Shown here in pieces: positions 1 to 64,000 of a stretch of 64,000 bases of DNA. Made by a program: the position numbers and the translations under genes. The DNA is from Enterobacteria phage vB_EcoM_IME281. The notes under the pieces are model-generated. The model ran no database searches. It had not been told where the DNA came from and was given only the letters and a program-made list of their open reading frames with translations. Where the stretch lies: the sequence record MH051913, one strand, 5' to 3'. The stretch's first letter is position 1; the number at the start of each line of letters is the position of its first letter.

Positions 1-471
1 TGGGCCTTCGTATTGAGGATAACGTTTTTCTGTATCGCCTTTATCATACCAAGTATACGGATTTTCCGGTGTGTTGACAAGATTCCAGAATTTCTCGCCT
101 TTTTCGTTTACATGGTAAAGGACCTGGTTTCCACCAGCAGTAGAATATCTTTGGATGGCTGCTTGGTAGGCGGCTTCTTGGCCGGTAATCCATCCATAAT
201 ACGGGTCGTATATATTATTACACATCAGTAGAACCCAATATAATTGGACATTGCCATAAAGAAGATGGGCTAATTCTTCCGGACGCGGGGCTCCATTGAT
301 ATAATAAGTTTTTAGTGTATAATTTTTAGCCACTCTATCAAAATATTCTTTATAATTTCTAAATATATCAGTCATCGGCACGCTCAATACATCGGCATTT
401 GTTAATGAGCCAGATTCTGGCTTGACTGTTTTTGATTCGTAATCGATAGGATCGAAAAATGAGAAGAGCAT
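1..471 (-). CDS. 53: baseplate wedge protein gp53-like (partial; runs off window start)
   Basis: Minus-strand frame open from ATG (complement of 469-471) to position 1, translated by hand with no stop; GGAGG 4 nt upstream; minus-strand TATAAATA at 499-506; synteny with gp4/gp2/gp3/gp1. Not in ORF track (no stop in window). Confidence 0.45.
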   Translation of the reverse strand, partial: MLFSFFDPIDYESKTVKPESGSLTNADVLSVPMTDIFRNYKEYFDRVAKNYTLKTYYINGAPRPEELAHLLYGNVQLYWVLLMCNNIYDPYYGWITGQEAAYQAAIQRYSTAGGNQVLYHVNEKGEKFWNLVNTPENPYTWYDKGDTEKRYPQYEGP

Positions 472-483
472 AGGGCCTCCGAG

Positions 484-491
484 TATAAATA
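484..491 (+). promoter_or_regulatory. late promoter TATAAATA for gp4
   Basis: Exact consensus 27 nt upstream of ATG 518. Confidence 0.6.
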
Positions 492-498
492 ATATTAA

Positions 499-506
499 TA
501 TTTATA
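499..506 (-). promoter_or_regulatory. late promoter TATAAATA (minus strand) for gp53
   Basis: Plus-strand TATTTATA is the minus-strand consensus, 28 nt upstream of minus-strand ATG at 471. Confidence 0.55.
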
Positions 507-517
507 AGGAGGCAACT

Positions 518-967
518 ATGGCTTACTCAGGGAAATTTAAACCTACCAACTTACAAAAATATAAAGGTGACTGGAAGAAAATCCAATATCGTTCCTCATG
601 GGAAGCATGGCTCATGCGTTGGCTTGACAATCATCCTAACGTAGTCCAATGGAACTCTGAAGAGGTAGTTATTCCGTATTTTAGTAATGCTGATGGAAAG
701 AAACGTCGATATTTTATGGACTTCTGGGTTAAGTTTGATAATGGCCAACAATTCTTTTTTGAAGTCAAACCTTTTAAAGAAACCCATCCTCCAGCGGCTC
801 CTGCTAAAATGACTACAGCCGCTAAAAAGAGATATATCAACGAACATTATACATGGAGTGTAAATAAAGATAAATGGAAAGCTGCTAAAGCTACAGCAGA
901 TAAAATGGGAATCAATTTTAGATTGATAACTGAAAACTCACTGAAAAAATTAGGATGGAAAGGATGA
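518..967 (+). CDS. 4: head completion protein gp4-like (149 aa)
   Basis: ORF with AAGGAGG RBS; TATAAATA late promoter at 484-491; size and position match T4 gp4 upstream of gp2. Confidence 0.5.
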
Positions 968-1791
968 GTATATTTTCCTACATCAATGAGGCCACTGAAA
1001 CCACAAAAGGTTCCAAGCCTACTCGTTCAGAGCAACAATGGATAGCTTTAGGTGTTGAATATGCCAAAGCTAAGGCCAAAGGTGTCTCGGCTAAGAAATT
1101 CGCTGAAGATAAAGGCATTAAGTATTCTAGCTTTACATCTGCGATGTCTCGATACTCGAGTCGAATTAAAACTGCTGTACAGGTCGAAAAACTCCAGAAG
1201 AAACCTGGCAATAAATTAACCAAAGCTGAACGTCAATTAATTTTGGTTAATAGTTTTAGAAAGAGTATTCGTGATAAGATTGCTAACGAAGGCGCTGCTG
1301 TAAACAATAAATCAGCTAAATGGTTTACAGAAACATTAAAGAAAGGAATTCGTGGACACCAGGTATCTAAACCATCTCCTGGTAAGCTTTATGCTTATAT
1401 CTATGACGCCAAACATAAGGATACCCTACCATACTGGGACAAATATCCATTAATCATTTATCTTGGGTTAGGTAAGCATAATCTGATGTACGGGTTGAAC
1501 TTACACTATATTCCACCTAAAGCACGTCAACAATTTCTAGAAGAATTGCTGAAGCAATACGCGAGTACGCCTACCATTACGAACTCGACTAAATTAAAAA
1601 TCGATTGGAGTAAGGTAAAAGGATTCGCTGGCACTGACGTGATGATTAAAGCTTATATCCCTGGAAATATCAAAGGACCTTTAGTAGAGATAAAACCTTC
1701 TGATTGGGCTAATGTCGTAATGATGCCTCTCCAGCAGTTCATGTCTAAAGGTAAGCGTTACTCAGCTCAGACAGTATGGAAGAACGCATAA
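955..1791 (+). CDS. 2: DNA end protector protein gp2-like (278 aa; start may be ATG at 964)
   Basis: ORF size (T4 gp2 274 aa) and synteny gp4-gp2-gp3-gp1; overlaps gp4 stop. Confidence 0.5.
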
Positions 1792-1939
1792 TAATCTATT
1801 ATCCCAGCCAGTTATTGAATGGAACAGACCTAGGACCATTATACACTGGCTAGGACTTAAGCAATATAGGAATCCTATGAACGGTTTATTTAACCAAACT
1901 AACACTACCAACTTTATCTTAGAGGTTAGTGACTCAGGA

Positions 1940-2467
1940 ATGACGCAGGCATTCAAATTGAACGTACAAGATGTAACACTACCGGGCATCCATATTCCGG
2001 TCTCAGACGTCCCAGGATCGACCCAAGGTATAAACCGTGCTAAACTGCCAGGTTCTACTGTAGAATTCGACCCTTTGATTGTGAACTTTCTTGTAGACCG
2101 CGAGTTGAAATCATGGCTGGACGTTTATAAATGGATGCTATCATTAAACAACTATGTAACACATGAATCTGAAGCCTGGCATCCTAAAGGTCAGCCTGAG
2201 GCTATCACCCTCCACATTCTTGATAACAACAAACAGAAAATCGTAATGAGCATTCATTACTACGGTGGTTGGCCATCCGACCTTTCCGAGATTCAGTACT
2301 CTTATAAAGAAGATTCCGACCCTGCGATAATCGCTACAGCAACATTCAACTTCAAATCGTTTGCTGTAGAAATAGATGGTACAATAGTTACAGGTCGTCC
2401 ACAAATTGATTCGTATGCCGAACAACGTGTGGCTCGTATGTCTATGCATCCATCTATGAGAAAATAA
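1940..2467 (+). CDS. 3: tail completion/sheath stabiliser gp3-like (175 aa)
   Basis: Internal ATG (M22 of track ORF 1877) gives T4 gp3 size (176 aa); synteny upstream of gene 1; start uncertain (1877 alternative). Confidence 0.4.
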   Translation: MTQAFKLNVQDVTLPGIHIPVSDVPGSTQGINRAKLPGSTVEFDPLIVNFLVDRELKSWLDVYKWMLSLNNYVTHESEAWHPKGQPEAITLHILDNNKQKIVMSIHYYGGWPSDLSEIQYSYKEDSDPAIIATATFNFKSFAVEIDGTIVTGRPQIDSYAEQRVARMSMHPSMRK

Positions 2468-3220
2468 TGAAACTAATATCAATTGTAGGAATCAAACGTA
2501 GCGGTAAGGATACCGTTGCTAACTATGTAATTGAGAATATGGATTCCGTAAAATTCCAACTCGCTGGTCCTATTAAAAAGTATCTGGCTGAAGCTTATGA
2601 ATACATATCTGATGACCCTGTATTCGACCGTAGCTATATGCCTAAACTTGATTTTAACTGTTTTGAAGGTATCGGTTACGACCGTGAAGAAATCATTCCT
2701 TTAAAACCATATGATGTGGTTGATATTTTTGAAAATGCTATTGTTAAGCTGAATAATATCCTTCCTATTCCCGGAATTGATGTTCGTACCGCATATCATT
2801 ATGGTCTTACCCCGGTCCAATATCTGTCTGAAGAAACAAAAGACCAGCTATTTGAAGTAATAAATAAAAATAACAATTGGTCAGTACGTCGTCTCATGCA
2901 GACCCTTGGGACTGATATTATTGTTAACCAATTTGATAAGATGTATTGGGTTAAGTTGTTCGCTTTAGACTATTTTGATAAAATATACTCTGATGCGAAA
3001 TACTATGTCGTACCTGATGTTCGTCAAACACATGAAATTGATTCGCTCAGAGCGATGGGTGCTACGATTATTCATGTAGTTCGCGCTGAAACCGGTCAAG
3101 TACAAGACTCGCACATCACTGAAGCGGGTCTACCAATTTTACCTGGTGACGTTGTTGTTGAAAATAACGGCACTCTTTCTGAACTATACACTACTATTGA
3201 TAAATTATTAGGAAATAAAA

Positions 3221-3228
<8 letters not shown>
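2467..3228 (+). CDS. 1: deoxynucleoside monophosphate kinase gp1
   Basis: P-loop GIKRSGKDT near N-terminus; strong similarity to recalled T4 gp1 (QLAGPIK, WSVRRLMQ, MYWVKLFALDY, ATIIHVVR). Confidence 0.85.
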
Positions 3229-4112
<884 letters not shown>

Positions 4113-4124
4113 TTTAAAAAAGGT

Positions 4125-4153
4125 GTTTACAAGGTCTATAGACATGATACTAT
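4125..4153 (+). promoter_or_regulatory. early promoter/stem-loop cassette (PeSL-like)
   Basis: GTTTAC, 17-nt spacer, TACTAT; conserved core GATACTATAGGCCTATCAA; palindrome GTCTATAGAC in spacer. Confidence 0.6.
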
Positions 4154-4190
4154 AGGCCTATCAAACCAAACCAACCACATGGAAATCAAA

Positions 4191-4415
4191 ATGAAAACTT
4201 ATCAAGAATTTATTACAGAAGCTAAAAAACACGAAGACCAACTGCCGGTTGTTACAAAAACCTTTGACGGTACATTGGCCGATTTTAAAAAAGTCCCTAG
4301 TGATAGGCTCGCTAAATTGACCGGGAGTATCGGTGAAAAAGATGGCAAGGTCACGTTTTCTGCTCAAGGTACAGCCAATCTTAAAAAACTTTTGAAAGCC
4401 GCTGGCGCAGAATAA
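4191..4415 (+). CDS. internal-protein-like, CTS family (74 aa)
   Basis: MKTYQEFITE|A N-terminus; preceded by early promoter cassette 4125-4153. Confidence 0.6.
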   Translation: MKTYQEFITEAKKHEDQLPVVTKTFDGTLADFKKVPSDRLAKLTGSIGEKDGKVTFSAQGTANLKKLLKAAGAE

Positions 4416-4416
4416 A

Positions 4417-4689
4417 ATGAAAACTTATCAAGAATTTATCGCTGAATCTATTCTTAATGAGGAAGTAAAAATTAACAAATCTGTTAAGACTATGATTGAT
4501 GATATAAATCATCTCTATAACATTGATTTGACTAATCATGTAACTTTAGGCAATAAGCGAAACTTTTTTGTATTTGATACTTCAGAACTTGACCAGAATC
4601 AAATTAACAATATTGAACGTTTTGCTAATGAAAAAGGGTTGCGCCACGAGACGGCTGGTTATAAAAAGTATGCAATTTATTTAAAATAA
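4417..4689 (+). CDS. internal-protein-like, CTS family (90 aa)
   Basis: MKTYQEFIAE|S N-terminus; tandem with two other CTS genes. Confidence 0.6.
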   Translation: MKTYQEFIAESILNEEVKINKSVKTMIDDINHLYNIDLTNHVTLGNKRNFFVFDTSELDQNQINNIERFANEKGLRHETAGYKKYAIYLK

Positions 4690-4691
4690 TT

Positions 4692-4721
4692 GTTTACAAT
4701 GGGCTTTAGTGATGATACTAT
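4692..4721 (+). promoter_or_regulatory. early promoter/stem-loop cassette
   Basis: GTTTAC, 18-nt spacer, TACTAT; GGGCT/AGCCC inverted repeat; conserved leader GAGTGATTGGAGAATAAAATG. Confidence 0.6.
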
Positions 4722-4757
4722 AGCCCTATCAAAACAAATGAGTGATTGGAGAATAAA

Positions 4758-4943
4758 ATGAAACGTTGTGAATTAATTAGAAATGTTACTGCACTGACCG
4801 CCGTTACTGCTTTTGGCTTTAGTATGTTTGCAGGATTCATGTTGGATTTGCTTACAACTTCCGAGAATACAATCTCTTTAGTAGTGGCATTCTTAATTGG
4901 TTCAATCTCTTTCGTTATGGATAAAATCTCTAAAGGTGAATAA
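4758..4943 (+). CDS. small membrane protein (61 aa)
   Basis: Hydrophobic helices; ATG after GGAG in conserved cassette leader (track used TTG at 4746). Confidence 0.5.
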   Translation: MKRCELIRNVTALTAVTAFGFSMFAGFMLDLLTTSENTISLVVAFLIGSISFVMDKISKGE

Positions 4944-5344
4944 TGAACGTTGAATATTATGTATATGCGGATTACGAAAATAATCCGTCTAAAGATGAAG
5001 ATAACCGTTTAGGTGTAGATGCTTTTGAATCCCCTGCAGCGGCATGGCAATGGGTTGAAAGAACTGATATTCCTTACCGTTATATTGAAGTTGTCGACCA
5101 CGCAGGAAACAAGTATCCTAAGGAAGCATATGTTCCTTCCGGAAAGGTAAATTTCCTTTTGTTTGCGGGTGATAATTATTATCCACGCGGCGGGTATACT
5201 GATTTAATCGCTAAAGCCTTCTCTGAAGATGAACTGCGCGATATCATTAAAGAAAACGAGAATAAGCCTCTTTACGGTTCTAATCGTTTTGGCTGGTGGC
5301 AGATTGTTAATGCCAATACCCACACTATTGTAGACGAGGGTTAA
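4943..5344 (+). CDS. hypothetical protein (133 aa)
   Basis: ORF track; ATGA stop/start coupling; no motif recognised. Confidence 0.5.
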   Translation: MNVEYYVYADYENNPSKDEDNRLGVDAFESPAAAWQWVERTDIPYRYIEVVDHAGNKYPKEAYVPSGKVNFLLFAGDNYYPRGGYTDLIAKAFSEDELRDIIKENENKPLYGSNRFGWWQIVNANTHTIVDEG

Positions 5345-5635
5345 ATGTTATACGTTAAGGTTACTAATCCAGAGAATGGCTATAAATCCGATCAGGTTGC
5401 AGCTGAGTTGTTGATTCGAAATTACGGCAAAGATGCTGTGCTTGATGTTCAACAGGTTAATATTGGCCGTAGTTCAAGCGATGTTAAACTCAAAGTTAAC
5501 AGCCAACGCTATAATTCTGTTAACTTTACTTTTTATACGGCAAATGAAAATGGGTTGGTCGAATATGACATCTTTAAAAATCCTTTGAAAATTGCTTCTA
5601 TTAAACTTGATTATATTAATATGTGGCCACAATGA
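5345..5635 (+). CDS. hypothetical protein (96 aa)
   Basis: ORF track; contiguous array. Confidence 0.5.
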   Translation: MLYVKVTNPENGYKSDQVAAELLIRNYGKDAVLDVQQVNIGRSSSDVKLKVNSQRYNSVNFTFYTANENGLVEYDIFKNPLKIASIKLDYINMWPQ

Positions 5636-6108
5636 ATATTAAATTCGGACAAATTATCCCTAAAGGTTATGCAATTGAAATTGAAACCTGGGAAAATGAT
5701 GGCGATAACTATAAAACCCAGACTGTATTTGGCGTAGAAGAACATGAAATCCAACAGTACAAATATATCCTAGAACTTTTCCATGGTTCTCATTGCAACA
5801 ACCCGGATAAATGTGGTAATTCGGAATGGGACGTAGTTAAGCATCTGGTTATTGCCCACATTGAATCGGGTGTAAAATCAGGCCAGTTGACCCCTGAATT
5901 TTTAGATAAGGCCCTCGGTATCCAAGACTTAGAAGCCTTGCTGAATGACGACGAGGAAGAATACTACTTGAATGAAGCCCTTACTGAGCTCCTTGGTATG
6001 GCTTGTGAATATGATGGTGATTTCATCCGTGTAATTTCTTACGTTAAGCTGTATATTATTGAAGAAGAAATTAAAATCCCTGATGTGAAAGCACTTGATA
6101 TGCTTTAA
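5632..6108 (+). CDS. hypothetical acidic protein (158 aa)
   Basis: First ATG in track ORF 5623 (GTG); overlaps upstream stop; D/E-rich C-terminal half. Confidence 0.5.
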   Translation: MNIKFGQIIPKGYAIEIETWENDGDNYKTQTVFGVEEHEIQQYKYILELFHGSHCNNPDKCGNSEWDVVKHLVIAHIESGVKSGQLTPEFLDKALGIQDLEALLNDDEEEYYLNEALTELLGMACEYDGDFIRVISYVKLYIIEEEIKIPDVKALDML

Positions 6109-6237
6109 GAATTATGTGATATTATTACTCTATCATTAATACCCTCTATTACCAAAGGTTCTTCCCTCAAAGAGCCTTTCATAATAGACAAGGTCTATTA
6201 ATCAAACTTACTTTACTTAATTTTATTTGAGGTGTTT

Positions 6238-6504
6238 ATGTTAGTATTAAAATTAGCTTTTTATGACCCAGAAACCAAGACAACAACTACTAAACGTTGT
6301 TCTATTTCATATGAATGCCAATTTGGCGAAGTTGAGACCGACGGCGAGCCCTTTATGGCAATTGCCGATAGCACATTCGCTAAACCAAAAATAATTCCAC
6401 TAGTTAATGCTGCGGCTTATCTGGTTGCTCCTGAAGAAATGACTTATCATACAATTCAGCACATGGCTAAAGATGATAATGCTCCTGCTGGATTTGTAAT
6501 TTAA
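6238..6504 (+). CDS. hypothetical protein (88 aa)
   Basis: ATG preceded by GAGGTG; track start 6232 is GTG. Confidence 0.45.
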   Translation: MLVLKLAFYDPETKTTTTKRCSISYECQFGEVETDGEPFMAIADSTFAKPKIIPLVNAAAYLVAPEEMTYHTIQHMAKDDNAPAGFVI

Positions 6505-6509
6505 ATTAA

Positions 6510-6583
6510 GGCCCTGTAGCTGGACGGTCAAGCGAGCGACTCATAATCGCTGGATGGTGGTTCGATTCCACCCAGGGCCACCA
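6510..6583 (+). tRNA. tRNA with CAT anticodon (Met or Ile2/lysidine)
   Basis: Hand-folded cloverleaf: acceptor GGCCCTG/CAGGGCC, anticodon stem AGCGA/TCGCT with loop CTCATAA, T-arm GGTGG-TTCGATT-CCACC, encoded CCA. Confidence 0.8.
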
Positions 6584-6587
6584 ATTT

Positions 6588-6662
6588 GGATGTGTAGCTC
6601 AGCGGTAGAGCAGTTGACTGTTAATCAATTGGTCCATGGTTCGAATCCATGCATGTCCGCCA
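6588..6662 (+). tRNA. tRNA-Asn (GTT anticodon)
   Basis: Hand-folded: D-stem GCTC/GAGC, anticodon loop CTGTTAA, T-arm CATGG-TTCGAAT-CCATG, acceptor with two G-U pairs, encoded CCA. Confidence 0.7.
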
Positions 6663-6666
6663 AATA

Positions 6667-6742
6667 CGAGGCATAGCTCAGAAGGAAGAGCAACGGTCTT
6701 CTAAACCGTAGGTCGTAGGTTCGATCCCTACTGTCTCGACCA
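6667..6742 (+). tRNA. tRNA-Arg (TCT anticodon)
   Basis: Hand-folded: D-stem GCTC/GAGC, anticodon stem ACGGT/ACCGT with loop CTTCTAA, T-loop TTCGATC, encoded CCA; T4 also encodes tRNA-Arg(UCU). Confidence 0.8.
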
Positions 6743-6945
6743 AACAAGAAACCGGGTCGCTACCGGTAAGTCGTCGGACTGAAGCTCCCTGAATAAGACC
6801 CGACTTTAAGGCGTACATGAGTTGACCTCTTAAAGTCCCTTATCTCACAGCTGAAACGGCGCACCGAACACTTGCCTAGCAGGTGGAACCCCGACAAGGT
6901 TACCCTAGGTGAAAGGCCCTTCCGAAAGGTTGGGCCTTTTTTTGT
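6743..6945 (+). ncRNA. candidate stable small RNA downstream of the tRNA cluster
   Basis: About 200 nt with no ORF, several local hairpins, ends in GAAA-loop terminator; T4 carries stable RNAs C and D at the equivalent position. Confidence 0.35.
6915..6943 (+). terminator. rho-independent terminator
   Basis: GGCCCTTCC-GAAA-GGTTGGGCC hairpin followed by a T7 run. Confidence 0.7.
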
Positions 6946-6952
6946 ATAAATA
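6945..6952 (+). promoter_or_regulatory. late promoter TATAAATA
   Basis: Exact T4 late promoter consensus 27 nt upstream of ATG 6979. Confidence 0.6.
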
Positions 6953-6978
6953 TACAGTAAACTAACTTAGGAAATAAT

Positions 6979-7533
6979 ATGAAACTTTTAAAATATTTGA
7001 GTTGGATTCTGTTGGTCCCACTAGATTTTATCTCTATGGTTCTAGCCGTTATCCTTGCGCCTTTTGTGGTTCCTTTTCATAATAAAAAGACTGGTAAATT
7101 GCCATACGGTTTTGATTGGATGATGACATACGATAATCCAATTGACGGCGATAAAGGTCATATTAAACGTTGGGCTAAAATCAGGAAAATGCCTGGTGGT
7201 GTTTATCTCCAGAGAGTAGCTTGGCTATGGCGAAATAAAGCTTATAACTTTGCTTATCATAAACTAGGCCGTGATTGTAGCTCGGAATTCCATTATCGTG
7301 GTAATCCTGACGTAGAATCAGGTTCTCCTGATAAAGCTCACCATGGTTGGTTGTGGATGTGGAATGATGACGCCTGGGGTGTATTTGCTTCAGTTCCTTA
7401 TCTTAAGGTCGGCGGAATCACATTTTACCTTCGCGTGTACTGTGGCTGGAAGCTTAAGAGTCTTTTGTCTCGTAAAATCCCTAAAGCTATGTTGGCCTTC
7501 CACGTGAACCCGTTCCGGTTCTACAAGAACTGA
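6979..7533 (+). CDS. Trp-rich protein with N-terminal transmembrane segment (184 aa), late-expressed
   Basis: Hydrophobic N-terminus; flanked on both sides by the same terminator/late-promoter module. Confidence 0.55.
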   Translation: MKLLKYLSWILLVPLDFISMVLAVILAPFVVPFHNKKTGKLPYGFDWMMTYDNPIDGDKGHIKRWAKIRKMPGGVYLQRVAWLWRNKAYNFAYHKLGRDCSSEFHYRGNPDVESGSPDKAHHGWLWMWNDDAWGVFASVPYLKVGGITFYLRVYCGWKLKSLLSRKIPKAMLAFHVNPFRFYKN

Positions 7534-7538
7534 TTTAC

Positions 7539-7565
7539 GGCCCTTCCGAAAGGTTGGGCCTTTTT
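7539..7565 (+). terminator. rho-independent terminator (copy of 6915-6943)
   Basis: Identical hairpin followed by T5 run. Confidence 0.7.
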
Positions 7566-7566
7566 G

Positions 7567-7574
7567 TATAAATA
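7567..7574 (+). promoter_or_regulatory. late promoter TATAAATA
   Basis: Exact consensus 29 nt upstream of ATG 7603. Confidence 0.6.
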
Positions 7575-7602
7575 GATAAGTTAATTAACACAGGAAACAA
7601 TA

Positions 7603-8220
7603 ATGAAAACTTACAATGAATTTTTGAACGAAAGCGTTCTGAATGAAGCCGGCGTGCGCATGACTAAAGATATGTGGCAAGCTGCTTATGATAAAATTTC
7701 CGGGACTAAAACCACTACCGAGTTCTTTAAAAACGTTTATGATATGTATGGTTTTGATACTAGTAGCCAGAAAGAATATTACAAAGCTTCCAAAGCTTTT
7801 AAAGATATCGTAGCCGGTGGCTCTACTAAGCCTGCTAAACCTGCTAAAGCTCCTGTTGCTAAACCTGCGGCTCAGCCCAAAGTTGCAGCACCGAAACCTA
7901 CACCTAAACCAGAACCTGTAAAAGAAGCTCCTAAATCTAAAATCAAGTTTGACACCAGCACTATAGTTAAAAAATATAACCAACTGGCTTCTTTAGTTTC
8001 TGAAATCGAATCTGAAACTAAACACCTTGTTCGTGAATTCAACGCTCTTCGTAACGGTCAACACATTAACAACCTGGATACCCCAGACCTGTATCGTCTC
8101 TATCTGACGGTTGAAGGCCTTAAGTATACCCAGCCTATGCGCGAAGAAATCAATAACAAACTTCGCCAAGCGGGCCGCATTGCTGGTGACGCAGCACAGT
8201 TCGAAAAGACTCGTAAATAA
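7603..8220 (+). CDS. internal-protein-like, CTS family, with Pro/Ala/Lys-rich linker (205 aa)
   Basis: MKTYNEFLNE|S N-terminus; PAKPAKAPVAKPAAQPKVAAPKPTPKPEP low-complexity linker; late promoter upstream. Confidence 0.6.
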   Translation: MKTYNEFLNESVLNEAGVRMTKDMWQAAYDKISGTKTTTEFFKNVYDMYGFDTSSQKEYYKASKAFKDIVAGGSTKPAKPAKAPVAKPAAQPKVAAPKPTPKPEPVKEAPKSKIKFDTSTIVKKYNQLASLVSEIESETKHLVREFNALRNGQHINNLDTPDLYRLYLTVEGLKYTQPMREEINNKLRQAGRIAGDAAQFEKTRK

Positions 8221-8225
8221 TGAAA

Positions 8226-8245
8226 GGAGACTTCGGTCTCCTTTT
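8226..8245 (+). terminator. rho-independent terminator
   Basis: GGAGAC-TTCG-GTCTCC hairpin plus T run. Confidence 0.65.
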
Positions 8246-8279
8246 AGGGGGTTTAATCTAAAAATAATTTCACAAAGTT

Positions 8280-8308
8280 GTTTACACCTCCTTTAAACAT
8301 GATACTAT
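8280..8308 (+). promoter_or_regulatory. early promoter/stem-loop cassette
   Basis: GTTTAC, 17 nt, TACTAT; core GATACTATAGACCTATCAAAACAACAGAGTGA. Confidence 0.6.
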
Positions 8309-8343
8309 AGACCTATCAAAACAACAGAGTGAAGGAGAGTAAA

Positions 8344-8607
8344 ATGGATAATTATGGTGAATTGTTTAATTTCTTTATGAAATGCGTTCCTGAAGAATTT
8401 GGTGCTACTGTTAACGATATTAAAGTTATCGGTCCTGAACACCCAGTGTATGAAACCTATGCAGTAATGGGTAATGAAGATGGACAGTGGTATACAATTA
8501 AAGTTGTGATTAGTATGTTCTCAGCTGAAGGCTACGCCAAATCGTCTACCAAAGTTTATCATGATAACGATTTTGATGCGGAAGAGTATTTCAATAATAT
8601 GAAATAA
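8344..8607 (+). CDS. hypothetical protein (87 aa)
   Basis: ATG after AAGGAGAG in cassette leader. Confidence 0.5.
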   Translation: MDNYGELFNFFMKCVPEEFGATVNDIKVIGPEHPVYETYAVMGNEDGQWYTIKVVISMFSAEGYAKSSTKVYHDNDFDAEEYFNNMK

Positions 8608-8609
8608 TT

Positions 8610-8639
8610 GTTTACATGGGCTCATGATTAAGATATTAT
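8610..8639 (+). promoter_or_regulatory. early promoter with hairpin
   Basis: GTTTAC then TATTAT; GGGCTCAT/ATGAGCCC inverted repeat around the -10. Confidence 0.5.
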
Positions 8640-8664
8640 GAGCCCATAATTTGAGGAGAACATA

Positions 8665-9063
8665 ATGAATATCGAAGATAAAGAAATGCAAGAGTTGTAT
8701 AATTCATTAACGCCTGAACAACAAAAAGCTGCCAAAGAATTAGAGAAAGCTCTTGCTTTCAACTTGGCAAAAACTGATTGGGCTGCCATGTATGAAGAAA
8801 AAACTAGATTAGAACTTGAAGCTGCTGAGAGAAATGAATGGATTGTCGAAACCAAGATTTCTGATGGTGGTTGCTCTGTTGAGGTGTCAGCTGTAGTTAA
8901 AGGCACTCATGGCGAAAAATCATGGGGTTGGCATAATGAAGCAAACAAACATATTGTTCTCTCAACGTCAAAAACTTATGGCCAAAGGGCTCCTGTATCC
9001 AAAGCTATTATTAAGCAAGCTCAATGGGAAGCCAATGAAATCTGCCTCGCAAAAATGAAATAA
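8665..9063 (+). CDS. hypothetical protein (132 aa)
   Basis: GAGGAG RBS; promoter cassette 8610-8639 upstream. Confidence 0.5.
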   Translation: MNIEDKEMQELYNSLTPEQQKAAKELEKALAFNLAKTDWAAMYEEKTRLELEAAERNEWIVETKISDGGCSVEVSAVVKGTHGEKSWGWHNEANKHIVLSTSKTYGQRAPVSKAIIKQAQWEANEICLAKMK

Positions 9064-9066
9064 AAT

Positions 9067-9096
9067 GTTTACATCCCTCAGAGGACAGGGTATAAT
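9067..9096 (+). promoter_or_regulatory. early promoter with hairpin
   Basis: GTTTAC, 18 nt, TATAAT; GAGGACA/TGTCCTC inverted repeat. Confidence 0.55.
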
Positions 9097-9138
9097 GTCC
9101 TCATGGATTATAAATCTTAATCAACTGAAGGAAATACT

Positions 9139-9732
9139 ATGAACACTTTAAAGAAAATCGTTGAATTCATCCGTTCTAAACTGGGTACTGCAATGGCTCA
9201 GAACCTGTCAATCGAAGACCAATACACCAAAGCTGCTTCTACCCTGATTGATAAGATTACTGAACTCCAGACTGCTCATGTTAAGTCCGTGAATGAAGAA
9301 AAACGTATTCGTGCGTTGGCTAATGAAAAAGACCAGCTTGCTGCTTCTAAAGAACGTGAAATTCGTAAACTGATTGCCGAAGGCGCTGATGTCCAGGTAC
9401 ATGCTAAACTTGGCCTCCTTTATCGTCGTACAGCTACTCAGCTTCGTAAGAAAGCCGATGATTATATCGAAATGCGTAATGAAATTAAACTGAAGGTCAA
9501 GGAACTTGATGACTCTCGTCAAGAACTGGCTGTTAAGCTCGAGTACATCCGTGAAACTCGTAATATGGCTGCCCTTGGTATTGCTACTGCCGATGATGTT
9601 GTTGAAATCGCTGCACTGACTAAGATTGATATTGAAGATACCCTGCTGCGTGTAGAAACGTTTAAAGGCCCACAAGTTGGAATGGATACGACTTCTGCCG
9701 ATATCGACGACTACATTAATTCACTTAAGTAA
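9139..9732 (+). CDS. coiled-coil protein, possible PspA/IM30-like (197 aa)
   Basis: Amphipathic N-terminal helix then long heptad-like charged coiled coil resembling PspA organisation; weak inference. Confidence 0.3.
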
Positions 9733-9739
9733 TGTTACT

Positions 9740-9762
9740 GGGAGACTTCGGTCTCCCTATTT
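9740..9762 (+). terminator. hairpin / weak terminator
   Basis: GGGAGAC-TTCG-GTCTCCC hairpin followed by TATTT. Confidence 0.45.
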
Positions 9763-9780
9763 GGAGGAGAGGAGAATATT

Positions 9781-10323
9781 ATGAGTTTATATGACGACCT
9801 GATATCAAATATTGATTGGTTTAAGCATAGTGGTCTTTCACATGAAACTAATTCAGTTCTTTATAGAATTCGCCAAGACTTAGGTTATTCCAATGATTTC
9901 TTAAGTCGAACAAATAGCCGTGGATACACTAGCAAATTACCTTTTATCTTTGCTTTAGCTGAGGACCTTTCTTTTGCAGAAGCTTTAGAAATTATTGACT
10001 TAAATCTGGGTATTCAACGAGTGGAATTCGCTGGATTATGCTATTCAGTATACGCTTTAAATGAACCGAGTGATTGTAAACAGCTTGTTGATGCTGACGA
10101 TGATTACCATTTAGTATGCTATTTGATGTTAGAAAATGGTGACCACTTTGGTATGGTCGACCGCCGCCCGAGTTATTCGGATATTAAAAATTACGATAAA
10201 GATGAGCTTATTATTTTGGCTAATGAGTATACATCAGAGATTCGAAAACAACAACGGAAGCTTAATCGTTTTATTGCTGAATGTCGCGAATACGCTAAAG
10301 AGGTTCAAAATGGAGCGGCCTAG
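9781..10323 (+). CDS. hypothetical protein (180 aa) with C-terminal FIAEC motif
   Basis: ORF track; C-terminal RFIAECREY resembles FIKEC tails of 10310 and 14739 products. Confidence 0.5.
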   Translation: MSLYDDLISNIDWFKHSGLSHETNSVLYRIRQDLGYSNDFLSRTNSRGYTSKLPFIFALAEDLSFAEALEIIDLNLGIQRVEFAGLCYSVYALNEPSDCKQLVDADDDYHLVCYLMLENGDHFGMVDRRPSYSDIKNYDKDELIILANEYTSEIRKQQRKLNRFIAECREYAKEVQNGAA

Positions 10324-10663
10324 TCTTTCATCACATGTTTATCAATTGACTGAATATGATATTGGTGCCAATTTATTATTAGGGATTGTTACAGCCATGC
10401 TTGGTGGCTTAATTGGCCTGGTAATGACCGTGGTTATGGCTGTAATCGAAGGAGTCACACCTATTGAGATGGGGTTCTATATGATAATCGCTCCGGCAGT
10501 TGTGGCCTATTTTATCCCTGTTGTGTATGATATTTGCCATACAAACGCTTTGAATGCTCCAATCCGTAAGAGATATGCTTTAGAGATGGCTAATTATAAT
10601 GAGTATGTAAATCAAACTAAACGTAATGACCTTGAAATCTTTATTAAGGAATGTAAATCATGA
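10310..10663 (+). CDS. membrane protein (117 aa) with C-terminal FIKECKS
   Basis: M59 of track ORF 10136, AGAGG RBS; two hydrophobic helices; ATGA coupling to next gene. Confidence 0.5.
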   Translation: MERPSLSSHVYQLTEYDIGANLLLGIVTAMLGGLIGLVMTVVMAVIEGVTPIEMGFYMIIAPAVVAYFIPVVYDICHTNALNAPIRKRYALEMANYNEYVNQTKRNDLEIFIKECKS

Positions 10664-10950
10664 ATAAAATTGAAATTGAAATCCCAGAACACAACGACGA
10701 GAAATCTGCAGAAAAGGCTATCTATGCTCTTCTGAATAAAGTGAATACCATCGAACATGAATGTGAAGCTATTGCCGATAAGTATGGTATCCAATTCGGT
10801 ACCGGTGATTATGGTTCAGGCCGTACATATTATCCTGTCGGTTATGAATGCTCCCAGTGGTTTAAAGATGAAATTGAAAACAACGGCGGTGAAGTTGAAA
10901 ATGGTGTCGTTACAGTTGGTGCTTGGGTCTCCTCTTCGGCAATGTGCTAA
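10660..10950 (+). CDS. small protein, WVSSS-C tandem paralog 1 (96 aa)
   Basis: Ends GAWVSSSAMC; first of five tandem paralogs. Confidence 0.55.
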   Translation: MNKIEIEIPEHNDEKSAEKAIYALLNKVNTIEHECEAIADKYGIQFGTGDYGSGRTYYPVGYECSQWFKDEIENNGGEVENGVVTVGAWVSSSAMC

Positions 10951-10959
10951 GGAAACGCT

Positions 10960-11241
10960 ATGATGAATGATTACCGTAAAAATAAAGAGCTGGCTGAAGC
11001 AGTAAATGATATTCATAAAGCTATTCGTCGTGCTGAGGAAATTGCAGACAAATATGAGACTCATTTTAATATATACCCTGCTCGCGGTATGGGCGGTGAC
11101 TATTATTCTCCTGGCGCCCTGAAAGCCGACCTTGCTCACTGGGAAGAATACGGTGAAGCTCAGTACGCTATTGTAAACCAACATGATTACACTACCAGCC
11201 TAGAAAATGGTGGATGGGTATCCTCTTCTTCTGAATGTTAA
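10960..11241 (+). CDS. small protein, WVSSS-C tandem paralog 2 (93 aa)
   Basis: Ends GGWVSSSSEC; shares ADKY motif with paralog 1. Confidence 0.55.
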   Translation: MMNDYRKNKELAEAVNDIHKAIRRAEEIADKYETHFNIYPARGMGGDYYSPGALKADLAHWEEYGEAQYAIVNQHDYTTSLENGGWVSSSSEC

Positions 11242-11250
11242 GGAATTATT

Positions 11251-11448
11251 ATGTCTCGTGAACTAGATTGTGCAATCCGTACTGCCGCGGCGGCTATTGA
11301 AAACGTTATCCAGATTTGCAAAGAAGAACGTGAAGAAGCTGATATCTATATCGATGGTCAACGTGACCTGGAACGTCATATCACGCTTTATAACGGTTGT
11401 ATTACTATTAGTGGTACCTCTTGGGTGTCCTCCTCTTACGAATGCTAA
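11251..11448 (+). CDS. small protein, WVSSS-C tandem paralog 3 (65 aa)
   Basis: Ends TSWVSSSYEC; TAAGGA stop/RBS junction. Confidence 0.55.
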   Translation: MSRELDCAIRTAAAAIENVIQICKEEREEADIYIDGQRDLERHITLYNGCITISGTSWVSSSYEC

Positions 11449-11457
11449 GGAAATAAA

Positions 11458-11667
11458 ATGACTATTGATGAAATTGAAAAACAAATCCGTGAATTAGTAC
11501 GTAAAGGTCAGTCCGTGGCTGACGAAACAGGTCAGCACTTCCACGCCGGCGGCGAAGAATATATTCCAGCTTCTAGTCCGGAATATGGCGATTACGAATG
11601 GGCCCGTGATGATTACGGTATTCCTGAAGGTGAAGGTTTCTGGTTTAGCTCCTCTATGTCTTGCTAA
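11458..11667 (+). CDS. small protein, WVSSS-C tandem paralog 4 (69 aa)
   Basis: Ends GFWFSSSMSC. Confidence 0.55.
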   Translation: MTIDEIEKQIRELVRKGQSVADETGQHFHAGGEEYIPASSPEYGDYEWARDDYGIPEGEGFWFSSSMSC

Positions 11668-11677
11668 GGTGATAAAA

Positions 11678-11902
11678 ATGACTGATATTAATGAATTAGA
11701 AAAAGCGGCACTTGAACTGGCTGCACTGTATAAGAAAGTAAAAGATATGGCTTCTGCTCAGGATTTTGGTGTTGAGCTCGACGATTATGACGGTGAAGTT
11801 CGTCTCGAAGATTGGCTGAATAGTTCTTGTTATGGTGAAGAAGCTGGTCGTACCTTCGTTGCTCGTGCCGATGGTAAAATCTGGTACCCAAGCTCATGCT
11901 AA
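11678..11902 (+). CDS. small protein, WVSSS-C tandem paralog 5 (74 aa)
   Basis: M32 of track ORF 11585; ends KIWYPSSC. Confidence 0.5.
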   Translation: MTDINELEKAALELAALYKKVKDMASAQDFGVELDDYDGEVRLEDWLNSSCYGEEAGRTFVARADGKIWYPSSC

Positions 11903-12123
11903 AATTGAAAAAACGATACATTCGTAAAATAAATGGTCTTCGCGATTATGCCAAAGGTTGGCCACTAAGTATTATTATGGCTGATAGACACCCACGTTAT
12001 AATACTGAGATGACTTATTACAAAAAGTACGATTCATATTGTCGGTCTAAAGCGGGTCGTTTAGATGGTTCTTATGAGGACTATTTTGGTAAAAAACCTA
12101 CTCGTGTTTCGTTAGGAAAATAA
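11896..12123 (+). CDS. hypothetical basic protein (75 aa)
   Basis: ORF track; start unclear. Confidence 0.3.
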   Translation: MLKLKKRYIRKINGLRDYAKGWPLSIIMADRHPRYNTEMTYYKKYDSYCRSKAGRLDGSYEDYFGKKPTRVSLGK

Positions 12124-12153
12124 TTTAACCACATGGATGTGATAGGAGGACTT

Positions 12154-12483
12154 ATGCATAAAGATTCAGTATTCAAATATCTTTTGAAAACAGATAAAGA
12201 ATTCTATATGAATGGGCAAGCTTTCTTGTTCGTTCGTGGTAAACGTGAGATGTTTTACAAATGCGACCTCTCAATGCACCATCATATGTATCACACCCAT
12301 GGCGAGCCTATACTGGGGTTCTCTGGTGACGAAACTAGACGTATAGCTATGTACTACGACCATTTTAAGCTCAATGATTGTGGTGACAACGCTTTGGTCT
12401 GGAATCCATCTTGGCGTCGTTGGGATACGGTAGACAACGATAAATTATTTTTAGAATATTGCAGAAGTGATGTACAGCTCTAA
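12154..12483 (+). CDS. hypothetical protein (109 aa)
   Basis: ATG after AGGAGGA RBS. Confidence 0.5.
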   Translation: MHKDSVFKYLLKTDKEFYMNGQAFLFVRGKREMFYKCDLSMHHHMYHTHGEPILGFSGDETRRIAMYYDHFKLNDCGDNALVWNPSWRRWDTVDNDKLFLEYCRSDVQL

Positions 12484-12526
12484 AAATACGTGTTACTATT
12501 ACCCTACACAAACATGAGGAGAACAT

Positions 12527-12766
12527 ATGTGGTATTACGCTCCGATGTCCGATAAGTCTAATGAACCGGTACGCATTACTCGTGCCAAGTTTAAAAAGAT
12601 TTATGGCTTTGCTTATAAGAAGTCTGATTACGGTGTTCGTTTTGAAGATGCTCACTGTATCAATGATCCTTATGCAGAAGAAATCTCTAATGAGATAATT
12701 CCTATCGTTGAGAGTAATTCCAATGATATGTGGGAATTACATAATACTTACGTTGCCGAAATTTAA
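12527..12766 (+). CDS. hypothetical protein (79 aa)
   Basis: GAGGAG RBS. Confidence 0.5.
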   Translation: MWYYAPMSDKSNEPVRITRAKFKKIYGFAYKKSDYGVRFEDAHCINDPYAEEISNEIIPIVESNSNDMWELHNTYVAEI

Positions 12767-12785
12767 GTTTACTGAGGAAAATATT

Positions 12786-13745
12786 ATGATGCTAGTTATT
12801 GGTTCTCGTGCACTGCACCACGCAGGTCTGATTGAAAATAAGTATATCGAAAATTCTGATTGGGATTTCATTGCCGACCAAGGCTCATGGAACCACTTTA
12901 AAGCTCGGATGTTCGGCGCCCATGTACACGTTGACAATCCTGATGTTCAGGCTTTCAAATGTATGCATAATGGTAAAGAAACCTATTTCGAAGCTTATAT
13001 CGTCCGTGCCCTGACTAATGTACGAGAAATTACCGGTGAGCTCCAAGATGAAGACTACACCTCAAGCTATCGTCTCCTGAAATATGCTGAAAATCATATT
13101 AAAAAGGACCGTCTTACAGGTTTCTATTGGGCGACGCCTGATATCTGTCTGGCTATCAAAACCTCTCATCGTTTCCTGAAGAATAATCCGTTCTTCTTGA
13201 AAACTATGTCCCACATCAAATACCTTCGTAATAAAGGTATCACCCTGAATGAAGAACTCCGGGAAATTATGCTGCAACGTCAAAAAGAAACGTTGAGCTA
13301 TTCCCATCCTAAATTGGATGTAAACAAATCATCGTTCTTTAATGATACCATTTATACGCTAGACCATGACTCCATCCATGAAGCAGTAGCATTGGCAGGG
13401 CGTCCTGCATATACCTTTTATATGAAGGAAGGTTCTGAAGTCATGACCTCTCGTGAGAAGTTCGAGGCTTTGCCTGAAGCTATTAAATTGGCTGGTGTGT
13501 ATGAAGAAACTTGTGTCCTGGCACTAGAACGTTCACAGGTTCCTAATGACTTCAATATTTCACCATCATTAAGTTTCTATATGGCTCTTGAGAAAGTGTG
13601 TACCTCAATCACTTCAGGTTGGTTCCGTGAGTACGCCTGGGAAAACTACCAAGCTGTGGTTAATATGTACAAGACTTTAGGTGAAAACGACTACATCAAA
13701 CGATTCCAAGACAACCATCATTTAATTCGTCCTTTCGAAAAATAA
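12786..13745 (+). CDS. hypothetical protein (319 aa), possible nucleotidyltransferase-like N-terminus
   Basis: GAGGAAAA RBS; N-terminal IGSRAL..DWDF loosely resembles GS..DxD NTase motif with long spacer; weak. Confidence 0.45.
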   Translation: MMLVIGSRALHHAGLIENKYIENSDWDFIADQGSWNHFKARMFGAHVHVDNPDVQAFKCMHNGKETYFEAYIVRALTNVREITGELQDEDYTSSYRLLKYAENHIKKDRLTGFYWATPDICLAIKTSHRFLKNNPFFLKTMSHIKYLRNKGITLNEELREIMLQRQKETLSYSHPKLDVNKSSFFNDTIYTLDHDSIHEAVALAGRPAYTFYMKEGSEVMTSREKFEALPEAIKLAGVYEETCVLALERSQVPNDFNISPSLSFYMALEKVCTSITSGWFREYAWENYQAVVNMYKTLGENDYIKRFQDNHHLIRPFEK

Positions 13746-13757
13746 TTGCACAAAACA

Positions 13758-13786
13758 GTGTACAAGGTCTATAGGTGTGATACTAT
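13758..13786 (+). promoter_or_regulatory. early promoter/stem-loop cassette
   Basis: GTGTAC, 17 nt, TACTAT; GGTCTATAG/CTATAGACC inverted repeat; near copy of 4125-4153. Confidence 0.55.
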
Positions 13787-13823
13787 AGACCTATCAAAAC
13801 AACAGAGTGAAATGGAGAATAAA

Positions 13824-14039
13824 ATGAAACTTTCTAACCAAGCAATCAACATGTTAAACGAAGTTCGTGCAGCTGGTGCTAAATGCCTGATGGTTAACAC
13901 TCGTGACGGTGACCTTCGTCAAGCATTTGGTGAATTGAAATCTGCTGACCTGGTTAAATGTTCAGTTGGTATTGGTAACGCACTTCGTGTATCCTTATCC
14001 CCTAAAGGTAAAATGTACTTTTCAACAAAAAGTAAGTGA
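13824..14039 (+). CDS. hypothetical protein (71 aa)
   Basis: ATG after GGAG in cassette leader (TGGAGAATAAAATG). Confidence 0.5.
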   Translation: MKLSNQAINMLNEVRAAGAKCLMVNTRDGDLRQAFGELKSADLVKCSVGIGNALRVSLSPKGKMYFSTKSK

Positions 14040-14049
14040 GGAAAATATT

Positions 14050-14739
14050 ATGAACGGCCCGAAAACTTTTAATTCTCAAGCTCGTGCAGTCGGTGGTTTT
14101 GCTCAAGATATCAGTAATGATATGATTAAAAATGAGCCTATGTTCTTTAATTGTGATGCTTATTTTGCTCATAAACACGGCGGTCCTATTACTCGTAGCT
14201 TTATTGAAAACCTGCCTGAAGATTGGCAATGTGGCCCTGATATTGTATTTGATTCCCGTGTACACATGTTAATGCCTGGCTGGTACCCTGCAATTCCAGG
14301 CTTCCACCATGATGATGTACCACGCCCGGATATTCCGGTCGGTCAACACTTTATTACCGCAGGGCAACCTGATTATGATAATCCTCGTTACCATTCTGAA
14401 CATATTCTTGGTCTTGTTAACGCTGATGTGTGTCCTACCCATTTTGCAACCGGAACTGCACAGTTCAGTCGGATTCCTGAAGGCGAACTTATCTATCGCC
14501 AGTGGCATAAAGAAGTTCTGGAAAAAATTGAGTCCAATGAATTAACCAAGTGGGATGCTCCTGACCGCACGTTACTCCAGTTTGATTGGCAGACATGGCA
14601 TACAGGTTCTCGTGCAGTAAGTAATGGGTGGCGCTGGTTTGGTCGTGTGTCTCGTAATACAGACCGTGTTAAAAAGATTACAAATGAAATCCGCGTTAAT
14701 GCTCAAGTATATCTGGAATTCCCTATGGAGGGCTGGTAA
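14050..14739 (+). CDS. hypothetical protein (229 aa), His-rich motifs
   Basis: GAGGAAAA RBS; FHHDD and HSEH motifs could indicate a metal-binding fold; weak. Confidence 0.45.
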   Translation: MNGPKTFNSQARAVGGFAQDISNDMIKNEPMFFNCDAYFAHKHGGPITRSFIENLPEDWQCGPDIVFDSRVHMLMPGWYPAIPGFHHDDVPRPDIPVGQHFITAGQPDYDNPRYHSEHILGLVNADVCPTHFATGTAQFSRIPEGELIYRQWHKEVLEKIESNELTKWDAPDRTLLQFDWQTWHTGSRAVSNGWRWFGRVSRNTDRVKKITNEIRVNAQVYLEFPMEGW

Positions 14740-15326
14740 TGGCCCTTTATGAACCTGGTTGTATGGGTATTGATACAAACTTCATCCGTCGGTCGGAAAA
14801 TGCTGGAATTATTATCCCAAGTGGTGAGACTATGATTATTAAAAAGTCCTGGCGAAATATAGATGACGGTGATGAAGGAATTTCAGCCAGTACAATAGAT
14901 TGGTCAGGTTGTACTGCCGAAATGAAACAGCTTTTAATTGAGGAATATAAAATGGGCTATATCGTAAACGGCTGGCAAGCGGAACCACATAAAGAACAGA
15001 CTCCAGACCCATTGATTTGTTATAGCAAAAAATACGGCTTCCGTGCATGGAGTGATGAATACGACAAATTGGTGAGTTCTAGATTCTATGTTTGGATGGG
15101 TATATTATTTTTCCCACTCCTAGGGTTTTTCCTGACAACAGATAATGACCTGCCTATTTGTGTATTCGCTTCAGCGATGTCTGCTGCTATCTTAGGTCTT
15201 ATCGCATCATTTTTATGGACATCGGTTATCGAAGTACCTTTTCGTATTTCTAAAGTTAAAAAGGTATATGATGATATCACTAAGAAAAATACATTAAACT
15301 CTTTTATTAAGGAATGTCGTAAATGA
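14739..15326 (+). CDS. hypothetical protein with C-terminal membrane segments and FIKECRK tail (195 aa)
   Basis: ORF track; C-terminal module shared with 10310 product. Confidence 0.5.
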   Translation: MALYEPGCMGIDTNFIRRSENAGIIIPSGETMIIKKSWRNIDDGDEGISASTIDWSGCTAEMKQLLIEEYKMGYIVNGWQAEPHKEQTPDPLICYSKKYGFRAWSDEYDKLVSSRFYVWMGILFFPLLGFFLTTDNDLPICVFASAMSAAILGLIASFLWTSVIEVPFRISKVKKVYDDITKKNTLNSFIKECRK

Positions 15327-15559
15327 GCATTGCAATTTATATTAAATCTGAGTCATGTGATTCATATCTATATTCCTATGATACCGGAACATCAGAAGAG
15401 AAAATTAAAGAAGACTTAGAAAGCGATATGGATATGTTCTGTCCTATTGGTGACTATATGCTTCAAGTGTCTGATAGTGAAAGTCCATCATCAGAAAATA
15501 GACTTCAAATTATTATGCAAGATATTTTTAAACAATCATGGGAACGAGACGATGGGTAA
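15323..15559 (+). CDS. hypothetical acidic protein (78 aa)
   Basis: ATGA overlap with upstream gene. Confidence 0.45.
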   Translation: MSIAIYIKSESCDSYLYSYDTGTSEEKIKEDLESDMDMFCPIGDYMLQVSDSESPSSENRLQIIMQDIFKQSWERDDG

Positions 15560-16001
15560 GAAAGCTAAGGAATTATCGGCAGGTATTTTATTCATGACCG
15601 TTGATAAAGAACTGGTCATGGGCCGTGTAACAGGCTCTCGTAATCCAGAGAACATGCGTCATAAATGGGACATTCCTAAAGGTCATGTCGAACCAGGCGA
15701 AGAGCCTATTCAAGCGGCAATGCGTGAAACCGAAGAAGAGATTGGATTCACAGCATACGATCCTGCATTCCTGAAAGACCTAGGTGAGTTCAAATATTCA
15801 AGCAATAAGAATCTACATCTGTTCTTATATACAGTGCCTGTGGAACACGAGCAGTTCAAGGATTGCAAATGTACGGCTTACCATACGTTCCCTGATGGTC
15901 GTACTATTCCTGAATTCGATGCGTTCGCCTTGATTAAACGTCCGCAATGGGAATATGTCATGGGTAAGTCGATGTTTAAGGTTTTAGATTCGCTCTTTTG
16001 A
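15552..16001 (+). CDS. nudE: Nudix hydrolase
   Basis: Nudix box GHVEPGEEPIQAAMRETEEEIG; position immediately upstream of lysozyme as T4 nudE; M36 of track ORF. Confidence 0.8.
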   Translation: MGKKAKELSAGILFMTVDKELVMGRVTGSRNPENMRHKWDIPKGHVEPGEEPIQAAMRETEEEIGFTAYDPAFLKDLGEFKYSSNKNLHLFLYTVPVEHEQFKDCKCTAYHTFPDGRTIPEFDAFALIKRPQWEYVMGKSMFKVLDSLF

Positions 16002-16009
16002 TATAAATA
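16002..16009 (+). promoter_or_regulatory. late promoter TATAAATA for gene e
   Basis: Exact consensus 23 nt upstream of ATG 16032, followed by ACCTCCT/AGGAGGT inverted repeat that covers the SD. Confidence 0.6.
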
Positions 16010-16031
16010 CCTCCTATACTCAGGAGGTATT

Positions 16032-16526
16032 ATGGATATTTTTGATATGTTACGTCAAGACGAAGGTCTTGATTTAAATCTTTATAAAGACACTGAAGGT
16101 TATTGGACTATTGGTATTGGCCAGTTAGTTACCAAGAACCCATCTAAAGATGTTGCTCGTGCTGAACTTGATAAGCTTATGGGCCGAGTTTGTAATGGTC
16201 GTATTACTATGGCTGAAGCCGAACAACTCTTTAACCGATCGGTTGAAAATGCTCGTAGAGCTATTCTGCGTAATCCTAAATTGAAACCTGTTTACGATGT
16301 ATTGGACGAAGTTCGTCGTTGTGCTTTAATTAACATGGTCTTCCAAATGGGTGAAGCAGGTGTAGCAGGGTTCACTAACTCTTTACGTATGCTCCAACAG
16401 AAACGTTGGAACGATGCGGCAGTTAACCTGGCTCAATCCCGTTGGTATAAACAAACCCCTAATCGTGCTAAGCGCGTGATTTCAACATTTAAAACAGGTA
16501 CTTGGAAAGCATATGAAAACTTATAA
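16032..16526 (+). CDS. e: endolysin (T4 lysozyme e)
   Basis: 164 aa; [56 protein letters not shown] near-collinear with T4 lysozyme. Confidence 0.95.
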
Positions 16527-16911
16527 TGAATTTATCGCAGAGAATGTAGTTCCTGCATCTAAAGAACTTCTGGCGATGTTTGAATCAGAAGAATTCACCG
16601 AAGAACTGAACGAGAACCTGACCCAGGCCACTCCTCAGGTTATTCGCGTTCGTAATGCCCTTCAGACTGGCATGCAGGCTCGTGTATCTAAGACTATGAA
16701 GCTGGCATTCACTACTTCTAAGAACGAAGACTATGGCGATGGTATCGCTATGAACACCGGACAGTATTATGTTGAGTGGAATGGCGAAACCGGTACTGCT
16801 AAGATTCGTCAGACACGTGCCGCTGGTGGCAAAATGCTGGACGTTAAATTGAACGTTAAAGAGAAAGACGTCGCAGCTTTGTTTAAGAATTGGATGAAAA
16901 CTTACAAATAA
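16513..16911 (+). CDS. internal-protein-like, CTS family (132 aa)
   Basis: [10 protein letters not shown]|N N-terminus; at the T4 ipIII/ipII locus beside e and denV. Confidence 0.6.
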
Positions 16912-16940
16912 GTTTACTTCTCCTGTAGGCATGATACTAT
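16912..16940 (+). promoter_or_regulatory. early promoter/stem-loop cassette upstream of denV
   Basis: GTTTAC, 17 nt, TACTAT; CTCCTGTAG/CTACAGGAG inverted repeat includes the SD. Confidence 0.65.
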
Positions 16941-16969
16941 AGACCTATCAACTACAGGAGATTAAAAAA

Positions 16970-17386
16970 ATGACTCGTATCAACCTTACCTTAGTATCTG
17001 AATTGGCTGACCAACACTTAATGGCTGAATATCGTGAATTACCACGTGTTTTCGGTGCAGTTCGTAAGCATGTTGCTAACGGTAAACGTGTTCGTGATTT
17101 TAAAATCAGTCCTACTTTTATCCTTGGCACAGGCCATGTTACATTCTTTTACGATAAGCTCGAATTTTTACGTAAGCGACAAATTGAGCTTATAGCCGAA
17201 TGTTTAAAACGTGGTTTTAATATCAAGGATACTACGGTCCAGGACATTAGTGATATTCCTCAGGAATTCCGTGGTGATTATGTTCCTCACGAAGCTTCTA
17301 TCGCTATTTCACAAGCCCGTTTAGACGAAAAAATTGCACAGCGCCCTACCTGGTACAAACATTATGGTAAGGCTATTTACGCTTAA
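16970..17386 (+). CDS. denV: endonuclease V (pyrimidine dimer DNA glycosylase)
   Basis: 138 aa; [28 protein letters not shown]... near-identical to recalled T4 DenV. Confidence 0.9.
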
Positions 17387-17428
17387 TTAAATCCGTGATA
17401 GAATACTTCTATCAACTTAAGGAATAAT

Positions 17429-17728
17429 ATGAAAACTTATCAAGAATTTATTACAGAAGCCAAAGCCCCTAAAGCATTTCAAATTGGAGTCCAAGGCACT
17501 TTAGACCAAGAATATGTTGACGCTATTGTAGCAAGCCTCGGTAAACAAGGTGTACAAGTGGATTTGGTTGATTTTACTAAAGGCAACACTTTTAATATTG
17601 TTACATCTAAAGGCTCTTTAGCTAAAGTTAAAAAGGCCTTTGGTGTAGCCCAAGCATACGAAATCGACCACTCTGAATTAGAAAATAAAGGTCGCCAGAA
17701 TACAATTAAAGGTTCTGGTTCTTTCTAA
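17429..17728 (+). CDS. internal-protein-like, CTS family (99 aa)
   Basis: MKTYQEFITE|A N-terminus. Confidence 0.6.
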   Translation: MKTYQEFITEAKAPKAFQIGVQGTLDQEYVDAIVASLGKQGVQVDLVDFTKGNTFNIVTSKGSLAKVKKAFGVAQAYEIDHSELENKGRQNTIKGSGSF

Positions 17729-17824
17729 TAAAGGCAAGCCGACCCTCTCCTCATGAACGTCGCGTCCTCTGAGTGATGGACCTTTCCCTACCTGTAATAA
17801 GGTCGAGCCCAAGTGCGGTAAAGG

Positions 17825-17853
17825 GTTTACATACGGATACATGGATGAATTAT
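17825..17853 (+). promoter_or_regulatory. possible early promoter
   Basis: GTTTAC with weak -10 (AATTAT). Confidence 0.3.
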
Positions 17854-17887
17854 GTGCCAAGGAACGGCCCCTCTACTGGAAACCACT

Positions 17888-18415
17888 ATGAAATTTTTAA
17901 CTCCCATTTATCTAACCTTAATGCACGCCTTCGCTGAACGCGCCATTGAACGTTTAGACTCGGACCAATATACCTGGTACGAACCCACTTCAAGAATGCA
18001 AGAGTTTGGTACTCTTCGACTTGACGGCGGGCGTCAAACAGGTAAAACAAGTGCCCTTGCCCAGTTCGCAGCTGATTGGGTTTCCAAGGGTAATGATGTG
18101 ATTGTTATGTCAAGTTCTTCGCATCGCTCACGAGAAATCTGTAATATAATAAAAAGGGTTTCTAAGGCCCAACCGCACCTTCAAGTAGAAGGTCCTGGGT
18201 TTGTTGTATATGATACCGTGCGTTCATTTTTAGACGAAGACAACTTCCATAAGTATCGTGGTCTATCAGTTACTCGATTATTGATTATTATCGAAGAGCC
18301 AATGCGCCTTCCATCGATGGATAAGTTCTATGAAGCTTACCAGGTAATGATTAACAAATTTATGTGCCAGGGTTCTAAACCTCTGCCACTGTTCTTTGTG
18401 ATAGGAATGCAATGA
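17888..18415 (+). CDS. P-loop NTPase-like hypothetical protein (175 aa)
   Basis: Walker A-like GGRQTGKTS; hydrophobic stretch LLIIIEE as possible Walker B. Confidence 0.45.
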   Translation: MKFLTPIYLTLMHAFAERAIERLDSDQYTWYEPTSRMQEFGTLRLDGGRQTGKTSALAQFAADWVSKGNDVIVMSSSSHRSREICNIIKRVSKAQPHLQVEGPGFVVYDTVRSFLDEDNFHKYRGLSVTRLLIIIEEPMRLPSMDKFYEAYQVMINKFMCQGSKPLPLFFVIGMQ

Positions 18416-18708
18416 TGACTGATGAAGAGCTTTTTGAGTTCTGCTATTTCTCACGTAAGGTTCGAAGAGAGGACCTTACTGCAAATTTCGAATATGCTTA
18501 TTTCTATCCATTAGAGTATGTATTCATGTCAGGGCCCTTTAAGGGCTCTCGTTTTAGATGTCATGCCCCAAGCATCCGATTAATGAAACAGGTTCCTTAC
18601 TTCACTCTCGAGTTCATCTCTGGGCCGTGTAAGGGTATTATTACTCGCAGTCTCTTGACGTATGACCAAGAGATTCATATGATTTCTGACTGGAAAAAAT
18701 ATGTCTAA
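18412..18708 (+). CDS. hypothetical protein (98 aa)
   Basis: ORF track; ATGA coupling. Confidence 0.45.
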   Translation: MMTDEELFEFCYFSRKVRREDLTANFEYAYFYPLEYVFMSGPFKGSRFRCHAPSIRLMKQVPYFTLEFISGPCKGIITRSLLTYDQEIHMISDWKKYV

Positions 18709-18919
18709 ATTGACTATTGAAGGTTCTGAAGAAGTTCTGAAGATGTTTGTTGACTGGTTCCACGAGCAAGGCGAACAAGGCTTTATGGAATGTTGGGGCG
18801 GCGGCCAATGGAATGGTAAAGAAATTGTTTACCCGACCACGTATATCTCTGTTAGTGGTGGATATGATGGCCTTCGTTTTGTAGAATATGATATTGCATC
18901 TGATGAGGAAGTAAAATGA
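18701..18919 (+). CDS. hypothetical protein (72 aa)
   Basis: ORF track. Confidence 0.45.
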   Translation: MSKLTIEGSEEVLKMFVDWFHEQGEQGFMECWGGGQWNGKEIVYPTTYISVSGGYDGLRFVEYDIASDEEVK

Positions 18920-19194
18920 TTGAAGATATCAAAGGTTACAAGCCGCATACCGACGATAAAATCGGTAAAGTGAATGCCATTAAAGATGCTGAAGTTCGAT
19001 TAGGCTTAATCTTTAAAGCATTAGAAGAAGAATACGTTGAAGCCTTTACATGCTCAGGTGTCGATAAAATGAGTGATGAAGAATTCGACCTCACTCATGA
19101 ACGTCTCGCCCAGATTCGTACGGCAATCGAACGCTTGAAAGAAGCATCCATGTGGGCCTGTCGTTCCGTTTTCCAACCTGAAGAAAAATACTAA
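18916..19194 (+). CDS. hypothetical protein (92 aa)
   Basis: ORF track; ATGA coupling. Confidence 0.45.
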   Translation: MIEDIKGYKPHTDDKIGKVNAIKDAEVRLGLIFKALEEEYVEAFTCSGVDKMSDEEFDLTHERLAQIRTAIERLKEASMWACRSVFQPEEKY

Positions 19195-19199
19195 AAGCA

Positions 19200-19228
19200 G
19201 TTTACATCTCCTGTAGACGTGGTACTAT
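19200..19228 (+). promoter_or_regulatory. early promoter/stem-loop cassette upstream of regB
   Basis: GTTTAC, 17 nt, TACTAT; CTCCTGTAG/CTACAGGAG inverted repeat; near-identical to 16912 copy. Confidence 0.65.
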
Positions 19229-19256
19229 AGACCTATCAACTACAGGAGATTACAAA

Positions 19257-19715
19257 ATGTCAGAAATTAATTCAGAAGTATTCATCCGCCGCAACAAATT
19301 ACGTCGTCAGTTCGAAACCGAATTTCGTGAACTTAACGCGTCCATCAAAAAAGCCGCCATTAAGAGCGGTGTCCCAGCTTTCTTTATTAAGTACTCTAAT
19401 CACTTGTTGGACCGTGCTATCCAACGTGAAATTGACGAAAAATATGTTTTCTCTTTGTTCAAGAAGCTCCATAACCATGTTAAAGAAATCCATGAATTTT
19501 TAATCCAGGAGCCTCTTCCTGACATAGAATCTGAAATTGTCCCAGGTAAAGTGTATCGTCCACTGCGTCTCGAGATTACTGATAAAACCTTATGGTTGGG
19601 TATGACCGTAGATCGTAAACATCCTGATAAAGGATATTCATTAAAATGTCGTATGGCATTTGTTAACTCTAAACGTTTAGAAGGTAAAACCAGCACGAAA
19701 GTAATCTATCTTTAA
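19257..19715 (+). CDS. regB: RegB site-specific endoribonuclease
   Basis: 152 aa; EVFIRRNKLRR..HLLDRAIQREIDE..RLEITD..CRMA matches recalled T4 RegB. Confidence 0.8.
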   Translation: MSEINSEVFIRRNKLRRQFETEFRELNASIKKAAIKSGVPAFFIKYSNHLLDRAIQREIDEKYVFSLFKKLHNHVKEIHEFLIQEPLPDIESEIVPGKVYRPLRLEITDKTLWLGMTVDRKHPDKGYSLKCRMAFVNSKRLEGKTSTKVIYL

Positions 19716-19727
19716 TAATGAGGTCTC

Positions 19728-20267
19728 ATGAAAAAAGTATTAGCCACTTTACTATTGACAGTTAGTATGTCTGCCTATAGCGTAGAGCCTACTTTCAGTA
19801 ATGAACAACTCGATAATTTACATTATGCGTATGCTTTCGGTGAACAATACCAAAAGTCGGGAAAGTTCAAAGAAAACCCTAATCAAAAAGGATTAGGATA
19901 TATAATGGCCGGATTATTATGGCAGGAATCATCTGCTGGAATTAATCAAGGTTTAAATAAAGATAAGCACCATGCTTATGGCATGTTCCAAAATTACTTG
20001 CCTACGTTAAGAAGTCGTGTTAAACAGGTAGGTTGGAAGATGTCAGACAAAGAAATAATCCGTATGGTCCAAAAACGACAGAACAGTGCCTCTTGGGCCT
20101 ACATTGAGCTGTCTTATTGGATTGATGTTCACAAAGGTGACCTGAGAAAAGCGATTGCTTCTTATAATGCGGGCTGGAATGTCAAAGCAGGCAGTAAATA
20201 TGCTTCCGAAGTTCTAGAAAAGGCCAATTACCTAAAATCTAAAAAGATGTTTGAGGCGGTGTATTAA
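19728..20267 (+). CDS. secreted lytic transglycosylase-like protein (179 aa)
   Basis: N-terminal signal peptide; LLWQESS with Glu, and AYNAGW motif resemble SLT domain. Confidence 0.45.
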   Translation: MKKVLATLLLTVSMSAYSVEPTFSNEQLDNLHYAYAFGEQYQKSGKFKENPNQKGLGYIMAGLLWQESSAGINQGLNKDKHHAYGMFQNYLPTLRSRVKQVGWKMSDKEIIRMVQKRQNSASWAYIELSYWIDVHKGDLRKAIASYNAGWNVKAGSKYASEVLEKANYLKSKKMFEAVY

Positions 20268-20624
20268 ATGATTAAGCAGATGACTATAGCGCTTATGTTG
20301 ATTGCTCCGGGAGTATTAGCGTCACAAGTTGATGATAGTAATAATTCAATTGTCGAGTATGCTACCCGTACAGCAAAAGATTATTGTCATCCGAGTAATA
20401 CTGAATGCATTATCGAATTCAGTTCAAAAATCACAGCTGCTTTTAAAGATGGCCAGAATGACGTAGAGCATCGCCGAATGAAAGAGAAAACTCTTTCTAA
20501 AAGATACGAGCAACGTCTAAACGTTACTGAATGTATTCCATCTGATAAAAAGTACAAAGAAATGTGCGCGTCTATGGTAGACAGACTCGTTGATTCATAC
20601 AATCGAGGATTAAATTCTAAATGA
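20268..20624 (+). CDS. secreted/periplasmic hypothetical protein (118 aa)
   Basis: Signal-peptide-like N-terminus MIKQMTIALMLIAPGVLA. Confidence 0.45.
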   Translation: MIKQMTIALMLIAPGVLASQVDDSNNSIVEYATRTAKDYCHPSNTECIIEFSSKITAAFKDGQNDVEHRRMKEKTLSKRYEQRLNVTECIPSDKKYKEMCASMVDRLVDSYNRGLNSK

Positions 20625-21100
20625 TTATTGATTATATTAAGGGCGATATTGTCGCCCTATTTCTCCAAGGTAATATTATTGCACACGGGTGCAACTGTTT
20701 CCACACAATGGGTTCTGGCGTAGCCGGACAGTTGGCAAAGGCTTATCCAAAAGTTTTAGAAATAGATAAAACCTCTACTGAATATGGTTCTCGTGATAAA
20801 TTAGGCAATATGTCTATTGTTTTTAAACATAAGCCTACAGGTTTTGGCATGTGCTATAACTTGTATACGCAATACGAACCAGGCCCTAATCTTGATTATG
20901 GCGCTTTAGTAAATTGTATGATAGAATTAAATCTACAAGCAGAAACCCTTTTGTTTAAACCAAGAATTTATATCCCTCGCATTGGTTGTGGTATTGCAGG
21001 TGGAGATTGGGAAAAGGTTTCTAAATTAATCAACATGTTTACTCCTGACATTGATCTGATAGTGGTGGATTATGAAAGCCCATTACCCGCATCCGTTTGA
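20621..21100 (+). CDS. macro domain protein (ADP-ribose binding/hydrolase fold)
   Basis: GDI..IAHGCNCFHTMGSGVAGQL and IGCGIAGG match macro-domain glycine-rich motifs. Confidence 0.5.
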   Translation: MIIDYIKGDIVALFLQGNIIAHGCNCFHTMGSGVAGQLAKAYPKVLEIDKTSTEYGSRDKLGNMSIVFKHKPTGFGMCYNLYTQYEPGPNLDYGALVNCMIELNLQAETLLFKPRIYIPRIGCGIAGGDWEKVSKLINMFTPDIDLIVVDYESPLPASV

Positions 21101-21284
21101 CCCTAAAAACAAAGCGGAAATTATTCGACGCTGGACCGAAACTCGAGTAACTAAATGTCCTATAAAAAGTCAACACAACACCGATAAATGGTATATTGGC
21201 GAATATGTTGAATATACTTTTATAGATAAAAATAAACGTAAACAGCACGTAGAAGAATATTGCTTAAAGGTACAATGGTTATGA
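21072..21284 (+). CDS. hypothetical protein (70 aa)
   Basis: ORF track; overlaps upstream gene by 29 nt. Confidence 0.35.
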   Translation: MKAHYPHPFDPKNKAEIIRRWTETRVTKCPIKSQHNTDKWYIGEYVEYTFIDKNKRKQHVEEYCLKVQWL

Positions 21285-21487
21285 GCCAAGCCCGAATTCT
21301 TAAAACGGCTAAATGTGAAAAATGCGAATGGCCAGTAATCGCAGCTTTATGCAACGATGAAATGGAATGTGAATTTGATTACTGGTGGTACTGTTCTAAT
21401 AAAGGATGTTCTAATCATAAGGGTGAAGGTTTTCATTCTGGTTATTGTGAACATCCTAAATTTGTGCGATATGGTGAACCTAAATGA
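21260..21487 (+). CDS. Cys-rich small protein (75 aa)
   Basis: CEKCEW..CNDEMEC..CSNKGCSNH..C arrangement suggests a zinc-binding fold. Confidence 0.45.
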   Translation: MLKGTMVMSQARILKTAKCEKCEWPVIAALCNDEMECEFDYWWYCSNKGCSNHKGEGFHSGYCEHPKFVRYGEPK

Positions 21488-21657
21488 GTTTGAGTAAAGA
21501 ACAAAAAGATAAATTGTTTGAGCTTATCCATGAGCTCATGGAACTTAATACAGAATGTGAATTTGATAACTCTCTAGACTGGGATTGGCATGCTGGTGAA
21601 GAAGATGAGTTTTCTAAAAAGGAAAATGAATTAATTGCTTATGTAAATAGTCTTTAA
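21484..21657 (+). CDS. hypothetical small acidic protein (57 aa)
   Basis: Not in ORF track (<60 aa); ATGA overlap with upstream stop; ends 10 nt before tk. Confidence 0.4.
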   Translation: MSLSKEQKDKLFELIHELMELNTECEFDNSLDWDWHAGEEDEFSKKENELIAYVNSL

Positions 21658-21666
21658 GAAGGTAAT

Positions 21667-22239
21667 ATGGCTCAACTTTATTTTCACTATGCTGCAATGA
21701 ATTCTGGGAAAACTGCTTCATTGCTAACAGCCGCTCATAACTACAAAGAACGCGGTATGGGCGTACTCCTTTTAAAGCCTGCGATAGACAATAGAGAATC
21801 AAGCCATAGCATTTCATCTCGTATAGGGATTAGCCAGGAGGCTAATGCAGTGACTCCGGATATGGACCTATACGAGTTCTATCGTTGGGCTGAATCTCAA
21901 AAAGATATCCACTGTGTATTTGTGGATGAAGCACAGTTCTTAGAACCGGCACAGATAAAACAACTGGCGAAGATAGTAGACAATTATAATGTTCCAGTTA
22001 TGTGCTATGGGCTAAGAACTGATTTTCAGGGTAAACTGTTTCCTGGCTCTGCTGAATTACTCGCTACAGCAGATAAACTCGTTGAGTACAAAGGTGTGTG
22101 CCACTGTGGCCGTAAAGCTACTATGACTGCTAGGGTCCAAGATGGTATCGCAATTAAGGACGGCGCCCAAGTTTCTATAGGTGGCAACGATTCTTACGTG
22201 TCATTGTGCAGGAAGCACTGGATAGAAATAACGAGTTGA
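21667..22239 (+). CDS. tk: thymidine kinase
   Basis: GAMNSGKT P-loop, FVDEAQF, C-terminal CxCGxxA..R zinc motif; 190 aa; T4 synteny. Confidence 0.9.
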   Translation: MAQLYFHYAAMNSGKTASLLTAAHNYKERGMGVLLLKPAIDNRESSHSISSRIGISQEANAVTPDMDLYEFYRWAESQKDIHCVFVDEAQFLEPAQIKQLAKIVDNYNVPVMCYGLRTDFQGKLFPGSAELLATADKLVEYKGVCHCGRKATMTARVQDGIAIKDGAQVSIGGNDSYVSLCRKHWIEITS

Positions 22240-22246
22240 GGGTACT

Positions 22247-22525
22247 ATGGACCTAAATTCAAAGATTTTAATTCTAGCGTTCGCTGTGGCTATTTCTTAC
22301 ATTGTTCTTTCGCCTATCATGGATGATGCGGCTTACAAAAGAGAGATAGAAGTTGTAGCAGCGACGTATAATGCTAATAATAAAGAATGCCCTAATAAAA
22401 ATGGAATGGATTTAATTAAAGCACATTATATGCTTTCCATTACCTCGCCTATACAGAGGAATTGGGTTGAATATAATTTTAACGACGTGTTCTATTCTTA
22501 TTGTCGTAAGCTTAAAAAGCTATAA
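22247..22525 (+). CDS. hypothetical protein with N-terminal TM helix (92 aa)
   Basis: ORF track; hydrophobic N-terminus. Confidence 0.45.
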   Translation: MDLNSKILILAFAVAISYIVLSPIMDDAAYKREIEVVAATYNANNKECPNKNGMDLIKAHYMLSITSPIQRNWVEYNFNDVFYSYCRKLKKL

Positions 22526-22528
22526 ATA
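22521..22528 (+). promoter_or_regulatory. possible late promoter TATAAATA
   Basis: Exact octamer but about 90 nt upstream of next ATG. Confidence 0.3.
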
Positions 22529-22618
22529 GTAATACTAACCGTAGAGCTTTAGCTTTTGGTAATCGCTATCGGTTAAGGCCGAAAGGCAAATTCGTATAAA
22601 ATAACAAAGGACTTTTGT

Positions 22619-22912
22619 ATGGGTATTTTCCGTACAGTGGCTTGTATCCTTATGATTGGATGTTTAAGCCCAACATCTTCACTAGCAAACAAATCCGACC
22701 CTAAATTGATGGACGCCTTTGCTAGTAGTGCGATGCCAGTTTATGCGCAAATGAGTAAACCTAGTGTAAAGGCCTCCGAAGACTACTGGGCTTATGTAAC
22801 TGCTTCTTGGAAAATTTCAAATTGCAATACAATAGAGTCTTGCTCGATTGAAGGTCGGGCTATCGGAGAACGATACGCTAAACTAATGAAGGTAGATGAT
22901 GAAATTCAATGA
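22619..22912 (+). CDS. putative lipoprotein (97 aa)
   Basis: Signal peptide with lipobox-like LIGC. Confidence 0.45.
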   Translation: MGIFRTVACILMIGCLSPTSSLANKSDPKLMDAFASSAMPVYAQMSKPSVKASEDYWAYVTASWKISNCNTIESCSIEGRAIGERYAKLMKVDDEIQ

Positions 22913-23282
22913 TTTCGTACTTAGTCGAGGGACTGAAGTAGATTCTTATATTGGTTGGCTGTTGGTTTCTTTAGCCTATTTTAAGTCAGCCCATTTGGAA
23001 ACCAAAAGCTATGCAAGACACAAAGCATATGACTTCTATTATACAGAAGTTCAAGGACCACTAGACCAGTTCAGTGAACAGTATTTAGGATTTAGTGGCA
23101 AAGAATATAAAGCATCACTACCATCTGCTTCAGAACTGCCTAAAGACCCCATAGATTTTCTTGATGAACTTATTAAAGCGTCTGATAAAATCTACAAAAA
23201 TCTTCCTAAGGCCATCCAATCGACTTTGGACGACATCACTGGTGTCTTTTACCAGACTAAGTATTTGTTAACGTTAGAATAA
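22896..23282 (+). CDS. hypothetical protein (128 aa)
   Basis: ORF track; followed by terminator. Confidence 0.45.
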   Translation: MMKFNDFVLSRGTEVDSYIGWLLVSLAYFKSAHLETKSYARHKAYDFYYTEVQGPLDQFSEQYLGFSGKEYKASLPSASELPKDPIDFLDELIKASDKIYKNLPKAIQSTLDDITGVFYQTKYLLTLE

Positions 23283-23287
23283 TCAAA

Positions 23288-23314
23288 GGTCTCACTTCGG
23301 TGGGACCTTTTTTC
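23288..23314 (+). terminator. rho-independent terminator
   Basis: GGTCTCAC-TTCG-GTGGGACC hairpin plus T6. Confidence 0.65.
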
Positions 23315-23322
23315 GTTTAGGT

Positions 23323-23351
23323 GTTTACTTCCTCTAGGAACGTGATACTAT
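23323..23351 (+). promoter_or_regulatory. early promoter/stem-loop cassette
   Basis: GTTTAC, 17 nt, TACTAT; core GTGATACTATAGACCTATCAACTA. Confidence 0.6.
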
Positions 23352-23379
23352 AGACCTATCAACTAATGAGGAGAACAGT

Positions 23380-23616
23380 ATGAAACTTACAAGTACTACG
23401 GTTTCATTGGAATATGAAATCAATAACCGCCTCCTTGAGATTAAGATATTCGACGACCGAAGTATCTTTGCTGACTACCGAGGGTACAGAATTCGCCTAG
23501 AAAAGGACGAGCTCAAGGAACCACGGCTCCTTAAAGACACATTAAAGGGATGTGGGTGTAAGCTGAAGACCACTCAAGCCCAAGAATTAATTTCTACTAT
23601 CAACAAATACTGGTGA
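23380..23616 (+). CDS. hypothetical protein (78 aa)
   Basis: GAGGAG RBS; cassette promoter upstream. Confidence 0.5.
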   Translation: MKLTSTTVSLEYEINNRLLEIKIFDDRSIFADYRGYRIRLEKDELKEPRLLKDTLKGCGCKLKTTQAQELISTINKYW

Positions 23617-23620
23617 TATT

Positions 23621-23803
23621 ATGTTAACTACTGAACAGATTGAGAAAATTATTAAACTCGCCCAGCATATTGAAAACGCATCCAATGACCTAGCTGTTGA
23701 ATATTGCGAAGGTTATTCATATTCTGGAATAGAGCAGTGTAAACGAGATTTGGCTAATTCTAAAGCGGCCTTGGTTGAGTATCTTAATGAGTTGAAAGCA
23801 TAA
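23621..23803 (+). CDS. hypothetical protein (60 aa)
   Basis: ORF track. Confidence 0.4.
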   Translation: MLTTEQIEKIIKLAQHIENASNDLAVEYCEGYSYSGIEQCKRDLANSKAALVEYLNELKA

Positions 23804-23924
23804 TGGCTGATGGCACAGGAGCCTGAAGATGATTTACTATCTTGAACCTTGGGCTTGGTCAACAATGATTATAGGCCCTATTTTAATCGGTTTATTCTTT
23901 TCATGGTTAGTGAGGAAATTGTAA

Positions 23925-24122
23925 ATGTTATACGATCCAAATGGTTGTTCTGAAGATGGTGTGATTGCCCTTTTAGCAGATGTTGAAGAATCTGACGATG
24001 ACGTCTTTGTTAAAGATTGGGAAGAAAAAGGTGGAATCACGCTCCAACAAGAAAATGATATGATTTGTCTGAATGCAGACCAAGTCGAAGAGCTTTATAG
24101 TATTTTAAAACATAACCGTTGA
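23925..24122 (+). CDS. hypothetical acidic protein (65 aa)
   Basis: ORF track; GAGGAA RBS. Confidence 0.4.
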   Translation: MLYDPNGCSEDGVIALLADVEESDDDVFVKDWEEKGGITLQQENDMICLNADQVEELYSILKHNR

Positions 24123-24132
24123 GGAATAGAAA

Positions 24133-24693
24133 ATGATTATTGAAACAACTGAATTGTTTGGCGAACTGTCCGCTGAAGTAGTTAATAACGCAATTGAGCT
24201 TTCACAAGAAGACGATAAAATCGTACTGACTATCGCTGATATTAAACCGCTTTATGATTTAATGGTTTTAGATAGACACGATTATCTTAACGGTCGGGCT
24301 AGTGCTCCTATCGATATCAATGATGATATGTTTGCCTATATCTATAAAAATGAAACCGGGTTTAATCTGGAAAATGGTATTGAATGTCTGAGCATCAGCG
24401 ATTCTGATAAATTCTTTGATTGTATTTTCAAACTGTTCCAGGAAGAATGCAAGCCGGAAGTTGAATGGAAAGTCCCTGGCCAAGATGCCGTGATTCGTTC
24501 TAGTGAAACCTTTGAAGGTGATGAAGAAGAACTGAATTATGATACTGAATTAACCGTGTATCAACATCAGGGCCGTGATTTGTTATCCTTGACCCAAAGA
24601 CACGATGGTGAAAGTGAAGTGGTATTTACTAAAGACGAACTAAAAGTTTTAGTCTCTTATCTGAACTCTGTTATCCCAACTATGAACTCTTAA
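24133..24693 (+). CDS. hypothetical strongly acidic protein (186 aa)
   Basis: ORF track; D/E-rich. Confidence 0.5.
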   Translation: MIIETTELFGELSAEVVNNAIELSQEDDKIVLTIADIKPLYDLMVLDRHDYLNGRASAPIDINDDMFAYIYKNETGFNLENGIECLSISDSDKFFDCIFKLFQEECKPEVEWKVPGQDAVIRSSETFEGDEEELNYDTELTVYQHQGRDLLSLTQRHDGESEVVFTKDELKVLVSYLNSVIPTMNS

Positions 24694-24703
24694 GGAAAAT
24701 ATT

Positions 24704-25162
24704 ATGATTATGATTATCAATGCAAACTCTTGGCACGCTAAACTTCATGACCGTTTTTATGACAGTCATTCTCGACCGCACTCTTTATGTGCTTACTTCT
24801 GGAAAATGGTTTGGGCTTGTTTTGCTTGTGCTGTTGTTGCAGGTAGTACGCTTTTTGGATTAACTGTTGCAGGTGTTGGTGTATTAGAGCATTTCTTTGT
24901 ATTAAGTACCCCTGTTCTGTTGAGTCTAGGGTTTGTTTTAGGATTGGTTGCAATAGCTCTTATTATTGCGCTATCCATTGGTTTGGCATTCGGTGCGATG
25001 AATTTACACGCATGGTATGATGCCCGTAGAGAAGAAAAGGAATGGCAACGTATTCAAGCTGAGCGTGAAGGCCGAGAAACTAAAGAAAACATCGTTATTC
25101 AATACATTAAAGCTCGTAAATCTAAGGTCTGTCCGGTAATCCACTTCGAGGACAAAGAATGA
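24704..25162 (+). CDS. integral membrane protein (152 aa)
   Basis: Multiple hydrophobic helices. Confidence 0.5.
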   Translation: MIMIINANSWHAKLHDRFYDSHSRPHSLCAYFWKMVWACFACAVVAGSTLFGLTVAGVGVLEHFFVLSTPVLLSLGFVLGLVAIALIIALSIGLAFGAMNLHAWYDARREEKEWQRIQAEREGRETKENIVIQYIKARKSKVCPVIHFEDKE

Positions 25163-26169
25163 GAACAGTTATGAAAGGCTACTTCGGTAGTCACCTTTAT
25201 GGAACAAGTACTCCAGAATCTGATGTTGATTTTAAAGAAATCTTTGTTCCACATCCGCGTGATATTCTGTTAGGTACGGCTATGAACCATACCAACCTGA
25301 ATACGAATAACACTGCTTCCAAAAACACTAAAGATGATGTTGACCACGAGCTTTACAGCCTGAAATATTTCTTTAAACTGGCGGCAGATGGCGAAACCGT
25401 TGCTCTGGATATGCTCCACACTCCACCTGAAATGGTGGTTAAATCTGATTTACCTGGTGTATGGAAATTTATCCAAGACAATCGTTCTCGGTTCTATACG
25501 ACTAACATGAAAGCCTATTTAGGGTACGTCCGTAAGCAAGCTTCTAAATATGGTGTTAAGGGTTCTCGACTAGCTGCACTGCGTGGTGTACTGGCTATTG
25601 TTAACCAGATTCCTGAACAGTGGGTCGATTATCAAGAAGGAATCCCTGATAGACTTCGTCGTACTAAGGTAGAAGATATCAAACACAGACTCCCTGAAAA
25701 TGAGTTCTGTGAATGGGTATTCCATAACCATGAGAAAACAGGTCCGCAAACGTTCTATACTGTTCTAGGACGTAAGTACCAAACTACTTTGTCTTTAATC
25801 GAGCTCAAGCAATCTCTGAATAAGCTCGATGCTGAATATGGTGAACGTGCCCGTAAAGCTGAAGCTAACGAAGGTATTGACTGGAAAGCTCTGAGCCATG
25901 CTTATCGGGCTGGGTATCAATTGTTGGAAATCTACCAAACAGGCGACCTGGTATTCCCATTGCGCGAAGCCTCTATCATTAAGCTGATTAAGGCCGGTGA
26001 ACTTCCATTTAAAGAGGTCCAAGAACTTCTTGAAGACACTGTTGATTTAGTCGAAGTACTGGCTATCCAGGCTCATAAGAACGGTATGCCTGCTAAGGTA
26101 GATATGAAGTTCTGGGACAAGTTTGTTGAAGAGGTATACCTTGACAACCACAACTCTTATTATCGATAA
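25159..26169 (+). CDS. nucleotidyltransferase-fold protein (336 aa)
   Basis: N-terminal YFGSHLYGTSTPESDVDF fits the hG[GS]x9-13DhD pol-beta-type NTase signature. Confidence 0.55.
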   Translation: MRTVMKGYFGSHLYGTSTPESDVDFKEIFVPHPRDILLGTAMNHTNLNTNNTASKNTKDDVDHELYSLKYFFKLAADGETVALDMLHTPPEMVVKSDLPGVWKFIQDNRSRFYTTNMKAYLGYVRKQASKYGVKGSRLAALRGVLAIVNQIPEQWVDYQEGIPDRLRRTKVEDIKHRLPENEFCEWVFHNHEKTGPQTFYTVLGRKYQTTLSLIELKQSLNKLDAEYGERARKAEANEGIDWKALSHAYRAGYQLLEIYQTGDLVFPLREASIIKLIKAGELPFKEVQELLEDTVDLVEVLAIQAHKNGMPAKVDMKFWDKFVEEVYLDNHNSYYR

Positions 26170-26176
26170 CGAAGAA

Positions 26177-26365
26177 ATGAAGGTCTTTTTATCATATGGA
26201 AGACCCCATAAAACCCGACGTTGGTATCTTGAAGCTGTCTGTAAAGAAACCGGACGTCGAGTCAATATCAAGTACGTGTGCAAACCTACGCCTAAACAGA
26301 CAAGACAATTTGTTAACTGGGCTATAAATGATATACGCTTCCATAATTTTTGGAGCGCAATTTAG
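26177..26365 (+). CDS. hypothetical small basic protein (62 aa)
   Basis: M19 of track ORF 26123; followed by terminator; weak RBS. Confidence 0.3.
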   Translation: MKVFLSYGRPHKTRRWYLEAVCKETGRRVNIKYVCKPTPKQTRQFVNWAINDIRFHNFWSAI

Positions 26366-26386
26366 GAACCTTCGGGTTCCTTTTTT
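26365..26386 (+). terminator. rho-independent terminator
   Basis: GGAACC-TTCG-GGTTCC plus T6. Confidence 0.7.
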
Positions 26387-26405
26387 GGGTTTAGTGCAAA
26401 AAAGA

Positions 26406-26434
26406 GTTTACACCCTCGTAGAGCATGTTATTAT
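26406..26434 (+). promoter_or_regulatory. early promoter/stem-loop cassette
   Basis: GTTTAC, 17 nt, TATTAT; degenerate core GTTATTATGGACCTATCAA. Confidence 0.55.
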
Positions 26435-26471
26435 GGACCTATCAAATCTACTGAGTGAAATGGAGAATATA

Positions 26472-27452
26472 ATGTTAACTATCAAAATCAACAAAGGTAT
26501 CTATCGCGGTAATGTAATCTCCGGTACGTTCATGAGTTCAGGTAAAACCTGGTTCCCTAATAAAATTCATGAATCCGAAGCTCACCTCGGTGATGGTAAG
26601 GTATTTGTACAGATTGATGGTGTTGAACGTGGTGTATGGGTGTTCAAATGTGACGTTGAAATGGAAGGTGCTGAAGCTCCTGCAATGGTTACTGAATCCG
26701 CTGAAGAAATGAAACATCGCATCAACAAACGTTTTAAAGTAATGAACATGATGACTAACGGAATCATCGATGGTAAAATTCGTTCCCTTATCATCTCTGG
26801 TGCCGCAGGTATTGGTAAAACTTATTCTTTGGATAAAGCATTACAGAATGCCCACGAAAATGAAACTATCGAATATAAATCAATCAACGGAAAGATTAGT
26901 GGAATCGGTCTTTACGAGCAGCTTTGGAATAACCGCGGCCCTAATAGTGTTCTTCTTATCGATGATGTTGATGTATTCTCTGATATGGATATCCTGAACC
27001 TGTTAAAAGCAGCATTGGATACCGGTGAAAAACGTAAGGTGTGCTGGAGCACTTCAAGTTCTTATCTCGATGATAAAAATATCGATAAAGAATTCGAATA
27101 CGAAGGCACCATCGTGTTCATCACCAACGTTGATATTGACCGTGAATTAGAGCGTGGAACTAAACTTGCTCCGCACCTCCAGGCTTTAGTATCTCGTTCA
27201 GTTTACTTAGACCTCGGAGTTCACTCTAACGAAGAGATTATGGTTCGTGTTGAAGACGTTATCCTGTCCACTGATATGATGCAAAATCGAGGTCTGACCG
27301 ATGCTGAGACTTATCAAGCACTGGCATGGATGAAGGCTAATGTATCTCGTCTTCGTAACGTATCATTACGTACAGCTCTTTATCTGGCGGACTTCATTGC
27401 CACCGATAAAAATGACTGGAACGAAATTGCTGAAGTTACACTTCTGAAATAA
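26472..27452 (+). CDS. AAA+ ATPase-like protein (326 aa)
   Basis: Walker A ISGAAGIGKTY, Walker B VLLIDDVD; M49 of track ORF with GGAG RBS. Confidence 0.6.
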   Translation: MLTIKINKGIYRGNVISGTFMSSGKTWFPNKIHESEAHLGDGKVFVQIDGVERGVWVFKCDVEMEGAEAPAMVTESAEEMKHRINKRFKVMNMMTNGIIDGKIRSLIISGAAGIGKTYSLDKALQNAHENETIEYKSINGKISGIGLYEQLWNNRGPNSVLLIDDVDVFSDMDILNLLKAALDTGEKRKVCWSTSSSYLDDKNIDKEFEYEGTIVFITNVDIDRELERGTKLAPHLQALVSRSVYLDLGVHSNEEIMVRVEDVILSTDMMQNRGLTDAETYQALAWMKANVSRLRNVSLRTALYLADFIATDKNDWNEIAEVTLLK

Positions 27453-27461
27453 AGGTGAATT

Positions 27462-27803
27462 ATGTTTGAACAATTTATTTACAATCTTTATAAAGCAGGT
27501 TTGGCCCATCGTGATGCCATGAAACAGTCCGTCGAGGACTATGATAAAGAAGTTATCGACGGATATACTAATAGAGTTTATAAAACAGATTGTGAAGAAG
27601 GAGATTACAAGAGACTGCTCTTGGCTGCGAAGACCCAGGCCTTAATAAATCTAGACCGTAAGCAGGTAAAGTTGGCAGGCGACTTCCGAGGTGAACTCTG
27701 CGCCATCAGGAATGAATATCGCATTCGTATTGAACATCAACGGAAACCTAATACCCAATCAGCGTGGTTTAGTGGACATGCCGGTGAAAAAAGTTTCTAT
27801 TAG
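27462..27803 (+). CDS. hypothetical protein (113 aa)
   Basis: ORF track. Confidence 0.45.
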   Translation: MFEQFIYNLYKAGLAHRDAMKQSVEDYDKEVIDGYTNRVYKTDCEEGDYKRLLLAAKTQALINLDRKQVKLAGDFRGELCAIRNEYRIRIEHQRKPNTQSAWFSGHAGEKSFY

Positions 27804-27805
27804 TT

Positions 27806-27834
27806 GTTTACATCTCCAGTAGAAATGATACTAT
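27806..27834 (+). promoter_or_regulatory. early promoter/stem-loop cassette
   Basis: GTTTAC, 17 nt, TACTAT; CTCCAGTAG/CTACTGGAG inverted repeat. Confidence 0.65.
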
Positions 27835-27860
27835 AGACCTATCAACTACTGGAGGTTATC

Positions 27861-28385
27861 ATGAACGCTAAAGATATTTTTTCACTGATTAATTTTAACA
27901 ATGGTAATTTCAAATCTGAAAAACAAAGCAAGTTCTTTAACGACGTTGCTTGTGGTAATGAGATTACCGTATCTGGAGGAGAGATTTACAAAAGCCGTTG
28001 GAACTGGATTGTTGTCATTGATTCAGTTGGTATTGTAGAGCTCTATAAAAACACTAACAAAAAACGTACTCTTCACTGGAGTCGTGAAACCAATCAAGCT
28101 TATCAAGCTGAACGTAACAAACGTTTAATGCCTACCGAATCTGACCTGGCAAACGTTAAATCTGATATCGCTTATTTCGATAATCTGATTGCCGAGGAAC
28201 AAGCGGTTATTGATAAGTTTGATGAAATCAAAGCTTGTAAAGAGATTCCTGAATTCATGCGGGAATCAGTAAATGAACAGTACGCCCTCACTTCAGGTCG
28301 TATCGAGCAGTACAAATCACAACGAGCTGAACGCCAAGCTCTGCTTCAGAAATTTGAAGAGCGTTTAAAGACGGTTCTCGCATAA
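27861..28385 (+). CDS. hypothetical protein (174 aa)
   Basis: GGAGG RBS; cassette promoter upstream. Confidence 0.5.
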   Translation: MNAKDIFSLINFNNGNFKSEKQSKFFNDVACGNEITVSGGEIYKSRWNWIVVIDSVGIVELYKNTNKKRTLHWSRETNQAYQAERNKRLMPTESDLANVKSDIAYFDNLIAEEQAVIDKFDEIKACKEIPEFMRESVNEQYALTSGRIEQYKSQRAERQALLQKFEERLKTVLA

Positions 28386-28448
28386 ACGCTTTATACCAAG
28401 GATGGTATAATGGTTCTAGGTTCTTAATTACTTACTGAGGAAATTATT

Positions 28449-29294
28449 ATGTCACAGGCAATTAATCAAATTCGTTCTGAAGTTAAAAAAGTTGTTAAAT
28501 TTGGTCGTATTCCTAGTTCTAAAGAAGTGGTTGAAAAGGTCCTATATATGATGTGGGACAAGTTCAATGTTTGTACTGTTAAAGATGACTTCACTAAAAT
28601 CTTTGACAAGACTAAAGGTTCGTTTACGTTAGAAGACCGAGTCATGAAAACCCTTCGTAAAACGGGTATGTTGTCTCGTGCTAATGCCAAAATTATTCTT
28701 AAAAATTATAACAAAGGCTACGACCTCTATGGTCGTTTAATCCCGGCGATGTCATTTGATGAAGTTGTTCAAGACCTTCATGCCAACCAACGACGTCTAC
28801 TGGCGCTTGGCGCTCGACTTGCAAAAGGTCAAGATAAGCAAATGCCATTTAAGACTAATGGTTCGGGTGATTGGATTATCTTTAATATTGTTAACCACCC
28901 TGGAAATGAAAATGAGTACACCATTTCAACTTTTAGTGGTTGCCAATATGACAACTGGAAGTTCCATCTGCGCTTGGCCCTATCTGAATTAGAACAACAC
29001 AGTGTTCTTAGTTTTGGTGATGCTGAAACTGGAGTAGGTCAACGTATTAAACTTTATAAAATTAAAGACCTGGCTGAAGAGCATTCAGAACAAGCTCCTA
29101 AAATGGAACCTGTACCAGTGCGAAGCAATGAGAAACATCAAGCCCAGATTGAGTATTTTAGCAATTTGCTTACTTGCTTGAATGTTACAATCCAACAACA
29201 AGATGATGAGATTTTCCGACTCTCTGGTCTGAATGCCAAAGCTAAGGCTGAACGCCAGAAATATATCGATATCCTAAATCTTCTTAAGGATTAA
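28449..29294 (+). CDS. hypothetical protein (281 aa)
   Basis: GAGGAAA RBS. Confidence 0.5.
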   Translation: MSQAINQIRSEVKKVVKFGRIPSSKEVVEKVLYMMWDKFNVCTVKDDFTKIFDKTKGSFTLEDRVMKTLRKTGMLSRANAKIILKNYNKGYDLYGRLIPAMSFDEVVQDLHANQRRLLALGARLAKGQDKQMPFKTNGSGDWIIFNIVNHPGNENEYTISTFSGCQYDNWKFHLRLALSELEQHSVLSFGDAETGVGQRIKLYKIKDLAEEHSEQAPKMEPVPVRSNEKHQAQIEYFSNLLTCLNVTIQQQDDEIFRLSGLNAKAKAERQKYIDILNLLKD

Positions 29295-29378
29295 TTATGG
29301 AATGGCTCGCTGTTCTTGGATATGTAATCGTAGCCACGGGTGTTCTGAGGCTAATTTTCTCAAACATTGTAGGTTAAT

Positions 29379-29594
29379 ATGGAAATCTTAGGTTTTATTC
29401 TCCTTTACTTTGTGCTAGGATTTATGACGACCTTTATCATTCATAAATCAGGTGATTGGAATCCAATCGAAATTGAATCAAGCTATGATGCAGTATTCAT
29501 TACACTAGTATGGCCCCTACTTTGGGTTGTTTTGGTCATTATGATGGTGTTTTGGCCTATTGCTAAATTCTATGAAAAATTATTTGGACTTTAA
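29379..29594 (+). CDS. small membrane protein (71 aa)
   Basis: Two hydrophobic helices. Confidence 0.45.
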   Translation: MEILGFILLYFVLGFMTTFIIHKSGDWNPIEIESSYDAVFITLVWPLLWVVLVIMMVFWPIAKFYEKLFGL

Positions 29595-29595
29595 T

Positions 29596-30477
29596 ATGAA
29601 CATTAAAACACGTAAAGAATACTCTATATACGACCATGACACTACTCGTCGTATCGCTATTGACCGGTTAGCAGACTTTGGTTATATTTGTAATGGTAAT
29701 TATACTTATGGCGTAGGACGTAAAGGAACTTATATCGGTTCTTTGAACGATTATTGCCGTTGCCCAGCCCACCTGTTTGGTGCAACATTGCGGGCTAATA
29801 TCAAAGACCTCTTGGCTACCGCAGGACGTATTTCTACGGTTCCTGTTAATATCAAAAGTATTAATTTTACGGCTCGTAACCTAGTCATTAATATTCTGCC
29901 TGATGGTATTCAAGTTCGTTTCCGTCCCACCTCAAAAGGCAATAAAGCCCTTCGTGAAGCATTCGAAACCTTATTCAGGGAAGCAATGACTCGTATTAAG
30001 GCAGTAGAATCATATAAAGTTACAACCGATGAATATGCCGATTGTTCTGGGCGAGCAGATGCAGTTTATTTTAATGTTAAACTAGCTCGCGAATATCTTT
30101 TATCTTATGCCCCTTATCAACCCCAACAAAAGGACCCACAAATGGAACGTCGTATATCTATCGCTACCTCTACAGTATCATGTGACAGTGTAGGCCAGTA
30201 TGCAGCCTATGACAAATTCAAAACCACTGCTGTGCCTAGTCCATTCAATTCCGAACCATATCATTGGAAAATTAAACCTGATAATTCTTTGGTTGTTACT
30301 AACCCTACGATGAAACCTATTGAGACCTATTATGCAGATAGCATTCAGGAATCAATCCACCGTTTAAATGGTCAGATTGAAGATGAGAAAAAGAGCATTC
30401 AAGACGTATTGACCCGCATCAAGAATATGGAAAACCAGCGTGACAAGCTCAGCGCGGCACTATTAGCTCTAAAATAG
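29596..30477 (+). CDS. hypothetical protein (293 aa)
   Basis: M13 of track ORF 29560; C-terminal coiled coil. Confidence 0.5.
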   Translation: MNIKTRKEYSIYDHDTTRRIAIDRLADFGYICNGNYTYGVGRKGTYIGSLNDYCRCPAHLFGATLRANIKDLLATAGRISTVPVNIKSINFTARNLVINILPDGIQVRFRPTSKGNKALREAFETLFREAMTRIKAVESYKVTTDEYADCSGRADAVYFNVKLAREYLLSYAPYQPQQKDPQMERRISIATSTVSCDSVGQYAAYDKFKTTAVPSPFNSEPYHWKIKPDNSLVVTNPTMKPIETYYADSIQESIHRLNGQIEDEKKSIQDVLTRIKNMENQRDKLSAALLALK

Positions 30478-30478
30478 T

Positions 30479-30508
30479 GTTTACATCCAAGGACGGATGG
30501 AGTATAAT
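30479..30508 (+). promoter_or_regulatory. early promoter
   Basis: GTTTAC, 18 nt, TATAAT. Confidence 0.55.
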
Positions 30509-30536
30509 CCTTTTATCAACTACTGAGGAGAATATC

Positions 30537-31547
30537 ATGACCCGTACTGAATACATCAATGCCTTTACTAAGTATATCACTGACAATACCCCTCCATTAA
30601 CACCGTATGAGGTGATAGTTTCTAATATCAATAAATGGGTAGACCAAATTGATAAAGCATTATCCAATTGTTTCAAAGATGAAATCGAAAAGATTGCAGG
30701 CCGTTTGTTTATTTCTGATATCGTAGATACATTTAAAGGTTCTCGACTGCTTTCACGGTTGGTCAATAAGGATATCCTTTCAGAGTTTGGCAAAGAGAAA
30801 CACCCAGGTTCCAGCCACGTTGTTAGCTACCAATGGTTTGGTGATGTTTTAAAAAGCTATATCAAAATGAAAGGTACCGACCCTAAGGGCTTATTTCCTT
30901 TACGTTGGGCCGGTGAATTTAAGGCTAACTCCGCATTAATTCTAAAAGCAGCAACCAAAACCTTTGTAAAGGGTGATTGTCGTACTATCCACCCTATGGC
31001 TGATGGCATGATTAAAACAAACAACTATAAAGGGAAGGTGCTTATTTCTATTATTTGGTCGCCTAGTTGGAAACCTAAAGAAGTTGAAGTTTCGAAATAC
31101 CAAGATATTTCCTACAATACCCTGAATATTGTAGAACAAGCTTTAGCTTTGATGGATACAGTAGAGAAATATGAGATTCAAGAAATCAACCACCACTTAG
31201 GCTGGAAAGGATATGAAGTTTTAGTAACAGTTCGCGAAATCAAATGCCCTGTTCCAAAAACCGACGCTGAAATTTACCAAGAAAAATGTGAGGAAATTGT
31301 GAACACTGATAAAGAGCCTGCAACCTTAGAAGACTTGATTGATGAGCTGAATGGCCCAAGGCTACTGGCCTGTGCACCAATTACTAAATCCAAGCCGCCA
31401 GAAGTAGTTGCTCTGGAAAAAGCATATAAAGATGCCCTTGCTATCAACAAAAAACTGACCGGACAATATACTGCTGCCAAGAAACTTTGGGAAGAGTCTA
31501 CCAATCGTCTGGATAAACTGGAACAAGCCCTGGAGCTGTTGAAATGA
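30537..31547 (+). CDS. hypothetical protein (336 aa)
   Basis: M21 of track ORF (GTG 30477); GAGGAG RBS; C-terminal coiled coil. Confidence 0.5.
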   Translation: MTRTEYINAFTKYITDNTPPLTPYEVIVSNINKWVDQIDKALSNCFKDEIEKIAGRLFISDIVDTFKGSRLLSRLVNKDILSEFGKEKHPGSSHVVSYQWFGDVLKSYIKMKGTDPKGLFPLRWAGEFKANSALILKAATKTFVKGDCRTIHPMADGMIKTNNYKGKVLISIIWSPSWKPKEVEVSKYQDISYNTLNIVEQALALMDTVEKYEIQEINHHLGWKGYEVLVTVREIKCPVPKTDAEIYQEKCEEIVNTDKEPATLEDLIDELNGPRLLACAPITKSKPPEVVALEKAYKDALAINKKLTGQYTAAKKLWEESTNRLDKLEQALELLK

Positions 31548-31765
31548 AATACCAATTAGCTGACGATATTGACCAAACTATTCCTGATTGGAATGCTGTT
31601 ATTAAAATTGTCGAACGTCGTGAAAAAGCTTCTAAGAATGTTCCAAACTGTCCTATGTGTGGAACTGAACAGGTCCAGTTGGTTCAATGGCGCCATAATC
31701 CGCTTCAGTATAAATGCCGCCATTGTAAACACCGATTTGAGCGAGACGAAAATGGCAAAGCGTAA
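31544..31765 (+). CDS. zinc-ribbon small protein (73 aa)
   Basis: CPMCG..x15..CRHCKH two CxxC pairs. Confidence 0.45.
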
Positions 31766-31988
31766 AGAATATGTAGAGGCCGCCGATAAGGCGGTTCGTG
31801 AACTTACTCTGGCTTATTATAAAGAGCATGGTAAATTCCCGGACAGTTATTCAGTATTGAAATCTGCTTTAACTCGTTCATATAATAATATGCGTTCAGA
31901 AGTTTATGATATTATGGACAAACATAAAGAACAAACCGGTCAATACCCGGATTATACTGAGACCTTCAAACAAGTATTAGGAATTTAA
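31752..31988 (+). CDS. hypothetical protein (78 aa)
   Basis: M62 of track ORF 31569; start uncertain. Confidence 0.35.
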
Positions 31989-31989
31989 A

Positions 31990-32253
31990 ATGTTTAAAAT
32001 TTATGGTTATGATTCAAATATTCATCGTTGTGTTTTCTGTGATAATGCTAAACGTTTTTTGGATGTTAAGAAACAACCTTACGAATTCATCAACGTTATG
32101 CCAGAAAAAGGTGTGTTTGATGATGAGAAGATTGCTCAACTCCTGGCTGCACTTGGTCGCGAATCTCAAATCGGTTTGACTATGCCGCAAGTATTTGCCC
32201 CTGACGGAACTTCTATTGGTGGCTTCGACCAACTGCGAGAATATTTCAAATGA
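31990..32253 (+). CDS. nrdC: glutaredoxin/thioredoxin NrdC
   Basis: 87 aa; MFKIYGYDSNIHRCVFCDNAKR..LTMPQVFAPDG..GGFDQLREYFK close to recalled T4 NrdC; CVFC redox motif. Confidence 0.9.
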   Translation: MFKIYGYDSNIHRCVFCDNAKRFLDVKKQPYEFINVMPEKGVFDDEKIAQLLAALGRESQIGLTMPQVFAPDGTSIGGFDQLREYFK

Positions 32254-32411
32254 TTGAATTAATGTTGGGTATTTTGTATCTTATCATTGGCATTGGTTAT
32301 GCTAAGACCTTAGCTAAATTGGATGATTCCGGTGATTTTTGTGGGTGGTTGACGTCTATGATTTGTTGGCCTTTATTTCTGGTTGGTGCTTCATTCTGGA
32401 ACTTCAAATGA
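32250..32411 (+). CDS. small membrane protein (53 aa)
   Basis: Not in ORF track; ATGA overlaps at both ends; hydrophobic. Confidence 0.4.
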   Translation: MIELMLGILYLIIGIGYAKTLAKLDDSGDFCGWLTSMICWPLFLVGASFWNFK

Positions 32412-32584
32412 CCGAATTTGATACAGCTTATGAAACCTGCGCAGGAGAGTTTGATACTCCTGCCCCTAGTAAAGAAACCGTATTGGCAAATCTCCCGGTT
32501 TGGTTAAAAGAAGAAGCCAACGAATGGGGCTGGACTGATACCTGTGTACGTGACCAACTATTTGAATTTATGGCGGAGTTATGA
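32408..32584 (+). CDS. hypothetical acidic protein (58 aa)
   Basis: M24 of track ORF 32339; ATGA coupling. Confidence 0.4.
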   Translation: MTEFDTAYETCAGEFDTPAPSKETVLANLPVWLKEEANEWGWTDTCVRDQLFEFMAEL

Positions 32585-32889
32585 TTGAATTAAATGAACA
32601 GACTATTTTTCTAGGTGATGGTACTGAAGATGACCTGGAATATAAACTATACGAGTATATGGTTTGGTTGGCTAAAGCAGAAGGTATTGACTTTGTTGTG
32701 GCTAATCCATATGGCGAGAACACCGTTGTAATCGGTGGCACTGCTTATGAAGTCCAATGGCAATACGTTGGGCTTGAATCTGAAGAATTTGAAGAAGATG
32801 AACATGGTGATTGGCATCCAATCGGTCCTTGGTATTGGGAAGACGGTGAACCCGATTTTGAAGTATCAAGTTGGTGGCGTGACCATTAA
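32581..32889 (+). CDS. hypothetical acidic Trp-rich protein (102 aa)
   Basis: ORF track. Confidence 0.45.
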   Translation: MIELNEQTIFLGDGTEDDLEYKLYEYMVWLAKAEGIDFVVANPYGENTVVIGGTAYEVQWQYVGLESEEFEEDEHGDWHPIGPWYWEDGEPDFEVSSWWRDH

Positions 32890-33005
32890 GCCCTGGTATA
32901 CCGCTCGATGGGAAACCGTCGAGCCAGAGGAACCGGTTTACAACGATTCCGAAATAGATTATAATGAACCTTCAAACAATGATTTAATCGATATGGAGTT
33001 TGGAT

Positions 33006-33179
33006 ATGAGTACCAAAATTGAAGTTGGCCGTCATAAAGGCCGTCTGATTGAACATTCACTTTACGAATTGTCGGATTCCCGTAAGTTACCTGATGAAGA
33101 ATCTGCTTTAATTTTTGCTGCAGCCGATTATATTCATTGGCTTGAAGCTCAACTTCGCTTTTCCGATGAGGCCTTCTGA
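33006..33179 (+). CDS. hypothetical protein (57 aa)
   Basis: Not in ORF track; stop overlaps ATG of next gene. Confidence 0.35.
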   Translation: MSTKIEVGRHKGRLIEHSLYELSDSRKLPDEESALIFAAADYIHWLEAQLRFSDEAF

Positions 33180-33481
33180 TGAATTTATTTGAATTTGAAG
33201 GTAAAACTGTTCGTATTACTGAAGAAGATGTCGACCATTATGTTGACTGGCCTGAATTAAACGGCAATCGCGGTTTTGAGTCAGGCGAGCTCTGTGAAGG
33301 TGCTGAAGTTAAAATCTTGAAGGTGGAGATTTCTCCATGGGGCAATCCTGAAATCATTGGCGTAACTGCTATCGAATTCAATGGTAAGGTATACGAATAC
33401 ACTAAAGAAATGTTTGAAGATACTAAAGCTTCATTCTGGTGTTTTTGGACTAACGATGATAATGAATTTGAGGTCGCATGA
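33179..33481 (+). CDS. hypothetical protein (100 aa)
   Basis: ORF track. Confidence 0.45.
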   Translation: MNLFEFEGKTVRITEEDVDHYVDWPELNGNRGFESGELCEGAEVKILKVEISPWGNPEIIGVTAIEFNGKVYEYTKEMFEDTKASFWCFWTNDDNEFEVA

Positions 33482-33663
33482 AAACTGCATTAGTCTATAC
33501 CGAAAAGTTAAATGGTGACAAAGTCTGGAAACTTCTTATTAAAGGAAGTCCTACCGACCAGTTTATGGCCACCTGTATTGGATTGTATACTCGTCCTACT
33601 AAAAAGATGATTCGTCAATTTAAACGGTTACATCGCTCGTTTTATAGTACATTCGAAAAATAA
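33478..33663 (+). CDS. hypothetical basic protein (61 aa)
   Basis: ORF track. Confidence 0.4.
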   Translation: MKTALVYTEKLNGDKVWKLLIKGSPTDQFMATCIGLYTRPTKKMIRQFKRLHRSFYSTFEK

Positions 33664-33698
33664 TAAATACCCTTATCTAATACAGGTAAGGGTTTATT

Positions 33699-34172
33699 AT
33701 GTTGTTGACTGGTAAATTATACAAAGAAGAAAAACAAAAACTTTATGATGCACAGGATGGTAAGTGTTTAATCTGTACCCGTGAATTAAACCCTGATGTT
33801 CAAAGCAACCACCTTGACCATGACCACGAATTAAACGGGCCAAAAGCTGGTAAGGTTCGTGGGTTACTATGCAACCTGTGTAATGCCGCAGAAGGACAAA
33901 TGAAGCATAAGTTTAACCGCTCCGGTCTTAAAGGTCAAAACGTTGACTACCTCGAATGGTTAGAGAATTTGCTTGTCTATCTGAAATCTGATTATACTGA
34001 AAACAATATCCATCCTAATTTCGTTCCTGATAAAACCAAAGAGTTCAGTAGATTAGGTAAGGAAGAAATGATTGCTGAAATGCTTTCACACGGAATGACT
34101 TATAATGAATCTGACACAAAGAAACAAATGGTCGATTCATTTAAAAAACAACTGAGGAAATCGCTTAAATGA
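33699..34172 (+). CDS. 49: endonuclease VII (Holliday junction resolvase)
   Basis: 157 aa; MLLTGKLYKEEKQK..CLIC..HLDHDHELNGPKAGKVRGLLCNLCNAAEG near-identical to recalled T4 gp49. Confidence 0.9.
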   Translation: MLLTGKLYKEEKQKLYDAQDGKCLICTRELNPDVQSNHLDHDHELNGPKAGKVRGLLCNLCNAAEGQMKHKFNRSGLKGQNVDYLEWLENLLVYLKSDYTENNIHPNFVPDKTKEFSRLGKEEMIAEMLSHGMTYNESDTKKQMVDSFKKQLRKSLK

Positions 34173-34282
34173 TTAATTTTTATGCCTTAACCGAATCTAT
34201 GAACGATATTATCCGGCGCATGGGTGTTGAGTATCCTGCTCAATGGTTATTTGTTGTAACTAATACATGGACTATCGTATGA
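34169..34282 (+). CDS. hypothetical micro-protein (37 aa)
   Basis: Not in ORF track; GAGGA RBS; ATGA overlaps at both ends. Confidence 0.3.
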   Translation: MINFYALTESMNDIIRRMGVEYPAQWLFVVTNTWTIV

Positions 34283-34494
34283 ATAAATTTCGTAATGCTG
34301 CTTCTGATATCCTGGCCAATATTACATTTGTCCTGTTTATTGTGTGCCTTTTAATCCTGGTTATCCCATTTGGATTGCTGTTCGTTATTATTGGTGCATT
34401 GAGTACTGAAAAGGGTCTTGAAGAGTCTGAGTTCGACAAACGAATCCAGGCTGTTCATAGTGTTATTTCTAAAATGATGAAGGTGAAAGAATGA
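34279..34494 (+). CDS. small membrane protein (71 aa)
   Basis: M5 of track ORF 34267; central hydrophobic helix. Confidence 0.45.
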   Translation: MNKFRNAASDILANITFVLFIVCLLILVIPFGLLFVIIGALSTEKGLEESEFDKRIQAVHSVISKMMKVKE

Positions 34495-34787
34495 AACGTT
34501 TTGAAGAGTATGTAGCTTTGAATTGGACCGCATGGGACAAGTTCGGTAATGACTGGTACTTCCATGACTGTGACCTGAACCCTGAATTCTTTAAAGGTAA
34601 GGAAGACGACCTTAAGGACATCTATGCTCTGTCAGAGATTCATGGTATTAAACCAACGGTTTATTTCTCTTTTGATGACACGGGTTTCCTTATCCAGATT
34701 TACGTCCCATACGGAACTAATGAAGACGAAGTTATCAAAACTTGGGACTACCAAGGAGTTATTTCCTGTGGACCAAAAGTTAACTAA
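34491..34787 (+). CDS. hypothetical protein (98 aa)
   Basis: ORF track. Confidence 0.45.
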   Translation: MKRFEEYVALNWTAWDKFGNDWYFHDCDLNPEFFKGKEDDLKDIYALSEIHGIKPTVYFSFDDTGFLIQIYVPYGTNEDEVIKTWDYQGVISCGPKVN

Positions 34788-35085
34788 AATTGAGATTTAC
34801 GGTATCCCTGAGACAGTCATGCGCTGTCCAGGGTGCATTGCAGTTCTATCGCTCCTAAATTCCCTTTCTATCCAATATACTTTCTATCCTGTGATTAACC
34901 AGACGCCGTCAGGCGCAGTATATGATAAGCCTCTTATAGTATCATTGGCCAAACGTGCCGGCTTCAAGAGCTTAGCTATACGCTATCCTGTAATCTTTGT
35001 TGATAATAAGAAAATAGAAAATATTCCTGCCTTCAAATCCCTTTTGATTGAGCTTGGCTATGACCGAGATTTAATTGAAGATTAG
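34768..35085 (+). CDS. glutaredoxin-like protein (about 105 aa; GTG start inferred)
   Basis: IEIYGIPETVMRCPGCIAV CxxC motif like NrdC/NrdH N-terminus; AAGGAG 9 nt upstream of GTG 34768; ATG 34720 alternative. Confidence 0.4.
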   Translation: MDQKLTKIEIYGIPETVMRCPGCIAVLSLLNSLSIQYTFYPVINQTPSGAVYDKPLIVSLAKRAGFKSLAIRYPVIFVDNKKIENIPAFKSLLIELGYDRDLIED

Positions 35086-35086
35086 T

Positions 35087-35115
35087 GTTTACTTCCTCTC
35101 CTCACGTGTTATAGT
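35087..35115 (+). promoter_or_regulatory. early promoter/stem-loop cassette
   Basis: GTTTAC, 17 nt, TATAGT; CCTCACGTGT/ACACATGAGG inverted repeat. Confidence 0.55.
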
Positions 35116-35144
35116 CTATCCTATCAACACATGAGGAGAACATT

Positions 35145-35321
35145 ATGACTATCCAAGATAAAGAAATTAAAGTCAACCAGTATTATTCAATCAACGGCAA
35201 AGCTGTTCTAGTAACTGAAATATCTAGCCTAGACGTGTGGTATACCATAATTGACCTTAATATTAAAATGATTTGTGACCGTGGTGTATTTTGTTCGATA
35301 GCTAAGGAAATTAAATTATGA
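35145..35321 (+). CDS. hypothetical protein (58 aa)
   Basis: Not in ORF track; GAGGAG RBS after promoter cassette 35087-35115. Confidence 0.4.
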   Translation: MTIQDKEIKVNQYYSINGKAVLVTEISSLDVWYTIIDLNIKMICDRGVFCSIAKEIKL

Positions 35322-35572
35322 GCCTGAAATTGCATTCAATGAAAAATGTCATCACCCTTAATCTGGATGATGAGCGCCTAATTTTTCTCACCGTCACTGA
35401 TAAGAATATTGAAATTGCAAATGGTCCTAAGACTTATTGCTGTCCTGTTAAGAATTGGAAGCATGTAACCTTTTTGACCCTGACCGACCGTCTGAAAGAC
35501 CTTAAGTTGGATTTGGATATCAAAGACATCCAGTACATTAAAAACCTTATTGGATACAAACTGTTGAGGTAA
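35318..35572 (+). CDS. hypothetical protein (84 aa)
   Basis: ORF track. Confidence 0.45.
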   Translation: MSLKLHSMKNVITLNLDDERLIFLTVTDKNIEIANGPKTYCCPVKNWKHVTFLTLTDRLKDLKLDLDIKDIQYIKNLIGYKLLR

Positions 35573-35574
35573 CT

Positions 35575-35868
35575 ATGGGTAAAACTATCCGTCGTAAAGA
35601 ATTGCCATCTAGAGATTTTAATTGCATTGCTAGACGTAAAGCACCTGATGGCGTATCGGAAGAAACTTTGAATGAAAATATCTTCCGGTCAGATAAATGG
35701 AAACGCTTTAGCGGCGTTGATTCTGAAGTTAAGAATGAAATGAACCGCCAACTTCGTAAAGAAGTGAGAAAACTGAAAAAAGATGTTTACAGCGACGATG
35801 AACCTGATTACAATACTTCTCATCGAGTTGCAAAACGTAAATCAAACGAATGCTATCGTTACAGCTGA
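35575..35868 (+). CDS. hypothetical basic protein (97 aa)
   Basis: ORF track. Confidence 0.45.
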   Translation: MGKTIRRKELPSRDFNCIARRKAPDGVSEETLNENIFRSDKWKRFSGVDSEVKNEMNRQLRKEVRKLKKDVYSDDEPDYNTSHRVAKRKSNECYRYS

Positions 35869-35875
35869 GGAAAAT

Positions 35876-36007
35876 ATGAATATCAAACGTATGCTTTTTA
35901 AACAAGGATTATACACTTTAAATGTTACTCCAAAAGGCGATACGACTAAGTGGTCAGTAAATGACTGGATTAAATTTATTGATGAAAATGGCAACTGGAA
36001 AATTTAA
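35876..36007 (+). CDS. hypothetical micro-protein (43 aa)
   Basis: M32 of track ORF 35783; GAGGAAAA RBS. Confidence 0.35.
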   Translation: MNIKRMLFKQGLYTLNVTPKGDTTKWSVNDWIKFIDENGNWKI

Positions 36008-36208
36008 ATGAATCCTGAATCTAAATTATCACAACGAATTGCTGAAGCCCGTCGTCAGTTCTTTGAAAATATGATAGCTCAAGGTATTGATGACGAAGTT
36101 TTTCTAAACTGGTTTTGGAATAACAAATATTCAAAATGCGCAGGAGCAATATTAATATCAGCCGCAATGATGTATGAAGGTTGGAAAGGTGCATTAGCAC
36201 AAAAATAG
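36008..36208 (+). CDS. hypothetical protein (66 aa)
   Basis: ORF track. Confidence 0.4.
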   Translation: MNPESKLSQRIAEARRQFFENMIAQGIDDEVFLNWFWNNKYSKCAGAILISAAMMYEGWKGALAQK

Positions 36209-36237
36209 TTTACAAACTCTTGGGACCAGAGTATAAT
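36208..36237 (+). promoter_or_regulatory. early promoter with hairpin
   Basis: GTTTAC, 18 nt, TATAAT; GGACCA/TGGTCC inverted repeat. Confidence 0.55.
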
Positions 36238-36277
36238 GGTCCTATGGATTATAAATTTTTAAACTGAGGAAATTATT

Positions 36278-36607
36278 ATGTCACAAGCTATTAAAAACGT
36301 ACTGAACTCTTTCGCTTTCGATAAAGTTAATGAACTGATGAAAACTGGCTTTGTAACTCCTCAGGTTCTTGACCAATGGGTTGCTGAACTGTTACCAATC
36401 ATGCACTCTAAAGACCAAAAAATTGGTAAGAACGGTATTCGTGAAATCCTGGTTCAATATATTCTCGACGAGTTTGATGTGGCCGCCTTTGGTGTCGAAT
36501 CTAAAGCTTGGCAGCCAGGTGAAATCACAGACAAAACCATCCGTCGTATGAAGAATCAACGTAAGAAAAAATTCGTTGACCTGAAAATTGTTAAGGCAGC
36601 TAAATGA
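36278..36607 (+). CDS. hypothetical protein (109 aa)
   Basis: GAGGAAA RBS; cassette promoter 36208-36237. Confidence 0.5.
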   Translation: MSQAIKNVLNSFAFDKVNELMKTGFVTPQVLDQWVAELLPIMHSKDQKIGKNGIREILVQYILDEFDVAAFGVESKAWQPGEITDKTIRRMKNQRKKKFVDLKIVKAAK

Positions 36608-36852
36608 GTAATTTGCCTGAAGATGTATCGGTTATAATAGTCCTTAAAGCTTTAGCCGGTTTCCAACGTACCCCTATGATGAATAATAGTGAAACCATTA
36701 TAAAAGCGGCTAATATGCTAAGTGGAAGTCATCGCGATTTCAGGATATTTCCTATAAGCTCTAAGACCACTTATATGAAAATGCCCGATCCTAAAATAGC
36801 TTGGGATGAAGGCATGACATTAAATGAATTTGAGGATTATTTAAATGATTAA
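36604..36852 (+). CDS. hypothetical protein (82 aa)
   Basis: ORF track; ATGA coupling. Confidence 0.45.
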   Translation: MSNLPEDVSVIIVLKALAGFQRTPMMNNSETIIKAANMLSGSHRDFRIFPISSKTTYMKMPDPKIAWDEGMTLNEFEDYLND

Positions 36853-37111
36853 AATAAAACTCTCTAATTACGATAAAAACTTGGAAATGATTGCTATGAA
36901 AGAAGAACTCCTGAATGATGTCCGCTTTACAGGTTATGCAGTCCAATTTAATGGTGATGGGGCTCTCCAGATTGAAGGTGGCCACTTTATTATCGAATAT
37001 GAATTTAAACGGTACTGGCTATACGCTAAAGATGAAGTTGGCGGTATTGATTACGTCGATGAGTTTGATAATCTTGATGATGCATTAGAAGGAGCTCGAT
37101 TCCTACAATGA
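36845..37111 (+). CDS. hypothetical protein (88 aa)
   Basis: ORF track. Confidence 0.45.
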   Translation: MIKIKLSNYDKNLEMIAMKEELLNDVRFTGYAVQFNGDGALQIEGGHFIIEYEFKRYWLYAKDEVGGIDYVDEFDNLDDALEGARFLQ

Positions 37112-37371
37112 AACCCATATCCACCACCCTCGCTTATGAAGGTCTCGGATTTTTCTTAATAGATAACTGTATGGATGTTGAGTTTGTTTGTGGTGAGACT
37201 TCTTTAGTATGGAAGTCTCATATTTCCAAATACAACCATCGGGATTATCCGGAACTTTTTAAAGAATTTTGCGGATATATGTCCGAACATGGATGTACTG
37301 ATACAATTTCTTATCCCGAGTTCATACAAATCCTTGAAACAGTATTTAAGGCTTATTGCTTACTCCGTTGA
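37108..37371 (+). CDS. hypothetical protein (87 aa)
   Basis: ORF track. Confidence 0.45.
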   Translation: MKPISTTLAYEGLGFFLIDNCMDVEFVCGETSLVWKSHISKYNHRDYPELFKEFCGYMSEHGCTDTISYPEFIQILETVFKAYCLLR

Positions 37372-37398
37372 TGCTTTAAACGGGTCTCCAAATACTAT
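37372..37398 (+). promoter_or_regulatory. candidate MotA-dependent middle promoter for gene 55
   Basis: MotA-box-like TGCTTTA, 14-nt gap, TACTAT (TATAAT also at 37401-37406). Confidence 0.4.
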
Positions 37399-37437
37399 GA
37401 TATAATAGACCTATGATTTGAGTTATCTGAGGTAACA

Positions 37438-37995
37438 ATGACCGAAATTAAACTGACTAAAAATAACTATGTAAATAATAAGGAGCTTCTGAAAGCCATT
37501 ACCCAGTGGAAAACAGAACTCCGAGAAAATACCGACCCTAATAAAATAGTTCGTCAGAACGACGTTATCGGCTTGGCTATTATGCTCATTGCTGAAGGCC
37601 TTTCTAAGCGTTTCAACTTCTCCGGATATACCCAATCTTGGAAGCAAGAAATGATTGCTGATGGAATCGAAGCCTCTATTAAAGGTCTTCATAACTTCGA
37701 CGAAACAAAATACGACAACCCACATGCATATATCACTATGGCTTGTTTTAATGCCTTTGTTCAGCGTATCAAGAAAGAACGTAAAGAAATGGCAAAGAAA
37801 TACAGCTACTTCGTCCATAACGTTTATGACGCCAATGACGACGACATGGTAGGTATCGCAGATGAAACTTTTATCCAGGATATTTACGACAAAATGACTC
37901 AGTATGAAACCTCTTTAGTTAAAGCGCTAGGGTCTGATAAGAGCGCCGAATCTAAAGTTGGTGAGCTGGATTTTTTATATGGAACTCAAGATTAA
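37438..37995 (+). CDS. 55: late transcription sigma factor gp55
   Basis: 185 aa; [62 protein letters not shown] matches recalled T4 gp55. Confidence 0.9.
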
Positions 37996-38206
37996 CCTGG
38001 TAGGCCTTTTAGAAGAAGTAGATGGAGAGTATTCGGCAATTCCTTATGTTCTTAAAATGTATCTTAAGGATATTGCCAAGCTTCCTATTGTAATAGACCC
38101 AAAACACCCTGATTCGGTAGAAATTAAAGCTGAAAAAGGAACATTAACTTATAACTATCACGTTACCGACGAAGATTTTTATATAAAACTGAATTACAAG
38201 GATTAA
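37979..38206 (+). CDS. hypothetical protein (75 aa)
   Basis: M8 of track ORF 37958; weak RBS. Confidence 0.35.
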
Positions 38207-38207
38207 T

Positions 38208-38519
38208 ATGCAAAGCACCGACATTTCTCAATTGACCGAAGAGCAAATTGAAGAAGCCCAGAAGCGTTTAGAAGAGAATAATGCTAAAGAAGCCGCTTCT
38301 CAAGCTGCCAAAATTCTTAAAAAGAATGCCCGTGAAATTAAGCGTCTTAATACACACGCACAGGGCGCTGTTCTCGAAAACAATTTCGAAGCTTACAAAT
38401 ATGCTATAATTAAATTACGTGGTATTTACCGTCAACCAACTACTGACGAAATCGTTAGAGTTATGTGGGAAACTACGCGTAAACAGATTTGGGAAATTAT
38501 CAATGGCGCTAGTAAATAA
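38208..38519 (+). CDS. hypothetical protein (103 aa)
   Basis: ORF track. Confidence 0.45.
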   Translation: MQSTDISQLTEEQIEEAQKRLEENNAKEAASQAAKILKKNAREIKRLNTHAQGAVLENNFEAYKYAIIKLRGIYRQPTTDEIVRVMWETTRKQIWEIINGASK

Positions 38520-38703
38520 ACCCTTTAAACGGCTTCTTATTGGAGCCGCCTTCAGACTTCGCTCATACGGTAATATTTGTATTAAGCAGACTGAAACCGA
38601 ATATAAAATGGTTGGGCAGTATTCCGATGAAATTTTTCGGATTGAGCCTGTAGCCAAGGTTTGGGTTGATTCACATCAACTTAAGAAGTGGTGGCAACGA
38701 TGA
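38503..38703 (+). CDS. hypothetical basic protein (66 aa)
   Basis: M29 of track ORF 38419. Confidence 0.3.
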   Translation: MALVNKPFKRLLIGAAFRLRSYGNICIKQTETEYKMVGQYSDEIFRIEPVAKVWVDSHQLKKWWQR

Positions 38704-38803
38704 TAACATGGACAGGTGGCTAATGAAAGACGAACATCCGGATTTTTAAGCTATGAATGACGAATACGAAAAAGTTTAAGAGGTTTTATGAATGACGAAT
38801 TCG

Positions 38804-38965
38804 ATGGATTTTGATAAGATTAAATCTGACAAAAATGAGATGATACTTAAATTTGAAGCTGCTCGTATTAAAGCGGAAAATGAAGGTACTATTACCTATA
38901 AGCCTATCAAGTTCAGGTCTTCTCATGAACCTCTGTATGGCGTATTAATTGGTAAAGGAGCTTAG
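38804..38965 (+). CDS. hypothetical protein (53 aa)
   Basis: Not in ORF track; follows three tandem 8-codon mini-ORFs; stop lies inside terminator hairpin. Confidence 0.35.
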   Translation: MDFDKIKSDKNEMILKFEAARIKAENEGTITYKPIKFRSSHEPLYGVLIGKGA

Positions 38966-38976
38966 GCTCCTTTTTT
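38957..38976 (+). terminator. rho-independent terminator
   Basis: GGAGC-TTAG-GCTCC plus T6. Confidence 0.6.
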
Positions 38977-39019
38977 GCTTTATATTCGGATGATAAAATG
39001 AACCAACTGAGGAGAACAT

Positions 39020-39163
39020 ATGGAATTACTTTTAGGATATGTCGTGTTATTCATGGCATTCTACACATTCACACGAGCCTGTTGGATAGGATTCTTTTCT
39101 ACTCCTGATGGGTTCATCTCAATAATTTTATTTTGCATTGCGATAACGGTGCTCGGCTTATGA
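39020..39163 (+). CDS. small membrane protein (47 aa)
   Basis: Not in ORF track; GAGGAGAA RBS; stop overlaps gp47 ATG (ATGA); hydrophobic. Confidence 0.4.
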   Translation: MELLLGYVVLFMAFYTFTRACWIGFFSTPDGFISIILFCIAITVLGL

Positions 39164-40182
39164 AAATATTAAACACTGGTGACTGGCACCTTGGAGTGAA
39201 GGCCGATGATGTGTGGGTACAAAATATCCAACGTCAAGGTATCCAAGACGCTATCAATTATTCTAAAGCAAATGGTATTACCGTGTGGATTCAATACGGT
39301 GATATCTTTGACGTTCGTAAAGCAATTACCCATAAGTGTATGGAATTCGCTCGCGAAATCTCTGATTTGCTTAAAGCTAATGGCATTACCATGTATACCA
39401 TTGTTGGTAATCATGATATGCACTACAAAAATACCTTGACTCCTAACGCAGCTTCTGAAGTTCTGGGTAAATATGACCATATCAAGGTTATTGAGAAACC
39501 TACTACGGTTAACTTTGATGGCACCGAAATTGATTTGATTCCATGGATGTGTGAAGAAAACACTACTGATATCATGGACCATATCAAAAATACCACAGCA
39601 GATTTCTGTATTGGACATTGGGAATTAAATGGTTTCTATTTCTATAAAGGAATGAAATCTCATGGTTTAGAACCTGATTTCCTTAAAAAGTATAAGCAAG
39701 TTTGGTCAGGTCACTTCCACACTATTTCTGATGCAGCAAACGTCAAGTACATTGGTACTCCATGGACCCTTACTGCAGGTGATGAGAACGACCCTCGTGG
39801 TTTCTGGATTTTCGATACCGAAACTCATAAAATGGATTTCATCATTAATGAAACCTGTTGGCATCGTAAGATTCATTATCCTAACGAGACTATCGATTAC
39901 AAAGATTTTACAAATATCGCAGTTCGTGTTATAGTCGATAAAATCGATGACGGTCTTACTAAGTTCGAATCAGAGCTTGAAAAGGTTGTTCACTCTTTAC
40001 GTATTGTGTCTAAGGTAGATAATAGTGTTGATATCGATGATTCTGAAGAGGAAGACGAAGTTAAATCCCTCTTGGATATGATGTATGATTATATCGATGC
40101 CCTTCCTGATGGCCACACTGAAGCCGATGTTAAAGCCCTTAAGACTATGGCTGCACAACTTTATAATGAGGTTACACGATGA
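39160..40182 (+). CDS. 47: recombination endonuclease subunit gp47 (Mre11-like)
   Basis: 340 aa; MKILNTGDWHLGVK..GDIFD..GNHD phosphoesterase motifs; near-collinear with recalled T4 gp47. Confidence 0.9.
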   Translation: MKILNTGDWHLGVKADDVWVQNIQRQGIQDAINYSKANGITVWIQYGDIFDVRKAITHKCMEFAREISDLLKANGITMYTIVGNHDMHYKNTLTPNAASEVLGKYDHIKVIEKPTTVNFDGTEIDLIPWMCEENTTDIMDHIKNTTADFCIGHWELNGFYFYKGMKSHGLEPDFLKKYKQVWSGHFHTISDAANVKYIGTPWTLTAGDENDPRGFWIFDTETHKMDFIINETCWHRKIHYPNETIDYKDFTNIAVRVIVDKIDDGLTKFESELEKVVHSLRIVSKVDNSVDIDDSEEEDEVKSLLDMMYDYIDALPDGHTEADVKALKTMAAQLYNEVTR

Positions 40183-40442
40183 CTTTAGATGAATTCAAAA
40201 AATCGGGACTTGAACTGGAACACGACTGTATAGTTATTGATGATGATGGTCAACCTAGTACAATTAAGTTCTGGTTTGAAGCCGTGAGCACTCGTGATAC
40301 CGGCGAGCTTATTAAAGTTTATGTTGCTACCGATTGGGCTGTAGAATTTAGCTTTAATGTAATGGTAGATGATACTCCAGAAACATTAATTCATATGGCT
40401 GAATCATGCATCAAGGATGCTTATAACGATGAAGACTTTTAA
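40179..40442 (+). CDS. hypothetical acidic protein (87 aa)
   Basis: ORF track; between 47 and 46. Confidence 0.45.
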   Translation: MTLDEFKKSGLELEHDCIVIDDDGQPSTIKFWFEAVSTRDTGELIKVYVATDWAVEFSFNVMVDDTPETLIHMAESCIKDAYNDEDF

Positions 40443-42111
40443 GTTAAAGAAAGTAACGTATAAAAATATTATGTCGGTCGGGCAGCAGCCCATTACAATC
40501 CAACTTGATAAGGTCCAAAAGACCTTAGTCACTGGTAAAAATGGTGCAGGGAAATCAACATTCCTTGAAGCTGTAACATTTGCTCTGTTCGGTAAGCCTT
40601 TTCGTGATGTTAAGAAAGGGCAGTTGATTAACTCAAGTAACAAGAAAGACCTTTTGGTCGAACTGTGGATGGAATATGATGTCAAAGAATACTATATCAA
40701 ACGCGGGCAAAAACCCAACGTTTTTGAAATCTCTTGTGACGGTGAACGTCTTGATGAATCTGCCAGCAGTAAAGACTTCCAAGCGGAATTTGAACAGCTT
40801 ATCGGAATGTCCTACGCAAGCTTCAAACAAATTGTCGTACTCGGCACAGCTGGATATACCCCTTTTATGGGCCTATCCACTCCTGCAAGAAGAAAACTCG
40901 TCGAAGACCTCTTAGAGGTTTCCGTATTAGCGGATATGGATAAGTTGAACAAATCTTTGATTCGTGAGACTAATAGCCAAATCCAAGTAATAGACGTTAA
41001 GCAAGATTCTATTACCCAACAAATTAAAATTTATAATGACAACGAAGAACGCCAACGTAAATTATCTGGCGAGAACGCGGCCCGTCTACAATTAATGTAT
41101 GATGAGCTCGTTAAAGAAGCCAGGACTGCGAAGGCGAGCATAGAATCCCTGACTGATGAATTACTCAATGTTATCGTAGATGATGACCCTAGCGATTCCA
41201 TGAGTGACCTGAGTAATAAAGGATTTGCAATCAAAAATGATATGGCAACCTTTACAAAGGTGGTTAAGTTATACGAAACCGGTGGTCACTGCCCTACGTG
41301 TATGCAAGGGTTAGAAGAGCATGGTAATATCCTTACTAAAATTAAGGATAAAAACTTTGAGCTTCAAAAATCTTTGGATAAGATTAATGAGCAATACCAA
41401 GAGCTCAAGCTCATTAAAGACCAAGTAACCGAACAACGCAATAAAGCATTGGCTATTAAATCTCAGATAGCTACTCATAAGCAGCAAGCCATTACTGCTG
41501 TAGAGAAAGCCAAAAAGGTTAAGGTATTAATTGACCAAGCGGCAGCTGAGTTCGTAAGTAATGCCGAAGAGATTGCTGCGCTTCAAGCAGAGCTTGATAA
41601 AATCGTCTCTACCAAATCGTCCTTGGTAATGGAAAAATATCATCGTGGAATTCTGACAGAAATGTTGAAGGATGCAGGTATTAAAGGTTCCATTATTAAG
41701 AAATACATTCCTATCTTTAATAAGCAGATTAATTCTTATTTGAAGATTATGGAAGCGGACTACGTCTTTACCCTAGACGAAGAATTCAATGAGACGATTA
41801 AATCACGTGGACGTGAAGACTTTAGTTATGCTTCATTTTCACAGGGTGAGAAAGCACGTATTGATATCGCACTACTTTTTACCTGGCGTGATATTGCTGA
41901 AAAAGTCAGTGGAGTCCACATTAGTACATTAGTGTTGGATGAAGTTTTTGATGGAGCAGTTGACGCTGAGGCTGTTAAGGCGATTGCAAGTATTCTTAAT
42001 AGTCTTGAAGACAGTAATGTTTTTATAATCAGCCACAGGGACCATGACCCTCAAGCATATGGTCAGCATTTACAAATGAAAAAGGTTGGTCGATTTACAA
42101 TTATGGAATAA
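40429..42111 (+). CDS. 46: recombination endonuclease subunit gp46 (Rad50/SbcC-like ATPase)
   Basis: 560 aa from M5 of track ORF, same length as T4 gp46; Walker A GKNGAGKST, CxxC hook, C-terminal LILDEVFDG. Confidence 0.9.
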   Translation: MKTFKLKKVTYKNIMSVGQQPITIQLDKVQKTLVTGKNGAGKSTFLEAVTFALFGKPFRDVKKGQLINSSNKKDLLVELWMEYDVKEYYIKRGQKPNVFEISCDGERLDESASSKDFQAEFEQLIGMSYASFKQIVVLGTAGYTPFMGLSTPARRKLVEDLLEVSVLADMDKLNKSLIRETNSQIQVIDVKQDSITQQIKIYNDNEERQRKLSGENAARLQLMYDELVKEARTAKASIESLTDELLNVIVDDDPSDSMSDLSNKGFAIKNDMATFTKVVKLYETGGHCPTCMQGLEEHGNILTKIKDKNFELQKSLDKINEQYQELKLIKDQVTEQRNKALAIKSQIATHKQQAITAVEKAKKVKVLIDQAAAEFVSNAEEIAALQAELDKIVSTKSSLVMEKYHRGILTEMLKDAGIKGSIIKKYIPIFNKQINSYLKIMEADYVFTLDEEFNETIKSRGREDFSYASFSQGEKARIDIALLFTWRDIAEKVSGVHISTLVLDEVFDGAVDAEAVKAIASILNSLEDSNVFIISHRDHDPQAYGQHLQMKKVGRFTIME

Positions 42112-42127
42112 GCCTCTTATTGAGGCT
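42111..42127. terminator. hairpin between convergent genes (possible bidirectional terminator)
   Basis: AGCCTC-TTATT-GAGGCT; T-rich flank on plus strand only. Confidence 0.4.
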
Positions 42128-42833
42128 TCATTTTACAGTTATCGAAATGCCAACGATTCATATTACCGGAATTCCCTTGTTTACCACAATGAGGGCATTC
42201 TACCTTCTTTTCTGATTTTTTGCGTCCGTTAGGATTTTTCTTACAAAAAACTTTATGAGCCGCAATAACACAGGATTTTCCTGAAAGGCCACAGAATTCA
42301 CATTCCACAATTTTATGGACCATGTTTTCTAGGCCTTTCTTTATTTTTAATTTTTGCTCTTCAGATATAGAGCGGTCTACTTTATTAGGGCCTTTAGGAC
42401 AGTTATCGAAATGCCATCTGTTCATATTGCCTACCAATCCAGTTTTGCCACAGTGTGGACAGGTAACTCTAGGCTTTTTTAAAGCGGAAATTGACATTTT
42501 CTTTCTGGTTTCTTCCGAGAATTCTTTATCCTTTTGGGCTTCTGAATTCTTACGACGAAGCCATCCAAATAATTTATTTTTAGACCTATCAGCTTTTGGT
42601 GAGCTAACTGTCATCATTCTTGCTGCATAGACTAACGATGCGTTATCTGGATGGATTTTAACTAACAACTGGTGAGCCAAGTAATGTTCTTCAGGTGTTA
42701 AGTCTACCAAGTTTAAAGCGTCATCCGTCCCACCCATGCATTGTGGTATAATGTGATGACGTTCTTTATAGGTAGTTAAATTTCTATTAACTGCTCGTTG
42801 AATAAGCTTTTCGTATATTGATTTATAATTCAT
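42117..42833 (-). mobile_element. free-standing HNH homing endonuclease gene (238 aa)
   Basis: Only opposite-strand gene in the replication block; MNYKSIYEKL start typical of T4 Mob/Seg enzymes; HNH core HHIIPQCMGGTDDALNLVDLTPEEHYLAH; two C-terminal repeats CPHCGK..GNMNRWHFDNC; inserted where T4 has only 45.2. Confidence 0.75.
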
Positions 42834-42876
42834 TATCAAATCCTTATTTGACACAGCGACCGATAAAGATATTTAT

Positions 42877-43071
42877 ATGGCTTCCAATTTTATAACAGGC
42901 CAGCATTTGTTGGCCGTTCCAGAAATAAAGAGATATGTTTTAGTTAACAACTTCTCTGGAGACGAACATCTTGTTACTGAAGATTATCTCCAAAATGCTT
43001 TTAAGTCAGAATATGTTACAATCATGTCAAATAGAAATCCAGCATGGTTTGTCTATGAGTACTTTGATTAA
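42877..43071 (+). CDS. hypothetical protein (64 aa)
   Basis: ORF track; size and position similar to T4 45.2. Confidence 0.35.
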   Translation: MASNFITGQHLLAVPEIKRYVLVNNFSGDEHLVTEDYLQNAFKSEYVTIMSNRNPAWFVYEYFD

Positions 43072-43073
43072 AT

Positions 43074-43097
43074 TGCTTTAAAATATTGATTTATAAT
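43074..43097 (+). promoter_or_regulatory. candidate MotA-dependent middle promoter
   Basis: MotA-box-like TGCTTTA, 11-nt gap, TATAAT. Confidence 0.45.
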
Positions 43098-43127
43098 ACA
43101 TTTACCAACTAAATGAGAGAAAATATT

Positions 43128-43547
43128 ATGTTTGCTACTTCTAATGGCGTTACCGTTAAAGATATCCAAGTTAAAACCATCCGTACTGATTCCAACCCAC
43201 ATAATCAGAACCGTATCCGTAAATCATGGGTACTGAATATTGATACCGACTCTGCACGCCGACTGCAGTCTCTTCCACAAGAAACCAAGTTTATGCTGTA
43301 CAGTATCATCGATAATGATGTATCTGATAAGTGGATTGAAATCATGCGTAAACACTTTAAAGATTCTTTGGCTGCAGGTGCTAAACTTGTTATCGACCGC
43401 GACGGTTCTGAACGTTTAGAAGATGATTATTGCGTCGACCCTGATGAGCAGTTGCTTGAAGCCGGTTCTATTATTGCTTCCAAGATTCCAGAGTATATTG
43501 AATCTCTGCCTGAATCAATCCGTAAACAAATGATCGTAATTGCTTAA
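43128..43547 (+). CDS. rpbA: RNA polymerase binding protein RpbA-like (139 aa)
   Basis: Position between gp46 and gp45 as T4 rpbA; M6 of track ORF; assignment positional. Confidence 0.45.
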   Translation: MFATSNGVTVKDIQVKTIRTDSNPHNQNRIRKSWVLNIDTDSARRLQSLPQETKFMLYSIIDNDVSDKWIEIMRKHFKDSLAAGAKLVIDRDGSERLEDDYCVDPDEQLLEAGSIIASKIPEYIESLPESIRKQMIVIA

Positions 43548-43572
43548 TAATTTGACTTGATAAGGAAACATT

Positions 43573-44271
43573 ATGAAATTCTCTAAAGAAACCCTGAACA
43601 TTCTTAAAAACTTCTCTGGTATTAACCCAGGCATTATGCTTAAACCAGGTAACACCATTCTGACCCGATCTGTTACCGGTGCAAGTTATGGTGAAGCTAC
43701 TGTAAGTGATACCTTCGATATCGAAGCAGCAATCTATGATTTGAATGGCTTCTTAAGTATTCTGTCTTTGGTATCGGAAAGTGCTGAAGTTTCGGTAAGT
43801 GAAGACCAAACAACATTAATTATTAAAGACCAACGTTCAACAATTAAGTGGCCTATTGCCGACCCAAGCACAATCGCATTCCCAAGTAAAGCTATTCCGT
43901 TCCCTGTGGCCGAAGTTATTTTCGACCTGAAAGCCGAAGATTATCAACAGTTGATGCGTGTGTCCTCTGGTCTGAGTATTGATACATTTGCAATCACTGT
44001 AGACGATGGTAAAATTGTTATCAACGGTTATAAACAAGTCGACGATAAAGAATTAACTCGCCCATTGTATTCTCTGGTCGTGGCCGACCATGATGGTCCT
44101 GACTTTAAGTTCATCATTAACAAAACCAATATGAAAATGATGCCTGCTGATTATCATGTGTTGTTATGGGCGCGCGGTGAAGGTCAGGATGCTCGATTTG
44201 CAGCTAAGTTTGAAGGTACACAAGCTTCTTATGTATTAGCTATGGAAGCAGGCTCAAGCCACTCGTTCTAA
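43573..44271 (+). CDS. 45: sliding clamp gp45
   Basis: 232 aa; MKFSKETLNILKNF..NPGIMLK..AIYDLNGFL..ITVDDGKIVINGY matches recalled T4 gp45. Confidence 0.9.
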   Translation: MKFSKETLNILKNFSGINPGIMLKPGNTILTRSVTGASYGEATVSDTFDIEAAIYDLNGFLSILSLVSESAEVSVSEDQTTLIIKDQRSTIKWPIADPSTIAFPSKAIPFPVAEVIFDLKAEDYQQLMRVSSGLSIDTFAITVDDGKIVINGYKQVDDKELTRPLYSLVVADHDGPDFKFIINKTNMKMMPADYHVLLWARGEGQDARFAAKFEGTQASYVLAMEAGSSHSF

Positions 44272-44332
44272 AGCATAGGGAGGAATTTCCTCCCTTGGAG
44301 TATAATGTAAAAACAAACCTGAGGAAATTAAT

Positions 44333-45292
44333 ATGCTTACAGTAAATAATAATGAATTCATGTGGGAACAGAAATATCGTCCAGGTACTTTATCTGAATG
44401 TATTCTGCCTGCTCATGATAAAGAAACTCTCCAAGCCATTGTTAATAAGGGCCTAATCCCTAACATTATCCTAGTCTCTGCTTCACCAGGCACAGGTAAA
44501 ACTACCGTGGCTAAAGCATTGTGTGCTGATACAAATTCAGACATGTTGTTTGTTAACGGTTCCGACTGTCGTATTGATTTCGTTCGTAACGAACTTACTC
44601 GTTTTGCATCTTCTAAATCTATCGAAGGTAAACGTAAGGTAATTGTTATTGACGAATTCGACCGTGCTGGTGTTGCTGAAGCTCAACGCCACCTTCGTTC
44701 ATTCTTAGAGGCCTATTCCTCAAACTGTTCTGTAATTATTACAGCAAACAATATTGATGGTATCATCGGTCCACTTCAATCCCGTTGTCGTGTAATTAAA
44801 TTTGGTGAAGCCACTCCAGCTGACCAAACAGCCATGATGAAAGAAATGATTCATCGTGCCGTAGCAATTTGTAAAAACGAAAATATCGAAGTCGAAGACC
44901 TTAAAGTTATTGCGGCTTTAGTTAAACAAAACTTCCCTGACTTCCGTAAAACAGTTAACCAACTGGACCGTTATTCCTCAAGTGGTAAAATCGATACAGG
45001 CATTTTGAGTATTGTAATGAATACCAATTCGCCTATTGATGAAGTAGTGGCTGCACTGAAAGATAAAAACTTTAAAGAACTCCGTGCATTAGCTCCTCGT
45101 CATGTCAATGATTATGCCAACTTTATTATGGCATTGGCTAACGAACTCTATGGTAAATTGCCTGGACCAAGCATTGTTAGAATGTATGAAATCATCGGTG
45201 AAAATAACCAATACCATGGTATTGCTGCTAACCCAGAAATTCACCTGACTTATCTGTTTATCCAACTTGCTCTGGAGCTCCAATGGCTATAA
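44333..45292 (+). CDS. 44: clamp loader large subunit gp44 (AAA+)
   Basis: 319 aa; Walker A SPGTGKTT, Walker B VIVIDEFDR, SRC motif QSRCRV; strong match to recalled T4 gp44. Confidence 0.95.
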   Translation: MLTVNNNEFMWEQKYRPGTLSECILPAHDKETLQAIVNKGLIPNIILVSASPGTGKTTVAKALCADTNSDMLFVNGSDCRIDFVRNELTRFASSKSIEGKRKVIVIDEFDRAGVAEAQRHLRSFLEAYSSNCSVIITANNIDGIIGPLQSRCRVIKFGEATPADQTAMMKEMIHRAVAICKNENIEVEDLKVIAALVKQNFPDFRKTVNQLDRYSSSGKIDTGILSIVMNTNSPIDEVVAALKDKNFKELRALAPRHVNDYANFIMALANELYGKLPGPSIVRMYEIIGENNQYHGIAANPEIHLTYLFIQLALELQWL

Positions 45293-45855
45293 GTCTTTTT
45301 GATGATGACGTTGAACTGAATGAACATGAAGTTGCTTGGAAACAACGTAACGACGCTGCTATTCAAGCCTTAGCCGATTCATTTAAAGAAAAGGCTGAAA
45401 ACGAATTGTTTGCCATTATGAACGATATCACATACGGTAAAAAACAACGTAACTTGGCTCAATCGGAAAACTATAATCAATTTTGGCTAGATAATAGTTT
45501 GAGCCAACACGTAGATTGCATTATGCAAGCCGCGATGGTTAACTGTCTTAAACTTGATGACCAAAGTCACTTCAATTATCTTTTACATGCTGTTCCCAAG
45601 GGTAAGAGATTTGGTAAATGGGCTAAGGCCCATGATGATGAAGTTAGTGTAGTTTTTATTACTCGTTTATTGATGAAATACCATTCAATTAATAATGATG
45701 ACGCTTATCGTTATCTCGAGACTTATAAAATTAAAGGCCATCTTCCAGCAATGCTTAAGAAGATGAAAGGGTTGGTTACGGACGAGTTCCTGAAATCCGT
45801 AACTAAAAATGTGAAAGAACAAAAAGACTTGAAAAAGAAAGCATTGGAATGGTAA
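45283..45855 (+). CDS. 62: clamp loader small subunit gp62
   Basis: 190 aa; NEHEVAW..DSFKEKAENE..SHFNYLLHAVPKGKRFGKWAK..KGLVTDEFLK..TKNVKEQK matches recalled T4 gp62. Confidence 0.8.
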   Translation: MAISLFDDDVELNEHEVAWKQRNDAAIQALADSFKEKAENELFAIMNDITYGKKQRNLAQSENYNQFWLDNSLSQHVDCIMQAAMVNCLKLDDQSHFNYLLHAVPKGKRFGKWAKAHDDEVSVVFITRLLMKYHSINNDDAYRYLETYKIKGHLPAMLKKMKGLVTDEFLKSVTKNVKEQKDLKKKALEW

Positions 45856-45861
45856 ATTAAA

Positions 45862-46224
45862 ATGATTGAAATTACTCTGAAACAACCTGAAGACTTTTTG
45901 AAAGTGAAAGAGACCCTGACTCGTATGGGTATCGCTAATAATAAAGAAAAGAAACTATATCAATCCTGTCACATTTTGCAAAAGCAAGGACGGTATTATA
46001 TTGTCCACTTTAAAGAGATGTTGCGTATGGATGGCCGCCAGGTAGATATCGATGGTGAAGACTACCAACGTCGTGATTCTATCGCCCAGCTTCTTAAGGA
46101 TTGGGGACTTATTGATATAGTAGACGATTCTGAATTGTTCGAAATTACTAATAATTTCCGTGTCATTTCCTTTAAACAGAAAAATGACTGGGAACTATTG
46201 TCTAAGTATACGATTGGTAATTAA
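45862..46224 (+). CDS. regA: translational repressor RegA
   Basis: 120 aa; MIEITLKQPEDFLKVKETLTRMGIANNKEK..YQSCHILQK..LRMDGRQV..NNFRVISFKQK matches recalled T4 RegA. Confidence 0.85.
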   Translation: MIEITLKQPEDFLKVKETLTRMGIANNKEKKLYQSCHILQKQGRYYIVHFKEMLRMDGRQVDIDGEDYQRRDSIAQLLKDWGLIDIVDDSELFEITNNFRVISFKQKNDWELLSKYTIGN

Positions 46225-46225
46225 T

Positions 46226-46441
46226 ATGATTCTTGAAATTGAAACGTGTGAACGTCTTAAAGAGGTGTATGGGCTTTCACCAACTCAAACTGTTTTTGAC
46301 CTTTCCGAAGAGCTCCAAATAGAATTTCAAAAGGACCACCATAAGTTACTACATCCAGGTCAGCAAGTCTTCCAGGCTATGATTAAAACTAAAGACGAAG
46401 ATGGCAATCCGACTATTAAACGCTTGACAATAGAAATTTAA
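46226..46441 (+). CDS. hypothetical protein (71 aa)
   Basis: M23 of track ORF 46160; followed by terminator. Confidence 0.4.
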   Translation: MILEIETCERLKEVYGLSPTQTVFDLSEELQIEFQKDHHKLLHPGQQVFQAMIKTKDEDGNPTIKRLTIEI

Positions 46442-46445
46442 GCAA

Positions 46446-46465
46446 AGGGACTTCGGTCCCTTTTT
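46446..46465 (+). terminator. rho-independent terminator
   Basis: AGGGAC-TTCG-GTCCC plus T5. Confidence 0.65.
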
Positions 46466-46523
46466 GGAGTATAATGATTCATCAACAAATAAAAGACAAT
46501 CACTCGTCTATAAAGGAAATGAA

Positions 46524-49235
46524 ATGCAAGAATTCTATTTGACAGTCGAACAAATCGGTGATAATATTCTCGAACGTTACATCGATAAAAATGGTAACGA
46601 ACGTAGTCGTGAAGTTCCTTACAAGCCTACAATGTTTATGCATGCTAACCCAGAGCAAGCCGTAAAATATATTGACATCTACGGTAAGGGCTGTGTTAAG
46701 AAAGAATTCGATTCAATGCGCGATGCTTCTCAGTGGATGAAGCGCATGGACGATATGGGTCTCGAAGCCCTTGGTATGGACGACTATAAATTAGCCTATT
46801 TGTCTGATACCTATCGTAAAGAAATCAAGTATGATTCTTCCAAGATTCGTATTGCTAACTTCGACATCGAGGTAACATCCCCTGATGGATTCCCTGAACC
46901 TGCCCAGGCTAAACATCCTATCGATGCCATTACTCACTACGACTCGATTGATGATAAATTCTATGTATTTGACCTTTTAGTTTCACCTTACGGTACGGTC
47001 GAAGAGTGGTCGATTAAAATCGCTGAGAAACTCCAAGACGAAGGTGGTGACGAAGTTCCACAAGAAATCATTGACAAAATCGTTTATCTTCCGTTTAATT
47101 CTGAAGAAGAAATGATGCTTGAGTATCTGAATTTCTGGCAACAGAAAACTCCTGTGATTTTGACTGGATGGAACGTTGAATCATTTGACGTGCCATACGT
47201 TTATAACCGTCTGAAAAATCTGTTTGGTGAGAACACTGCTAAGCGATTAAGCCCACATCGTAAGACTCGTGTTAAAGTTATCGAGAATATGTACGGTGTT
47301 CGCGAAATTATTACACTGTTCGGTATCTCTGTTCTGGATTATATCGACCTTTATAAAAAATTCAGCTTTACTAACCAGCCTTCTTATTCTCTGGATTATG
47401 TTTCTGAATATGAATTGAAAGTAGGTAAGTTGAAATATGATGGTCCTATCTCCAAGTTACGTGAGACGAACCACCAACGATATATTTCCTATAACATTAT
47501 CGACGTATATCGTGTTGTGCAGATTGATATGAAACGCCAGTTCATTCTTCTTAGTCTGGACATGGGTTACTATGCCAAGATGCAGATTCAGTCGGTGTTC
47601 AGTCCAATTAAGACTTGGGACGCTATTATCTTTAATAGCCTTAAAGAACAGGGTAAAGTTATTCCTCAGGCCAAATCGCATGCGGTTCAACCTTATCCAG
47701 GTGCTTTCGTTAAGGAACCTATTCCTAACGCGTACAAATATGTAATGAGTTTCGACCTTACATCTCTGTACCCGAGTATCATTCGACAAGTGAATATAAG
47801 CCCAGAGACCATCGCAGGCACATTCGCCAACGCACCGATACATGAATATATTGCCGGAACTGCTCCGCGTCCTAGCGACACCTACAGTTGCTCTCCTAAC
47901 GGCATGATGTACTATAAAGACCGTGACGGTGTGATTCCTACAGAAATCACGAAGGTGTTCTTACAGCGTAAAGAACATAAAGGTTATATGCTTGCAGCTC
48001 AACGTAATGGTGAGTTAATTAAAGAAGCATTAGAAAATCCTAATCTGTCTGTTGATAGTCCACTGGATATCGATTATCGTTTCGACTTCTCTGACGAAAT
48101 CAAAGCTCAGATTAAAAAATTGTCAGCATCTTCTTTAAAAGAAATGTTGTTCAAAGCCGAACGTACTGAAGTCGCAGGTATGACTGCTCAGATTAACCGT
48201 AAGTTGCTTATCAACTCCCTTTATGGTGCACTTGGTAACGTATGGTTCCGTTACTATGACCTCAGGAACGCAACTGCAATCACATTGTTTGGTCAAATGG
48301 CCCTCCAATGGATTGAACGTAAGGTTAACGAATATCTGAATGGCGTGTGCAAGACTGAAAACCAGAAGTTCGTGCTCTATGGTGATACTGACTCCATTTA
48401 TGTTAAGGCTGACGCAATCATCAATAAAGTAGGCGAAGACAAATTCCGTGATACCAACCATTGGGTAGACTTCTTAGATAAATTTGCACGTGAACGTATG
48501 GAACCGGCTATTGATGCAGGCTTCCGTGAGATGTGCGAATACATGAACAACAAACAGCACTTGATGTTCATGGACCGAGAAGCTATCGCTGGTCCTCCGC
48601 TTGGTTCTAAAGGTCTTGGTGGATTCTGGACAGGCAAGAAACGTTATGCACTGAACGTTTGGGACATGGAAGGTACTCGTTATGCCGAACCACACTTGAA
48701 AATCATGGGTCTCGAAACTCAGAAATCAAGTACGCCTAAAGCGGTTCAGAAAGCACTGAAAGAATGTATCCGTCGTATGCTTCAAGAAGGCGAGGCTTCT
48801 TTGCAAGAATATTTCAAACAGTTTAATAAGGAATTTAACGAATTAGACTATGTAAGCATTGCTGCAGTATCCAGTGCTAACAACATCGAGAAATATAATG
48901 AAGGCGGATTCCCTGGTTCTAAATGCCCGTACCACATCAAAGGTTGCTTAGCTTACATGCGTGCTTCTGCTGGTGATTTGACTATGCCTCGTATCGTTGA
49001 TGGTGAAAAGGTATATGTACTGCCACTTAAAGAAGGCAACCCGTTCGGTGAAGCTTGTATGGCATGGCCGTCAGGTATTGAACTTCCGATTCAGATTCGT
49101 GACCAAGTCCTCCGTTGGATGGACTACAACGTACTGTTCCAAAAGACCTTTATCAAACCTCTGACCGGTTTTACTGAGTCTGCTAAAATCGACTACGAGA
49201 AAAAAGCAACATTATTTGACATGTTTGACTTTTAA
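46524..49235 (+). CDS. 43: DNA polymerase gp43 (family B)
   Basis: 903 aa from ATG 46524 (track started at TTG 46464); exonuclease FDIEV, pol motifs SLYPSI and YGDTDS; near-collinear with recalled RB69/T4 gp43. Confidence 0.97.
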   Translation: MQEFYLTVEQIGDNILERYIDKNGNERSREVPYKPTMFMHANPEQAVKYIDIYGKGCVKKEFDSMRDASQWMKRMDDMGLEALGMDDYKLAYLSDTYRKEIKYDSSKIRIANFDIEVTSPDGFPEPAQAKHPIDAITHYDSIDDKFYVFDLLVSPYGTVEEWSIKIAEKLQDEGGDEVPQEIIDKIVYLPFNSEEEMMLEYLNFWQQKTPVILTGWNVESFDVPYVYNRLKNLFGENTAKRLSPHRKTRVKVIENMYGVREIITLFGISVLDYIDLYKKFSFTNQPSYSLDYVSEYELKVGKLKYDGPISKLRETNHQRYISYNIIDVYRVVQIDMKRQFILLSLDMGYYAKMQIQSVFSPIKTWDAIIFNSLKEQGKVIPQAKSHAVQPYPGAFVKEPIPNAYKYVMSFDLTSLYPSIIRQVNISPETIAGTFANAPIHEYIAGTAPRPSDTYSCSPNGMMYYKDRDGVIPTEITKVFLQRKEHKGYMLAAQRNGELIKEALENPNLSVDSPLDIDYRFDFSDEIKAQIKKLSASSLKEMLFKAERTEVAGMTAQINRKLLINSLYGALGNVWFRYYDLRNATAITLFGQMALQWIERKVNEYLNGVCKTENQKFVLYGDTDSIYVKADAIINKVGEDKFRDTNHWVDFLDKFARERMEPAIDAGFREMCEYMNNKQHLMFMDREAIAGPPLGSKGLGGFWTGKKRYALNVWDMEGTRYAEPHLKIMGLETQKSSTPKAVQKALKECIRRMLQEGEASLQEYFKQFNKEFNELDYVSIAAVSSANNIEKYNEGGFPGSKCPYHIKGCLAYMRASAGDLTMPRIVDGEKVYVLPLKEGNPFGEACMAWPSGIELPIQIRDQVLRWMDYNVLFQKTFIKPLTGFTESAKIDYEKKATLFDMFDF

Positions 49236-49237
49236 GT

Positions 49238-49267
49238 GTTTACATACCACATGGAACGTGGTAGTAT
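49238..49267 (+). promoter_or_regulatory. early promoter upstream of imm-like gene
   Basis: GTTTAC, 18 nt, TAGTAT; CCTATCAACTACATGAGGA leader resembles cassette core. Confidence 0.5.
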
Positions 49268-49297
49268 CCTTCCTATCAACTACATGAGGAAATTATA

Positions 49298-49534
49298 ATG
49301 GAAGCTTTAATCGTTAGTGCTGGTGTTTTAGGATTCGGTTCTCTGGTTATTATGTTCATTGGTTACTTTTTACCATGGATTCTGGCCCTTCTGCGAGGCA
49401 CTCGTAGCAATGTCGGAATCTTCTTCCTTAATCTCCTGTTAGGGTGGACGATGATTGGTTGGGTAGTGGCTTTAATCTGGGCTATCGTCGCTGAACGTAA
49501 ATCAAACGCACAAATCATTATCGTTAAACAATGA
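49298..49534 (+). CDS. imm: superinfection immunity protein Imm-like (78 aa)
   Basis: Two TM helices; immediately downstream of gene 43 as T4 imm; positional. Confidence 0.5.
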   Translation: MEALIVSAGVLGFGSLVIMFIGYFLPWILALLRGTRSNVGIFFLNLLLGWTMIGWVVALIWAIVAERKSNAQIIIVKQ

Positions 49535-49668
49535 AGATAATTATTTTATTTCTTATAATGGCTGCCTTTACCGTTTATTGGGCAGTGGCAATTCCTCCAA
49601 TGATTCCAACATTAATCATGGGATGGATTATTCTTATAGCACAAATTAAGTATAACTGTTTTAATTGA
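49531..49668 (+). CDS. small membrane protein (45 aa)
   Basis: Not in ORF track; ATGA overlap with imm stop; hydrophobic. Confidence 0.4.
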   Translation: MKIIILFLIMAAFTVYWAVAIPPMIPTLIMGWIILIAQIKYNCFN

Positions 49669-49675
49669 GGATATT

Positions 49676-50176
49676 ATGAAAAAGTTAATTATCGCAATGA
49701 GTATGCTCCTATCAGGTTGCGCAGTCCAATATGGTGATGCAGTTTCTGCTGATGAAGTTGGTAAAGCTCGTATCGCAGCTGAACAGAAACAATTCGACGG
49801 CGAAATGAAATTCCGTGCCGGTTCTGGACTTGTGTACACCCGAGCTAATAATCAATGTGGTAATAACTGTGCAAAATATGCTCAAAGGGAAATCGAATTC
49901 CAACGTGAACAAGAGTCTAAGCGTGAAGCGGTACTAGCCAAACACCAGGCAGAAATGAAGCGCCAAGATGATTTGTACAAAAAGCAGAAACTGTATGCCA
50001 TGTGTGTAAACCATATCAATCTACAGATTTCTGTCCACGAGGCTCGTTATTACGAAATGCTCGAAACCGAGAGCTTCGATAAGGCTCGTGATTATAAGAA
50101 ACAAATCAACAAGCTTAAGACCAAAGTGCCTGCTGCAGTAGAACAGTGCATGGAATACGGTAAAGATAAGATTTAA
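49676..50176 (+). CDS. putative lipoprotein with coiled coil (166 aa)
   Basis: Signal peptide with lipobox LLSGC. Confidence 0.5.
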   Translation: MKKLIIAMSMLLSGCAVQYGDAVSADEVGKARIAAEQKQFDGEMKFRAGSGLVYTRANNQCGNNCAKYAQREIEFQREQESKREAVLAKHQAEMKRQDDLYKKQKLYAMCVNHINLQISVHEARYYEMLETESFDKARDYKKQINKLKTKVPAAVEQCMEYGKDKI

Positions 50177-50237
50177 GCAATAGAAATTTATTAAAAAATA
50201 GTGTATAATGTACCTACATTCACTTGAGGAACAGATA

Positions 50238-51911
50238 ATGAAAAAGGTTGTTATTTTAGGCGCAGGTCTTGGCTCACGGTTGTATCCAATTACTAACGAA
50301 ATCCCAAAGGTATTGGTTAACTACAAACAACATACGGTATTAAAACATTTGTATGATTTGTATAGTAACCAATCAGATGAAATTATTCTGGTTATTCACA
50401 GCAAATTTAACGACCTCGTTAAAGGCTATATTAAATCCATTAACATGATTACTGGTGATAAGCCTAAATTCACTATTCGTAACGTTGATGTTGCTAATGG
50501 TTCAGCTCATGCTATCGATTGCATTGCCGAAGATATCATTGGCCATAATGTCCTGTTTAACTGGTGTGACATCATTCCTATCGGTCATAAAGTTGAATGG
50601 GGTAACGACTATTGTTATACCTATGGAACTGACTGTCGCTTTACATTTGAAGAACCGTACTTACGTGAAATTGGTACCGGTGGCGGTGTAGTTGGTTTGT
50701 ATCAGGTAGCCAATTGGACAGGTTTCGACCGTTCTAATTATGGCGAAGACCTTGCTGATAACCTGGATTCAATGGTCTATTTGACTGAACGTAAACTGGA
50801 TTTTGTAGTTGATGTCGGTGACAAATTGAAACTTGCCAAGGCCCATGAAGATTCTGAAATTAACCGTGAATTTAATAAATTAGAGTTCACCGAGAATCTG
50901 GCTATTAAAGTACCAACTAACGAATTAGGTAAAGAAATTCAATCTAAAGAAATCAATTGGTATAATTCTATTGATTCTGAATTCGTTCCTAGCATTGTAG
51001 ACTTTTCTCCAGGCGAATTCATTAAAATGGAACGTATCTTTGGTCGTACCATGGCAGATGCCTACCGGTTTATGTCCAAAGAAACTAAAGTCCTCATGGT
51101 TTATAAGGTCATTAGTGCATTACGTTCATTCGGTGGAACTATCGATAACCCGTCCGATGAGCAGTGGTATTCCGATGTTAAGAAAGAAGTATTGGACAAG
51201 GTCCTTATTCGTAATGCTTCTATTGCCGGATTGATTGAAGGCTTTGCTCCACAGGGCATTACCCATGTTAACGATTTCAAAGTAGGCGACCCCGAAAAAC
51301 TTCTCCGCCATGCACTAGAAATTCTGTCCGAACATAAAGAACCGTACCAACTTATTCACGGCGACCCGCACTACAGTAATATTATGTTGTCGGATGAAGG
51401 TGATATTAAAATCATCGACCCGCGTGGTTATTTTGGTAATAGTTCTAAAGGCCCTGCGATTTATGATGAAGCTAAGGTGCTTTATTCTATCGATGGCTAT
51501 GACAAATTTAACTCAGACCCTCTATGGGGTGGATTAACTCGTAACGGAACCCGTGTATTCGTTGATATCGAAAAGGTTATGCCTTTAGACGATATTCCTA
51601 TGTGCACATTTAAGCACAAGCTCTGGATTGCTGTTATTTGGATGGCTCTGGCAGGTTACTTTAAGAATAACCCTCTGAAAGCTCTGGGTGCTTATTATAA
51701 CGGTTTGTATCAACTGAGTGTGCTGCTTAAGCGGCATCCTCGTAAGCGTAAGCTTATCACAGGTGAATTTGTCGATGAAGTTCGTGACCCTATCACGGCT
51801 CAAATTATTACTCGTTGCCCTGATAAGTGGGTTTTGCTTGACCAGGAAACTGGTGTAAAATATAAACCTACAGGTTCTACTGAACTCCACAAACAATGGA
51901 AGAAAATTTAA
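50238..51911 (+). CDS. bifunctional sugar-1-phosphate nucleotidyltransferase / APH-type kinase (557 aa)
   Basis: N-terminal ILGAGLGSRLYPIT..PKVLV matches NDP-sugar pyrophosphorylase G-x-G-x-R signature; C-terminal LIHGDPHYSNIML..IIDPRGYFG matches HGDxHxxN kinase motif; GAGGAA RBS (M11 of track ORF). Confidence 0.6.
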   Translation: MKKVVILGAGLGSRLYPITNEIPKVLVNYKQHTVLKHLYDLYSNQSDEIILVIHSKFNDLVKGYIKSINMITGDKPKFTIRNVDVANGSAHAIDCIAEDIIGHNVLFNWCDIIPIGHKVEWGNDYCYTYGTDCRFTFEEPYLREIGTGGGVVGLYQVANWTGFDRSNYGEDLADNLDSMVYLTERKLDFVVDVGDKLKLAKAHEDSEINREFNKLEFTENLAIKVPTNELGKEIQSKEINWYNSIDSEFVPSIVDFSPGEFIKMERIFGRTMADAYRFMSKETKVLMVYKVISALRSFGGTIDNPSDEQWYSDVKKEVLDKVLIRNASIAGLIEGFAPQGITHVNDFKVGDPEKLLRHALEILSEHKEPYQLIHGDPHYSNIMLSDEGDIKIIDPRGYFGNSSKGPAIYDEAKVLYSIDGYDKFNSDPLWGGLTRNGTRVFVDIEKVMPLDDIPMCTFKHKLWIAVIWMALAGYFKNNPLKALGAYYNGLYQLSVLLKRHPRKRKLITGEFVDEVRDPITAQIITRCPDKWVLLDQETGVKYKPTGSTELHKQWKKI

Positions 51912-52294
51912 TGTCGCATCGAGTAGAAAATAAGCCACATTTATGTTTTGATATCGATAACACAATCACGATTTGGAACCATGACCGTGATTATGAGAAC
52001 TTTAAACCGGACACCGAAATGGTGTCCATGATTAATAAGCTTTATGATGAAGGGTACGAGATTACATTATTCACTGCCCGCGGCATGACTTCATGTGGCC
52101 CAGGTCGAATCTTGGTTGAAGTAGTTCCTGCATTGGTTAAGAACCTTGAAAAGATTGGATTGAAATATCATAATCTGCTTACGCATAAGCCGAGTTATAC
52201 TTTTATCATCGATGACCGAGCAATCCGTCCTGACCACTTTAAAGAAATGGTTCGTGAAGGAACTCTTGATAGTTATAAGGCCTATCATCCATGA
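51911..52294 (+). CDS. HAD-family phosphatase-like protein (127 aa)
   Basis: Motif I CFDIDNTIT; motif II-like LFTARG; TAATG coupling to upstream gene. Confidence 0.5.
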   Translation: MSHRVENKPHLCFDIDNTITIWNHDRDYENFKPDTEMVSMINKLYDEGYEITLFTARGMTSCGPGRILVEVVPALVKNLEKIGLKYHNLLTHKPSYTFIIDDRAIRPDHFKEMVREGTLDSYKAYHP

Positions 52295-52827
52295 ATCCAA
52301 AAATCATTGTTATAGACGGCCCGGATAATTCCGGGAAGTCCACTTTAATTAAAAATCTGTTATCCAATAAGAAATACCGCCTTATTGATTTTCCTAAAAA
52401 GATTAATGGCAAGTGTATTTCATTAGGAACTGATAACGATAAGGCTTTAGTTGAAACTCTGTATAAGTTTTTAGACCCTAATTTCGTTTATATCCTTGAC
52501 CGTGGTTATCCAAGTAATATTGTTTACTCAGGATTCCTTCGTGGTGAAATGGACCCTTATGTAGAACTGGAAGATTGGAAAGGGTTTAAATCCGAATTTA
52601 ACGTTATCGAGGTTATTTTAACTCGCAATCCATTAGACGAAGACTTCGAAGACGACCTTATTAAATTAACCAAAGATGAGTTCAACCTAACTATCCGGCA
52701 ATACGAAACATGTTTTGAAAACGTGTTTAAAATCTTAAATCATGACGGCCATAATAATTTGCTTAATGTTGATATGGTAGAATTAAAACGTCTGAACGAA
52801 TATATTGAAAATAAGGTGAATAAATGA
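52291..52827 (+). CDS. P-loop nucleotide/nucleoside kinase-like protein (178 aa)
   Basis: Walker A VIDGPDNSGKST near N-terminus, like thymidylate/dNMP kinases. Confidence 0.5.
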   Translation: MNPKIIVIDGPDNSGKSTLIKNLLSNKKYRLIDFPKKINGKCISLGTDNDKALVETLYKFLDPNFVYILDRGYPSNIVYSGFLRGEMDPYVELEDWKGFKSEFNVIEVILTRNPLDEDFEDDLIKLTKDEFNLTIRQYETCFENVFKILNHDGHNNLLNVDMVELKRLNEYIENKVNK

Positions 52828-53522
52828 AACACATTACCGCTGTTAGTTTTGAAAATGCATTTAAACAAATGAACGAAGAAATCCTGGAAGCTCCACAGTT
52901 TGCAGTTGATTCTCGTATCGGACGTTGTTATGAAATTGGTTCTGCTTCGGTAGAAGTACTGGATGCAAGCACCTATAAATTCACCGACCCACGTATCAAT
53001 CGTATTAGTTATGAATATGCCGAATCCTTTTGGAAATTTATGATTTCTGGTGGTACTGACGCTGCCGAAGCATTTAAGGAATACCCTAATGTTGCTAAGT
53101 TCATTGATAAGCCGAAAAGTGATGTATTGCCTGCAAACTTCAACACTTTCTATGGACCTCGAATTGTGGCCCAACTCCCAGCCCTACTTAAAGAGCTTAA
53201 AGAAAAGGCTAACTCGCGAAGAGTTGTGTTCCAGATTCTCCAAGAACAAGACCAAGCCCTCCTTGATTCTGACGAATCCTTAGAATATCCTTGCACCGAT
53301 TCGGTAACGTATTATATTCGTGACGGACGTTTGTATGCACACACCCATATGCGTTCACAAAACTGCGCCGTTGTTATGCAGCTGGATTTCTATCTGCAGG
53401 GTAAACTGATGGCATTTATTGCTGAACAGTGTGGTGTCGGTTTAGGTACATATTCCCACACCATGGTAAGTGCACACGTGTTTGAACGTGATTTTGACTA
53501 CGTCCGAGGTTTCCTGAAATGA
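52824..53522 (+). CDS. 42: thymidylate synthase-fold pyrimidine hydroxymethylase (probable dCMP hydroxymethylase)
   Basis: YPCT active-site Cys context and HMRSQNCAVVMQLDFY..HTMVSAHVF align with thymidylate synthase family (MYQRSCD..NIASY..DTHLY); occupies gene 42 position. Confidence 0.55.
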   Translation: MKHITAVSFENAFKQMNEEILEAPQFAVDSRIGRCYEIGSASVEVLDASTYKFTDPRINRISYEYAESFWKFMISGGTDAAEAFKEYPNVAKFIDKPKSDVLPANFNTFYGPRIVAQLPALLKELKEKANSRRVVFQILQEQDQALLDSDESLEYPCTDSVTYYIRDGRLYAHTHMRSQNCAVVMQLDFYLQGKLMAFIAEQCGVGLGTYSHTMVSAHVFERDFDYVRGFLK

Positions 53523-54412
53523 GTTTGTTTATCGTTCCTATTTTCAGTATGCGTAGTTACGAAACAGGTGAATATGCCGTCCTTAAGGACGGCAATTTTC
53601 AACTCCATTTAAATCGTGCTCGTCCAGGTGATTATCTGGCTTATCCTAGAAATTCGAGCGATATCAAAGAATGCATTGAATTATTCCCAGAACTGAATTT
53701 CGTACCACTTTGGTATAAAGAAAATGCTTATGAAACCCGTAAACATTTCTGGTCTGAAAATGAGTTTGTAGTCGATTCACTAATCGAATACTATGATTGC
53801 TCAGGACTGGTGACCGATATCACCGGTTATGATGGTGCTCATACTGTACAATTCAACTTTAATATCACAATGGACCCTGAAGTTCCTCGTTATTATATCG
53901 ACGAGTTCATTGATATTGATGTGGCTTCAGTTGAACGTTCACTTTATACTACAGTCTTGAATCAATGCCAGAAAGACGTCCTGGTGTCACGAGGTGCATC
54001 CTCTGATAAGATTTTTGTAGACCAAAAGGTAATTAATCCTGCAGTAATTGAGCGTTACTCTGAAGGTCTAGCGCCTATTAAAATTGATGGTATTTTCCAT
54101 CCATTCCGTATTTCGGATAAGTGTTATCAATTCGAAAGAGTTGTAGACCAAGCTGCCGCTGAAGGTGCTCGTCTTTATATCACCGACCCTAATGATTCAT
54201 TTAAGCGCGAAGACTATCGTCCTGATGTAGAGATTATTAAATTCAAACCGAGTAAGGTTGAATATTATCAAATTCTGAAATCAAGACCACATATCATTTA
54301 TCATGAGAACCCAGGTTTAGTATTCCATCCTGGTCTGGCTGAATTCATTTATTTCGGTGCCAATATTCATTCTGAATACGAAATGCCACGTTATGAGGAC
54401 GTAGTATGCTAG
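53519..54412 (+). CDS. hypothetical protein (297 aa), candidate DNA sugar transferase by position
   Basis: Sits where T4 has beta-gt, downstream of the NDP-sugar module; no glycosyltransferase motif recognised. Confidence 0.4.
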   Translation: MSLFIVPIFSMRSYETGEYAVLKDGNFQLHLNRARPGDYLAYPRNSSDIKECIELFPELNFVPLWYKENAYETRKHFWSENEFVVDSLIEYYDCSGLVTDITGYDGAHTVQFNFNITMDPEVPRYYIDEFIDIDVASVERSLYTTVLNQCQKDVLVSRGASSDKIFVDQKVINPAVIERYSEGLAPIKIDGIFHPFRISDKCYQFERVVDQAAAEGARLYITDPNDSFKREDYRPDVEIIKFKPSKVEYYQILKSRPHIIYHENPGLVFHPGLAEFIYFGANIHSEYEMPRYEDVVC

Positions 54413-54537
54413 GTCCTCTATTGCTTTTTATAGGTTTGGTATTATTCTCTTTCGGAGCCTTGCTATTATTAGTGTGGCTCGAGAAACGAGAAGTTCGGAA
54501 GATAGTCGATAAGGCTATCAACCGAGGAATTAAGTAA
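54406..54537 (+). CDS. small membrane protein (43 aa)
   Basis: Not in ORF track; GAGGAC RBS; hydrophobic. Confidence 0.35.
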   Translation: MLGPLLLFIGLVLFSFGALLLLVWLEKREVRKIVDKAINRGIK

Positions 54538-54614
54538 TGCTGTAGCTGTGAAGTGATATAATTACCCTATCTTAAAACGTGAGAAAAATATAATGATGCC
54601 TATGGAAAAATATA

Positions 54615-55787
54615 ATGTCTGATTTAAAATCCCGTTTGATTAAAGCTTCTACTTCTAAAATGACTGCCGACCTGACCAAATCTAAATTGTTTAATGGTCG
54701 TGACGAAGTTCCTACTCGTATTCCTATGCTTAATATTGCATTGGGTGGTGCGTTGAATGCAGGCTTACAATCAGGTTTGACAATCTTTGCTGCACCGTCT
54801 AAACACTTTAAAACGTTGTTTGGATTAACTATGGTTGCGGCATATATGAAGAAATATCCAGACGCAATTTGCTTGTTCTATGACTCTGAGTTCGGTGCTT
54901 CAGAATCTTATTTCCGTTCAATGGGTGTTGACCTGGAACGTGTAGTTCATACGCCAATCCAGTCAGTCGAACAACTGAAGGTTGACATGACCAACCAATT
55001 AGAAGAAATTACTCGTGGTGAAAAGGTTATTATCTTTATCGACTCCATCGGTAACACTGCTTCTAAGAAAGAAACCGAAGATGCTTTGAACGAGAAAGTT
55101 GTAGGTGATATGACTCGTGCTAAGTCTCTGAAATCTCTGTTCCGTATCGTAACACCTTATCTGACTATCAAGGATATTCCTTGCGTAGCAATTAACCATA
55201 CGGCTATGGAAATTGGTGGAATGTATCCTAAAGAGATTATGGGTGGCGGTACTGGTATTCTGTACTCTGCTTCTACCGTATTCTTTATCTCTAAACGTCA
55301 GGTTAAAGATGGTACCGAGCTCACTGGTTATGACTTCACCCTGAAGGCCGAAAAATCTCGTACTGTTAAAGAGAAATCAACGTTCCCAATTACTGTGAAC
55401 TTTGAAGGCGGTATCGACCCGTTTAGTGGTCTGCTCGAAATGGCTACTGATATCGGTTTTGTCGTGAAACCTAAAGCCGGTTGGTATAATCGTGCATTCC
55501 TTGACGAAACCACGGGTGAAATGGTTCAAGAAGAAAAAGCATGGCGTGCTAAAGCTACCGATTGCGTTGAGTTCTGGGGACCGCTGTTTAAACATGCTCC
55601 GTTCCGTGAAGCAATCGAGAATAAGTATAAGCTCGGTGCAATTAATTCTATTAAAGAAGTTGACGATGCAGTGAACGACCTTATTAACTCTCGTGTCTCT
55701 AAGAACGTTGCTGTTAAATTAGGTGGAAATACCCAAAGCGCCGCTGATATCGAAAACGATTTAGAAGAGATGGATTTAGATGACTGA
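54615..55787 (+). CDS. uvsX: UvsX recombinase (RecA-like)
   Basis: 390 aa; MSDLKSRLIKASTSK..; Walker A GPSKHFKT; near-collinear with recalled T4 UvsX. Confidence 0.95.
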   Translation: MSDLKSRLIKASTSKMTADLTKSKLFNGRDEVPTRIPMLNIALGGALNAGLQSGLTIFAAPSKHFKTLFGLTMVAAYMKKYPDAICLFYDSEFGASESYFRSMGVDLERVVHTPIQSVEQLKVDMTNQLEEITRGEKVIIFIDSIGNTASKKETEDALNEKVVGDMTRAKSLKSLFRIVTPYLTIKDIPCVAINHTAMEIGGMYPKEIMGGGTGILYSASTVFFISKRQVKDGTELTGYDFTLKAEKSRTVKEKSTFPITVNFEGGIDPFSGLLEMATDIGFVVKPKAGWYNRAFLDETTGEMVQEEKAWRAKATDCVEFWGPLFKHAPFREAIENKYKLGAINSIKEVDDAVNDLINSRVSKNVAVKLGGNTQSAADIENDLEEMDLDD

Positions 55788-56109
55788 TTTATCTGATTTA
55801 GATAATTTTGTTAAAGACACTGAAGAGGGTCCTAGTGACCCTCGTTATTATGAGAAATCGTTAGATATAATCCGTAAGTCAATGGGTTCGGTTAAGCAGG
55901 AAATTATGCTTACTTTACCCGATGGCACTGCTCACATCGTTTATGTGATGAATATTGTTATTGAGAAAGATGGAAAAGTGTCGGTTGATTTCGGAACGCC
56001 TTCCGAAGACCGAAAAGAAGAGCTAGCGCTTCATGTAGAAAAATGTGTTACAATGCAAATACAAGAAGAACTGGATAAAATTAAATCTAAGAGGTGGTGG
56101 AAGTGGTAG
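55780..56109 (+). CDS. 40: gp40-like protein (109 aa)
   Basis: Size and position between uvsX and 41 as T4 gene 40; positional. Confidence 0.5.
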   Translation: MTDLSDLDNFVKDTEEGPSDPRYYEKSLDIIRKSMGSVKQEIMLTLPDGTAHIVYVMNIVIEKDGKVSVDFGTPSEDRKEELALHVEKCVTMQIQEELDKIKSKRWWKW

Positions 56110-57533
56110 AAACTATTTTGGCTCAACTGCTAGGCAATAGTGATTATTTCACTAAGGTCTGGCCTTATATGAATGATTCTTATTTTGACCAGGGTCCGGC
56201 AAAGACCCTTTTCAAAGAAATCAAAAAACATGTCAATGAATATAATGCGGTGCCTTCTAAAAATGCTTTGAGTATTGCATTAGATAACAGCACCCTTTCA
56301 GAAGTTGAACATCAAGGAGCTAAAGAGCTTTTAAATTCTCTGAATGCAGGCCCTGAAGACCAAGAATGGTTGGTTAAAGAGACAGAGAAATATGTTCAGA
56401 AGGCAGCGATGTATAATGCCACTTCAAAAATTATTGAAATTCAAACTAATGCAGACCTTCCGGTTGAGCAACAAAATAGAAAACTCCCAGGTATTGGTGC
56501 TATTCCAGATATCATGCGTGATGCATTATCGATTTGTTTCGATTCTGAATTAGGCCACGACTGGATGGATGACTATGAAGAACGTTTTAAAAGTTATTCT
56601 GATAAAGCCTGTAAGGTTCCATTCCGTCTTAATATTCTGAACAAGATTACTAAGGGTGGCGCTGAGTTTGGTACTGAAAACGTATTGTTGGCAGGAACAA
56701 ACGTAGGTAAGTCTCTTGGACTGTGTTCATTGGCTGCTGATTACCTTCAATCAGGTTATGATGTTCTTTATATCTCCATGGAGATGGCAGAGGAAGTATG
56801 TGCTAAGCGTATCGATGCTAACCTTCTGGATGTATCACTGGATGATATCGATGATGGTCACGTCTCATGGCCTGAATATAAAGCTAAGATGGATAAGTGG
56901 CGTTCAACTGCTACTTTAGGTCGTTTAAAGATTAAACAGTACCCTACTGGTGGTGCTAATGCCGATACATTCCGTGCATTATTAAACGAATACAAGCTCA
57001 AACAAAACTTTGTCCCACAGGTCGTTATCGTCGACTACCTGGCCATCTGTGCATCTTCTCGTACGAAAGTTTTCTCTGAAAACAGTTACGGATTGATTAA
57101 GATGGTTGCTGAAGAACTACGTGGGCTTGCAGTAGAGAAGAAATTATTGCTGTGGACGGCAGCCCAGACTACTCGTGGTGCGAACGTTGCAGCCGAAATC
57201 GATATGGCCGATATTGCTGAATCTTTTGGTATTGCACATACTGCAGACTTCATGTTAGGTGTGGTCGAGACAGAAGAGTTTGCTCAGATGGGTATGCAAA
57301 TGGTTAAGCAGCTTAAATCTCGTTATGGTGATAAGAGCTACTACAACAAATTTAAGATTGGTGTTAAGAAAGGAAACCAGCGTTGGTATGAAGTTGAAGA
57401 CGATTCCAACCCAGGCCCTGTGAACACCGTTCGTGAGGCTACAGGTGAAATGAATCGCCAAGCTGAAGTCAATCGCCAGACACGTGTTAATAGAAGTGAT
57501 TTAGACGATTTAGCAGCATCTATCAAATTTTAA
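56103..57533 (+). CDS. 41: replicative DNA helicase gp41 (GTG start inferred)
   Basis: Walker A GTNVGKS, Walker B VVIVDYL; strong match to recalled T4 gp41; GTG 56103 gives MVETIL (T4 MVEIIL), 476 aa; track starts at GTG 56094. Confidence 0.9.
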   Translation: MVETILAQLLGNSDYFTKVWPYMNDSYFDQGPAKTLFKEIKKHVNEYNAVPSKNALSIALDNSTLSEVEHQGAKELLNSLNAGPEDQEWLVKETEKYVQKAAMYNATSKIIEIQTNADLPVEQQNRKLPGIGAIPDIMRDALSICFDSELGHDWMDDYEERFKSYSDKACKVPFRLNILNKITKGGAEFGTENVLLAGTNVGKSLGLCSLAADYLQSGYDVLYISMEMAEEVCAKRIDANLLDVSLDDIDDGHVSWPEYKAKMDKWRSTATLGRLKIKQYPTGGANADTFRALLNEYKLKQNFVPQVVIVDYLAICASSRTKVFSENSYGLIKMVAEELRGLAVEKKLLLWTAAQTTRGANVAAEIDMADIAESFGIAHTADFMLGVVETEEFAQMGMQMVKQLKSRYGDKSYYNKFKIGVKKGNQRWYEVEDDSNPGPVNTVREATGEMNRQAEVNRQTRVNRSDLDDLAASIKF

Positions 57534-57552
57534 GGAGCTTCGGCTCCTTTTT
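57534..57552 (+). terminator. rho-independent terminator
   Basis: GGAGC-TTCG-GCTCC plus T5. Confidence 0.65.
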
Positions 57553-57561
57553 GTTTTAAGG

Positions 57562-57590
57562 GTTTACATCTCCTATAGGCATGATACTAT
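57562..57590 (+). promoter_or_regulatory. early promoter/stem-loop cassette
   Basis: GTTTAC, 17 nt, TACTAT; core GCATGATACTATAGACCTATCAAC identical to 16912 copy. Confidence 0.65.
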
Positions 57591-57614
57591 AGACCTATCA
57601 ACTTGGAGAACAAA

Positions 57615-57932
57615 ATGAAAACTATCGATTGTAAAGCAGAACATAAAGTGTATTACCACGGAAGTTGTAGTGATGCTAATATTGGTAATATGCTTTGTCC
57701 TCCTGAGGAAACAGGAGTTCTGTCTGAAACTGGTCGTAAGAAAAACCTGAATCGTGTATTCTTTACTGAGGATATTGGTTTGGCTAAGATTTATGCTGGA
57801 CGAGCTGCTCGTTCAGTGGGAGGAGAACCTCGTCTTTATCGTGTAATTGCTCCGGTAGATGTGGTTTGTTTAAATGATACTAAAGGCGCTACGGTATATC
57901 ATGCCGAATGGGCCTTCTGTGAGGAAATCTAA
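57615..57932 (+). CDS. hypothetical protein (105 aa), cassette-driven insertion upstream of dmd
   Basis: ATG after GGAGAACAAA in cassette leader (track used TTG 57603); contains HGS, AKIYAG and YHAEW motifs. Confidence 0.5.
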   Translation: MKTIDCKAEHKVYYHGSCSDANIGNMLCPPEETGVLSETGRKKNLNRVFFTEDIGLAKIYAGRAARSVGGEPRLYRVIAPVDVVCLNDTKGATVYHAEWAFCEEI

Positions 57933-58136
57933 ATGTTTAAATTAGAGATCGTAGTGTTTATTGGTTGGTTTGAAAATGGTAATATGTTTACCAAAGAAAC
58001 TGCGCTGGATGTTAGTGACCAAAAAATGATTGAATGGGTTACAGTGCAGTATGCAGAAGTGAATAATGCACTGGTGAAAGCCTTTGTTAATGACAATAAA
58101 GTTTTTGAATATGATGCCCGCATTGAGGAAATCTAA
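57933..58136 (+). CDS. dmd: Dmd antitoxin (inhibitor of host RnlA/LsoA RNase toxins)
   Basis: 67 aa; VVFIGWFENGNMFTKE..QYAEVNNALVKAFVNDNKV matches recalled T4 Dmd; between 41 and 61. Confidence 0.8.
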   Translation: MFKLEIVVFIGWFENGNMFTKETALDVSDQKMIEWVTVQYAEVNNALVKAFVNDNKVFEYDARIEEI

Positions 58137-58277
58137 ATGGAAGAAGTAGAATGTGTAGTGTGCGGCTGTTCAGTTTGTGAAGACGAAGCCGTTTTTGACG
58201 CGTATGATAATGCGACTTGTTTAGACTGTGACAGTGAATTCGAAGAAATTGCTCATAAACATGAAGACGAGGAATAA
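58137..58277 (+). CDS. zinc-ribbon micro-protein (46 aa)
   Basis: Not in ORF track; CVVCGCSVC...CLDC four-Cys motif; fills gap exactly between neighbours. Confidence 0.45.
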   Translation: MEEVECVVCGCSVCEDEAVFDAYDNATCLDCDSEFEEIAHKHEDEE

Positions 58278-58574
58278 ATGAATATTCAAATTATGAAGCC
58301 TGTTAAAAGTGGCTTTTGGGACCGGTCTTTCGGTAAGCATAAGATTTATGCAGATCGTATTAACAGTCGCTGGGAACTTGTCCTTTCTCAGGAAACTAAA
58401 GGCGAAATGGATTTTGTAGAGTTCTACGAATTCGATGTTCGTCCTACTAAGCGCCAGATTCGTCAGTGCAAAAAAGCTTTTCGTGCTTATGTTGGTGGTG
58501 AGGTTCTCCGTCGTCAACGTCGTCTGATAATGGAATCACAGTTAGTAACTTTAGATTACGCTAAAGTAAAATAA
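58278..58574 (+). CDS. hypothetical basic protein with RPTKRQ motif (98 aa)
   Basis: ORF track; VRPTKRQIRQCKKAFRAYV shared with 59363 product. Confidence 0.45.
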   Translation: MNIQIMKPVKSGFWDRSFGKHKIYADRINSRWELVLSQETKGEMDFVEFYEFDVRPTKRQIRQCKKAFRAYVGGEVLRRQRRLIMESQLVTLDYAKVK

Positions 58575-58576
58575 GT

Positions 58577-58606
58577 GTTTACAACGGTCTATGGTAGTGA
58601 TACTAT
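58577..58606 (+). promoter_or_regulatory. early promoter/stem-loop cassette
   Basis: GTTTAC, 18 nt, TACTAT; core GTGATACTATAGACCTATCAACTAATGAGGAG. Confidence 0.6.
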
Positions 58607-58634
58607 AGACCTATCAACTAATGAGGAGTTAAAA

Positions 58635-58928
58635 ATGAAAAAGTTATTAATCGCAGCAATCCTTACAGTAGCATCATGTGGCACAGCTCCAGTTACAGCT
58701 GGGTTGGATAAAGACCTTTGTGAATGGTCTATGACTGCAGACCAAGAATCAGTTGAACATCAGATTTATGCTGATATCATGAACATCACTAAACGTGACC
58801 GTCCTGATATGGTTAAAGAAGTATCCGACCAATTGGCTTCTAGCGGTGTTATGCAGTATAACTATGTTCTGTACTGTGATGCTAATTTCGATAACAAAAA
58901 TATCGTTAAAGAGGTGACAGGTGAATAA
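58635..58928 (+). CDS. putative periplasmic lipoprotein (97 aa)
   Basis: M21 of track ORF; signal peptide with lipobox-like VASC; size and position similar to T4 sp (61.3), positional only. Confidence 0.4.
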   Translation: MKKLLIAAILTVASCGTAPVTAGLDKDLCEWSMTADQESVEHQIYADIMNITKRDRPDMVKEVSDQLASSGVMQYNYVLYCDANFDNKNIVKEVTGE

Positions 58929-59361
58929 GATTAACAGAAATTTGGTTATCAAAAAACTTCGTTGTAAAAATCCAAATGCCCAGGCATACAGAATGTATTG
59001 GAGCGACGACCATCAATACCTGGGTTATTTTATTGTTGATAGCGATGATAGGATTGTATTTGCCCATAAACTTCTTAATAGAGAATTAAACCACTGGCAA
59101 GAACTTATTGCTGTTAAGTCTAAATTATTTTCGCGCAATACAATACACCAATTGGTTTATTTTTTCGCTGATGGTTTTCCTGACAAGGTTGAATTTGAAG
59201 GATTCGAATTTAAAGATATCCTCCCGGACAATGAATTTAACGACTGCGTTAATATGGATATCCCTAGCAAGTATATCAAAAACAGTCTGTTGAAAATTCT
59301 GGAAGCTCCGGTTTATTCAATCGACGACCAGATTTTTAATGCCTTTATGAATCGAGGTTGA
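58921..59361 (+). CDS. hypothetical protein (146 aa; GTG start)
   Basis: ORF track; AGAGG RBS before GTG. Confidence 0.4.
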   Translation: MNKINRNLVIKKLRCKNPNAQAYRMYWSDDHQYLGYFIVDSDDRIVFAHKLLNRELNHWQELIAVKSKLFSRNTIHQLVYFFADGFPDKVEFEGFEFKDILPDNEFNDCVNMDIPSKYIKNSLLKILEAPVYSIDDQIFNAFMNRG

Positions 59362-59362
59362 T

Positions 59363-59584
59363 ATGTTTGTTTTAACTCAATTCTCTAAAGCGGTATATGG
59401 TTACTCTTGTCAGTGGGAAGTCTTTATTGATTCTCCTTCACCTAAGTATGGTGTTTTTGGACGAGTAACTACTCAAGCTTATGTTGCACGGCCAACTAAG
59501 CGCCAGCTTCGTAAACTTAAAAAGGCCCATCGTCAACTGATTAAAAGAAGGGAACAATATGAGTGCAATGTGTACGGGCTCTAA
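59363..59584 (+). CDS. hypothetical basic protein with RPTKRQ motif (73 aa)
   Basis: ORF track; ARPTKRQLRKLKKAHRQLI paralogous to 58278 product. Confidence 0.45.
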   Translation: MFVLTQFSKAVYGYSCQWEVFIDSPSPKYGVFGRVTTQAYVARPTKRQLRKLKKAHRQLIKRREQYECNVYGL

Positions 59585-59750
59585 GATTTCTGTATTCGAG
59601 TTGTTCGAAGAATATGAAATCGTATCAAAAGACCAAGAAGCTATCCATGTTATTGCTGATGATGGTGTGACCTGGATTATCCCACTTTACCACGAAGATA
59701 CGTACGAAGTCACTGACGCCAACGGTGACAAAGCTATTTTCGTAATATAA
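59559..59750 (+). CDS. hypothetical protein (63 aa)
   Basis: ORF track. Confidence 0.4.
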   Translation: MSAMCTGSKISVFELFEEYEIVSKDQEAIHVIADDGVTWIIPLYHEDTYEVTDANGDKAIFVI

Positions 59751-59766
59751 ATAAGGCCAGGAGCCT

Positions 59767-59928
59767 ATGAAATCTTTTAAAGAAGTTATGAACGAAGATA
59801 TGGTCGCAGGCGATGCTGGTGGAAATCCATCTAATATTGCCTCCGGAACTACCTCAGGCGCAGTCGTCAACAAAGGGCCTGAACAAATCCCATCTAAAAA
59901 GCGTAAAGAAAAATCCGAAAACGAATGA
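59767..59928 (+). CDS. hypothetical low-complexity protein (53 aa)
   Basis: Not in ORF track; AGGAG RBS; Gly/Ser-rich then basic tail. Confidence 0.4.
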   Translation: MKSFKEVMNEDMVAGDAGGNPSNIASGTTSGAVVNKGPEQIPSKKRKEKSENE

Positions 59929-59966
59929 TATAATGGCTCTATTAATTTAGAGCCCAAGGAAAAATA

Positions 59967-60995
59967 ATGTCATATGTCGATAGAGAATTTGCTGTACGTG
60001 CCTTGAATTACCAACCTAAATTCAGACAAGTAACTGGTAGTGATTTTAAATTAAATTGTCGTTGTCGTGTATGCGGTGACTCCCAAAAGGATGAGAACAA
60101 AGCTCGTTTTTGGGCCTATCCGGCCAATGACGGTTCCATTATGTTGCATTGTTTTAACTGCGACTATTCAGCAGGAATTAAGAAGTACCTATATGAATAT
60201 GAGCCTGATTTATATCGCGAATATATTCTTGAGAAACATAAAGAGCAATCGTTCGGGAGACAAGCTGCACCTAAGGTGGAGATATCTGAAAAAATTAAAG
60301 CTAAGATGCCTGTCATCGAAAAGCTTAATTTCTGCGAACGATTAGATAGAATGCCGAAGGACCATCCTATTATCAAATATGTGACGCTGCGTTGCATTCC
60401 TGAAAATAAATGGAATCGACTATGGTTTACTAAAGAATGGCCTGCATTGGTTAACTCAGTTAATCCAGGGACCTATTCTAAAGAAATGCCTGAGCCTCGT
60501 TTGGTTATTCCTATTTTCAATAAGGATAAACAAATAGAAAGTTTCCAGGGTCGAGCTTTACGTAAAGATGCTCCACAAAAATATATTACAATAAAAGCTC
60601 ATGACCAAGCTACAAAAATATATGGAATGGATACGGTTGATGAACGTCAATTGGTATGGGTTATGGAAGGACCGATTGATTCTTTATTTGTCCCTAATGC
60701 CATAGCAATTACTGGCGGGTCTTTGGACTTGGCTATGGTTCCATGTAAAGAAACTCGTGCTTGGGTAATGGACAATGAACCCCGTCATCCTGACACAATT
60801 AAGCGTATGCAACGATTAGTTGATGCCGGCGAAAGGGTCCTATTCTGGGACAAGGCTCCATGGCCTTCTAAAGATATAAATGATATGGTTATGAAAGATA
60901 AAGCTGATATAAATGATATATTGGCGTATATGAAAGCTAATATAGCCCAAGGTCTAATGGCAAAAATGAGGCTTTCAAAATATTCTAAAATTTAG
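59967..60995 (+). CDS. 61: DNA primase gp61
   Basis: 342 aa (same as T4 gp61); N-terminal zinc ribbon CRCRVCGDS..CFNCDY; position after 41. Confidence 0.85.
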   Translation: MSYVDREFAVRALNYQPKFRQVTGSDFKLNCRCRVCGDSQKDENKARFWAYPANDGSIMLHCFNCDYSAGIKKYLYEYEPDLYREYILEKHKEQSFGRQAAPKVEISEKIKAKMPVIEKLNFCERLDRMPKDHPIIKYVTLRCIPENKWNRLWFTKEWPALVNSVNPGTYSKEMPEPRLVIPIFNKDKQIESFQGRALRKDAPQKYITIKAHDQATKIYGMDTVDERQLVWVMEGPIDSLFVPNAIAITGGSLDLAMVPCKETRAWVMDNEPRHPDTIKRMQRLVDAGERVLFWDKAPWPSKDINDMVMKDKADINDILAYMKANIAQGLMAKMRLSKYSKI

Positions 60996-61192
60996 ACAGG
61001 AACTCCGCTAAAGAATCCAATTATGCTTAATACGTGTTCCATTGTAACCGCTGGTAAAATTACCCCTTGGCTAGCGGCTACAGGAACTACTAAAAGATTC
61101 CAAAGGAATACGTCTAGCGCAAGAAAACCTAACATCATTTTCTTGTCTTTCTTTTCAGCCAATTTCCAGATTTGGTAAAAAATACTACCCAT
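60992..61192 (-). CDS. small hydrophobic protein on opposite strand (66 aa)
   Basis: Minus-strand ORF with AGGAGGA RBS 4 nt upstream of ATG; hydrophobic C-terminal half. Confidence 0.5.
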   Translation of the reverse strand: MGSIFYQIWKLAEKKDKKMMLGFLALDVFLWNLLVVPVAASQGVILPAVTMEHVLSIIGFFSGVPV

Positions 61193-61221
61193 GTTATCCT
61201 CCTGTTAAATTAATATTTATT

Positions 61222-61245
61222 CGCTTTAATCTAGCAGTTTATAAT
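61222..61245 (+). promoter_or_regulatory. possible middle promoter for gene 56
   Basis: Imperfect MotA box CGCTTTA, 11-nt gap, TATAAT. Confidence 0.3.
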
Positions 61246-61286
61246 TATCTAACTTACTAACAAATGAATTGATAAGGAAAAATATA

Positions 61287-61808
61287 ATGGCTCATTTTAA
61301 TGAATGTTCTCAACTGATTGCCGGTGCCGATAAAGCTGAAGAAGCTTATTTTAATGCTCTGATTCACGAAGATAAAGACCCTCTGCAGGTTATGCTTGAT
61401 ATGCAGAAATCTTTGCAGGTTCGTTTAGCTAAAGATAAGCCTGAATATAATCGTCATCCTGATGATTTGGCCACTGCGGGTGAAGTTGTCGATTGGCTTC
61501 GCAACCAGAAAGATTATATTGATGACGAATTCCGTGAACTTATGACTTCTCTTGGTGGTATGAGCAATGGTGAAAAAGATGCATCTGCAGTATGGAAGCC
61601 TTGGAAAGCTCAACATGCTGAACGTCGTGAAACCCTGATTAACGATTTGTCTCCTGAAGACCAGCTCGAAATTAAATTCGAAATGATTGATATTCTGCAC
61701 TTTGTTCTGAATATGTTCCAGGGTCTTGGACTGACCGCTGAAGAAATCTTTAAACTGTATTACCTGAAAAATGCCGAGAACTTTGCTCGTCAAGACCGAG
61801 GTTATTAA
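61287..61808 (+). CDS. 56: dCTP pyrophosphatase gp56
   Basis: 173 aa; MAHFNEC..DKDPLQVMLDMQ..IDDEFRELMTSLG..SPEDQLEIKFE..EEIFKLYYLKNAENFARQDRGY matches recalled T4 gp56. Confidence 0.85.
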   Translation: MAHFNECSQLIAGADKAEEAYFNALIHEDKDPLQVMLDMQKSLQVRLAKDKPEYNRHPDDLATAGEVVDWLRNQKDYIDDEFRELMTSLGGMSNGEKDASAVWKPWKAQHAERRETLINDLSPEDQLEIKFEMIDILHFVLNMFQGLGLTAEEIFKLYYLKNAENFARQDRGY

Positions 61809-61810
61809 GT

Positions 61811-61818
61811 TATAAATA
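61811..61818 (+). promoter_or_regulatory. late promoter TATAAATA for soc
   Basis: Exact consensus 32 nt upstream of ATG 61850. Confidence 0.55.
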
Positions 61819-61849
61819 CACCTGTAATTAAACAACAAAGGAGTTAATT

Positions 61850-62083
61850 ATGGGTGGTTTCGTTAATATCAAAACCTTTACACATCCAGCTGGTGAAGGT
61901 AAAGAAGTTAAAGGTGTTGAAGTATCTGTCCCGTTTGAAATCTATTCAAACGAGCATCGTATTGCGAATGCACACTATCAGACATTTCCTTCTGAAAAGG
62001 CGGCATACACTACTGTAGTAACTGATGCAGCCGATTGGCGAACTAAGAACGCGGCGATGTTTACGCCTACCCCAGTAGTTTAA
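61850..62083 (+). CDS. soc: small outer capsid protein Soc
   Basis: 77 aa; FVNIKTF..AHYQTFPSEKAAY matches recalled T4 Soc; late promoter upstream. Confidence 0.75.
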   Translation: MGGFVNIKTFTHPAGEGKEVKGVEVSVPFEIYSNEHRIANAHYQTFPSEKAAYTTVVTDAADWRTKNAAMFTPTPVV

Positions 62084-62089
62084 TTATAA

Positions 62090-62111
62090 GGAACCTTCGG
62101 GTTCCTTTTTT
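62090..62111 (+). terminator. rho-independent terminator
   Basis: GGAACC-TTCG-GGTTCC plus T6 (same hairpin as 26365-26386). Confidence 0.7.
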
Positions 62112-62121
62112 GGTTTTAAGG

Positions 62122-62151
62122 GTTTACTTTCTAAGAAGGTTATGTTAAGAT
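62122..62151 (+). promoter_or_regulatory. possible early promoter
   Basis: TTTTAAGGGTTTAC shared with 57562 copy; weak -10. Confidence 0.35.
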
Positions 62152-62179
62152 GGTCTCTTATCTTATAGAGGAGAATGCT

Positions 62180-62389
62180 ATGTTAAATCGTTGGATTAAA
62201 CCAAATAAAACTTTAGATGAAATTATCGCTAATCATGTATTGAAAAAGTACTTCTATACGCCTTGGTATACCGAAGTTATTGTCCATTCATTTATGATGC
62301 ATGAAGACGGTTCTATCGAATTTAATGCCGAAATCCGTCACGAGACTGATGATATTGATAAAGTTGAATTTAAACGAGGTTTCCTATGA
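62180..62389 (+). CDS. hypothetical protein (69 aa)
   Basis: M11 of track ORF; GAGGAGAA RBS. Confidence 0.45.
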   Translation: MLNRWIKPNKTLDEIIANHVLKKYFYTPWYTEVIVHSFMMHEDGSIEFNAEIRHETDDIDKVEFKRGFL

Positions 62390-62703
62390 TTCGTTGGCTT
62401 AAGAATTTTTTCAAGACCAAACCTGGTGAAGGGGTGGTTCCTATCTCAGGTCTGAAGGAATATGTTTATGTGGGCGATGGTATGATGGAAGAAGTTATAC
62501 GGCAACCTGAAAAAGCAGGTAATGTGGGCCTGGGTGCCCTTCCTTTGAATTCTAAAAAGTTTAAAGAACATTTAGAAGCTCGTCGCACAAGCCATATTGA
62601 TAGTACTCCTATTATGGTTGCGGCTGCTGTTAGTTCATGGACCGGCGATTCGTCTTATTCTGACTCAGGAAGCTGCGGCTCATCGTCCGGCTCGTGTGAT
62701 TGA
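62386..62703 (+). CDS. hypothetical protein with Ser/Gly/Cys-rich tail (105 aa)
   Basis: ORF track; C-terminal [19 protein letters not shown]. Confidence 0.45.
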   Translation: MIRWLKNFFKTKPGEGVVPISGLKEYVYVGDGMMEEVIRQPEKAGNVGLGALPLNSKKFKEHLEARRTSHIDSTPIMVAAAVSSWTGDSSYSDSGSCGSSSGSCD

Positions 62704-62903
62704 TGAAACCTTTATCATGGCTTAAAGATTGGCTAGACCGTCCTGGTGATTATCTTGATGACGGGTGGTTGGACCAAGCTAATGCAGAAATGAAACGCGA
62801 GTCCGAAGAATGGATTCTTAAAGGTATCCGTGAAGAACGCGAAAAGAAATTAGAACGCGAAGCTCTTAGAATTATGCGTGACATCTATGGGGATAAATCA
62901 TGA
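62700..62903 (+). CDS. hypothetical protein (67 aa)
   Basis: ORF track; ATGA coupling. Confidence 0.45.
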
Positions 62904-63067
62904 CTACTGAAGAGGCCGAAAAACAAGCTAAAGAGGCACTGGATTTGCTTCTTAAAATTGGTAGTAAAATGATGGAAGAAAACGAGAAATACATCCAAGA
63001 AAATAAAATTCCGGATGGTCCTTTAGTAGGTAAACTAAAAAGAGGAAAATATAATGAAAGTCTATGA
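62900..63067 (+). CDS. hypothetical protein (55 aa)
   Basis: Not in ORF track; ATGA overlap with upstream stop; overlaps next ORF by 14 nt. Confidence 0.3.
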
Positions 63068-63542
63068 ACTCGAATTCCATGTACGTGATTCTGCCGGACA
63101 AACGCGTCCTTATGATGCTACGGTGTGTCTTATCTTTGTCGACAATGGTATGAATTCTATAACCCAGTTAGAAACACGATTAAAAGATATTAAGCTGCCA
63201 GAAAATATTATGATGAAGGCGTATCATAATAAAAATGTTGATGTTGCTGAAGGTTGTCCTTTTAGCCTGGCTGAAGCATTACATATCAAGGGTTATCGCC
63301 ATCCGGACCCGGATGGCGAAGGAACAATGGACATTTTCTATAAAGATACCGATAGAATGTCCAACGAACGTCTTAAAGGTCGTACTTATCTTATTTCCGC
63401 TACCGAAGACCTTATTGAAGTTGAACGTCAGATTTGGAAGCACTTTGATATTGGATTGCGCTTTACCATGACTGAAGACGCTATTCGTGATGCTAAGGTA
63501 CGAGCTCGTATGTACGAGTACGGTCCTATCGGTGGTTACTAA
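63054..63542 (+). CDS. hypothetical protein (162 aa)
   Basis: AGAGGAAAA RBS. Confidence 0.5.
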
Positions 63543-63730
63543 TGGACTTATTTGATATGTTTGTCATTCCGGACCCTGAGCCTGAAACAACTCAGGAGCC
63601 GCCTGTTGACCTTGTCAACGAACTTGATATGATTATACGGAAGCATGGTTTTAAGTTGCCTAAAGAGGTCCTTAGTGACCTTGCTTCTTATTACTTAGAC
63701 CCTCCACCCTGGGCTCCTTGGGTAAAATAA
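63542..63730 (+). CDS. hypothetical protein (62 aa)
   Basis: ORF track. Confidence 0.4.
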   Translation: MDLFDMFVIPDPEPETTQEPPVDLVNELDMIIRKHGFKLPKEVLSDLASYYLDPPPWAPWVK

Positions 63731-63733
63731 AGT

Positions 63734-63761
63734 TTTACACCTCCTCCCTTCATGTTATAAT
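63734..63761 (+). promoter_or_regulatory. early promoter with hairpin
   Basis: TTTTAC -35-like, TATAAT; inverted repeat covers the SD GGAGG. Confidence 0.45.
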
Positions 63762-63785
63762 GACCTCTAAATCACTGGAGGTCAT

Positions 63786-64000
63786 ATGAACATCGAACAA
63801 AAATGTCTTTATCAAGACCGAATCAATTCCAAATTTTCAAAATCTGAACAAGCCTTGTTAGAGAAATGTCTGGATGCCAAAAAGGACCCTAACTTCCATT
63901 ACGACCTTGACAAACTGGTTCGTAAGCATGTTACTTCGGCCGTTCCCGTAGAGTTGTATCGTGGGATTACCACCAGAGAACTTGAGCAATTAGAGCTCCT
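63786..64000 (+). CDS. hypothetical protein (partial; runs off window end)
   Basis: ATG after GGAGG in cassette-like leader; open to window end; LYRG motif near the end, function not assignable. Confidence 0.4.
   Translation, partial: MNIEQKCLYQDRINSKFSKSEQALLEKCLDAKKDPNFHYDLDKLVRKHVTSAVPVELYRGITTRELEQLEL

Follow-up and report, generated by a model that had tools for sequence, protein, structure and literature searches.

The tk.4 locus and its gene neighbourhood

The window, by which we mean the whole 64,000-nucleotide stretch of DNA analysed here, derives from a Dhakavirus, a T-even phage of the JS98/JS10 type, and across the 8 kb surrounding the gene described below it shares 94.7% identity with the Dhakavirus (Tevenvirinae) Escherichia phage JS10. 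This gene, tk.4 (adfM), lies on the plus strand at 20621..21100, with its ATG at 20621 and its stop codon ending at 21100 as read from the window sequence. It encodes a protein of 159 amino acids (aa) that is predicted to consist of a single macrodomain. The first-pass annotation of this DNA had placed an open reading frame (ORF) at exactly these positions, and the GDI, IAHGCNCFHTMGSGVAGQL and IGCGIAGG stretches that it singled out are all present. Two short ORFs on the opposite strand inside tk.4 (35 and 69 aa) were without support and were dismissed.

To define the gene neighbourhood, T4 neighbour proteins were mapped onto the window by tblastn. The matches comprise regB (19266-19706, 59% identity to T4), vs.1 (19728-20261 in ORF 19728..20267, plus strand, 67%), vs (20268-20621 in ORF 20268..20624, plus strand, 46%), tk.4 (20621-21085 in the ORF that runs to 21100, plus strand, 55%), tk.3 (21072-21281, 71%) and tk (21667-22233, 70%). 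The order regB-vs.1-vs-tk.4-tk.3-tk equals that annotated in T4 and JS10, so that the earlier placement of the gene in the regB-tk region stands, with the gene sitting in the slot between vs and tk.3. BLASTP aligned window Tk.4 to T4 Tk.4 without gaps over 155 residues at 55% identity (E=7e-68). Because the T4 gene order and this gapless identity coincide, we assign the gene, by sequence and position, as the orthologue of T4 tk.4.

Both genes immediately upstream of tk.4 encode proteins with signal-peptide-like N-termini. The orthologue of vs (valyl-tRNA synthetase modifier) has a signal-peptide-like start, MIKQMTIALMLIAPGVLASQ, as does T4 Vs (MTKILVLCIGLISFSASASA), an unexpected feature given that the stated target of Vs is a cytoplasmic enzyme. 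No Pfam family matched the vs orthologue. According to the HIDEN-SEQ preprint, no T4 gene is depleted more strongly than vs during growth in minimal medium (bioRxiv 10.1101/2025.11.20.689424). The vs.1 orthologue also carries a signal-peptide-like N-terminus. The label 'lytic transglycosylase-like' that had been proposed for it is plausible but unproven, with the SLT domain scoring 17 bits, below the cut-off of 21.3.

At the nucleotide level, Rfam matched nothing at the gathering threshold over 18000-23500, and a repeat search of 20000-21700 found no repeats within tk.4. A 19-nt direct repeat, GAATGTGAATTTGAT[T/A]ACT, is present further downstream at 21365..21383 and 21553..21571 (95% identical, 188 nt apart). 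Its copies lie inside two small genes 3' of tk.3, each encodes ECEFD, and the repeat probably reflects chance or a paralogous motif.

Translation start and expression

The translation start region of tk.4 spans 20605..20624 on the plus strand, with a GAGGA at 20605-20609 located 11 nt upstream of the ATG (20621-20623). The ATG overlaps the TGA stop codon of vs (20622-20624), and the resulting 4-nt overlap (ATGA) is also found in T4 and JS10. The two genes may be translationally coupled. At the other end of the gene, the overlap with tk.3 measures 29 nt (21072..21100) here and in JS10 compared with 4 nt in T4, owing to a 4-residue C-terminal extension of Tk.4.

A consensus scan of 18300-22400 returned 14 promoter-like matches, against 12.4 in shuffled sequences. 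As this count is not above chance, we restrict ourselves to one plausible site upstream of regB, a possible early-type promoter at 19201..19228 on the plus strand (TTTACA, a 16-nt spacer and TACTAT, the -10 element being preceded by TG). This site could drive the packed run regB-vs.1-vs-tk.4-tk.3-...-tk, in which genes overlap or are separated by intergenic gaps of at most 12 nt. Scanning 18300-22400 revealed no terminator-like sites on the plus strand within the regB-to-tk run, and a search for MotA boxes (middle promoters) yielded nothing convincing. tk.4 is probably made early, as part of this packed run, which would place its product in the cell before or during replication.

Tk.4 as a macrodomain of the ALC1/TARG1-like class

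Tk.4 matched the Pfam Macro family (PF01661) over profile positions 2-117 of 118, with 32.1 bits (E=1.2e-7) relative to a curated gathering cut-off of 22 bits, and matched PHROG 335 with E=1.9e-71. By sequence alone, it also matched the solved macrodomains BT1257 (3e-11), yeast Poa1p (8e-10) and SCO6735 (1.7e-7) and, more weakly, M. tuberculosis DarG (1.8e-5) and human TARG1 (2e-3); SCO6735 is nearer to it in sequence than DarG is. Structure prediction from an alignment with the T4 row left out gave an alpha/beta macro fold. Model confidence was low solely in the 4-residue C-terminal extension (pLDDT 68 for the last block). The top Foldseek match of this model was human TARG1 (OARD1; E=2e-10, TM 0.72-0.82). 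Tk.4 contains both glycine loops, G31-x-G33 and G122-x-G124-x-x-G127-G128, as well as N25.

The nearest relatives by sequence and fold all belong to the ALC1-like/TARG1-like class, with TARG1, DarG, SCO6735/BT1257 and Poa1p. Profile matches and the structural model together identify Tk.4 as a genuine macrodomain of this class. The macro-domain call of the first-pass annotation is borne out by the profile matches, the sequence relatives and the predicted fold, and structure prediction, in which a different fold would by its own criterion have refuted the call, returned the macro fold.

Tk.4 belongs to a large, familiar and mainly phage-borne family. GenBank holds near-identical copies (up to 95% at the protein level) under the labels 'tk.4', 'phosphatase', 'Poa1p-like', 'macro domain protein', 'RNase III inhibitor' and 'hypothetical'. 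Relatives detected by tblastn (E up to 1e-5) occur in 2,761 of 50,697 phage records, and a profile search against 1.84 billion cluster representatives retrieved 1,187 clusters at E<=1e-30 and 9,466 at E<=1e-10. Protein length stays at or below 302 aa in all 259 relatives. One bacterial member, P0087 from Pelagimonas, has unrelated neighbours, with no darT nearby.

A distant homologue in Streptomyces phage Annadreamy (NC_048719.1, 82555..83019; 33% identity) adjoins a Sir2 gene. Sirtuin-macro pairs have been described in actinophages (Iyer et al. 2022). The Annadreamy pairing fits this description and shows the same clade in a different, toxin-antitoxin-like context.

A glutamine-type active site

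Codons 20-38 (IAHGCNCFHTMGSGVAGQL; 20678..20734, plus strand) correspond to strand beta-2 together with the first of the two glycine loops that line the ADP-ribose cleft. This segment includes H22, N25 (codon 20693-20695) and G31-x-G33, and across 80 homologues residues H22, G23, N25, C26 and G33 never vary. The family signature N-L-Y-T-Q is encoded by codons 80-84 (20858..20872, plus strand), with Q84 specified by CAA at 20870-20872. The second, phosphate-binding glycine loop spans codons 119-130 (PRIGCGIAGGDW; 20975..21010, plus strand), and its residues P119, G122, G124 and W130 likewise show no variation among the 80 sequences. Conservation extends to a set of 260 sequences in which 150 clusters (50% identity) are represented: Q84 and Y82 are each present in 260/260 and N80 in 259/260, while N25 accounts for all 258 residues at its column (258/258). 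H22, G122 and G124, invariant among the 80 sequences, are nearly invariant among the 260.

We compared these positions with those of characterised macrodomains. In a profile alignment, Q84 aligns with the Gln of BT1257 and with K84 of TARG1; in a MAFFT alignment including two DarGs and PhiKZ gp104, it aligns with the FPTK lysine of DarG, which is K80 in the T. aquaticus protein, and with the Lys of gp104. Both alignments place A126 of Tk.4 at the position of the catalytic D125 of TARG1. N25 aligns with N23 of PhiKZ AdfM, N27 of SCO6735 and the corresponding Asn of DarG. The SCO6735 equivalents of H22, N25, Q84, G122 and G124 are H24, N27, Q85, G126 and G128, once the numbering of its PDB chain, which is shifted by 20 residues, is taken into account. 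H22 also aligns with H23 of Poa1p, a residue that has been mutated, in our own reading of the pairwise alignment. On these alignments, the active site of Tk.4 follows the Gln-type pattern seen in SCO6735 and not the lysine type of DarG and TARG1.

Window Tk.4 and JS10 Tk.4 are 81% identical overall. Their catalytic motifs are identical, and residues ~44-78 (window ~20750..20855) are near-unalignable between the two, with indels. This variable segment comprises the end of helix 44-52, the following loop and the 64-84 hairpin, a distribution that points to a surface patch of mosaic origin or rapid evolution.

Reported anti-DarTG2 role of T4 Tk.4 and activities of related macrodomains

A T4 transposon library has been screened on a DarTG2-expressing host in the HIDEN-SEQ preprint of 20 November 2025 (bioRxiv 10.1101/2025.11.20.689424). 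Of the T4 genes, tk.4 alone is reported to be depleted on this host, and a clean tk.4 knockout rendered T4 DarTG2-sensitive. The gene was named adfM, for anti-DarT factor Macrodomain, and the authors deem it likely that ADP-ribose is removed from DNA enzymatically (bioRxiv 10.1101/2025.11.20.689424). In keeping with this, earlier work found full DarTG2 resistance to persist in T4 without adfA and adfN. AdfA and AdfB have been described as direct DarT inhibitors. T4 tk.4 itself has been annotated as an 'A1pp motif' gene since the T4 genome paper.

Biochemical evidence comes from other macrodomains. PhiKZ gp104, also named AdfM, strips DarT2-placed ADP-ribose off single-stranded DNA (ssDNA) in vitro (Cell Rep 2026, PMC13309987). 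The N23A substitution weakens its activity, gp104 rescues DarT2 toxicity, and the protein is imported into the phage nucleus (PMC13309987). SCO6735 clears DarT-placed ADP-ribose from ssDNA thymidine faster than DarG or TARG1. Its activity is abolished by Q85A, nearly abolished by N27S and substantially cut by G128E, and its mechanism has been proposed to be water-mediated, in an arrangement that positions the distal ribose. Catalytically dead SCO6735 (Q85A) inhibits DarT in vitro more than DarG K80A or TARG1 K84A. TARG1 also reverses thymidine-ADP-ribose on DNA, and both TARG1 and SCO6735 deADP-ribosylate protein in addition (auto-modified PARP1 E988Q).

The gene, its macro domain and its anti-DarTG2 role have thus already been described, and near-identical sequences are public. 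Reversal of DarT-type ADP-ribosylation, one of two roles put forward in the first-pass annotation, gains support by transfer from the screen and knockout of the T4 orthologue, since the window gene shares with T4 tk.4 a gapless identity of 55% and the same genomic slot.

Proposed mechanism and alternative explanations

By analogy with T4, we consider it likely that window Tk.4 acts enzymatically against DarTG2. In the mechanism we propose, the host toxin DarT2 would place ADP-ribose on thymidines of single-stranded phage DNA. Tk.4 would bind this DNA-linked ADP-ribose and, most likely, hydrolyse the ribose-base bond; removal of the ADP-ribose would restore replicable DNA and permit phage growth on DarTG2 hosts. 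Within the cleft, Asn25 would hold Gln84 in place, with His22 and both glycine loops beside it. The ORF, its fold and class, its orthology to T4 tk.4 and the conservation of its active site are observed in the window gene, and we infer from its relatives and the T4 orthologue that the protein has the same activity and role.

Several points weigh against this enzymatic role. The T4 evidence is a preprint, in which enzymatic removal is graded as 'seems likely' (bioRxiv 10.1101/2025.11.20.689424). Identity to T4 Tk.4 is just 55%, and residues ~44-78 vary strongly among close relatives. The DNA-contacting lysines of SCO6735, K34 (S32 here) and K89 (in a loop that is shorter here), are not kept. 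A comparative-genomics survey argues, moreover, that for the majority of phage macrodomains the substrates are soluble derivatives of ADP-ribose (Iyer et al.), chiefly small ADP-ribose molecules. Together with the similarity to Poa1p, this survey lends support to a different enzyme, namely a Poa1p-like ADP-ribose-1''-phosphate phosphatase, a deacetylase of O-acetyl-ADP-ribose or an enzyme that breaks down ADP-ribose-derived immune signals. We regard such a soluble substrate as unlikely. Among the screens quoted from the preprint, the sole phenotype of the T4 orthologue is DarTG2-specific, the label 'A1pp phosphatase' is a motif-based annotation with no assay behind the name, and SCO6735, which among characterised Gln-type enzymes is the closest, has ADP-ribose on DNA as a substrate. 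Inhibition of DarT in vitro by dead SCO6735 (Q85A) raises a further objection, as protection could be partly non-enzymatic. Tk.4 might even protect mainly by binding, sequestering or blocking the toxin or shielding modified DNA, in the manner of the direct DarT inhibitors AdfA and AdfB. This is distinctly improbable, given that H22, N25, Q84, G122 and G124, all counterparts of SCO6735 residues that matter for catalysis, are invariant or nearly so in 260 relatives, which argues for selection on catalysis, and that Tk.4 is without the C-terminal DarT-binding domain of DarG.

Two other substrates have only a slim chance of being the main one. As an eraser of protein ADP-ribosylation, Tk.4 would tune the marks set by Alt, ModA and ModB or undo the action of a host transferase on phage proteins. 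Alt, ModA and ModB modify arginine, and macrodomains of the ALC1/TARG1-like class are not known to cleave the arginine-ADP-ribose linkage. TARG1 and SCO6735 do act on protein too, and T-even phages encode ADP-ribosyltransferases (Alt, cited in bioRxiv 10.1101/2025.11.20.689424). Action on phage-made ADP-ribosyl marks, the second role put forward in the first-pass annotation, is nevertheless without support: that preprint reports no phenotype of the kind for T4 tk.4. RNA, in the form of uracil-linked ADP-ribose or ADP-ribosylated RNA ends, is a comparably improbable main substrate. TARG1 and TARG1-like macrodomains, bacterial ones included, efficiently hydrolyse uracil-ADP-ribose, and TARG1 takes ADP-ribose off phosphorylated RNA ends. 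Against this, SCO6735 is inactive on 5'-phosphate-linked and 2'-OH-linked RNA ADP-ribosylation, T4 is still strongly restricted, despite tk.4, by the mRNA ADP-ribosyltransferase system CmdTAC, and the DarTG2 phenotype points to DNA. An activity on RNA could coexist with one on DNA instead of taking its place.

Returning to enzymatic removal of ADP-ribose from DNA, we tentatively consider a broader, joint reading, which we hold to be possible but on balance doubtful. Tk.4 would represent a separate, largely phage-borne ALC1-like subclass and not a captured DarG; its anti-DarT2 function would have been reached independently of the DarG-like PhiKZ AdfM; and it would use SCO6735-like, lysine-free and water-mediated chemistry, possibly as a broad base eraser. 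The invariant N-x-Y-T-Q, the short loop and the lack of a DarT-binding domain may mark this subclass. Tk.4-type AdfM might be a general eraser of thymine- and uracil-base ADP-ribose on DNA and RNA and, if so, would cover more toxins than DarT2.

Other anti-DarTG genes and wider relevance

We also sought AdfA (T4 61.2, 208 aa) in the window, where just its C-terminal 14-15 residues match. The T4 61.2/AdfA slot, between sp (58575..58928) and the gene 61 primase (59967..60995), holds a 146-aa ORF on the plus strand (58921..59361). This ORF is 100% identical to AdfA over 14 aa by tblastn and scored 16 bits against Pfam AdfA (cut-off 27), over profile positions 197-211 of 211. Its product is either AdfA in a truncated or strongly diverged form, or another protein that has the tail in common. 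Small ORFs at 59363..59584 and 59559..59750 occupy the remaining gap before gene 61. Given the T4 marker positions, we expect AdfN (gene 30.3) to lie outside the window.

DarTG ADP-ribosylation of phage DNA is a widespread bacterial defence, and T-even phages appear to carry a layered anti-DarTG toolkit consisting of AdfA, AdfN and AdfM. An intact AdfM in a Dhakavirus could aid in predicting host range on DarTG2-bearing E. coli, which is relevant to the choice of therapeutic phages.

Comparison with known systems

T4 Tk.4/AdfM is of the same size as the window protein, occupies the same vs/tk.3 slot with the same ATGA overlap, and shares the invariant residues, including Q84. It differs in 45% of residues and in its phosphate loop (IGAGIGKGNW, compared with IGCGIAGGDW in the window protein), and the window protein has the 4-residue C-terminal extension. 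The DarTG2 phenotype on record is that of T4 only.

SCO6735 of Streptomyces coelicolor and BT1257 of Bacteroides, both bacterial and ~30% identical to window Tk.4, have the same pairing of Gln and Asn (Q85/N27 in SCO6735, Q84/N25 here). The mobile loop of the SCO6735 type, deemed a subclass trait by its authors, is 5 residues longer than that of DarG and TARG1, and BT1257 has a 6-residue insertion directly after the Gln relative to the Tk.4 family profile. By contrast, the loop of window Tk.4 is 6 residues shorter than the SCO6735 type and equals that of TARG1 and DarG in length. At the position of SCO6735 K34 stands S32, where most relatives have Ala, and the part of the loop that bears K89 is absent. 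With no extended mobile loop and both DNA-positioning lysines missing, we rejected full membership of the SCO6735 subclass.

DarG, the antitoxin of DarTG2, shares 16-23% identity with window Tk.4 and has K80 in place of the Gln. It measures ~330-400 aa and carries a C-terminal DarT-binding domain, which the 159-aa Tk.4 is without. The PADLOC DarG model matched Tk.4 over positions 2-143 of 329 with 28.8 bits, and the NCBIfam DarG equivalog scored 28.9 bits, compared with a cut-off of 250. No darT lies beside tk.4 in the window, where the neighbours are vs and tk.3. We rejected an orphan-DarG identity on grounds of length, DarG model scores, the Lys-to-Gln exchange and the lack of darT.

PhiKZ gp104, the chimallivirus AdfM, is likewise a stand-alone anti-DarTG2 macrodomain of a phage, bears the same name and has N23 at the position of N25. 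Its identity to window Tk.4 is 20% (BLASTP E=0.001), and it is itself DarG-like: it keeps the FPTK lysine, scored 132.9 bits with the DarG model and matched M. tuberculosis DarG at E=9e-25. The two AdfM types belong to different, unrelated lineages that share a name and presumably do the same job. Human TARG1 has a loop of equal length after the catalytic position, but its K84/D125 dyad corresponds to Q84/A126 in window Tk.4. Yeast Poa1p aligns weakly with Tk.4 in its C-terminal half, and its substrate, ADP-ribose-1''-phosphate, is soluble. Beyond prior knowledge, the alignments set the Tk.4 type apart as a Gln-type, short-loop lineage distinct from DarG and PhiKZ AdfM. The sole advance is accordingly mechanistic: T4-type AdfM has a Gln-type site, unlike DarG and PhiKZ AdfM.

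Follow-up and report, generated by a model that had tools for sequence, protein, structure and literature searches.

Do seven open reading frames of fewer than 60 amino acids, fitted tightly between larger genes in the genome of Enterobacteria phage vB_EcoM_IME281 (MH051913), encode proteins, or are they open by chance? Small accessory genes that overlap one another in dense series are a long-known feature of T4-like phages. The window, the whole 64,000-nucleotide stretch that was analysed, belongs to a T4-like Dhakavirus (JS98-group) genome and shares 99.2% identity with UP19 across positions 32000-39500. A preliminary description had placed seven such micro-ORFs here, and the sequence bears out every one of them at the expected position, each running from ATG to TGA over a length divisible by three (Table 1). 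They had also been described as missing from the ORF track. This holds for the list used at the time, because that list ended at 60 aa, but not for public annotation: the exact sequences of all seven are already deposited as annotated proteins, PHROG families hold all seven, and Pfam also holds two. They are known, conserved small genes, a correct but ordinary finding. Taken as a set they are very probably genuine genes arranged in polycistronic runs, three for predicted two-helix membrane proteins and four for soluble ones; coupling, membrane insertion and any function are inferred for the set.

Table 1. Coordinates of the micro-ORFs and nearby features. Junctions are in bases; negative values are overlaps and positive values are gaps.
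Coordinates	Strand	Feature	Upstream junction	Downstream junction	Remarks
21484..21657	+	57-aa acidic soluble Tk.2 homologue	-4 (zinc-binding-domain gene)	+9 (tdk)	
32250..32411	+	53-aa protein, two hydrophobic segments	-4	-4	between nrdC and the 32408 gene
32408..32584	+	58-aa gene			next -4 chain link, between the 32250 frame and 49.3
32879..33022	+	47-aa gp49.1 homologue		-17 (mini-Pin start)	GTG start
33006..33179	+	57-aa 'mini-Pin', stand-alone C-terminal module of PinA	-17 (49.1)	-1 (TGATG)	
33179..33481	+	100-aa ORF like the PinA N-terminal module	-1 (TGATG, mini-Pin)		
34169..34282	+	37-aa mildly hydrophobic protein	-4 (gene 49)	-4 (34279 start of 55.8)	
35088..35115	+	promoter-like site			TTTACT, 16-nt spacer, TG, TATAGT; immediately 5' of the 55.6 homologue
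35145..35321	+	58-aa gp55.6 homologue	+59	-4	own GAGGAG ribosome-binding site
35876..36007	+	43-aa gp55.4 homologue			sub-60-aa
38954..38973	+	terminator-like hairpin, then T-run			between a-gt.2 and the 47.1 homologue; 8-pair stem, 4 G-C pairs
39020..39163	+	47-aa gp47.1 homologue, two-helix hydrophobic	+54	-4 (gene 47)	own GAGGAG ribosome-binding site
49531..49668	+	45-aa two-helix hydrophobic protein	-4 (imm)	+7	no Shine-Dalgarno sequence of its own

All seven are present, conserved and subject to purifying selection on the encoded protein. Homologous copies are intact in 45-plus related loci as well as in sampled GenBank records, the one exception being a frameshift in the 32250 frame of a single unannotated record labelled 'UNVERIFIED_ORG'. 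Conservation in relatives, the check proposed in the preliminary description, was run and the frames were not interrupted; in relatives whose gp49 identity ranges from 99% to 65%, indels occur in multiples of three only. Values of dN/dS were 0.21-0.37 in the proposed frame versus 0.59-1.94 in the shifted frames, although the estimates are biased downward by protein-guided alignment of tblastn-selected homologues and several sets comprise only 6-7 distinct sequences. The micro-ORFs match the accepted neighbouring genes (dN/dS 0.09-0.35), and selection on amino acids is seen in the proposed frame only, with one-sided Fisher p values between 0.005 and 2e-8 for the most divergent single pairs (versus T4 or other genera). 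In six of the seven frames the proposed phase is the one favoured by a 3-periodic Markov model trained on long genes of the window; the same compositional test fails for the 39020 frame, as expected for a very hydrophobic peptide. In T4, Tk.2, Pin and gp55.6, the last as an early protein, have been detected by LC-MS proteomics (PMC9697503, tables S2 and S4). For gp47.1 the same study saw early RNA and did not detect the protein, and its gene list lacks the ORF downstream of imm (PMC9697503). Intact relatives, in-frame purifying selection and the detected T4 proteins together support the earlier claim that these are real genes and not chance frames.

The other argument made for them was their precise fit between neighbours. 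On the + strand, ORFs of at least 35 aa form 36 junctions at -4 and 12 at -1, as compared with one and none on the - strand and means of 1.3 and 0.3 in shuffled sequence; with a 36:1 enrichment of the -4 spacing over the other strand, -4/-1 is the usual junction on the coding strand of this genome. All seven micro-ORFs adjoin a co-directional gene at such a spacing on at least one side, so the described overlap of start and stop codons stands in that sense, but it is found on both sides in only two, and the junction given as TAATG reads TGATG at the downstream end of 33006-33179. The overlaps do exceed chance; as evidence for real genes the fit is nevertheless weaker than was claimed, because long genes also produce -4 junctions by accident at ATGs within them (47572-47745 and 26569-26712 are examples).

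The -4 spacing is the commonest in prokaryotes and is efficient for coupling (PMC12548453). The micro-ORFs resemble the coupled cistrons reviewed there in being co-directional, with -4 NTGA or -1 TGATG/TAATG overlaps, the two commonest spacings; they differ in that two of the seven follow a 54-59 nt spacer with a strong ribosome-binding site of their own (PMC12548453). Their spacing makes translational coupling plausible. The genes would lie in long polycistronic runs, the stop codon of one gene overlapping the start codon of its neighbour as ATGA or TGATG, so that a ribosome ending one cistron could begin the following one with no separate loading step. Such coupling is probably required for 32250 and 49531, where the Shine-Dalgarno sequence is weak or absent, whereas 35145 and 39020, with their spacer and strong GAGGAG site, can probably do without it. 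Evidence for the candidate promoter upstream of 35145 is weak and at consensus level only, and promoter-like sites in the region are not above shuffle expectation.

Four of the products had been called strongly hydrophobic; by best 19-residue Kyte-Doolittle mean only three reach transmembrane grade, namely 32250 (1.79), 39020 (2.14) and 49531 (2.65), with 35145 (1.24) and 34169 (0.63) falling below it. These three have two transmembrane-grade segments joined by a short polar loop, an arrangement not found in 34169 or 35145, and two hydrophobic blocks are visible in their alignments. They would be micro-proteins inserted in the membrane as two-helix hairpins. The 32250 frame belongs to phrog_6756 (E=2e-28) and is present in 71 phage records, with no homologue in T4. 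It is uninterrupted in all 12 related loci, at identities down to 47%, conserves the motifs IGIGYxKTL and WPxxLxxASxWNF, and has a dN/dS of 0.36 (p=2e-5 versus relative L039). The 39020 frame (phrog_6693, E=1e-30), intact in 13 of 13 related copies (dN/dS 0.22; p=2e-8), carries an invariant RACWxGFFSTPDGFIS loop. It is 80% identical over its full length to T4 gp47.1 (NP_813808.1; phrog_6693), a hypothetical, predicted membrane protein with the same 46-47 aa, position and 4-base overlap into gene 47, and there is no substantive difference between the two. The 49531 frame (phrog_3610) is present in 478 phage records, and homologues of 47-49 aa, intact and with the -4 junction, occur in T4, G50, PEi26, CHI14 and ZX14 (p=1e-5 versus T4). 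The T4 member, listed in UniRef as 'Uncharacterized 5.6 kDa protein in Gp42-imm intergenic region' (phrog_3610), is 44-49% identical and shares both the PxMIPT...LQxKYxC(F/I)N motif and the 4-base imm overlap. The ORF is not tied to imm, since Kanagawavirus and Winklervirus have a different gene, of 210 aa, in the upstream position.

The remaining four, the Tk.2 homologue, the PinA C-terminal module, the 37-aa protein that follows gene 49 and the gp55.6 homologue, would be small soluble proteins. The 21484 frame (phrog_653; Pfam DUF7438 at 35.9 bits, cut-off 25; dN/dS 0.29; Fisher p=8e-4 versus T4) is 54% identical over its full length to T4 Tk.2 (P13307; DUF7438; phrog_653). Both are acidic, about 60 aa long and located in the tk.4-tk cluster; they differ in that the central third is divergent, with indels, and that the 21484 frame holds the tdk-adjacent slot belonging to tk.1 in T4. 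The 35145 frame (phrog_2283, E=2e-33), intact in 14 of 14 related copies with a dN/dS of 0.30, is 57% identical over its full length to T4 gp55.6 (P07078; phrog_2283), both having 58-60 aa and lying in the same 55.x cluster. T4 55.6 overlaps 55.5 directly, whereas the 4-base overlap of the 35145 frame is with a DUF7290 gene; gp55.6 had no match among PDB chain sequences by phmmer. Full-length similarity and a shared neighbourhood identify these two frames and the gp47.1 homologue as orthologues of their T4 counterparts. The 34169 frame (phrog_3350, E=8e-24; dN/dS 0.21, p=0.001-0.004) is limited to three closely allied genera, and its position after gene 49 is kept in Dhakavirus, Gaprivervirus VR7 and Mosigvirus G53.

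The fourth soluble product, mini-Pin, matches Pfam Inhibitor_I24 (PF10465) at 28.0 bits, above the gathering cut-off of 27, over profile positions 88-136 only; it falls in phrog_9092 (E=7e-43) and aligns to positions 94-145 of the 146 in phrog_2167. Residues 102-145 of T4 PinA (P07068; Lon inhibitor; PF10465; phrog_2167) are 41% identical to it (BLASTP E=3e-9), and the two proteins have in common this C-terminal module, including AAxxYIxWLExQLxFSD, and the same start position relative to 49.1. In full-length PinA (142-161 aa), a single ORF in T4-type relatives, the N-terminal and C-terminal modules share one chain of about 140-160 aa, an architecture that the 57-aa mini-Pin lacks. The 33179 ORF that follows matches Inhibitor_I24 at positions 3-74 (27.6 bits), phrog_2167 at positions 5-75, and T4 PinA residues 9-79 at 27% identity; its slot is a variable cassette among relatives, and this separate N-terminal-like module is missing from several Dhakaviruses. 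The pinA gene is split here, with its modules separately encoded and their order swapped. A 2021 paper notes a lack of structural information on how PinA and Lon interact (PMC8835725). By phmmer, mini-Pin matched none of the PDB chain sequences, and no solved relative of the C-terminal module came to light. Tentatively, and with the odds against it, mini-Pin may be a self-sufficient minimal Lon inhibitor, the conserved C-terminal helix module of PinA engaging Lon and the N-terminal module being an exchangeable accessory. Phages could then encode that accessory separately, as in this genome, where it follows the C-terminal module, exchange it for an unrelated cassette, or lose it.

Could the frames nonetheless be chance openings in the intergenic spacers of an AT-rich genome, encoding nothing? 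In this window it is not unusual for an out-of-frame ATG to open a frame of 37-58 codons (8-17%, an upper-bound estimate), and some -4 'couplings' are accidental, as at the internal ATGs noted above. Chance does not account for indels that are in frame only, a reading frame kept down to 40-50% amino-acid identity, synonymous changes exceeding non-synonymous ones solely in the proposed frame, the conservation of specific motifs, or T4 homologues detected as proteins. The conservation tests reject this explanation, and we regard it as almost certainly wrong. A subtler proposal is that translation itself is what matters, keeping ribosomes on the polycistronic mRNA and delivering them to the next gene while the peptides are functionless. 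It would suit the five of seven frames that overlap the next start by 4 or 1 bases, the five of seven that have no known function, and the 32250 and 49531 frames, which sit within uninterrupted chains and have no good Shine-Dalgarno sequence. Such a role predicts conserved length and junctions but not conserved amino acids, and pN is well below pS; in-frame indels change the length while motifs persist, among them the invariant RACWxGFFSTPDGFIS, PxMIPT...CFN, IGIGYxKTL and CDRxVF..AKEIK. We consider it very unlikely.

For two of the frames decay might be invoked instead, mini-Pin being a pinA truncated by rearrangement and the 34169 frame a gene damaged, in comparison with its relatives, by a 5-codon deletion. 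The restricted span of the PinA profile covered by mini-Pin, the mosaic nature of the region, the relative L006, which is without mini-Pin, and the 5-aa deletion shared by the 34169 frames of the window and JS98 all fit such a history. Stand-alone copies of mini-Pin are nevertheless constrained (pN/pS 0.13; variable sites 9/6/25 by codon position; p=6e-8), the C-terminal module also stands alone in the distant lineage L049, and the 34169 deletion is in frame with the remainder of the protein conserved. Decay, too, is very unlikely, and genuine small genes remain the preferred reading.

Further small genes lie near those first described. The 32408 gene (dN/dS 0.35, with PHROG matches) and the 35876 gene (Pfam DUF5484, 119.9 bits, full length) are annotated in both UP19 and JS98, and the 32879 gene (phrog_2382, E=8.5e-28) is named 49.1 in JS98. 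The annotation of UP19, the nearest record, lacks 47.1 and 49.1, the former being annotated in JS98; JS98 in turn lacks the 32250 and 34169 frames, both annotated in UP19, and places the start of the imm-downstream ORF at an internal Met. That ORF is absent altogether from the T4 reference record (RefSeq NC_000866.4) and from the GenBank feature table of T4. Because these records omit small genes, omics studies built on them cannot see the genes concerned. Inconsistent annotation is the practical point, and there is little significance beyond annotation hygiene. The seven genes would belong to accessory clusters of early and middle genes in a T4-like Dhakavirus. If mini-Pin were indeed a minimal Lon inhibitor, the JS98-group phages would amount to a dissection of PinA into its domains carried out by nature. 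The three conserved two-helix membrane micro-proteins predicted here and the stand-alone PinA module are reasonable, if unremarkable, candidates for functional study.

Seven frames of fewer than 60 codons, referred to here by their start positions, were all located in the window; each opens with ATG, closes with TGA and is a whole number of codons long. The micro-ORF stretch corresponds to the T4-type accessory region nrdC - 49.x - pin - 49 - 55.x - 55 - a-gt.x - 47, with the outlying frames 21484 and 49531 adjoining tdk and imm, respectively. Over window positions 32000-39500, identity to Escherichia phage UP19 (Dhakavirus, Tevenvirinae) is 99.2% across the full length, and identity to JS98 is 96%. 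From nrdC.2 to the DUF7279 gene (~31544-33663), a run of some ten cistrons, no spacer between genes exceeds 1 nt. Absence of these frames from the ORF track, emphasized in the preliminary description, is true of the list consulted but arises only through its 60-aa listing threshold. Nor was the set complete, as other sub-60-aa genes occur in the window, four of them in the same stretch, each with a PHROG/Pfam match or annotation in relatives (lower rows of the table).

Sub-60-aa frames of the window, with junctions (negative, bases of stop/start overlap; positive, bases of gap), conserved motifs and one-sided Fisher tests of pN < pS in single divergent pairs
Coordinates	Identity	Upstream	Downstream	Conserved motif	Pair and p
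21484-21657	Tk.2 homologue	-4	+9		T4, 8e-4
32250-32411		-4	-4	IGIGYxKTL...WPxxLxxASxWNF	L039 (related locus), 2e-5
33006-33179	mini-Pin, 57 aa	-17	-1 (TGATG)		L049 (related locus), 3e-4
34169-34282		-4	-4	MGxEYPxxWLF	VR7, 0.001; G53, 0.004
35145-35321	55.6 homologue	+59	-4	DKEIK...CDRxVF..AKEIK	T4, 0.005
39020-39163	47.1 homologue	+54	-4	RACWxGFFSTPDGFIS	T4, 2e-8
49531-49668	imm-downstream ORF	-4	+7	PxMIPT...LQxKYxCFN	T4, 1e-5
32408-32584	not in first list, 58 aa
32879-33022	49.1, not in first list, 47 aa, GTG start
35876-36007	55.4, not in first list, 43 aa
38792-38965	a-gt.2, not in first list, 57 aa
62900-63067	not in first list

Comparison with related phages supports the reading of the micro-ORFs as protein-coding genes. 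Loci were fetched at gene 49 (45 loci, gp49 identity 99% to 51%), tdk (5) and imm (25), and the comparison set also took in T4 and several other genera. Interruption of the frames in close relatives had been named in the preliminary description as grounds for refutation, and the test did not refute the proposal: homologous copies are intact and of similar length (12/12, 5/5, 14/14, 13/13, 6/6, and 5/5 in the fetched loci), and indels among them are multiples of three only. The sole interrupted copy found is a frameshifted 32250 homologue in Esco_phi_B-01 (OP292222.1, locus L083, ~340-500), a record without annotation and flagged UNVERIFIED_ORG, in which the 58-aa gene that follows is missing too. 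An apparent truncation of 32250 in some other relatives (partial tblastn matches to residues 18-53) proved to be an alignment artefact, with intact 55-aa ORFs present there. Pooled Nei-Gojobori dN/dS is 0.21-0.37 in the proposed frames and 0.59-1.94 in the two shifted frames, with accepted neighbour genes at 0.09-0.35. Single most-divergent pairs were also tested, to stop related sequences from counting many times, and pN was below pS in all of them. For six of the seven frames the proposed phase was preferred by a 3-periodic Markov model built from the long genes of the window; the exception was 39020, which is very hydrophobic.

The preliminary description had taken the precise fit of the frames between their neighbours as an argument that they are real genes. 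When ORFs of 35 aa or longer are counted, -4 junctions number 36 and -1 junctions 12 on the plus strand, which carries nearly all genes of the window, as against one and none on the minus strand and means of 1.3 and 0.3 in shuffled sequence. The contrast with both the other strand and the shuffles therefore marks these junctions as a genuine feature of the coding strand across the whole genome, and the junction type is not special to micro-ORFs. Prokaryotic genes in general are spaced this way more often than any other (PMC12548453), and a few of the window's -4 junctions arose by accident, lying at internal ATGs within long genes. Exact fit is therefore weaker evidence than was assumed: the overlaps do exceed chance, but fit alone carries less weight. 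An ORF-length null drawn from out-of-frame ATGs was inflated, some of these reading into downstream genes, and provides an upper bound only. Elsewhere in the window, short -4-coupled frames include 18743-18919, 14132-14272, 53349-53522, and 10784-10963. A free-standing homing endonuclease (phrog_655, E=1.6e-69) is encoded by a lone minus-strand ORF of 245 aa (42117-42854) that lies between gene 46 and 45.2; local GC skew goes negative around it, and UP19 carries a homing endonuclease on the plus strand at the equivalent place.

All seven frames match PHROG families (E 3e-16 to 7e-43), and two have Pfam matches (DUF7438 and Inhibitor_I24). An NCBIfam search with all seven frames gave no match, nor did PDB sequence searches with mini-Pin and gp55.6. 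The literature, searched under the names 47.1, 55.6, and tk.1 and for ribosome profiling of small T4 proteins, yielded nothing specific. The exact sequences of all seven are held in public protein collections with accessions (e.g., from vB_EcoM_IME281, JS98, JS10, and UP19); the frames are already known and are ordinary for T4-like phages. Identity to T4 is 80% for 39020 (47.1), 57% for 35145 (55.6), 54% for 21484 (tk.2), and 41% for 33006 (C-terminal part of pin). No T4 counterpart was found for 32250 or 34169, which occur in 71 records and in 58 records (Dhakavirus, Gaprivervirus, and Mosigvirus), respectively. The 21484 frame occupies the tk.1 slot next to tdk (T4 comparison region 36347-36717 of L080, NC_000866.4); its identification as tk.1, made on position alone, was dropped because the sequence match is to tk.2. 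It also matches tk.1 weakly (29% identity, E=0.06), a hint that tk.1 and tk.2 are paralogues. Annotation of small genes differs between near-identical genomes. That of UP19 is without 47.1 and 49.1, that of JS98 is without the 32250 and 34169 frames, and in both JS98 and JS10 the annotated imm-downstream ORF begins at a Met inside the full frame (36 aa vs. 45).

The gene for the Lon-protease inhibitor, pinA, is undivided in T4-type phages and most other relatives, where it lies between 49.1 and 49 and encodes 142-161 aa. In the window, mini-Pin corresponds to T4 PinA residues 102-145, the next ORF (33179-33481, 100 aa) is N-terminal-like and corresponds to residues 9-79, and the C-terminus of the DUF7279 ORF that follows matches the last 16 residues. 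The pinA modules are therefore separately encoded, with their order swapped (33006-33663). Among close JS98-group relatives the slot after mini-Pin is a variable cassette, empty in one related locus (L005), filled by an unrelated 89-aa ORF in two others (L016 and L017), and by the N-terminal-like ORF in the window, JS98, and IME341; in a further locus (L006) mini-Pin is absent altogether. Stand-alone mini-Pin copies have a pN/pS of 0.13, with 9/6/25 variable sites by codon position (p=6e-8), and such strong purifying selection argues that they are not decaying remnants. In one protein collection clustered at 90% identity, the representative of the mini-Pin cluster (33006-33176) is a 392-aa protein named TolB / Tol biopolymer transport component; the grouping appears to be an artefact of clustering and not biological.

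In T4, an intact homologue of the 49531 frame (49 aa) lies between imm and gene 42 (minus strand, 2227-2376 of the NC_000866.4 locus) and overlaps imm by 4 bases. Its UniRef entry is for an uncharacterized 5.6 kDa protein, and it is missing from the feature tables of NC_000866.4, AF158101.6, and many other Tequatrovirus records; it is invisible to omics studies that take their genes from RefSeq. P39249, a 5-kDa protein undetected in the T4 proteomics paper, was considered as this ORF and is instead Ndd.4. The family spans 478 phage records in at least five genera, with a 4-base overlap with the upstream gene in every copy inspected. The conserved ATGA junction had raised the possibility of a functional partner of Imm; this was rejected as a general rule because Kanagawavirus and Winklervirus copies are coupled to a different upstream gene.

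A ribosome that terminates at a -4 or -1 junction can use the overlapping ATG to reinitiate or, alternatively, unfold structure around it (PMC12548453). The 32250 and 49531 frames have no recognisable Shine-Dalgarno sequence, and 35145 and 39020, which lack upstream coupling, each have a strong GAGGAG ribosome-binding site. We infer from these signals that translation of 32250 and 49531 would depend most on coupling, and that of 35145 and 39020 least. The downstream -4 junction of 34169 assumes that 55.8 starts at 34279, a start conserved in VR7 and G53; the JS98 annotation begins this gene 12 bases upstream. At the level of consensus matches only, a promoter-like site (35088-35115) precedes 35145 and a terminator-like hairpin (38954-38973) precedes 39020. 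Hydropathy of transmembrane grade was found in three frames (32250, 39020, and 49531) rather than the four originally called strongly hydrophobic, and their products are predicted to form two-helix membrane hairpins.

LC-MS proteomics of T4 placed gp55.6 among the early proteins, and Tk.2 and Pin in a middle class made from early RNA; 47.1 gave early RNA in that study but no protein (PMC9697503, tables S2 and S4). According to its authors, detection was limited by small size (PMC9697503). The micro-ORFs are most likely ordinary small accessory genes within polycistronic early and middle transcription units.

Follow-up and report, generated by a model that had tools for sequence, protein, structure and literature searches.

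In phage T4 the anaerobic ribonucleotide reductase genes nrdD and nrdG follow gene 49, and the glucosyltransferase gene a-gt lies between genes 55 and 47. The locus considered here has the same three anchor genes with only small ORFs between them, and the question it raises is whether the missing genes have been lost, have moved elsewhere, were never acquired, or are absent through some artefact. The whole stretch of DNA analysed, hereafter the window, is 64 kb long and is, by its sequence, part of the genome of a T4-like coliphage of the genus Dhakavirus (JS98/JS10 type). Over 7.5 kb (33000-40500) it has 99.5% nucleotide identity to Escherichia phage UP19 and ~97% to JS98 and JS10, and UP19 blocks at 88-98% identity cover most of the window (~98% over most of it). 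Taken as a whole, the observations are, with high confidence, best explained by a Dhakavirus that lacks nrdD and nrdG throughout its genome, lacks a-gt, and carries genes for a putative modification pathway of the RB69 type instead.

The arrangement of the genes is given in Table 1. As a preliminary description of this DNA had stated, both intervals contain only small ORFs of 37-109 aa: that between genes 49 and 55 (34173-37437; 3265 bp) has 13 tightly packed plus-strand genes of 37-109 aa, and that between 55 and 47 (37996-39159; 1164 bp) has five, of 47-103 aa. Fourteen of these small genes have T4 small-gene counterparts (55.8, nrdH, 55.6-55.1, a-gt.5-a-gt.2 and 47.1) and four do not. In the run at 35145..36208, identity to T4 is 57-98% for the four T4-homologous genes, and four of the five genes match Pfam families (DUF7290, DUF5499, DUF5484 and DUF5490), 55.6 having no match. 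In both intervals the non-coding gaps measure a mere 42-95 bp, too short to hide a large gene. The one glutaredoxin-like ORF that had been pointed out is the T4 NrdH homologue (aligned over 103 aa, E=2e-37), in which the CxxC motif reads CPGC; its match to the Pfam Glutaredoxin family (E=0.0023) is weak and does not reach the cut-off. It may be noted that nrdH is kept although nrdD and nrdG are gone. Rfam matches in the window comprise three tRNAs only, with no group I intron or other structured RNA.

Table 1. Genes and junctions of the 49-55-47 region and of the modification cluster (positions in the window; percentages are identities).
Feature	Position	Strand	Basis
Gene 49, endonuclease VII, 157 aa	33699..34172	+	Pfam PF02945 (Endonuclease_7) and PF09124 (Endonuc-dimeris); 88.5% to T4 gp49
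orf37, 37-aa micro-gene	34169..34282	+	phrog_3350, E=8e-24 (PHROG)
55.8 homologue, predicted membrane protein	34279..34494	+	42% to T4 55.8; phrog_1930; JS98 annotation
98-aa ORF, RB69 ORF082c-like, without T4 counterpart	34491..34787	+	phrog_2749, E=3e-48; JS98 annotation
nrdH (T4 55.7), glutaredoxin-like redoxin	34768..35085	+	60% to T4 NrdH; CPGC motif
55.6	35145-35321	+	T4 homology; no Pfam match
DUF7290 gene, RB69 ORF079c-like	35318-35572	+	Pfam DUF7290
55.5	35575-35868	+	T4 homology; Pfam DUF
55.4	35876-36007	+	T4 homology; Pfam DUF
55.3	36008-36208	+	T4 homology; Pfam DUF
55.2, 109 aa	36278-36607	+	T4/PHROG/Pfam comparison; JS98 and UP19 annotation
82-aa ORF, missing in JS98	36604-36852	+	JS98 and UP19 annotation compared
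55.1	36845-37111	+	T4/PHROG/Pfam comparison; JS98 and UP19 annotation
DUF7200 gene, RB69 ORF072c-like	37108-37371	+	Pfam/PHROG; JS98 and UP19 annotation
Gene 55, late sigma factor, 185 aa	37438..37995	+	78% to T4 gp55, full length; JS98/UP19 annotation
a-gt.5	37979-38206	+	43-51% to T4 (range for a-gt.5-a-gt.2); PHROGs 1169, 951, 1648, 2140 for a-gt.5-a-gt.2
a-gt.4	38208-38519	+	as a-gt.5
a-gt.3	38503-38703	+	as a-gt.5
a-gt.2	38792-38965	+	as a-gt.5
Junction in place of T4 mobB and a-gt	38954..39026	+	blastn breakpoints against T4
Gene 47.1, 47 aa, membrane protein	39020..39163	+	80% to T4 47.1; phrog_6693
Gene 47, Mre11/SbcD-like nuclease subunit	39160..40182	+	71% to T4 gp47; Pfam Metallophos
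NTP-transferase/kinase	50238-51911	+	Pfam; RB69 p052:53 orthologue, 41-44%
Phosphatase-like gene, 132 aa	51896-52294	+	RB69 p051 orthologue, 61%
Nucleotide kinase	52291-52827	+	Pfam; RB69 comparison
ThyA-homologue, 5-hydroxy-dCMP synthase orthologue	52824-53522	+	80% to RB69 gp48
Arabinosyltransferase-1 orthologue, 297 aa	53519-54412	+	66-70% to RB69 gp46:47

A class III ribonucleotide reductase was taken to consist of a glycyl-radical NrdD of ~600 aa and a radical-SAM activase NrdG of ~156 aa, and a T4 glucosyltransferase to be a sequence homologue of a-gt (400 aa) or b-gt (351 aa). When the T4 and RB69 proteins NrdD, NrdG, a-gt and b-gt were used as tblastn queries, there was no match in the window at E<=0.01, in agreement with the absences first described for the two intervals. 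The suggestion made at the same time, that the missing functions may lie elsewhere in the genome, has in its favour only that the window is 64 of the ~171 kb of its own genome; for the genome as a whole the search was made in the near-identical UP19 (98-99.5%), the complete sequence of which gave no match to the same queries at E<=0.1 apart from one to a-gt. This last match covers 36 aa (52061-52168) of the 132-aa phosphatase-like gene, with E=0.027 for the window and 0.074 for UP19, and was rejected as due to chance. Profile HMMs built from four genera (NrdD) and five genera (NrdG) gave a best E>=2, and phmmer with a-gt and b-gt a best E=0.85, against six-frame pieces of the window and of the whole of UP19, for which the annotated ribonucleotide reductase is the aerobic nrdA/nrdB only. 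Similarly, a published HMM survey lists class I enzymes alone for JS98, JS10, IME08 and VR7 (Dwivedi 2013, PMC3653736 Table S1), and JS98 and RB69 have been described as lacking glucosyltransferase genes (Petrov 2010, PMC2993671). Since neither the window nor complete UP19 has a homologue, the genes are missing from the genome and not moved, and relocation of nrdD, nrdG and the glucosyltransferase genes is very improbable indeed. Under anoxia the phage would, from what is established of E. coli biology, depend on the NrdDG of its host.

The site of the missing reductase genes can be defined to the nucleotide. The start of nrdD overlaps the stop of gene 49 through ATGA in T4, in RB69 and also in more distant relatives, and in module-bearing relatives, T4 and RB69 included, a conserved micro-gene of 35-39 aa begins in the same manner on the stop of nrdG; the two RB69 junctions read TTAAAATGAAAATTG (49/nrdD) and GAAACATGATTAAATTG (nrdG/micro-gene). 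In the window, the stop of gene 49 overlaps the start of orf37 through ATGA (TTAAATGATTAAT), and orf37 sits precisely at the nrdD-nrdG place of T4 and RB69. The gene 49 stop codon is also the exact end of DNA homology to ~1000 other T4-type phages (query position 320-326). The possibility that orf37 is a fragment of nrdD or nrdG was rejected: it is a conserved micro-gene, 33% identical to an ORF that directly follows nrdG in RB69 (unannotated there) and with a G-x-E-[FY] motif in the family alignment, and no remnants of nrdD or nrdG were found in the 95-bp 49/55.8 junction. In the RefSeq record of JS98 orf37 is unannotated. The simplest reading is a derived state in which the stretch from one ATGA junction to the other was deleted, leaving a gap of exactly module size; gene 49 would thereby have been joined directly to the micro-gene through one ATGA with translational coupling kept. 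That the gaps instead reflect faulty assembly or a deletion mutant arising in the laboratory is vanishingly improbable; we found no supporting evidence, the uninterrupted 49/orf37/55.8 junction occurs in 46 independent phage records, the whole 7.5-kb layout without any 2-4 kb size difference in at least 30, and the junctions fall at exact gene boundaries with overlapping start and stop codons intact.

It could also be argued that the state without nrdD and nrdG is the ancestral one, the pair having entered the lineages of T4, RB69 and others by insertion at the boundary of gene 49 and the micro-gene. Clean ATGA junctions on both sides suit the insertion of a cassette as well as a deletion, and the module is missing in Kanagawavirus and Klebsiella phage Clarke_MM3 as well as in Dhakavirus. 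However, Tequatrovirus, Mosigvirus, Jiaodavirus, Pseudotevenvirus and Bragavirus all have 49-nrdD-nrdG, and even in the last two, which are distant, the 49-nrdD overlap is identical to that of the other three. Furthermore, gp49 of the window is closer to that of T4 (88%) and RB69 (84%) than to that of module-less Clarke_MM3 (69%), and therefore the absences are scattered among module-bearing lineages, as repeated loss predicts. An ancestral absence is on balance unlikely, although it retains some weight. Because four other genera examined keep 49-nrdD-nrdG, the absence of nrdD and nrdG is likely to be a derived loss, by parsimony over a handful of genera.

At the second site, a terminator-like hairpin (38954-38973; terminator scan) overlaps the stop of a-gt.2, and the T4 counterpart of the 42 bp at 38985-39026 is 2123 bp long. 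The spacer between a-gt.2 and 47.1 consists of this hairpin and the 42 bp, with no remnants of a-gt or mobB, and shares 35 nt at 94% identity with the RB69 a-gt.2/47 spacer; in T4, a-gt and its neighbouring homing endonuclease gene mobB form an insert specific to the T-even phages, with a-gt.2 on one side and 47.1 on the other. The compaction previously described is borne out: together the two intervals measure 4429 bp here and 9376 bp in T4, the difference being T4 nrdD-mobC-nrdG (3.94 kb) and mobB/a-gt (2.12 kb), minus ~1.1 kb of extra small ORFs.

A different DNA modification had been put forward as the setting of both absences. For glucosylation this stands, in that orthologues of an RB69-type arabinosylation pathway are present in the polymerase-uvsX interval, 11-15 kb downstream in the window, and would supply cytosine modification instead. 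The cluster (50238..54412) has 38-80% identity to RB69p045-p053 and includes predicted genes for UDP-arabinose synthesis (the p052:53 and p051 orthologues). The ThyA-homologue stands where T4 has gene 42, and the adjoining arabinosyltransferase-1 gene (the two together occupy 52824-54412) lies between it and uvsX, where T4 has b-gt; the 297-aa arabinosyltransferase-1 gene is carried by 351 phage records. RB69 gp48 has been demonstrated experimentally to make 5-hydroxy-dCMP with flavin and molecular O2, and Dhakaviruses are amongst the phages with a syntenic cluster, arabinosylated 5-hydroxycytosine in their DNA being inferred there from synteny only (Lee et al., NAR 2026, PMC13326640). From orthology, we infer the same chemistry for the DNA of the present phage. 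A homologue of the arabinose-5-phosphate isomerase p055 of RB69 was not found in the window or UP19, and host KdsD/GutQ might substitute for it; the second arabinosyltransferase (RB69 gp3, poly-arabinosylation) had no match in UP19 or the window at E<=1. The modification does not explain the loss of nrdD and nrdG, because RB69 has the cluster and keeps both genes.

A connection between the two absences through oxygen has nevertheless been considered. Since 5-hydroxy-dCMP synthesis needs O2, a phage that replaces all of its cytosine in this way could not finish its DNA anaerobically; an anaerobic ribonucleotide reductase would then be of little benefit, and might be lost repeatedly. The O2-dependent pathway is present in all three lineages found here without nrdD and nrdG (Dhakavirus, Kanagawavirus and Clarke_MM3; a small sample), and T4, in which hydroxymethylation is independent of O2, keeps them. 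Mosigvirus and Bragavirus have the pathway yet keep nrdD and nrdG, so that the link is at best one of relaxed selection and not a rule. The eight lineages examined by hand are too few for statistics, and Tegunavirus TG1 (a Yersinia phage) is uninformative, since no gene 49 was found in the stretch examined. We regard the link as improbable.

For annotation, the window is placed in Dhakavirus, its absences are genome-wide and not relocations, and the glucosyltransferase gap is tied to a 5-hydroxycytosine arabinosylation cluster of the RB69 type within the same window. The ATGA-to-ATGA module boundary, with its marker micro-gene, indicates how T4-type phages may gain or lose whole modules with translational coupling undisturbed. 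The discovery value is small, the observation being correct and ordinary: these small ORFs, and the lack of nrdD, nrdG and a-gt, are the normal gene content of the genus, and the lack of nrdDG and of glucosyltransferases in JS98-type phages is already published.

JS98, JS10 and UP19 have the same order as the window (49-orf37-55.8-...-55-a-gt.5..a-gt.2-47.1-47) and all lack nrdD, nrdG and a-gt; the window has an additional ORF (82 aa) compared with JS98, and its HNH homing endonuclease gene after gene 46, on the minus strand, is a different one from that of UP19. The T4 map given in the preliminary description is right, the full order being 49, nrdD (bearing the I-TevII group I intron)-mobC-nrdG, 55.8, nrdH...55, a-gt.2, mobB-a-gt, 47.1 and 47. 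The anchors 49, 55 and 47 and the named small genes all have T4 orthologues, at 42-98% amino acid identity and with gene order conserved; T4 additionally has nrdD, mobC, nrdG, mobB and a-gt, and the window the four small ORFs without T4 counterparts. RB69 resembles the window in having no a-gt between a-gt.2 and 47, in its polymerase-uvsX modification cluster, and in its ORF072c, ORF079c and ORF082c-like small ORFs. It differs in retaining nrdD-nrdG after gene 49, and in having p055, p050 and p003 (the second arabinosyltransferase), none of which is present in the Dhakavirus genome. Kanagawavirus (Edwardsiella phage PEi20, Enterobacter phage Q7622) and Klebsiella phage Clarke_MM3 belong to other hosts and genera, with little or no DNA similarity to the window past gene 49; like the window, however, they lack nrdD and nrdG, have the order gene 49, ATGA-overlapping micro-gene of 35-39 aa, 55.8 and nrdH, and carry the arabinosyltransferase-1 orthologue.

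The intervals between genes 49 and 55 and between genes 55 and 47 hold only small ORFs, as the preliminary description had it. The first contains 13 genes, all on the + strand and encoding 37-109 aa, in the order orf37 (a 37-aa micro-gene), 55.8, an RB69 ORF082c-like ORF, nrdH, 55.6, DUF7290, 55.5, 55.4, 55.3, 55.2, an 82-aa ORF, 55.1 and DUF7200; the second contains five (a-gt.5, a-gt.4, a-gt.3, a-gt.2 and 47.1). Each of these small genes either has a T4 counterpart at 42-98% amino acid identity or falls, with a strong E-value, into a Pfam DUF or PHROG family specific to phages; the one described as glutaredoxin-like is T4 NrdH. The non-coding gaps in both intervals are 42-95 bp. In the T4 reference record, by contrast, gene 49 is followed by nrdD (with the I-TevII intron inside), mobC, nrdG, 55.8 and nrdH on the way to gene 55, and a-gt.5-a-gt.2 are followed by mobB, a-gt, 47.1 and 47; the T4 layout in the preliminary description is thus correct, and the region was rightly judged to be compacted. 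The gap between 55.3 and 55.2 carries a near-consensus sigma-70-type promoter (TTTACA-17-TATAAT). The arrangement of pin looks like a tandem duplication in decay.

Features of the window and of the loci compared with it
Feature	Position (strand)	Description
pin (Lon inhibitor)	33000-33481	appears split, parts in swapped order
pin, first ORF	33000-33179	PinA profile positions 88-136, C-terminal part
pin, next ORF	33179-33481	PinA profile positions 3-74, N-terminal part
Gene 49, endonuclease VII	33699-34172	both Pfam domains; 88.5% identity to T4
orf37	34169-34282 (+)	micro-gene
nrdH	34768-35085 (+)	60% identity to T4 NrdH; CPGC motif
Promoter	36209-36237	55.3/55.2 gap
82-aa ORF	36604-36852 (+)	phrog_5589
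Gene 55	37438-37995	78% identity to T4
Hairpin and T-run	38954-38973	G+C-rich, terminator-like
alpha-gt site	38985-39026	42 bp
Gene 47	39160-40182	71% identity to T4; Metallophos domain
HNH homing endonuclease	42117-42854 (-)	245 aa
NTP-transferase + APH-type kinase		557 aa; RB69 p052:53 orthologue, 41-44%
Phosphatase-like protein		132 aa; RB69 p051 orthologue, 61%
Thymidylate-kinase-like protein		RB69 p045 orthologue, 38%
Thymidylate-synthase homologue		232 aa; RB69 p048 orthologue, 80%
297-aa protein		RB69 p046:47 orthologue, 66-70%
RB69 micro-gene	L009 24872-24985 (-)
T4 micro-gene	L003 about 16330-16454 (-)
TG1 gene 47	L015 1-1132	two annotated pieces

In a megablast against GenBank phages, window 33000-40500 matches Escherichia phage UP19 at 99.5% identity with 100% query coverage. 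JS98 and JS10 match it at ~97%; they are type members of Dhakavirus (Tevenvirinae, Straboviridae), and the window comes from a phage of this genus. Positions 97.5-161.5 kb of UP19 align block by block with most of the 64-kb window at 88-98% identity, except for one ~790-bp window stretch that carries a different homing endonuclease. The 245-aa HNH endonuclease, between genes 46 and 45.2, has a mobB/mobC-like N-terminus and C-terminal zinc ribbons, is encoded on the strand opposite to every neighbouring gene and is also found in MX01, Bp7, KIT01 and 04086; at this site UP19 carries a homing endonuclease that is unrelated to it and lies on the + strand. The 82-aa ORF is shared with UP19 but not with JS98, whose 55.2-55.1 interval is 233 bp shorter.

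The absence of the anaerobic (class III) ribonucleotide reductase (RNR) genes nrdD and nrdG and of alpha-gt was borne out by tblastn, profile HMMs and phmmer, with the complete UP19 genome standing in for genome-wide searches. With T4 NrdD (both exons), NrdG, alpha-gt and beta-gt and RB69 NrdD and NrdG as tblastn queries, there was no match in the window at E<=0.01, and none in UP19 at E<=0.1 save one of 36 aa to alpha-gt. That match (E=0.027 in the window, 0.074 in UP19) lies inside the 132-aa phosphatase-like gene and is attributed to chance. All six-frame pieces of >=15 aa from the window and UP19 were searched with profile HMMs of NrdD (from four genera) and NrdG (from five), the HMMER filters being switched off, and gave no match (best E=2); phmmer with alpha-gt and beta-gt on these pieces gave none either (best E=0.85). 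The UP19 annotation lists the aerobic genes nrdA and nrdB and no class III genes, and the only unassigned UP19 ORF of NrdD length is the 557-aa nucleotidyltransferase/kinase. The sensitive search for alpha-gt or nrdD/G homologues envisaged in the preliminary description therefore found none, and the absence stands; the idea that the missing functions may lie elsewhere in the genome finds no support as far as homologues of these genes are concerned.

Homology to T4 DNA covers gene 49 and ends at its stop codon (window 34169). Gene 49 homology is found in 1055 phage records: in about 1000 it ends exactly there, and in 46, which are Dhakavirus members, it runs uninterrupted through to orf37 and 55.8. 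Comparison of the window junction (TTAAATGATTAAT) with the RB69 49/nrdD junction (TTAAAATGAAAATTG) and the RB69 nrdG end (GAAACATGATTAAATTG) thus shows nrdD-nrdG to be bounded by two ATGA stop/start overlaps; in the window the module is absent in its full length, ATGA to ATGA. At the RB69 nrdG end an unannotated 37-aa ORF begins (MIKLNYIMDTINDMIFHFGPEFYSQYSLVLINVWLIN), the orthologue of which is orf37 (MINFYALTESMNDIIRRMGVEYPAQWLFVVTNTWTIV; E=8e-24 to phrog_3350). This conserved micro-gene (35-39 aa, with a G-x-E-[FY] motif and a hydrophobic tail) always comes after nrdG, or after gene 49 where nrdDG is missing, the two genes overlapping at ATGA. The T4, RB69 and JS98 reference records leave it unannotated, and the T4 reference copy has a frameshift in a T run.

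The nrdDG genes are also absent from Kanagawavirus (Q7622, PEi20) and Klebsiella phage Clarke_MM3, in which the micro-gene, its motif kept, comes right after gene 49, while 49-nrdD-nrdG is found in T4, RB69, Jiaodavirus, Pseudotevenvirus and Bragavirus. Repeated precise loss of nrdDG is the more parsimonious reading, and probably the correct one, because distant genera bear the module and, judged by gp49 identity, the lineages without it are interspersed with those that have it. It should be noted that NrdD is 98% identical between RB69 and T4, the adjoining NrdG only 80%, which suggests either very strong constraint or a recent exchange of nrdD between the two lineages. In Yersinia phage TG1, a GIY-YIG homing endonuclease gene lies between the two pieces of gene 47.

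At the alpha-gt site, 42 bp occupy the place of 2123 bp of T4 containing mobB and a-gt, and the hairpin overlaps the a-gt.2 stop codon. RB69 likewise passes directly from a-gt.2 to 47; a-gt is restricted to T-even-type phages (Petrov et al. 2010, PMC2993671).

The polymerase-uvsX interval encodes five proteins relevant to cytosine modification, and the 297-aa gene, between the ThyA homologue and uvsX, occupies the position of beta-gt in T4. RB69 DNA contains arabinosylated 5-hydroxycytosine; RB69 gp48 is a 5-hydroxy-dCMP synthase that needs flavin and O2, gp46:47 is assigned as arabinosyltransferase 1, and Dhakaviruses are named among the groups with a syntenic cluster (Lee et al., NAR 2026, PMC13326640). 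These functions, together with the RB69 orthologues in the window, therefore support the proposal of a different DNA modification. Compared with RB69, the Dhakavirus arabinosylation-type cluster (window 49676-54412) is reduced: the arabinose-5-phosphate isomerase (RB69p055), p050 and the second transferase gp3 (RB69p003) have no homologue in the window or the UP19 genome, which suggests mono-arabinosylation with arabinose-5-phosphate supplied by the host. The modification by itself is no explanation of nrdDG loss, since RB69 has both the cluster and nrdDG. That the anaerobic reductase was lost in connection, through oxygen, with a cytosine hydroxylase that needs O2 is speculative and improbable.

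Overall, the earlier interpretation holds for absence, compaction and modification, but not for relocation. Only three points are mildly new: the module boundary running exactly from ATGA to ATGA, the micro-gene that marks it and lacks annotation, and the speculative oxygen link. Dwivedi et al. 2013 (PMC3653736, Table S1) assign only class I RNR to JS98, JS10, IME08 and VR7, and classes I and III to T4, RB51 and RB69; according to Petrov et al. 2010 (PMC2993671), homologues of genes 42 and 56 occur in JS98 and RB69, but glucosyltransferase genes do not. Both absences are therefore already on record, and the lack of nrdDG and glucosyltransferases is ordinary for the genus.
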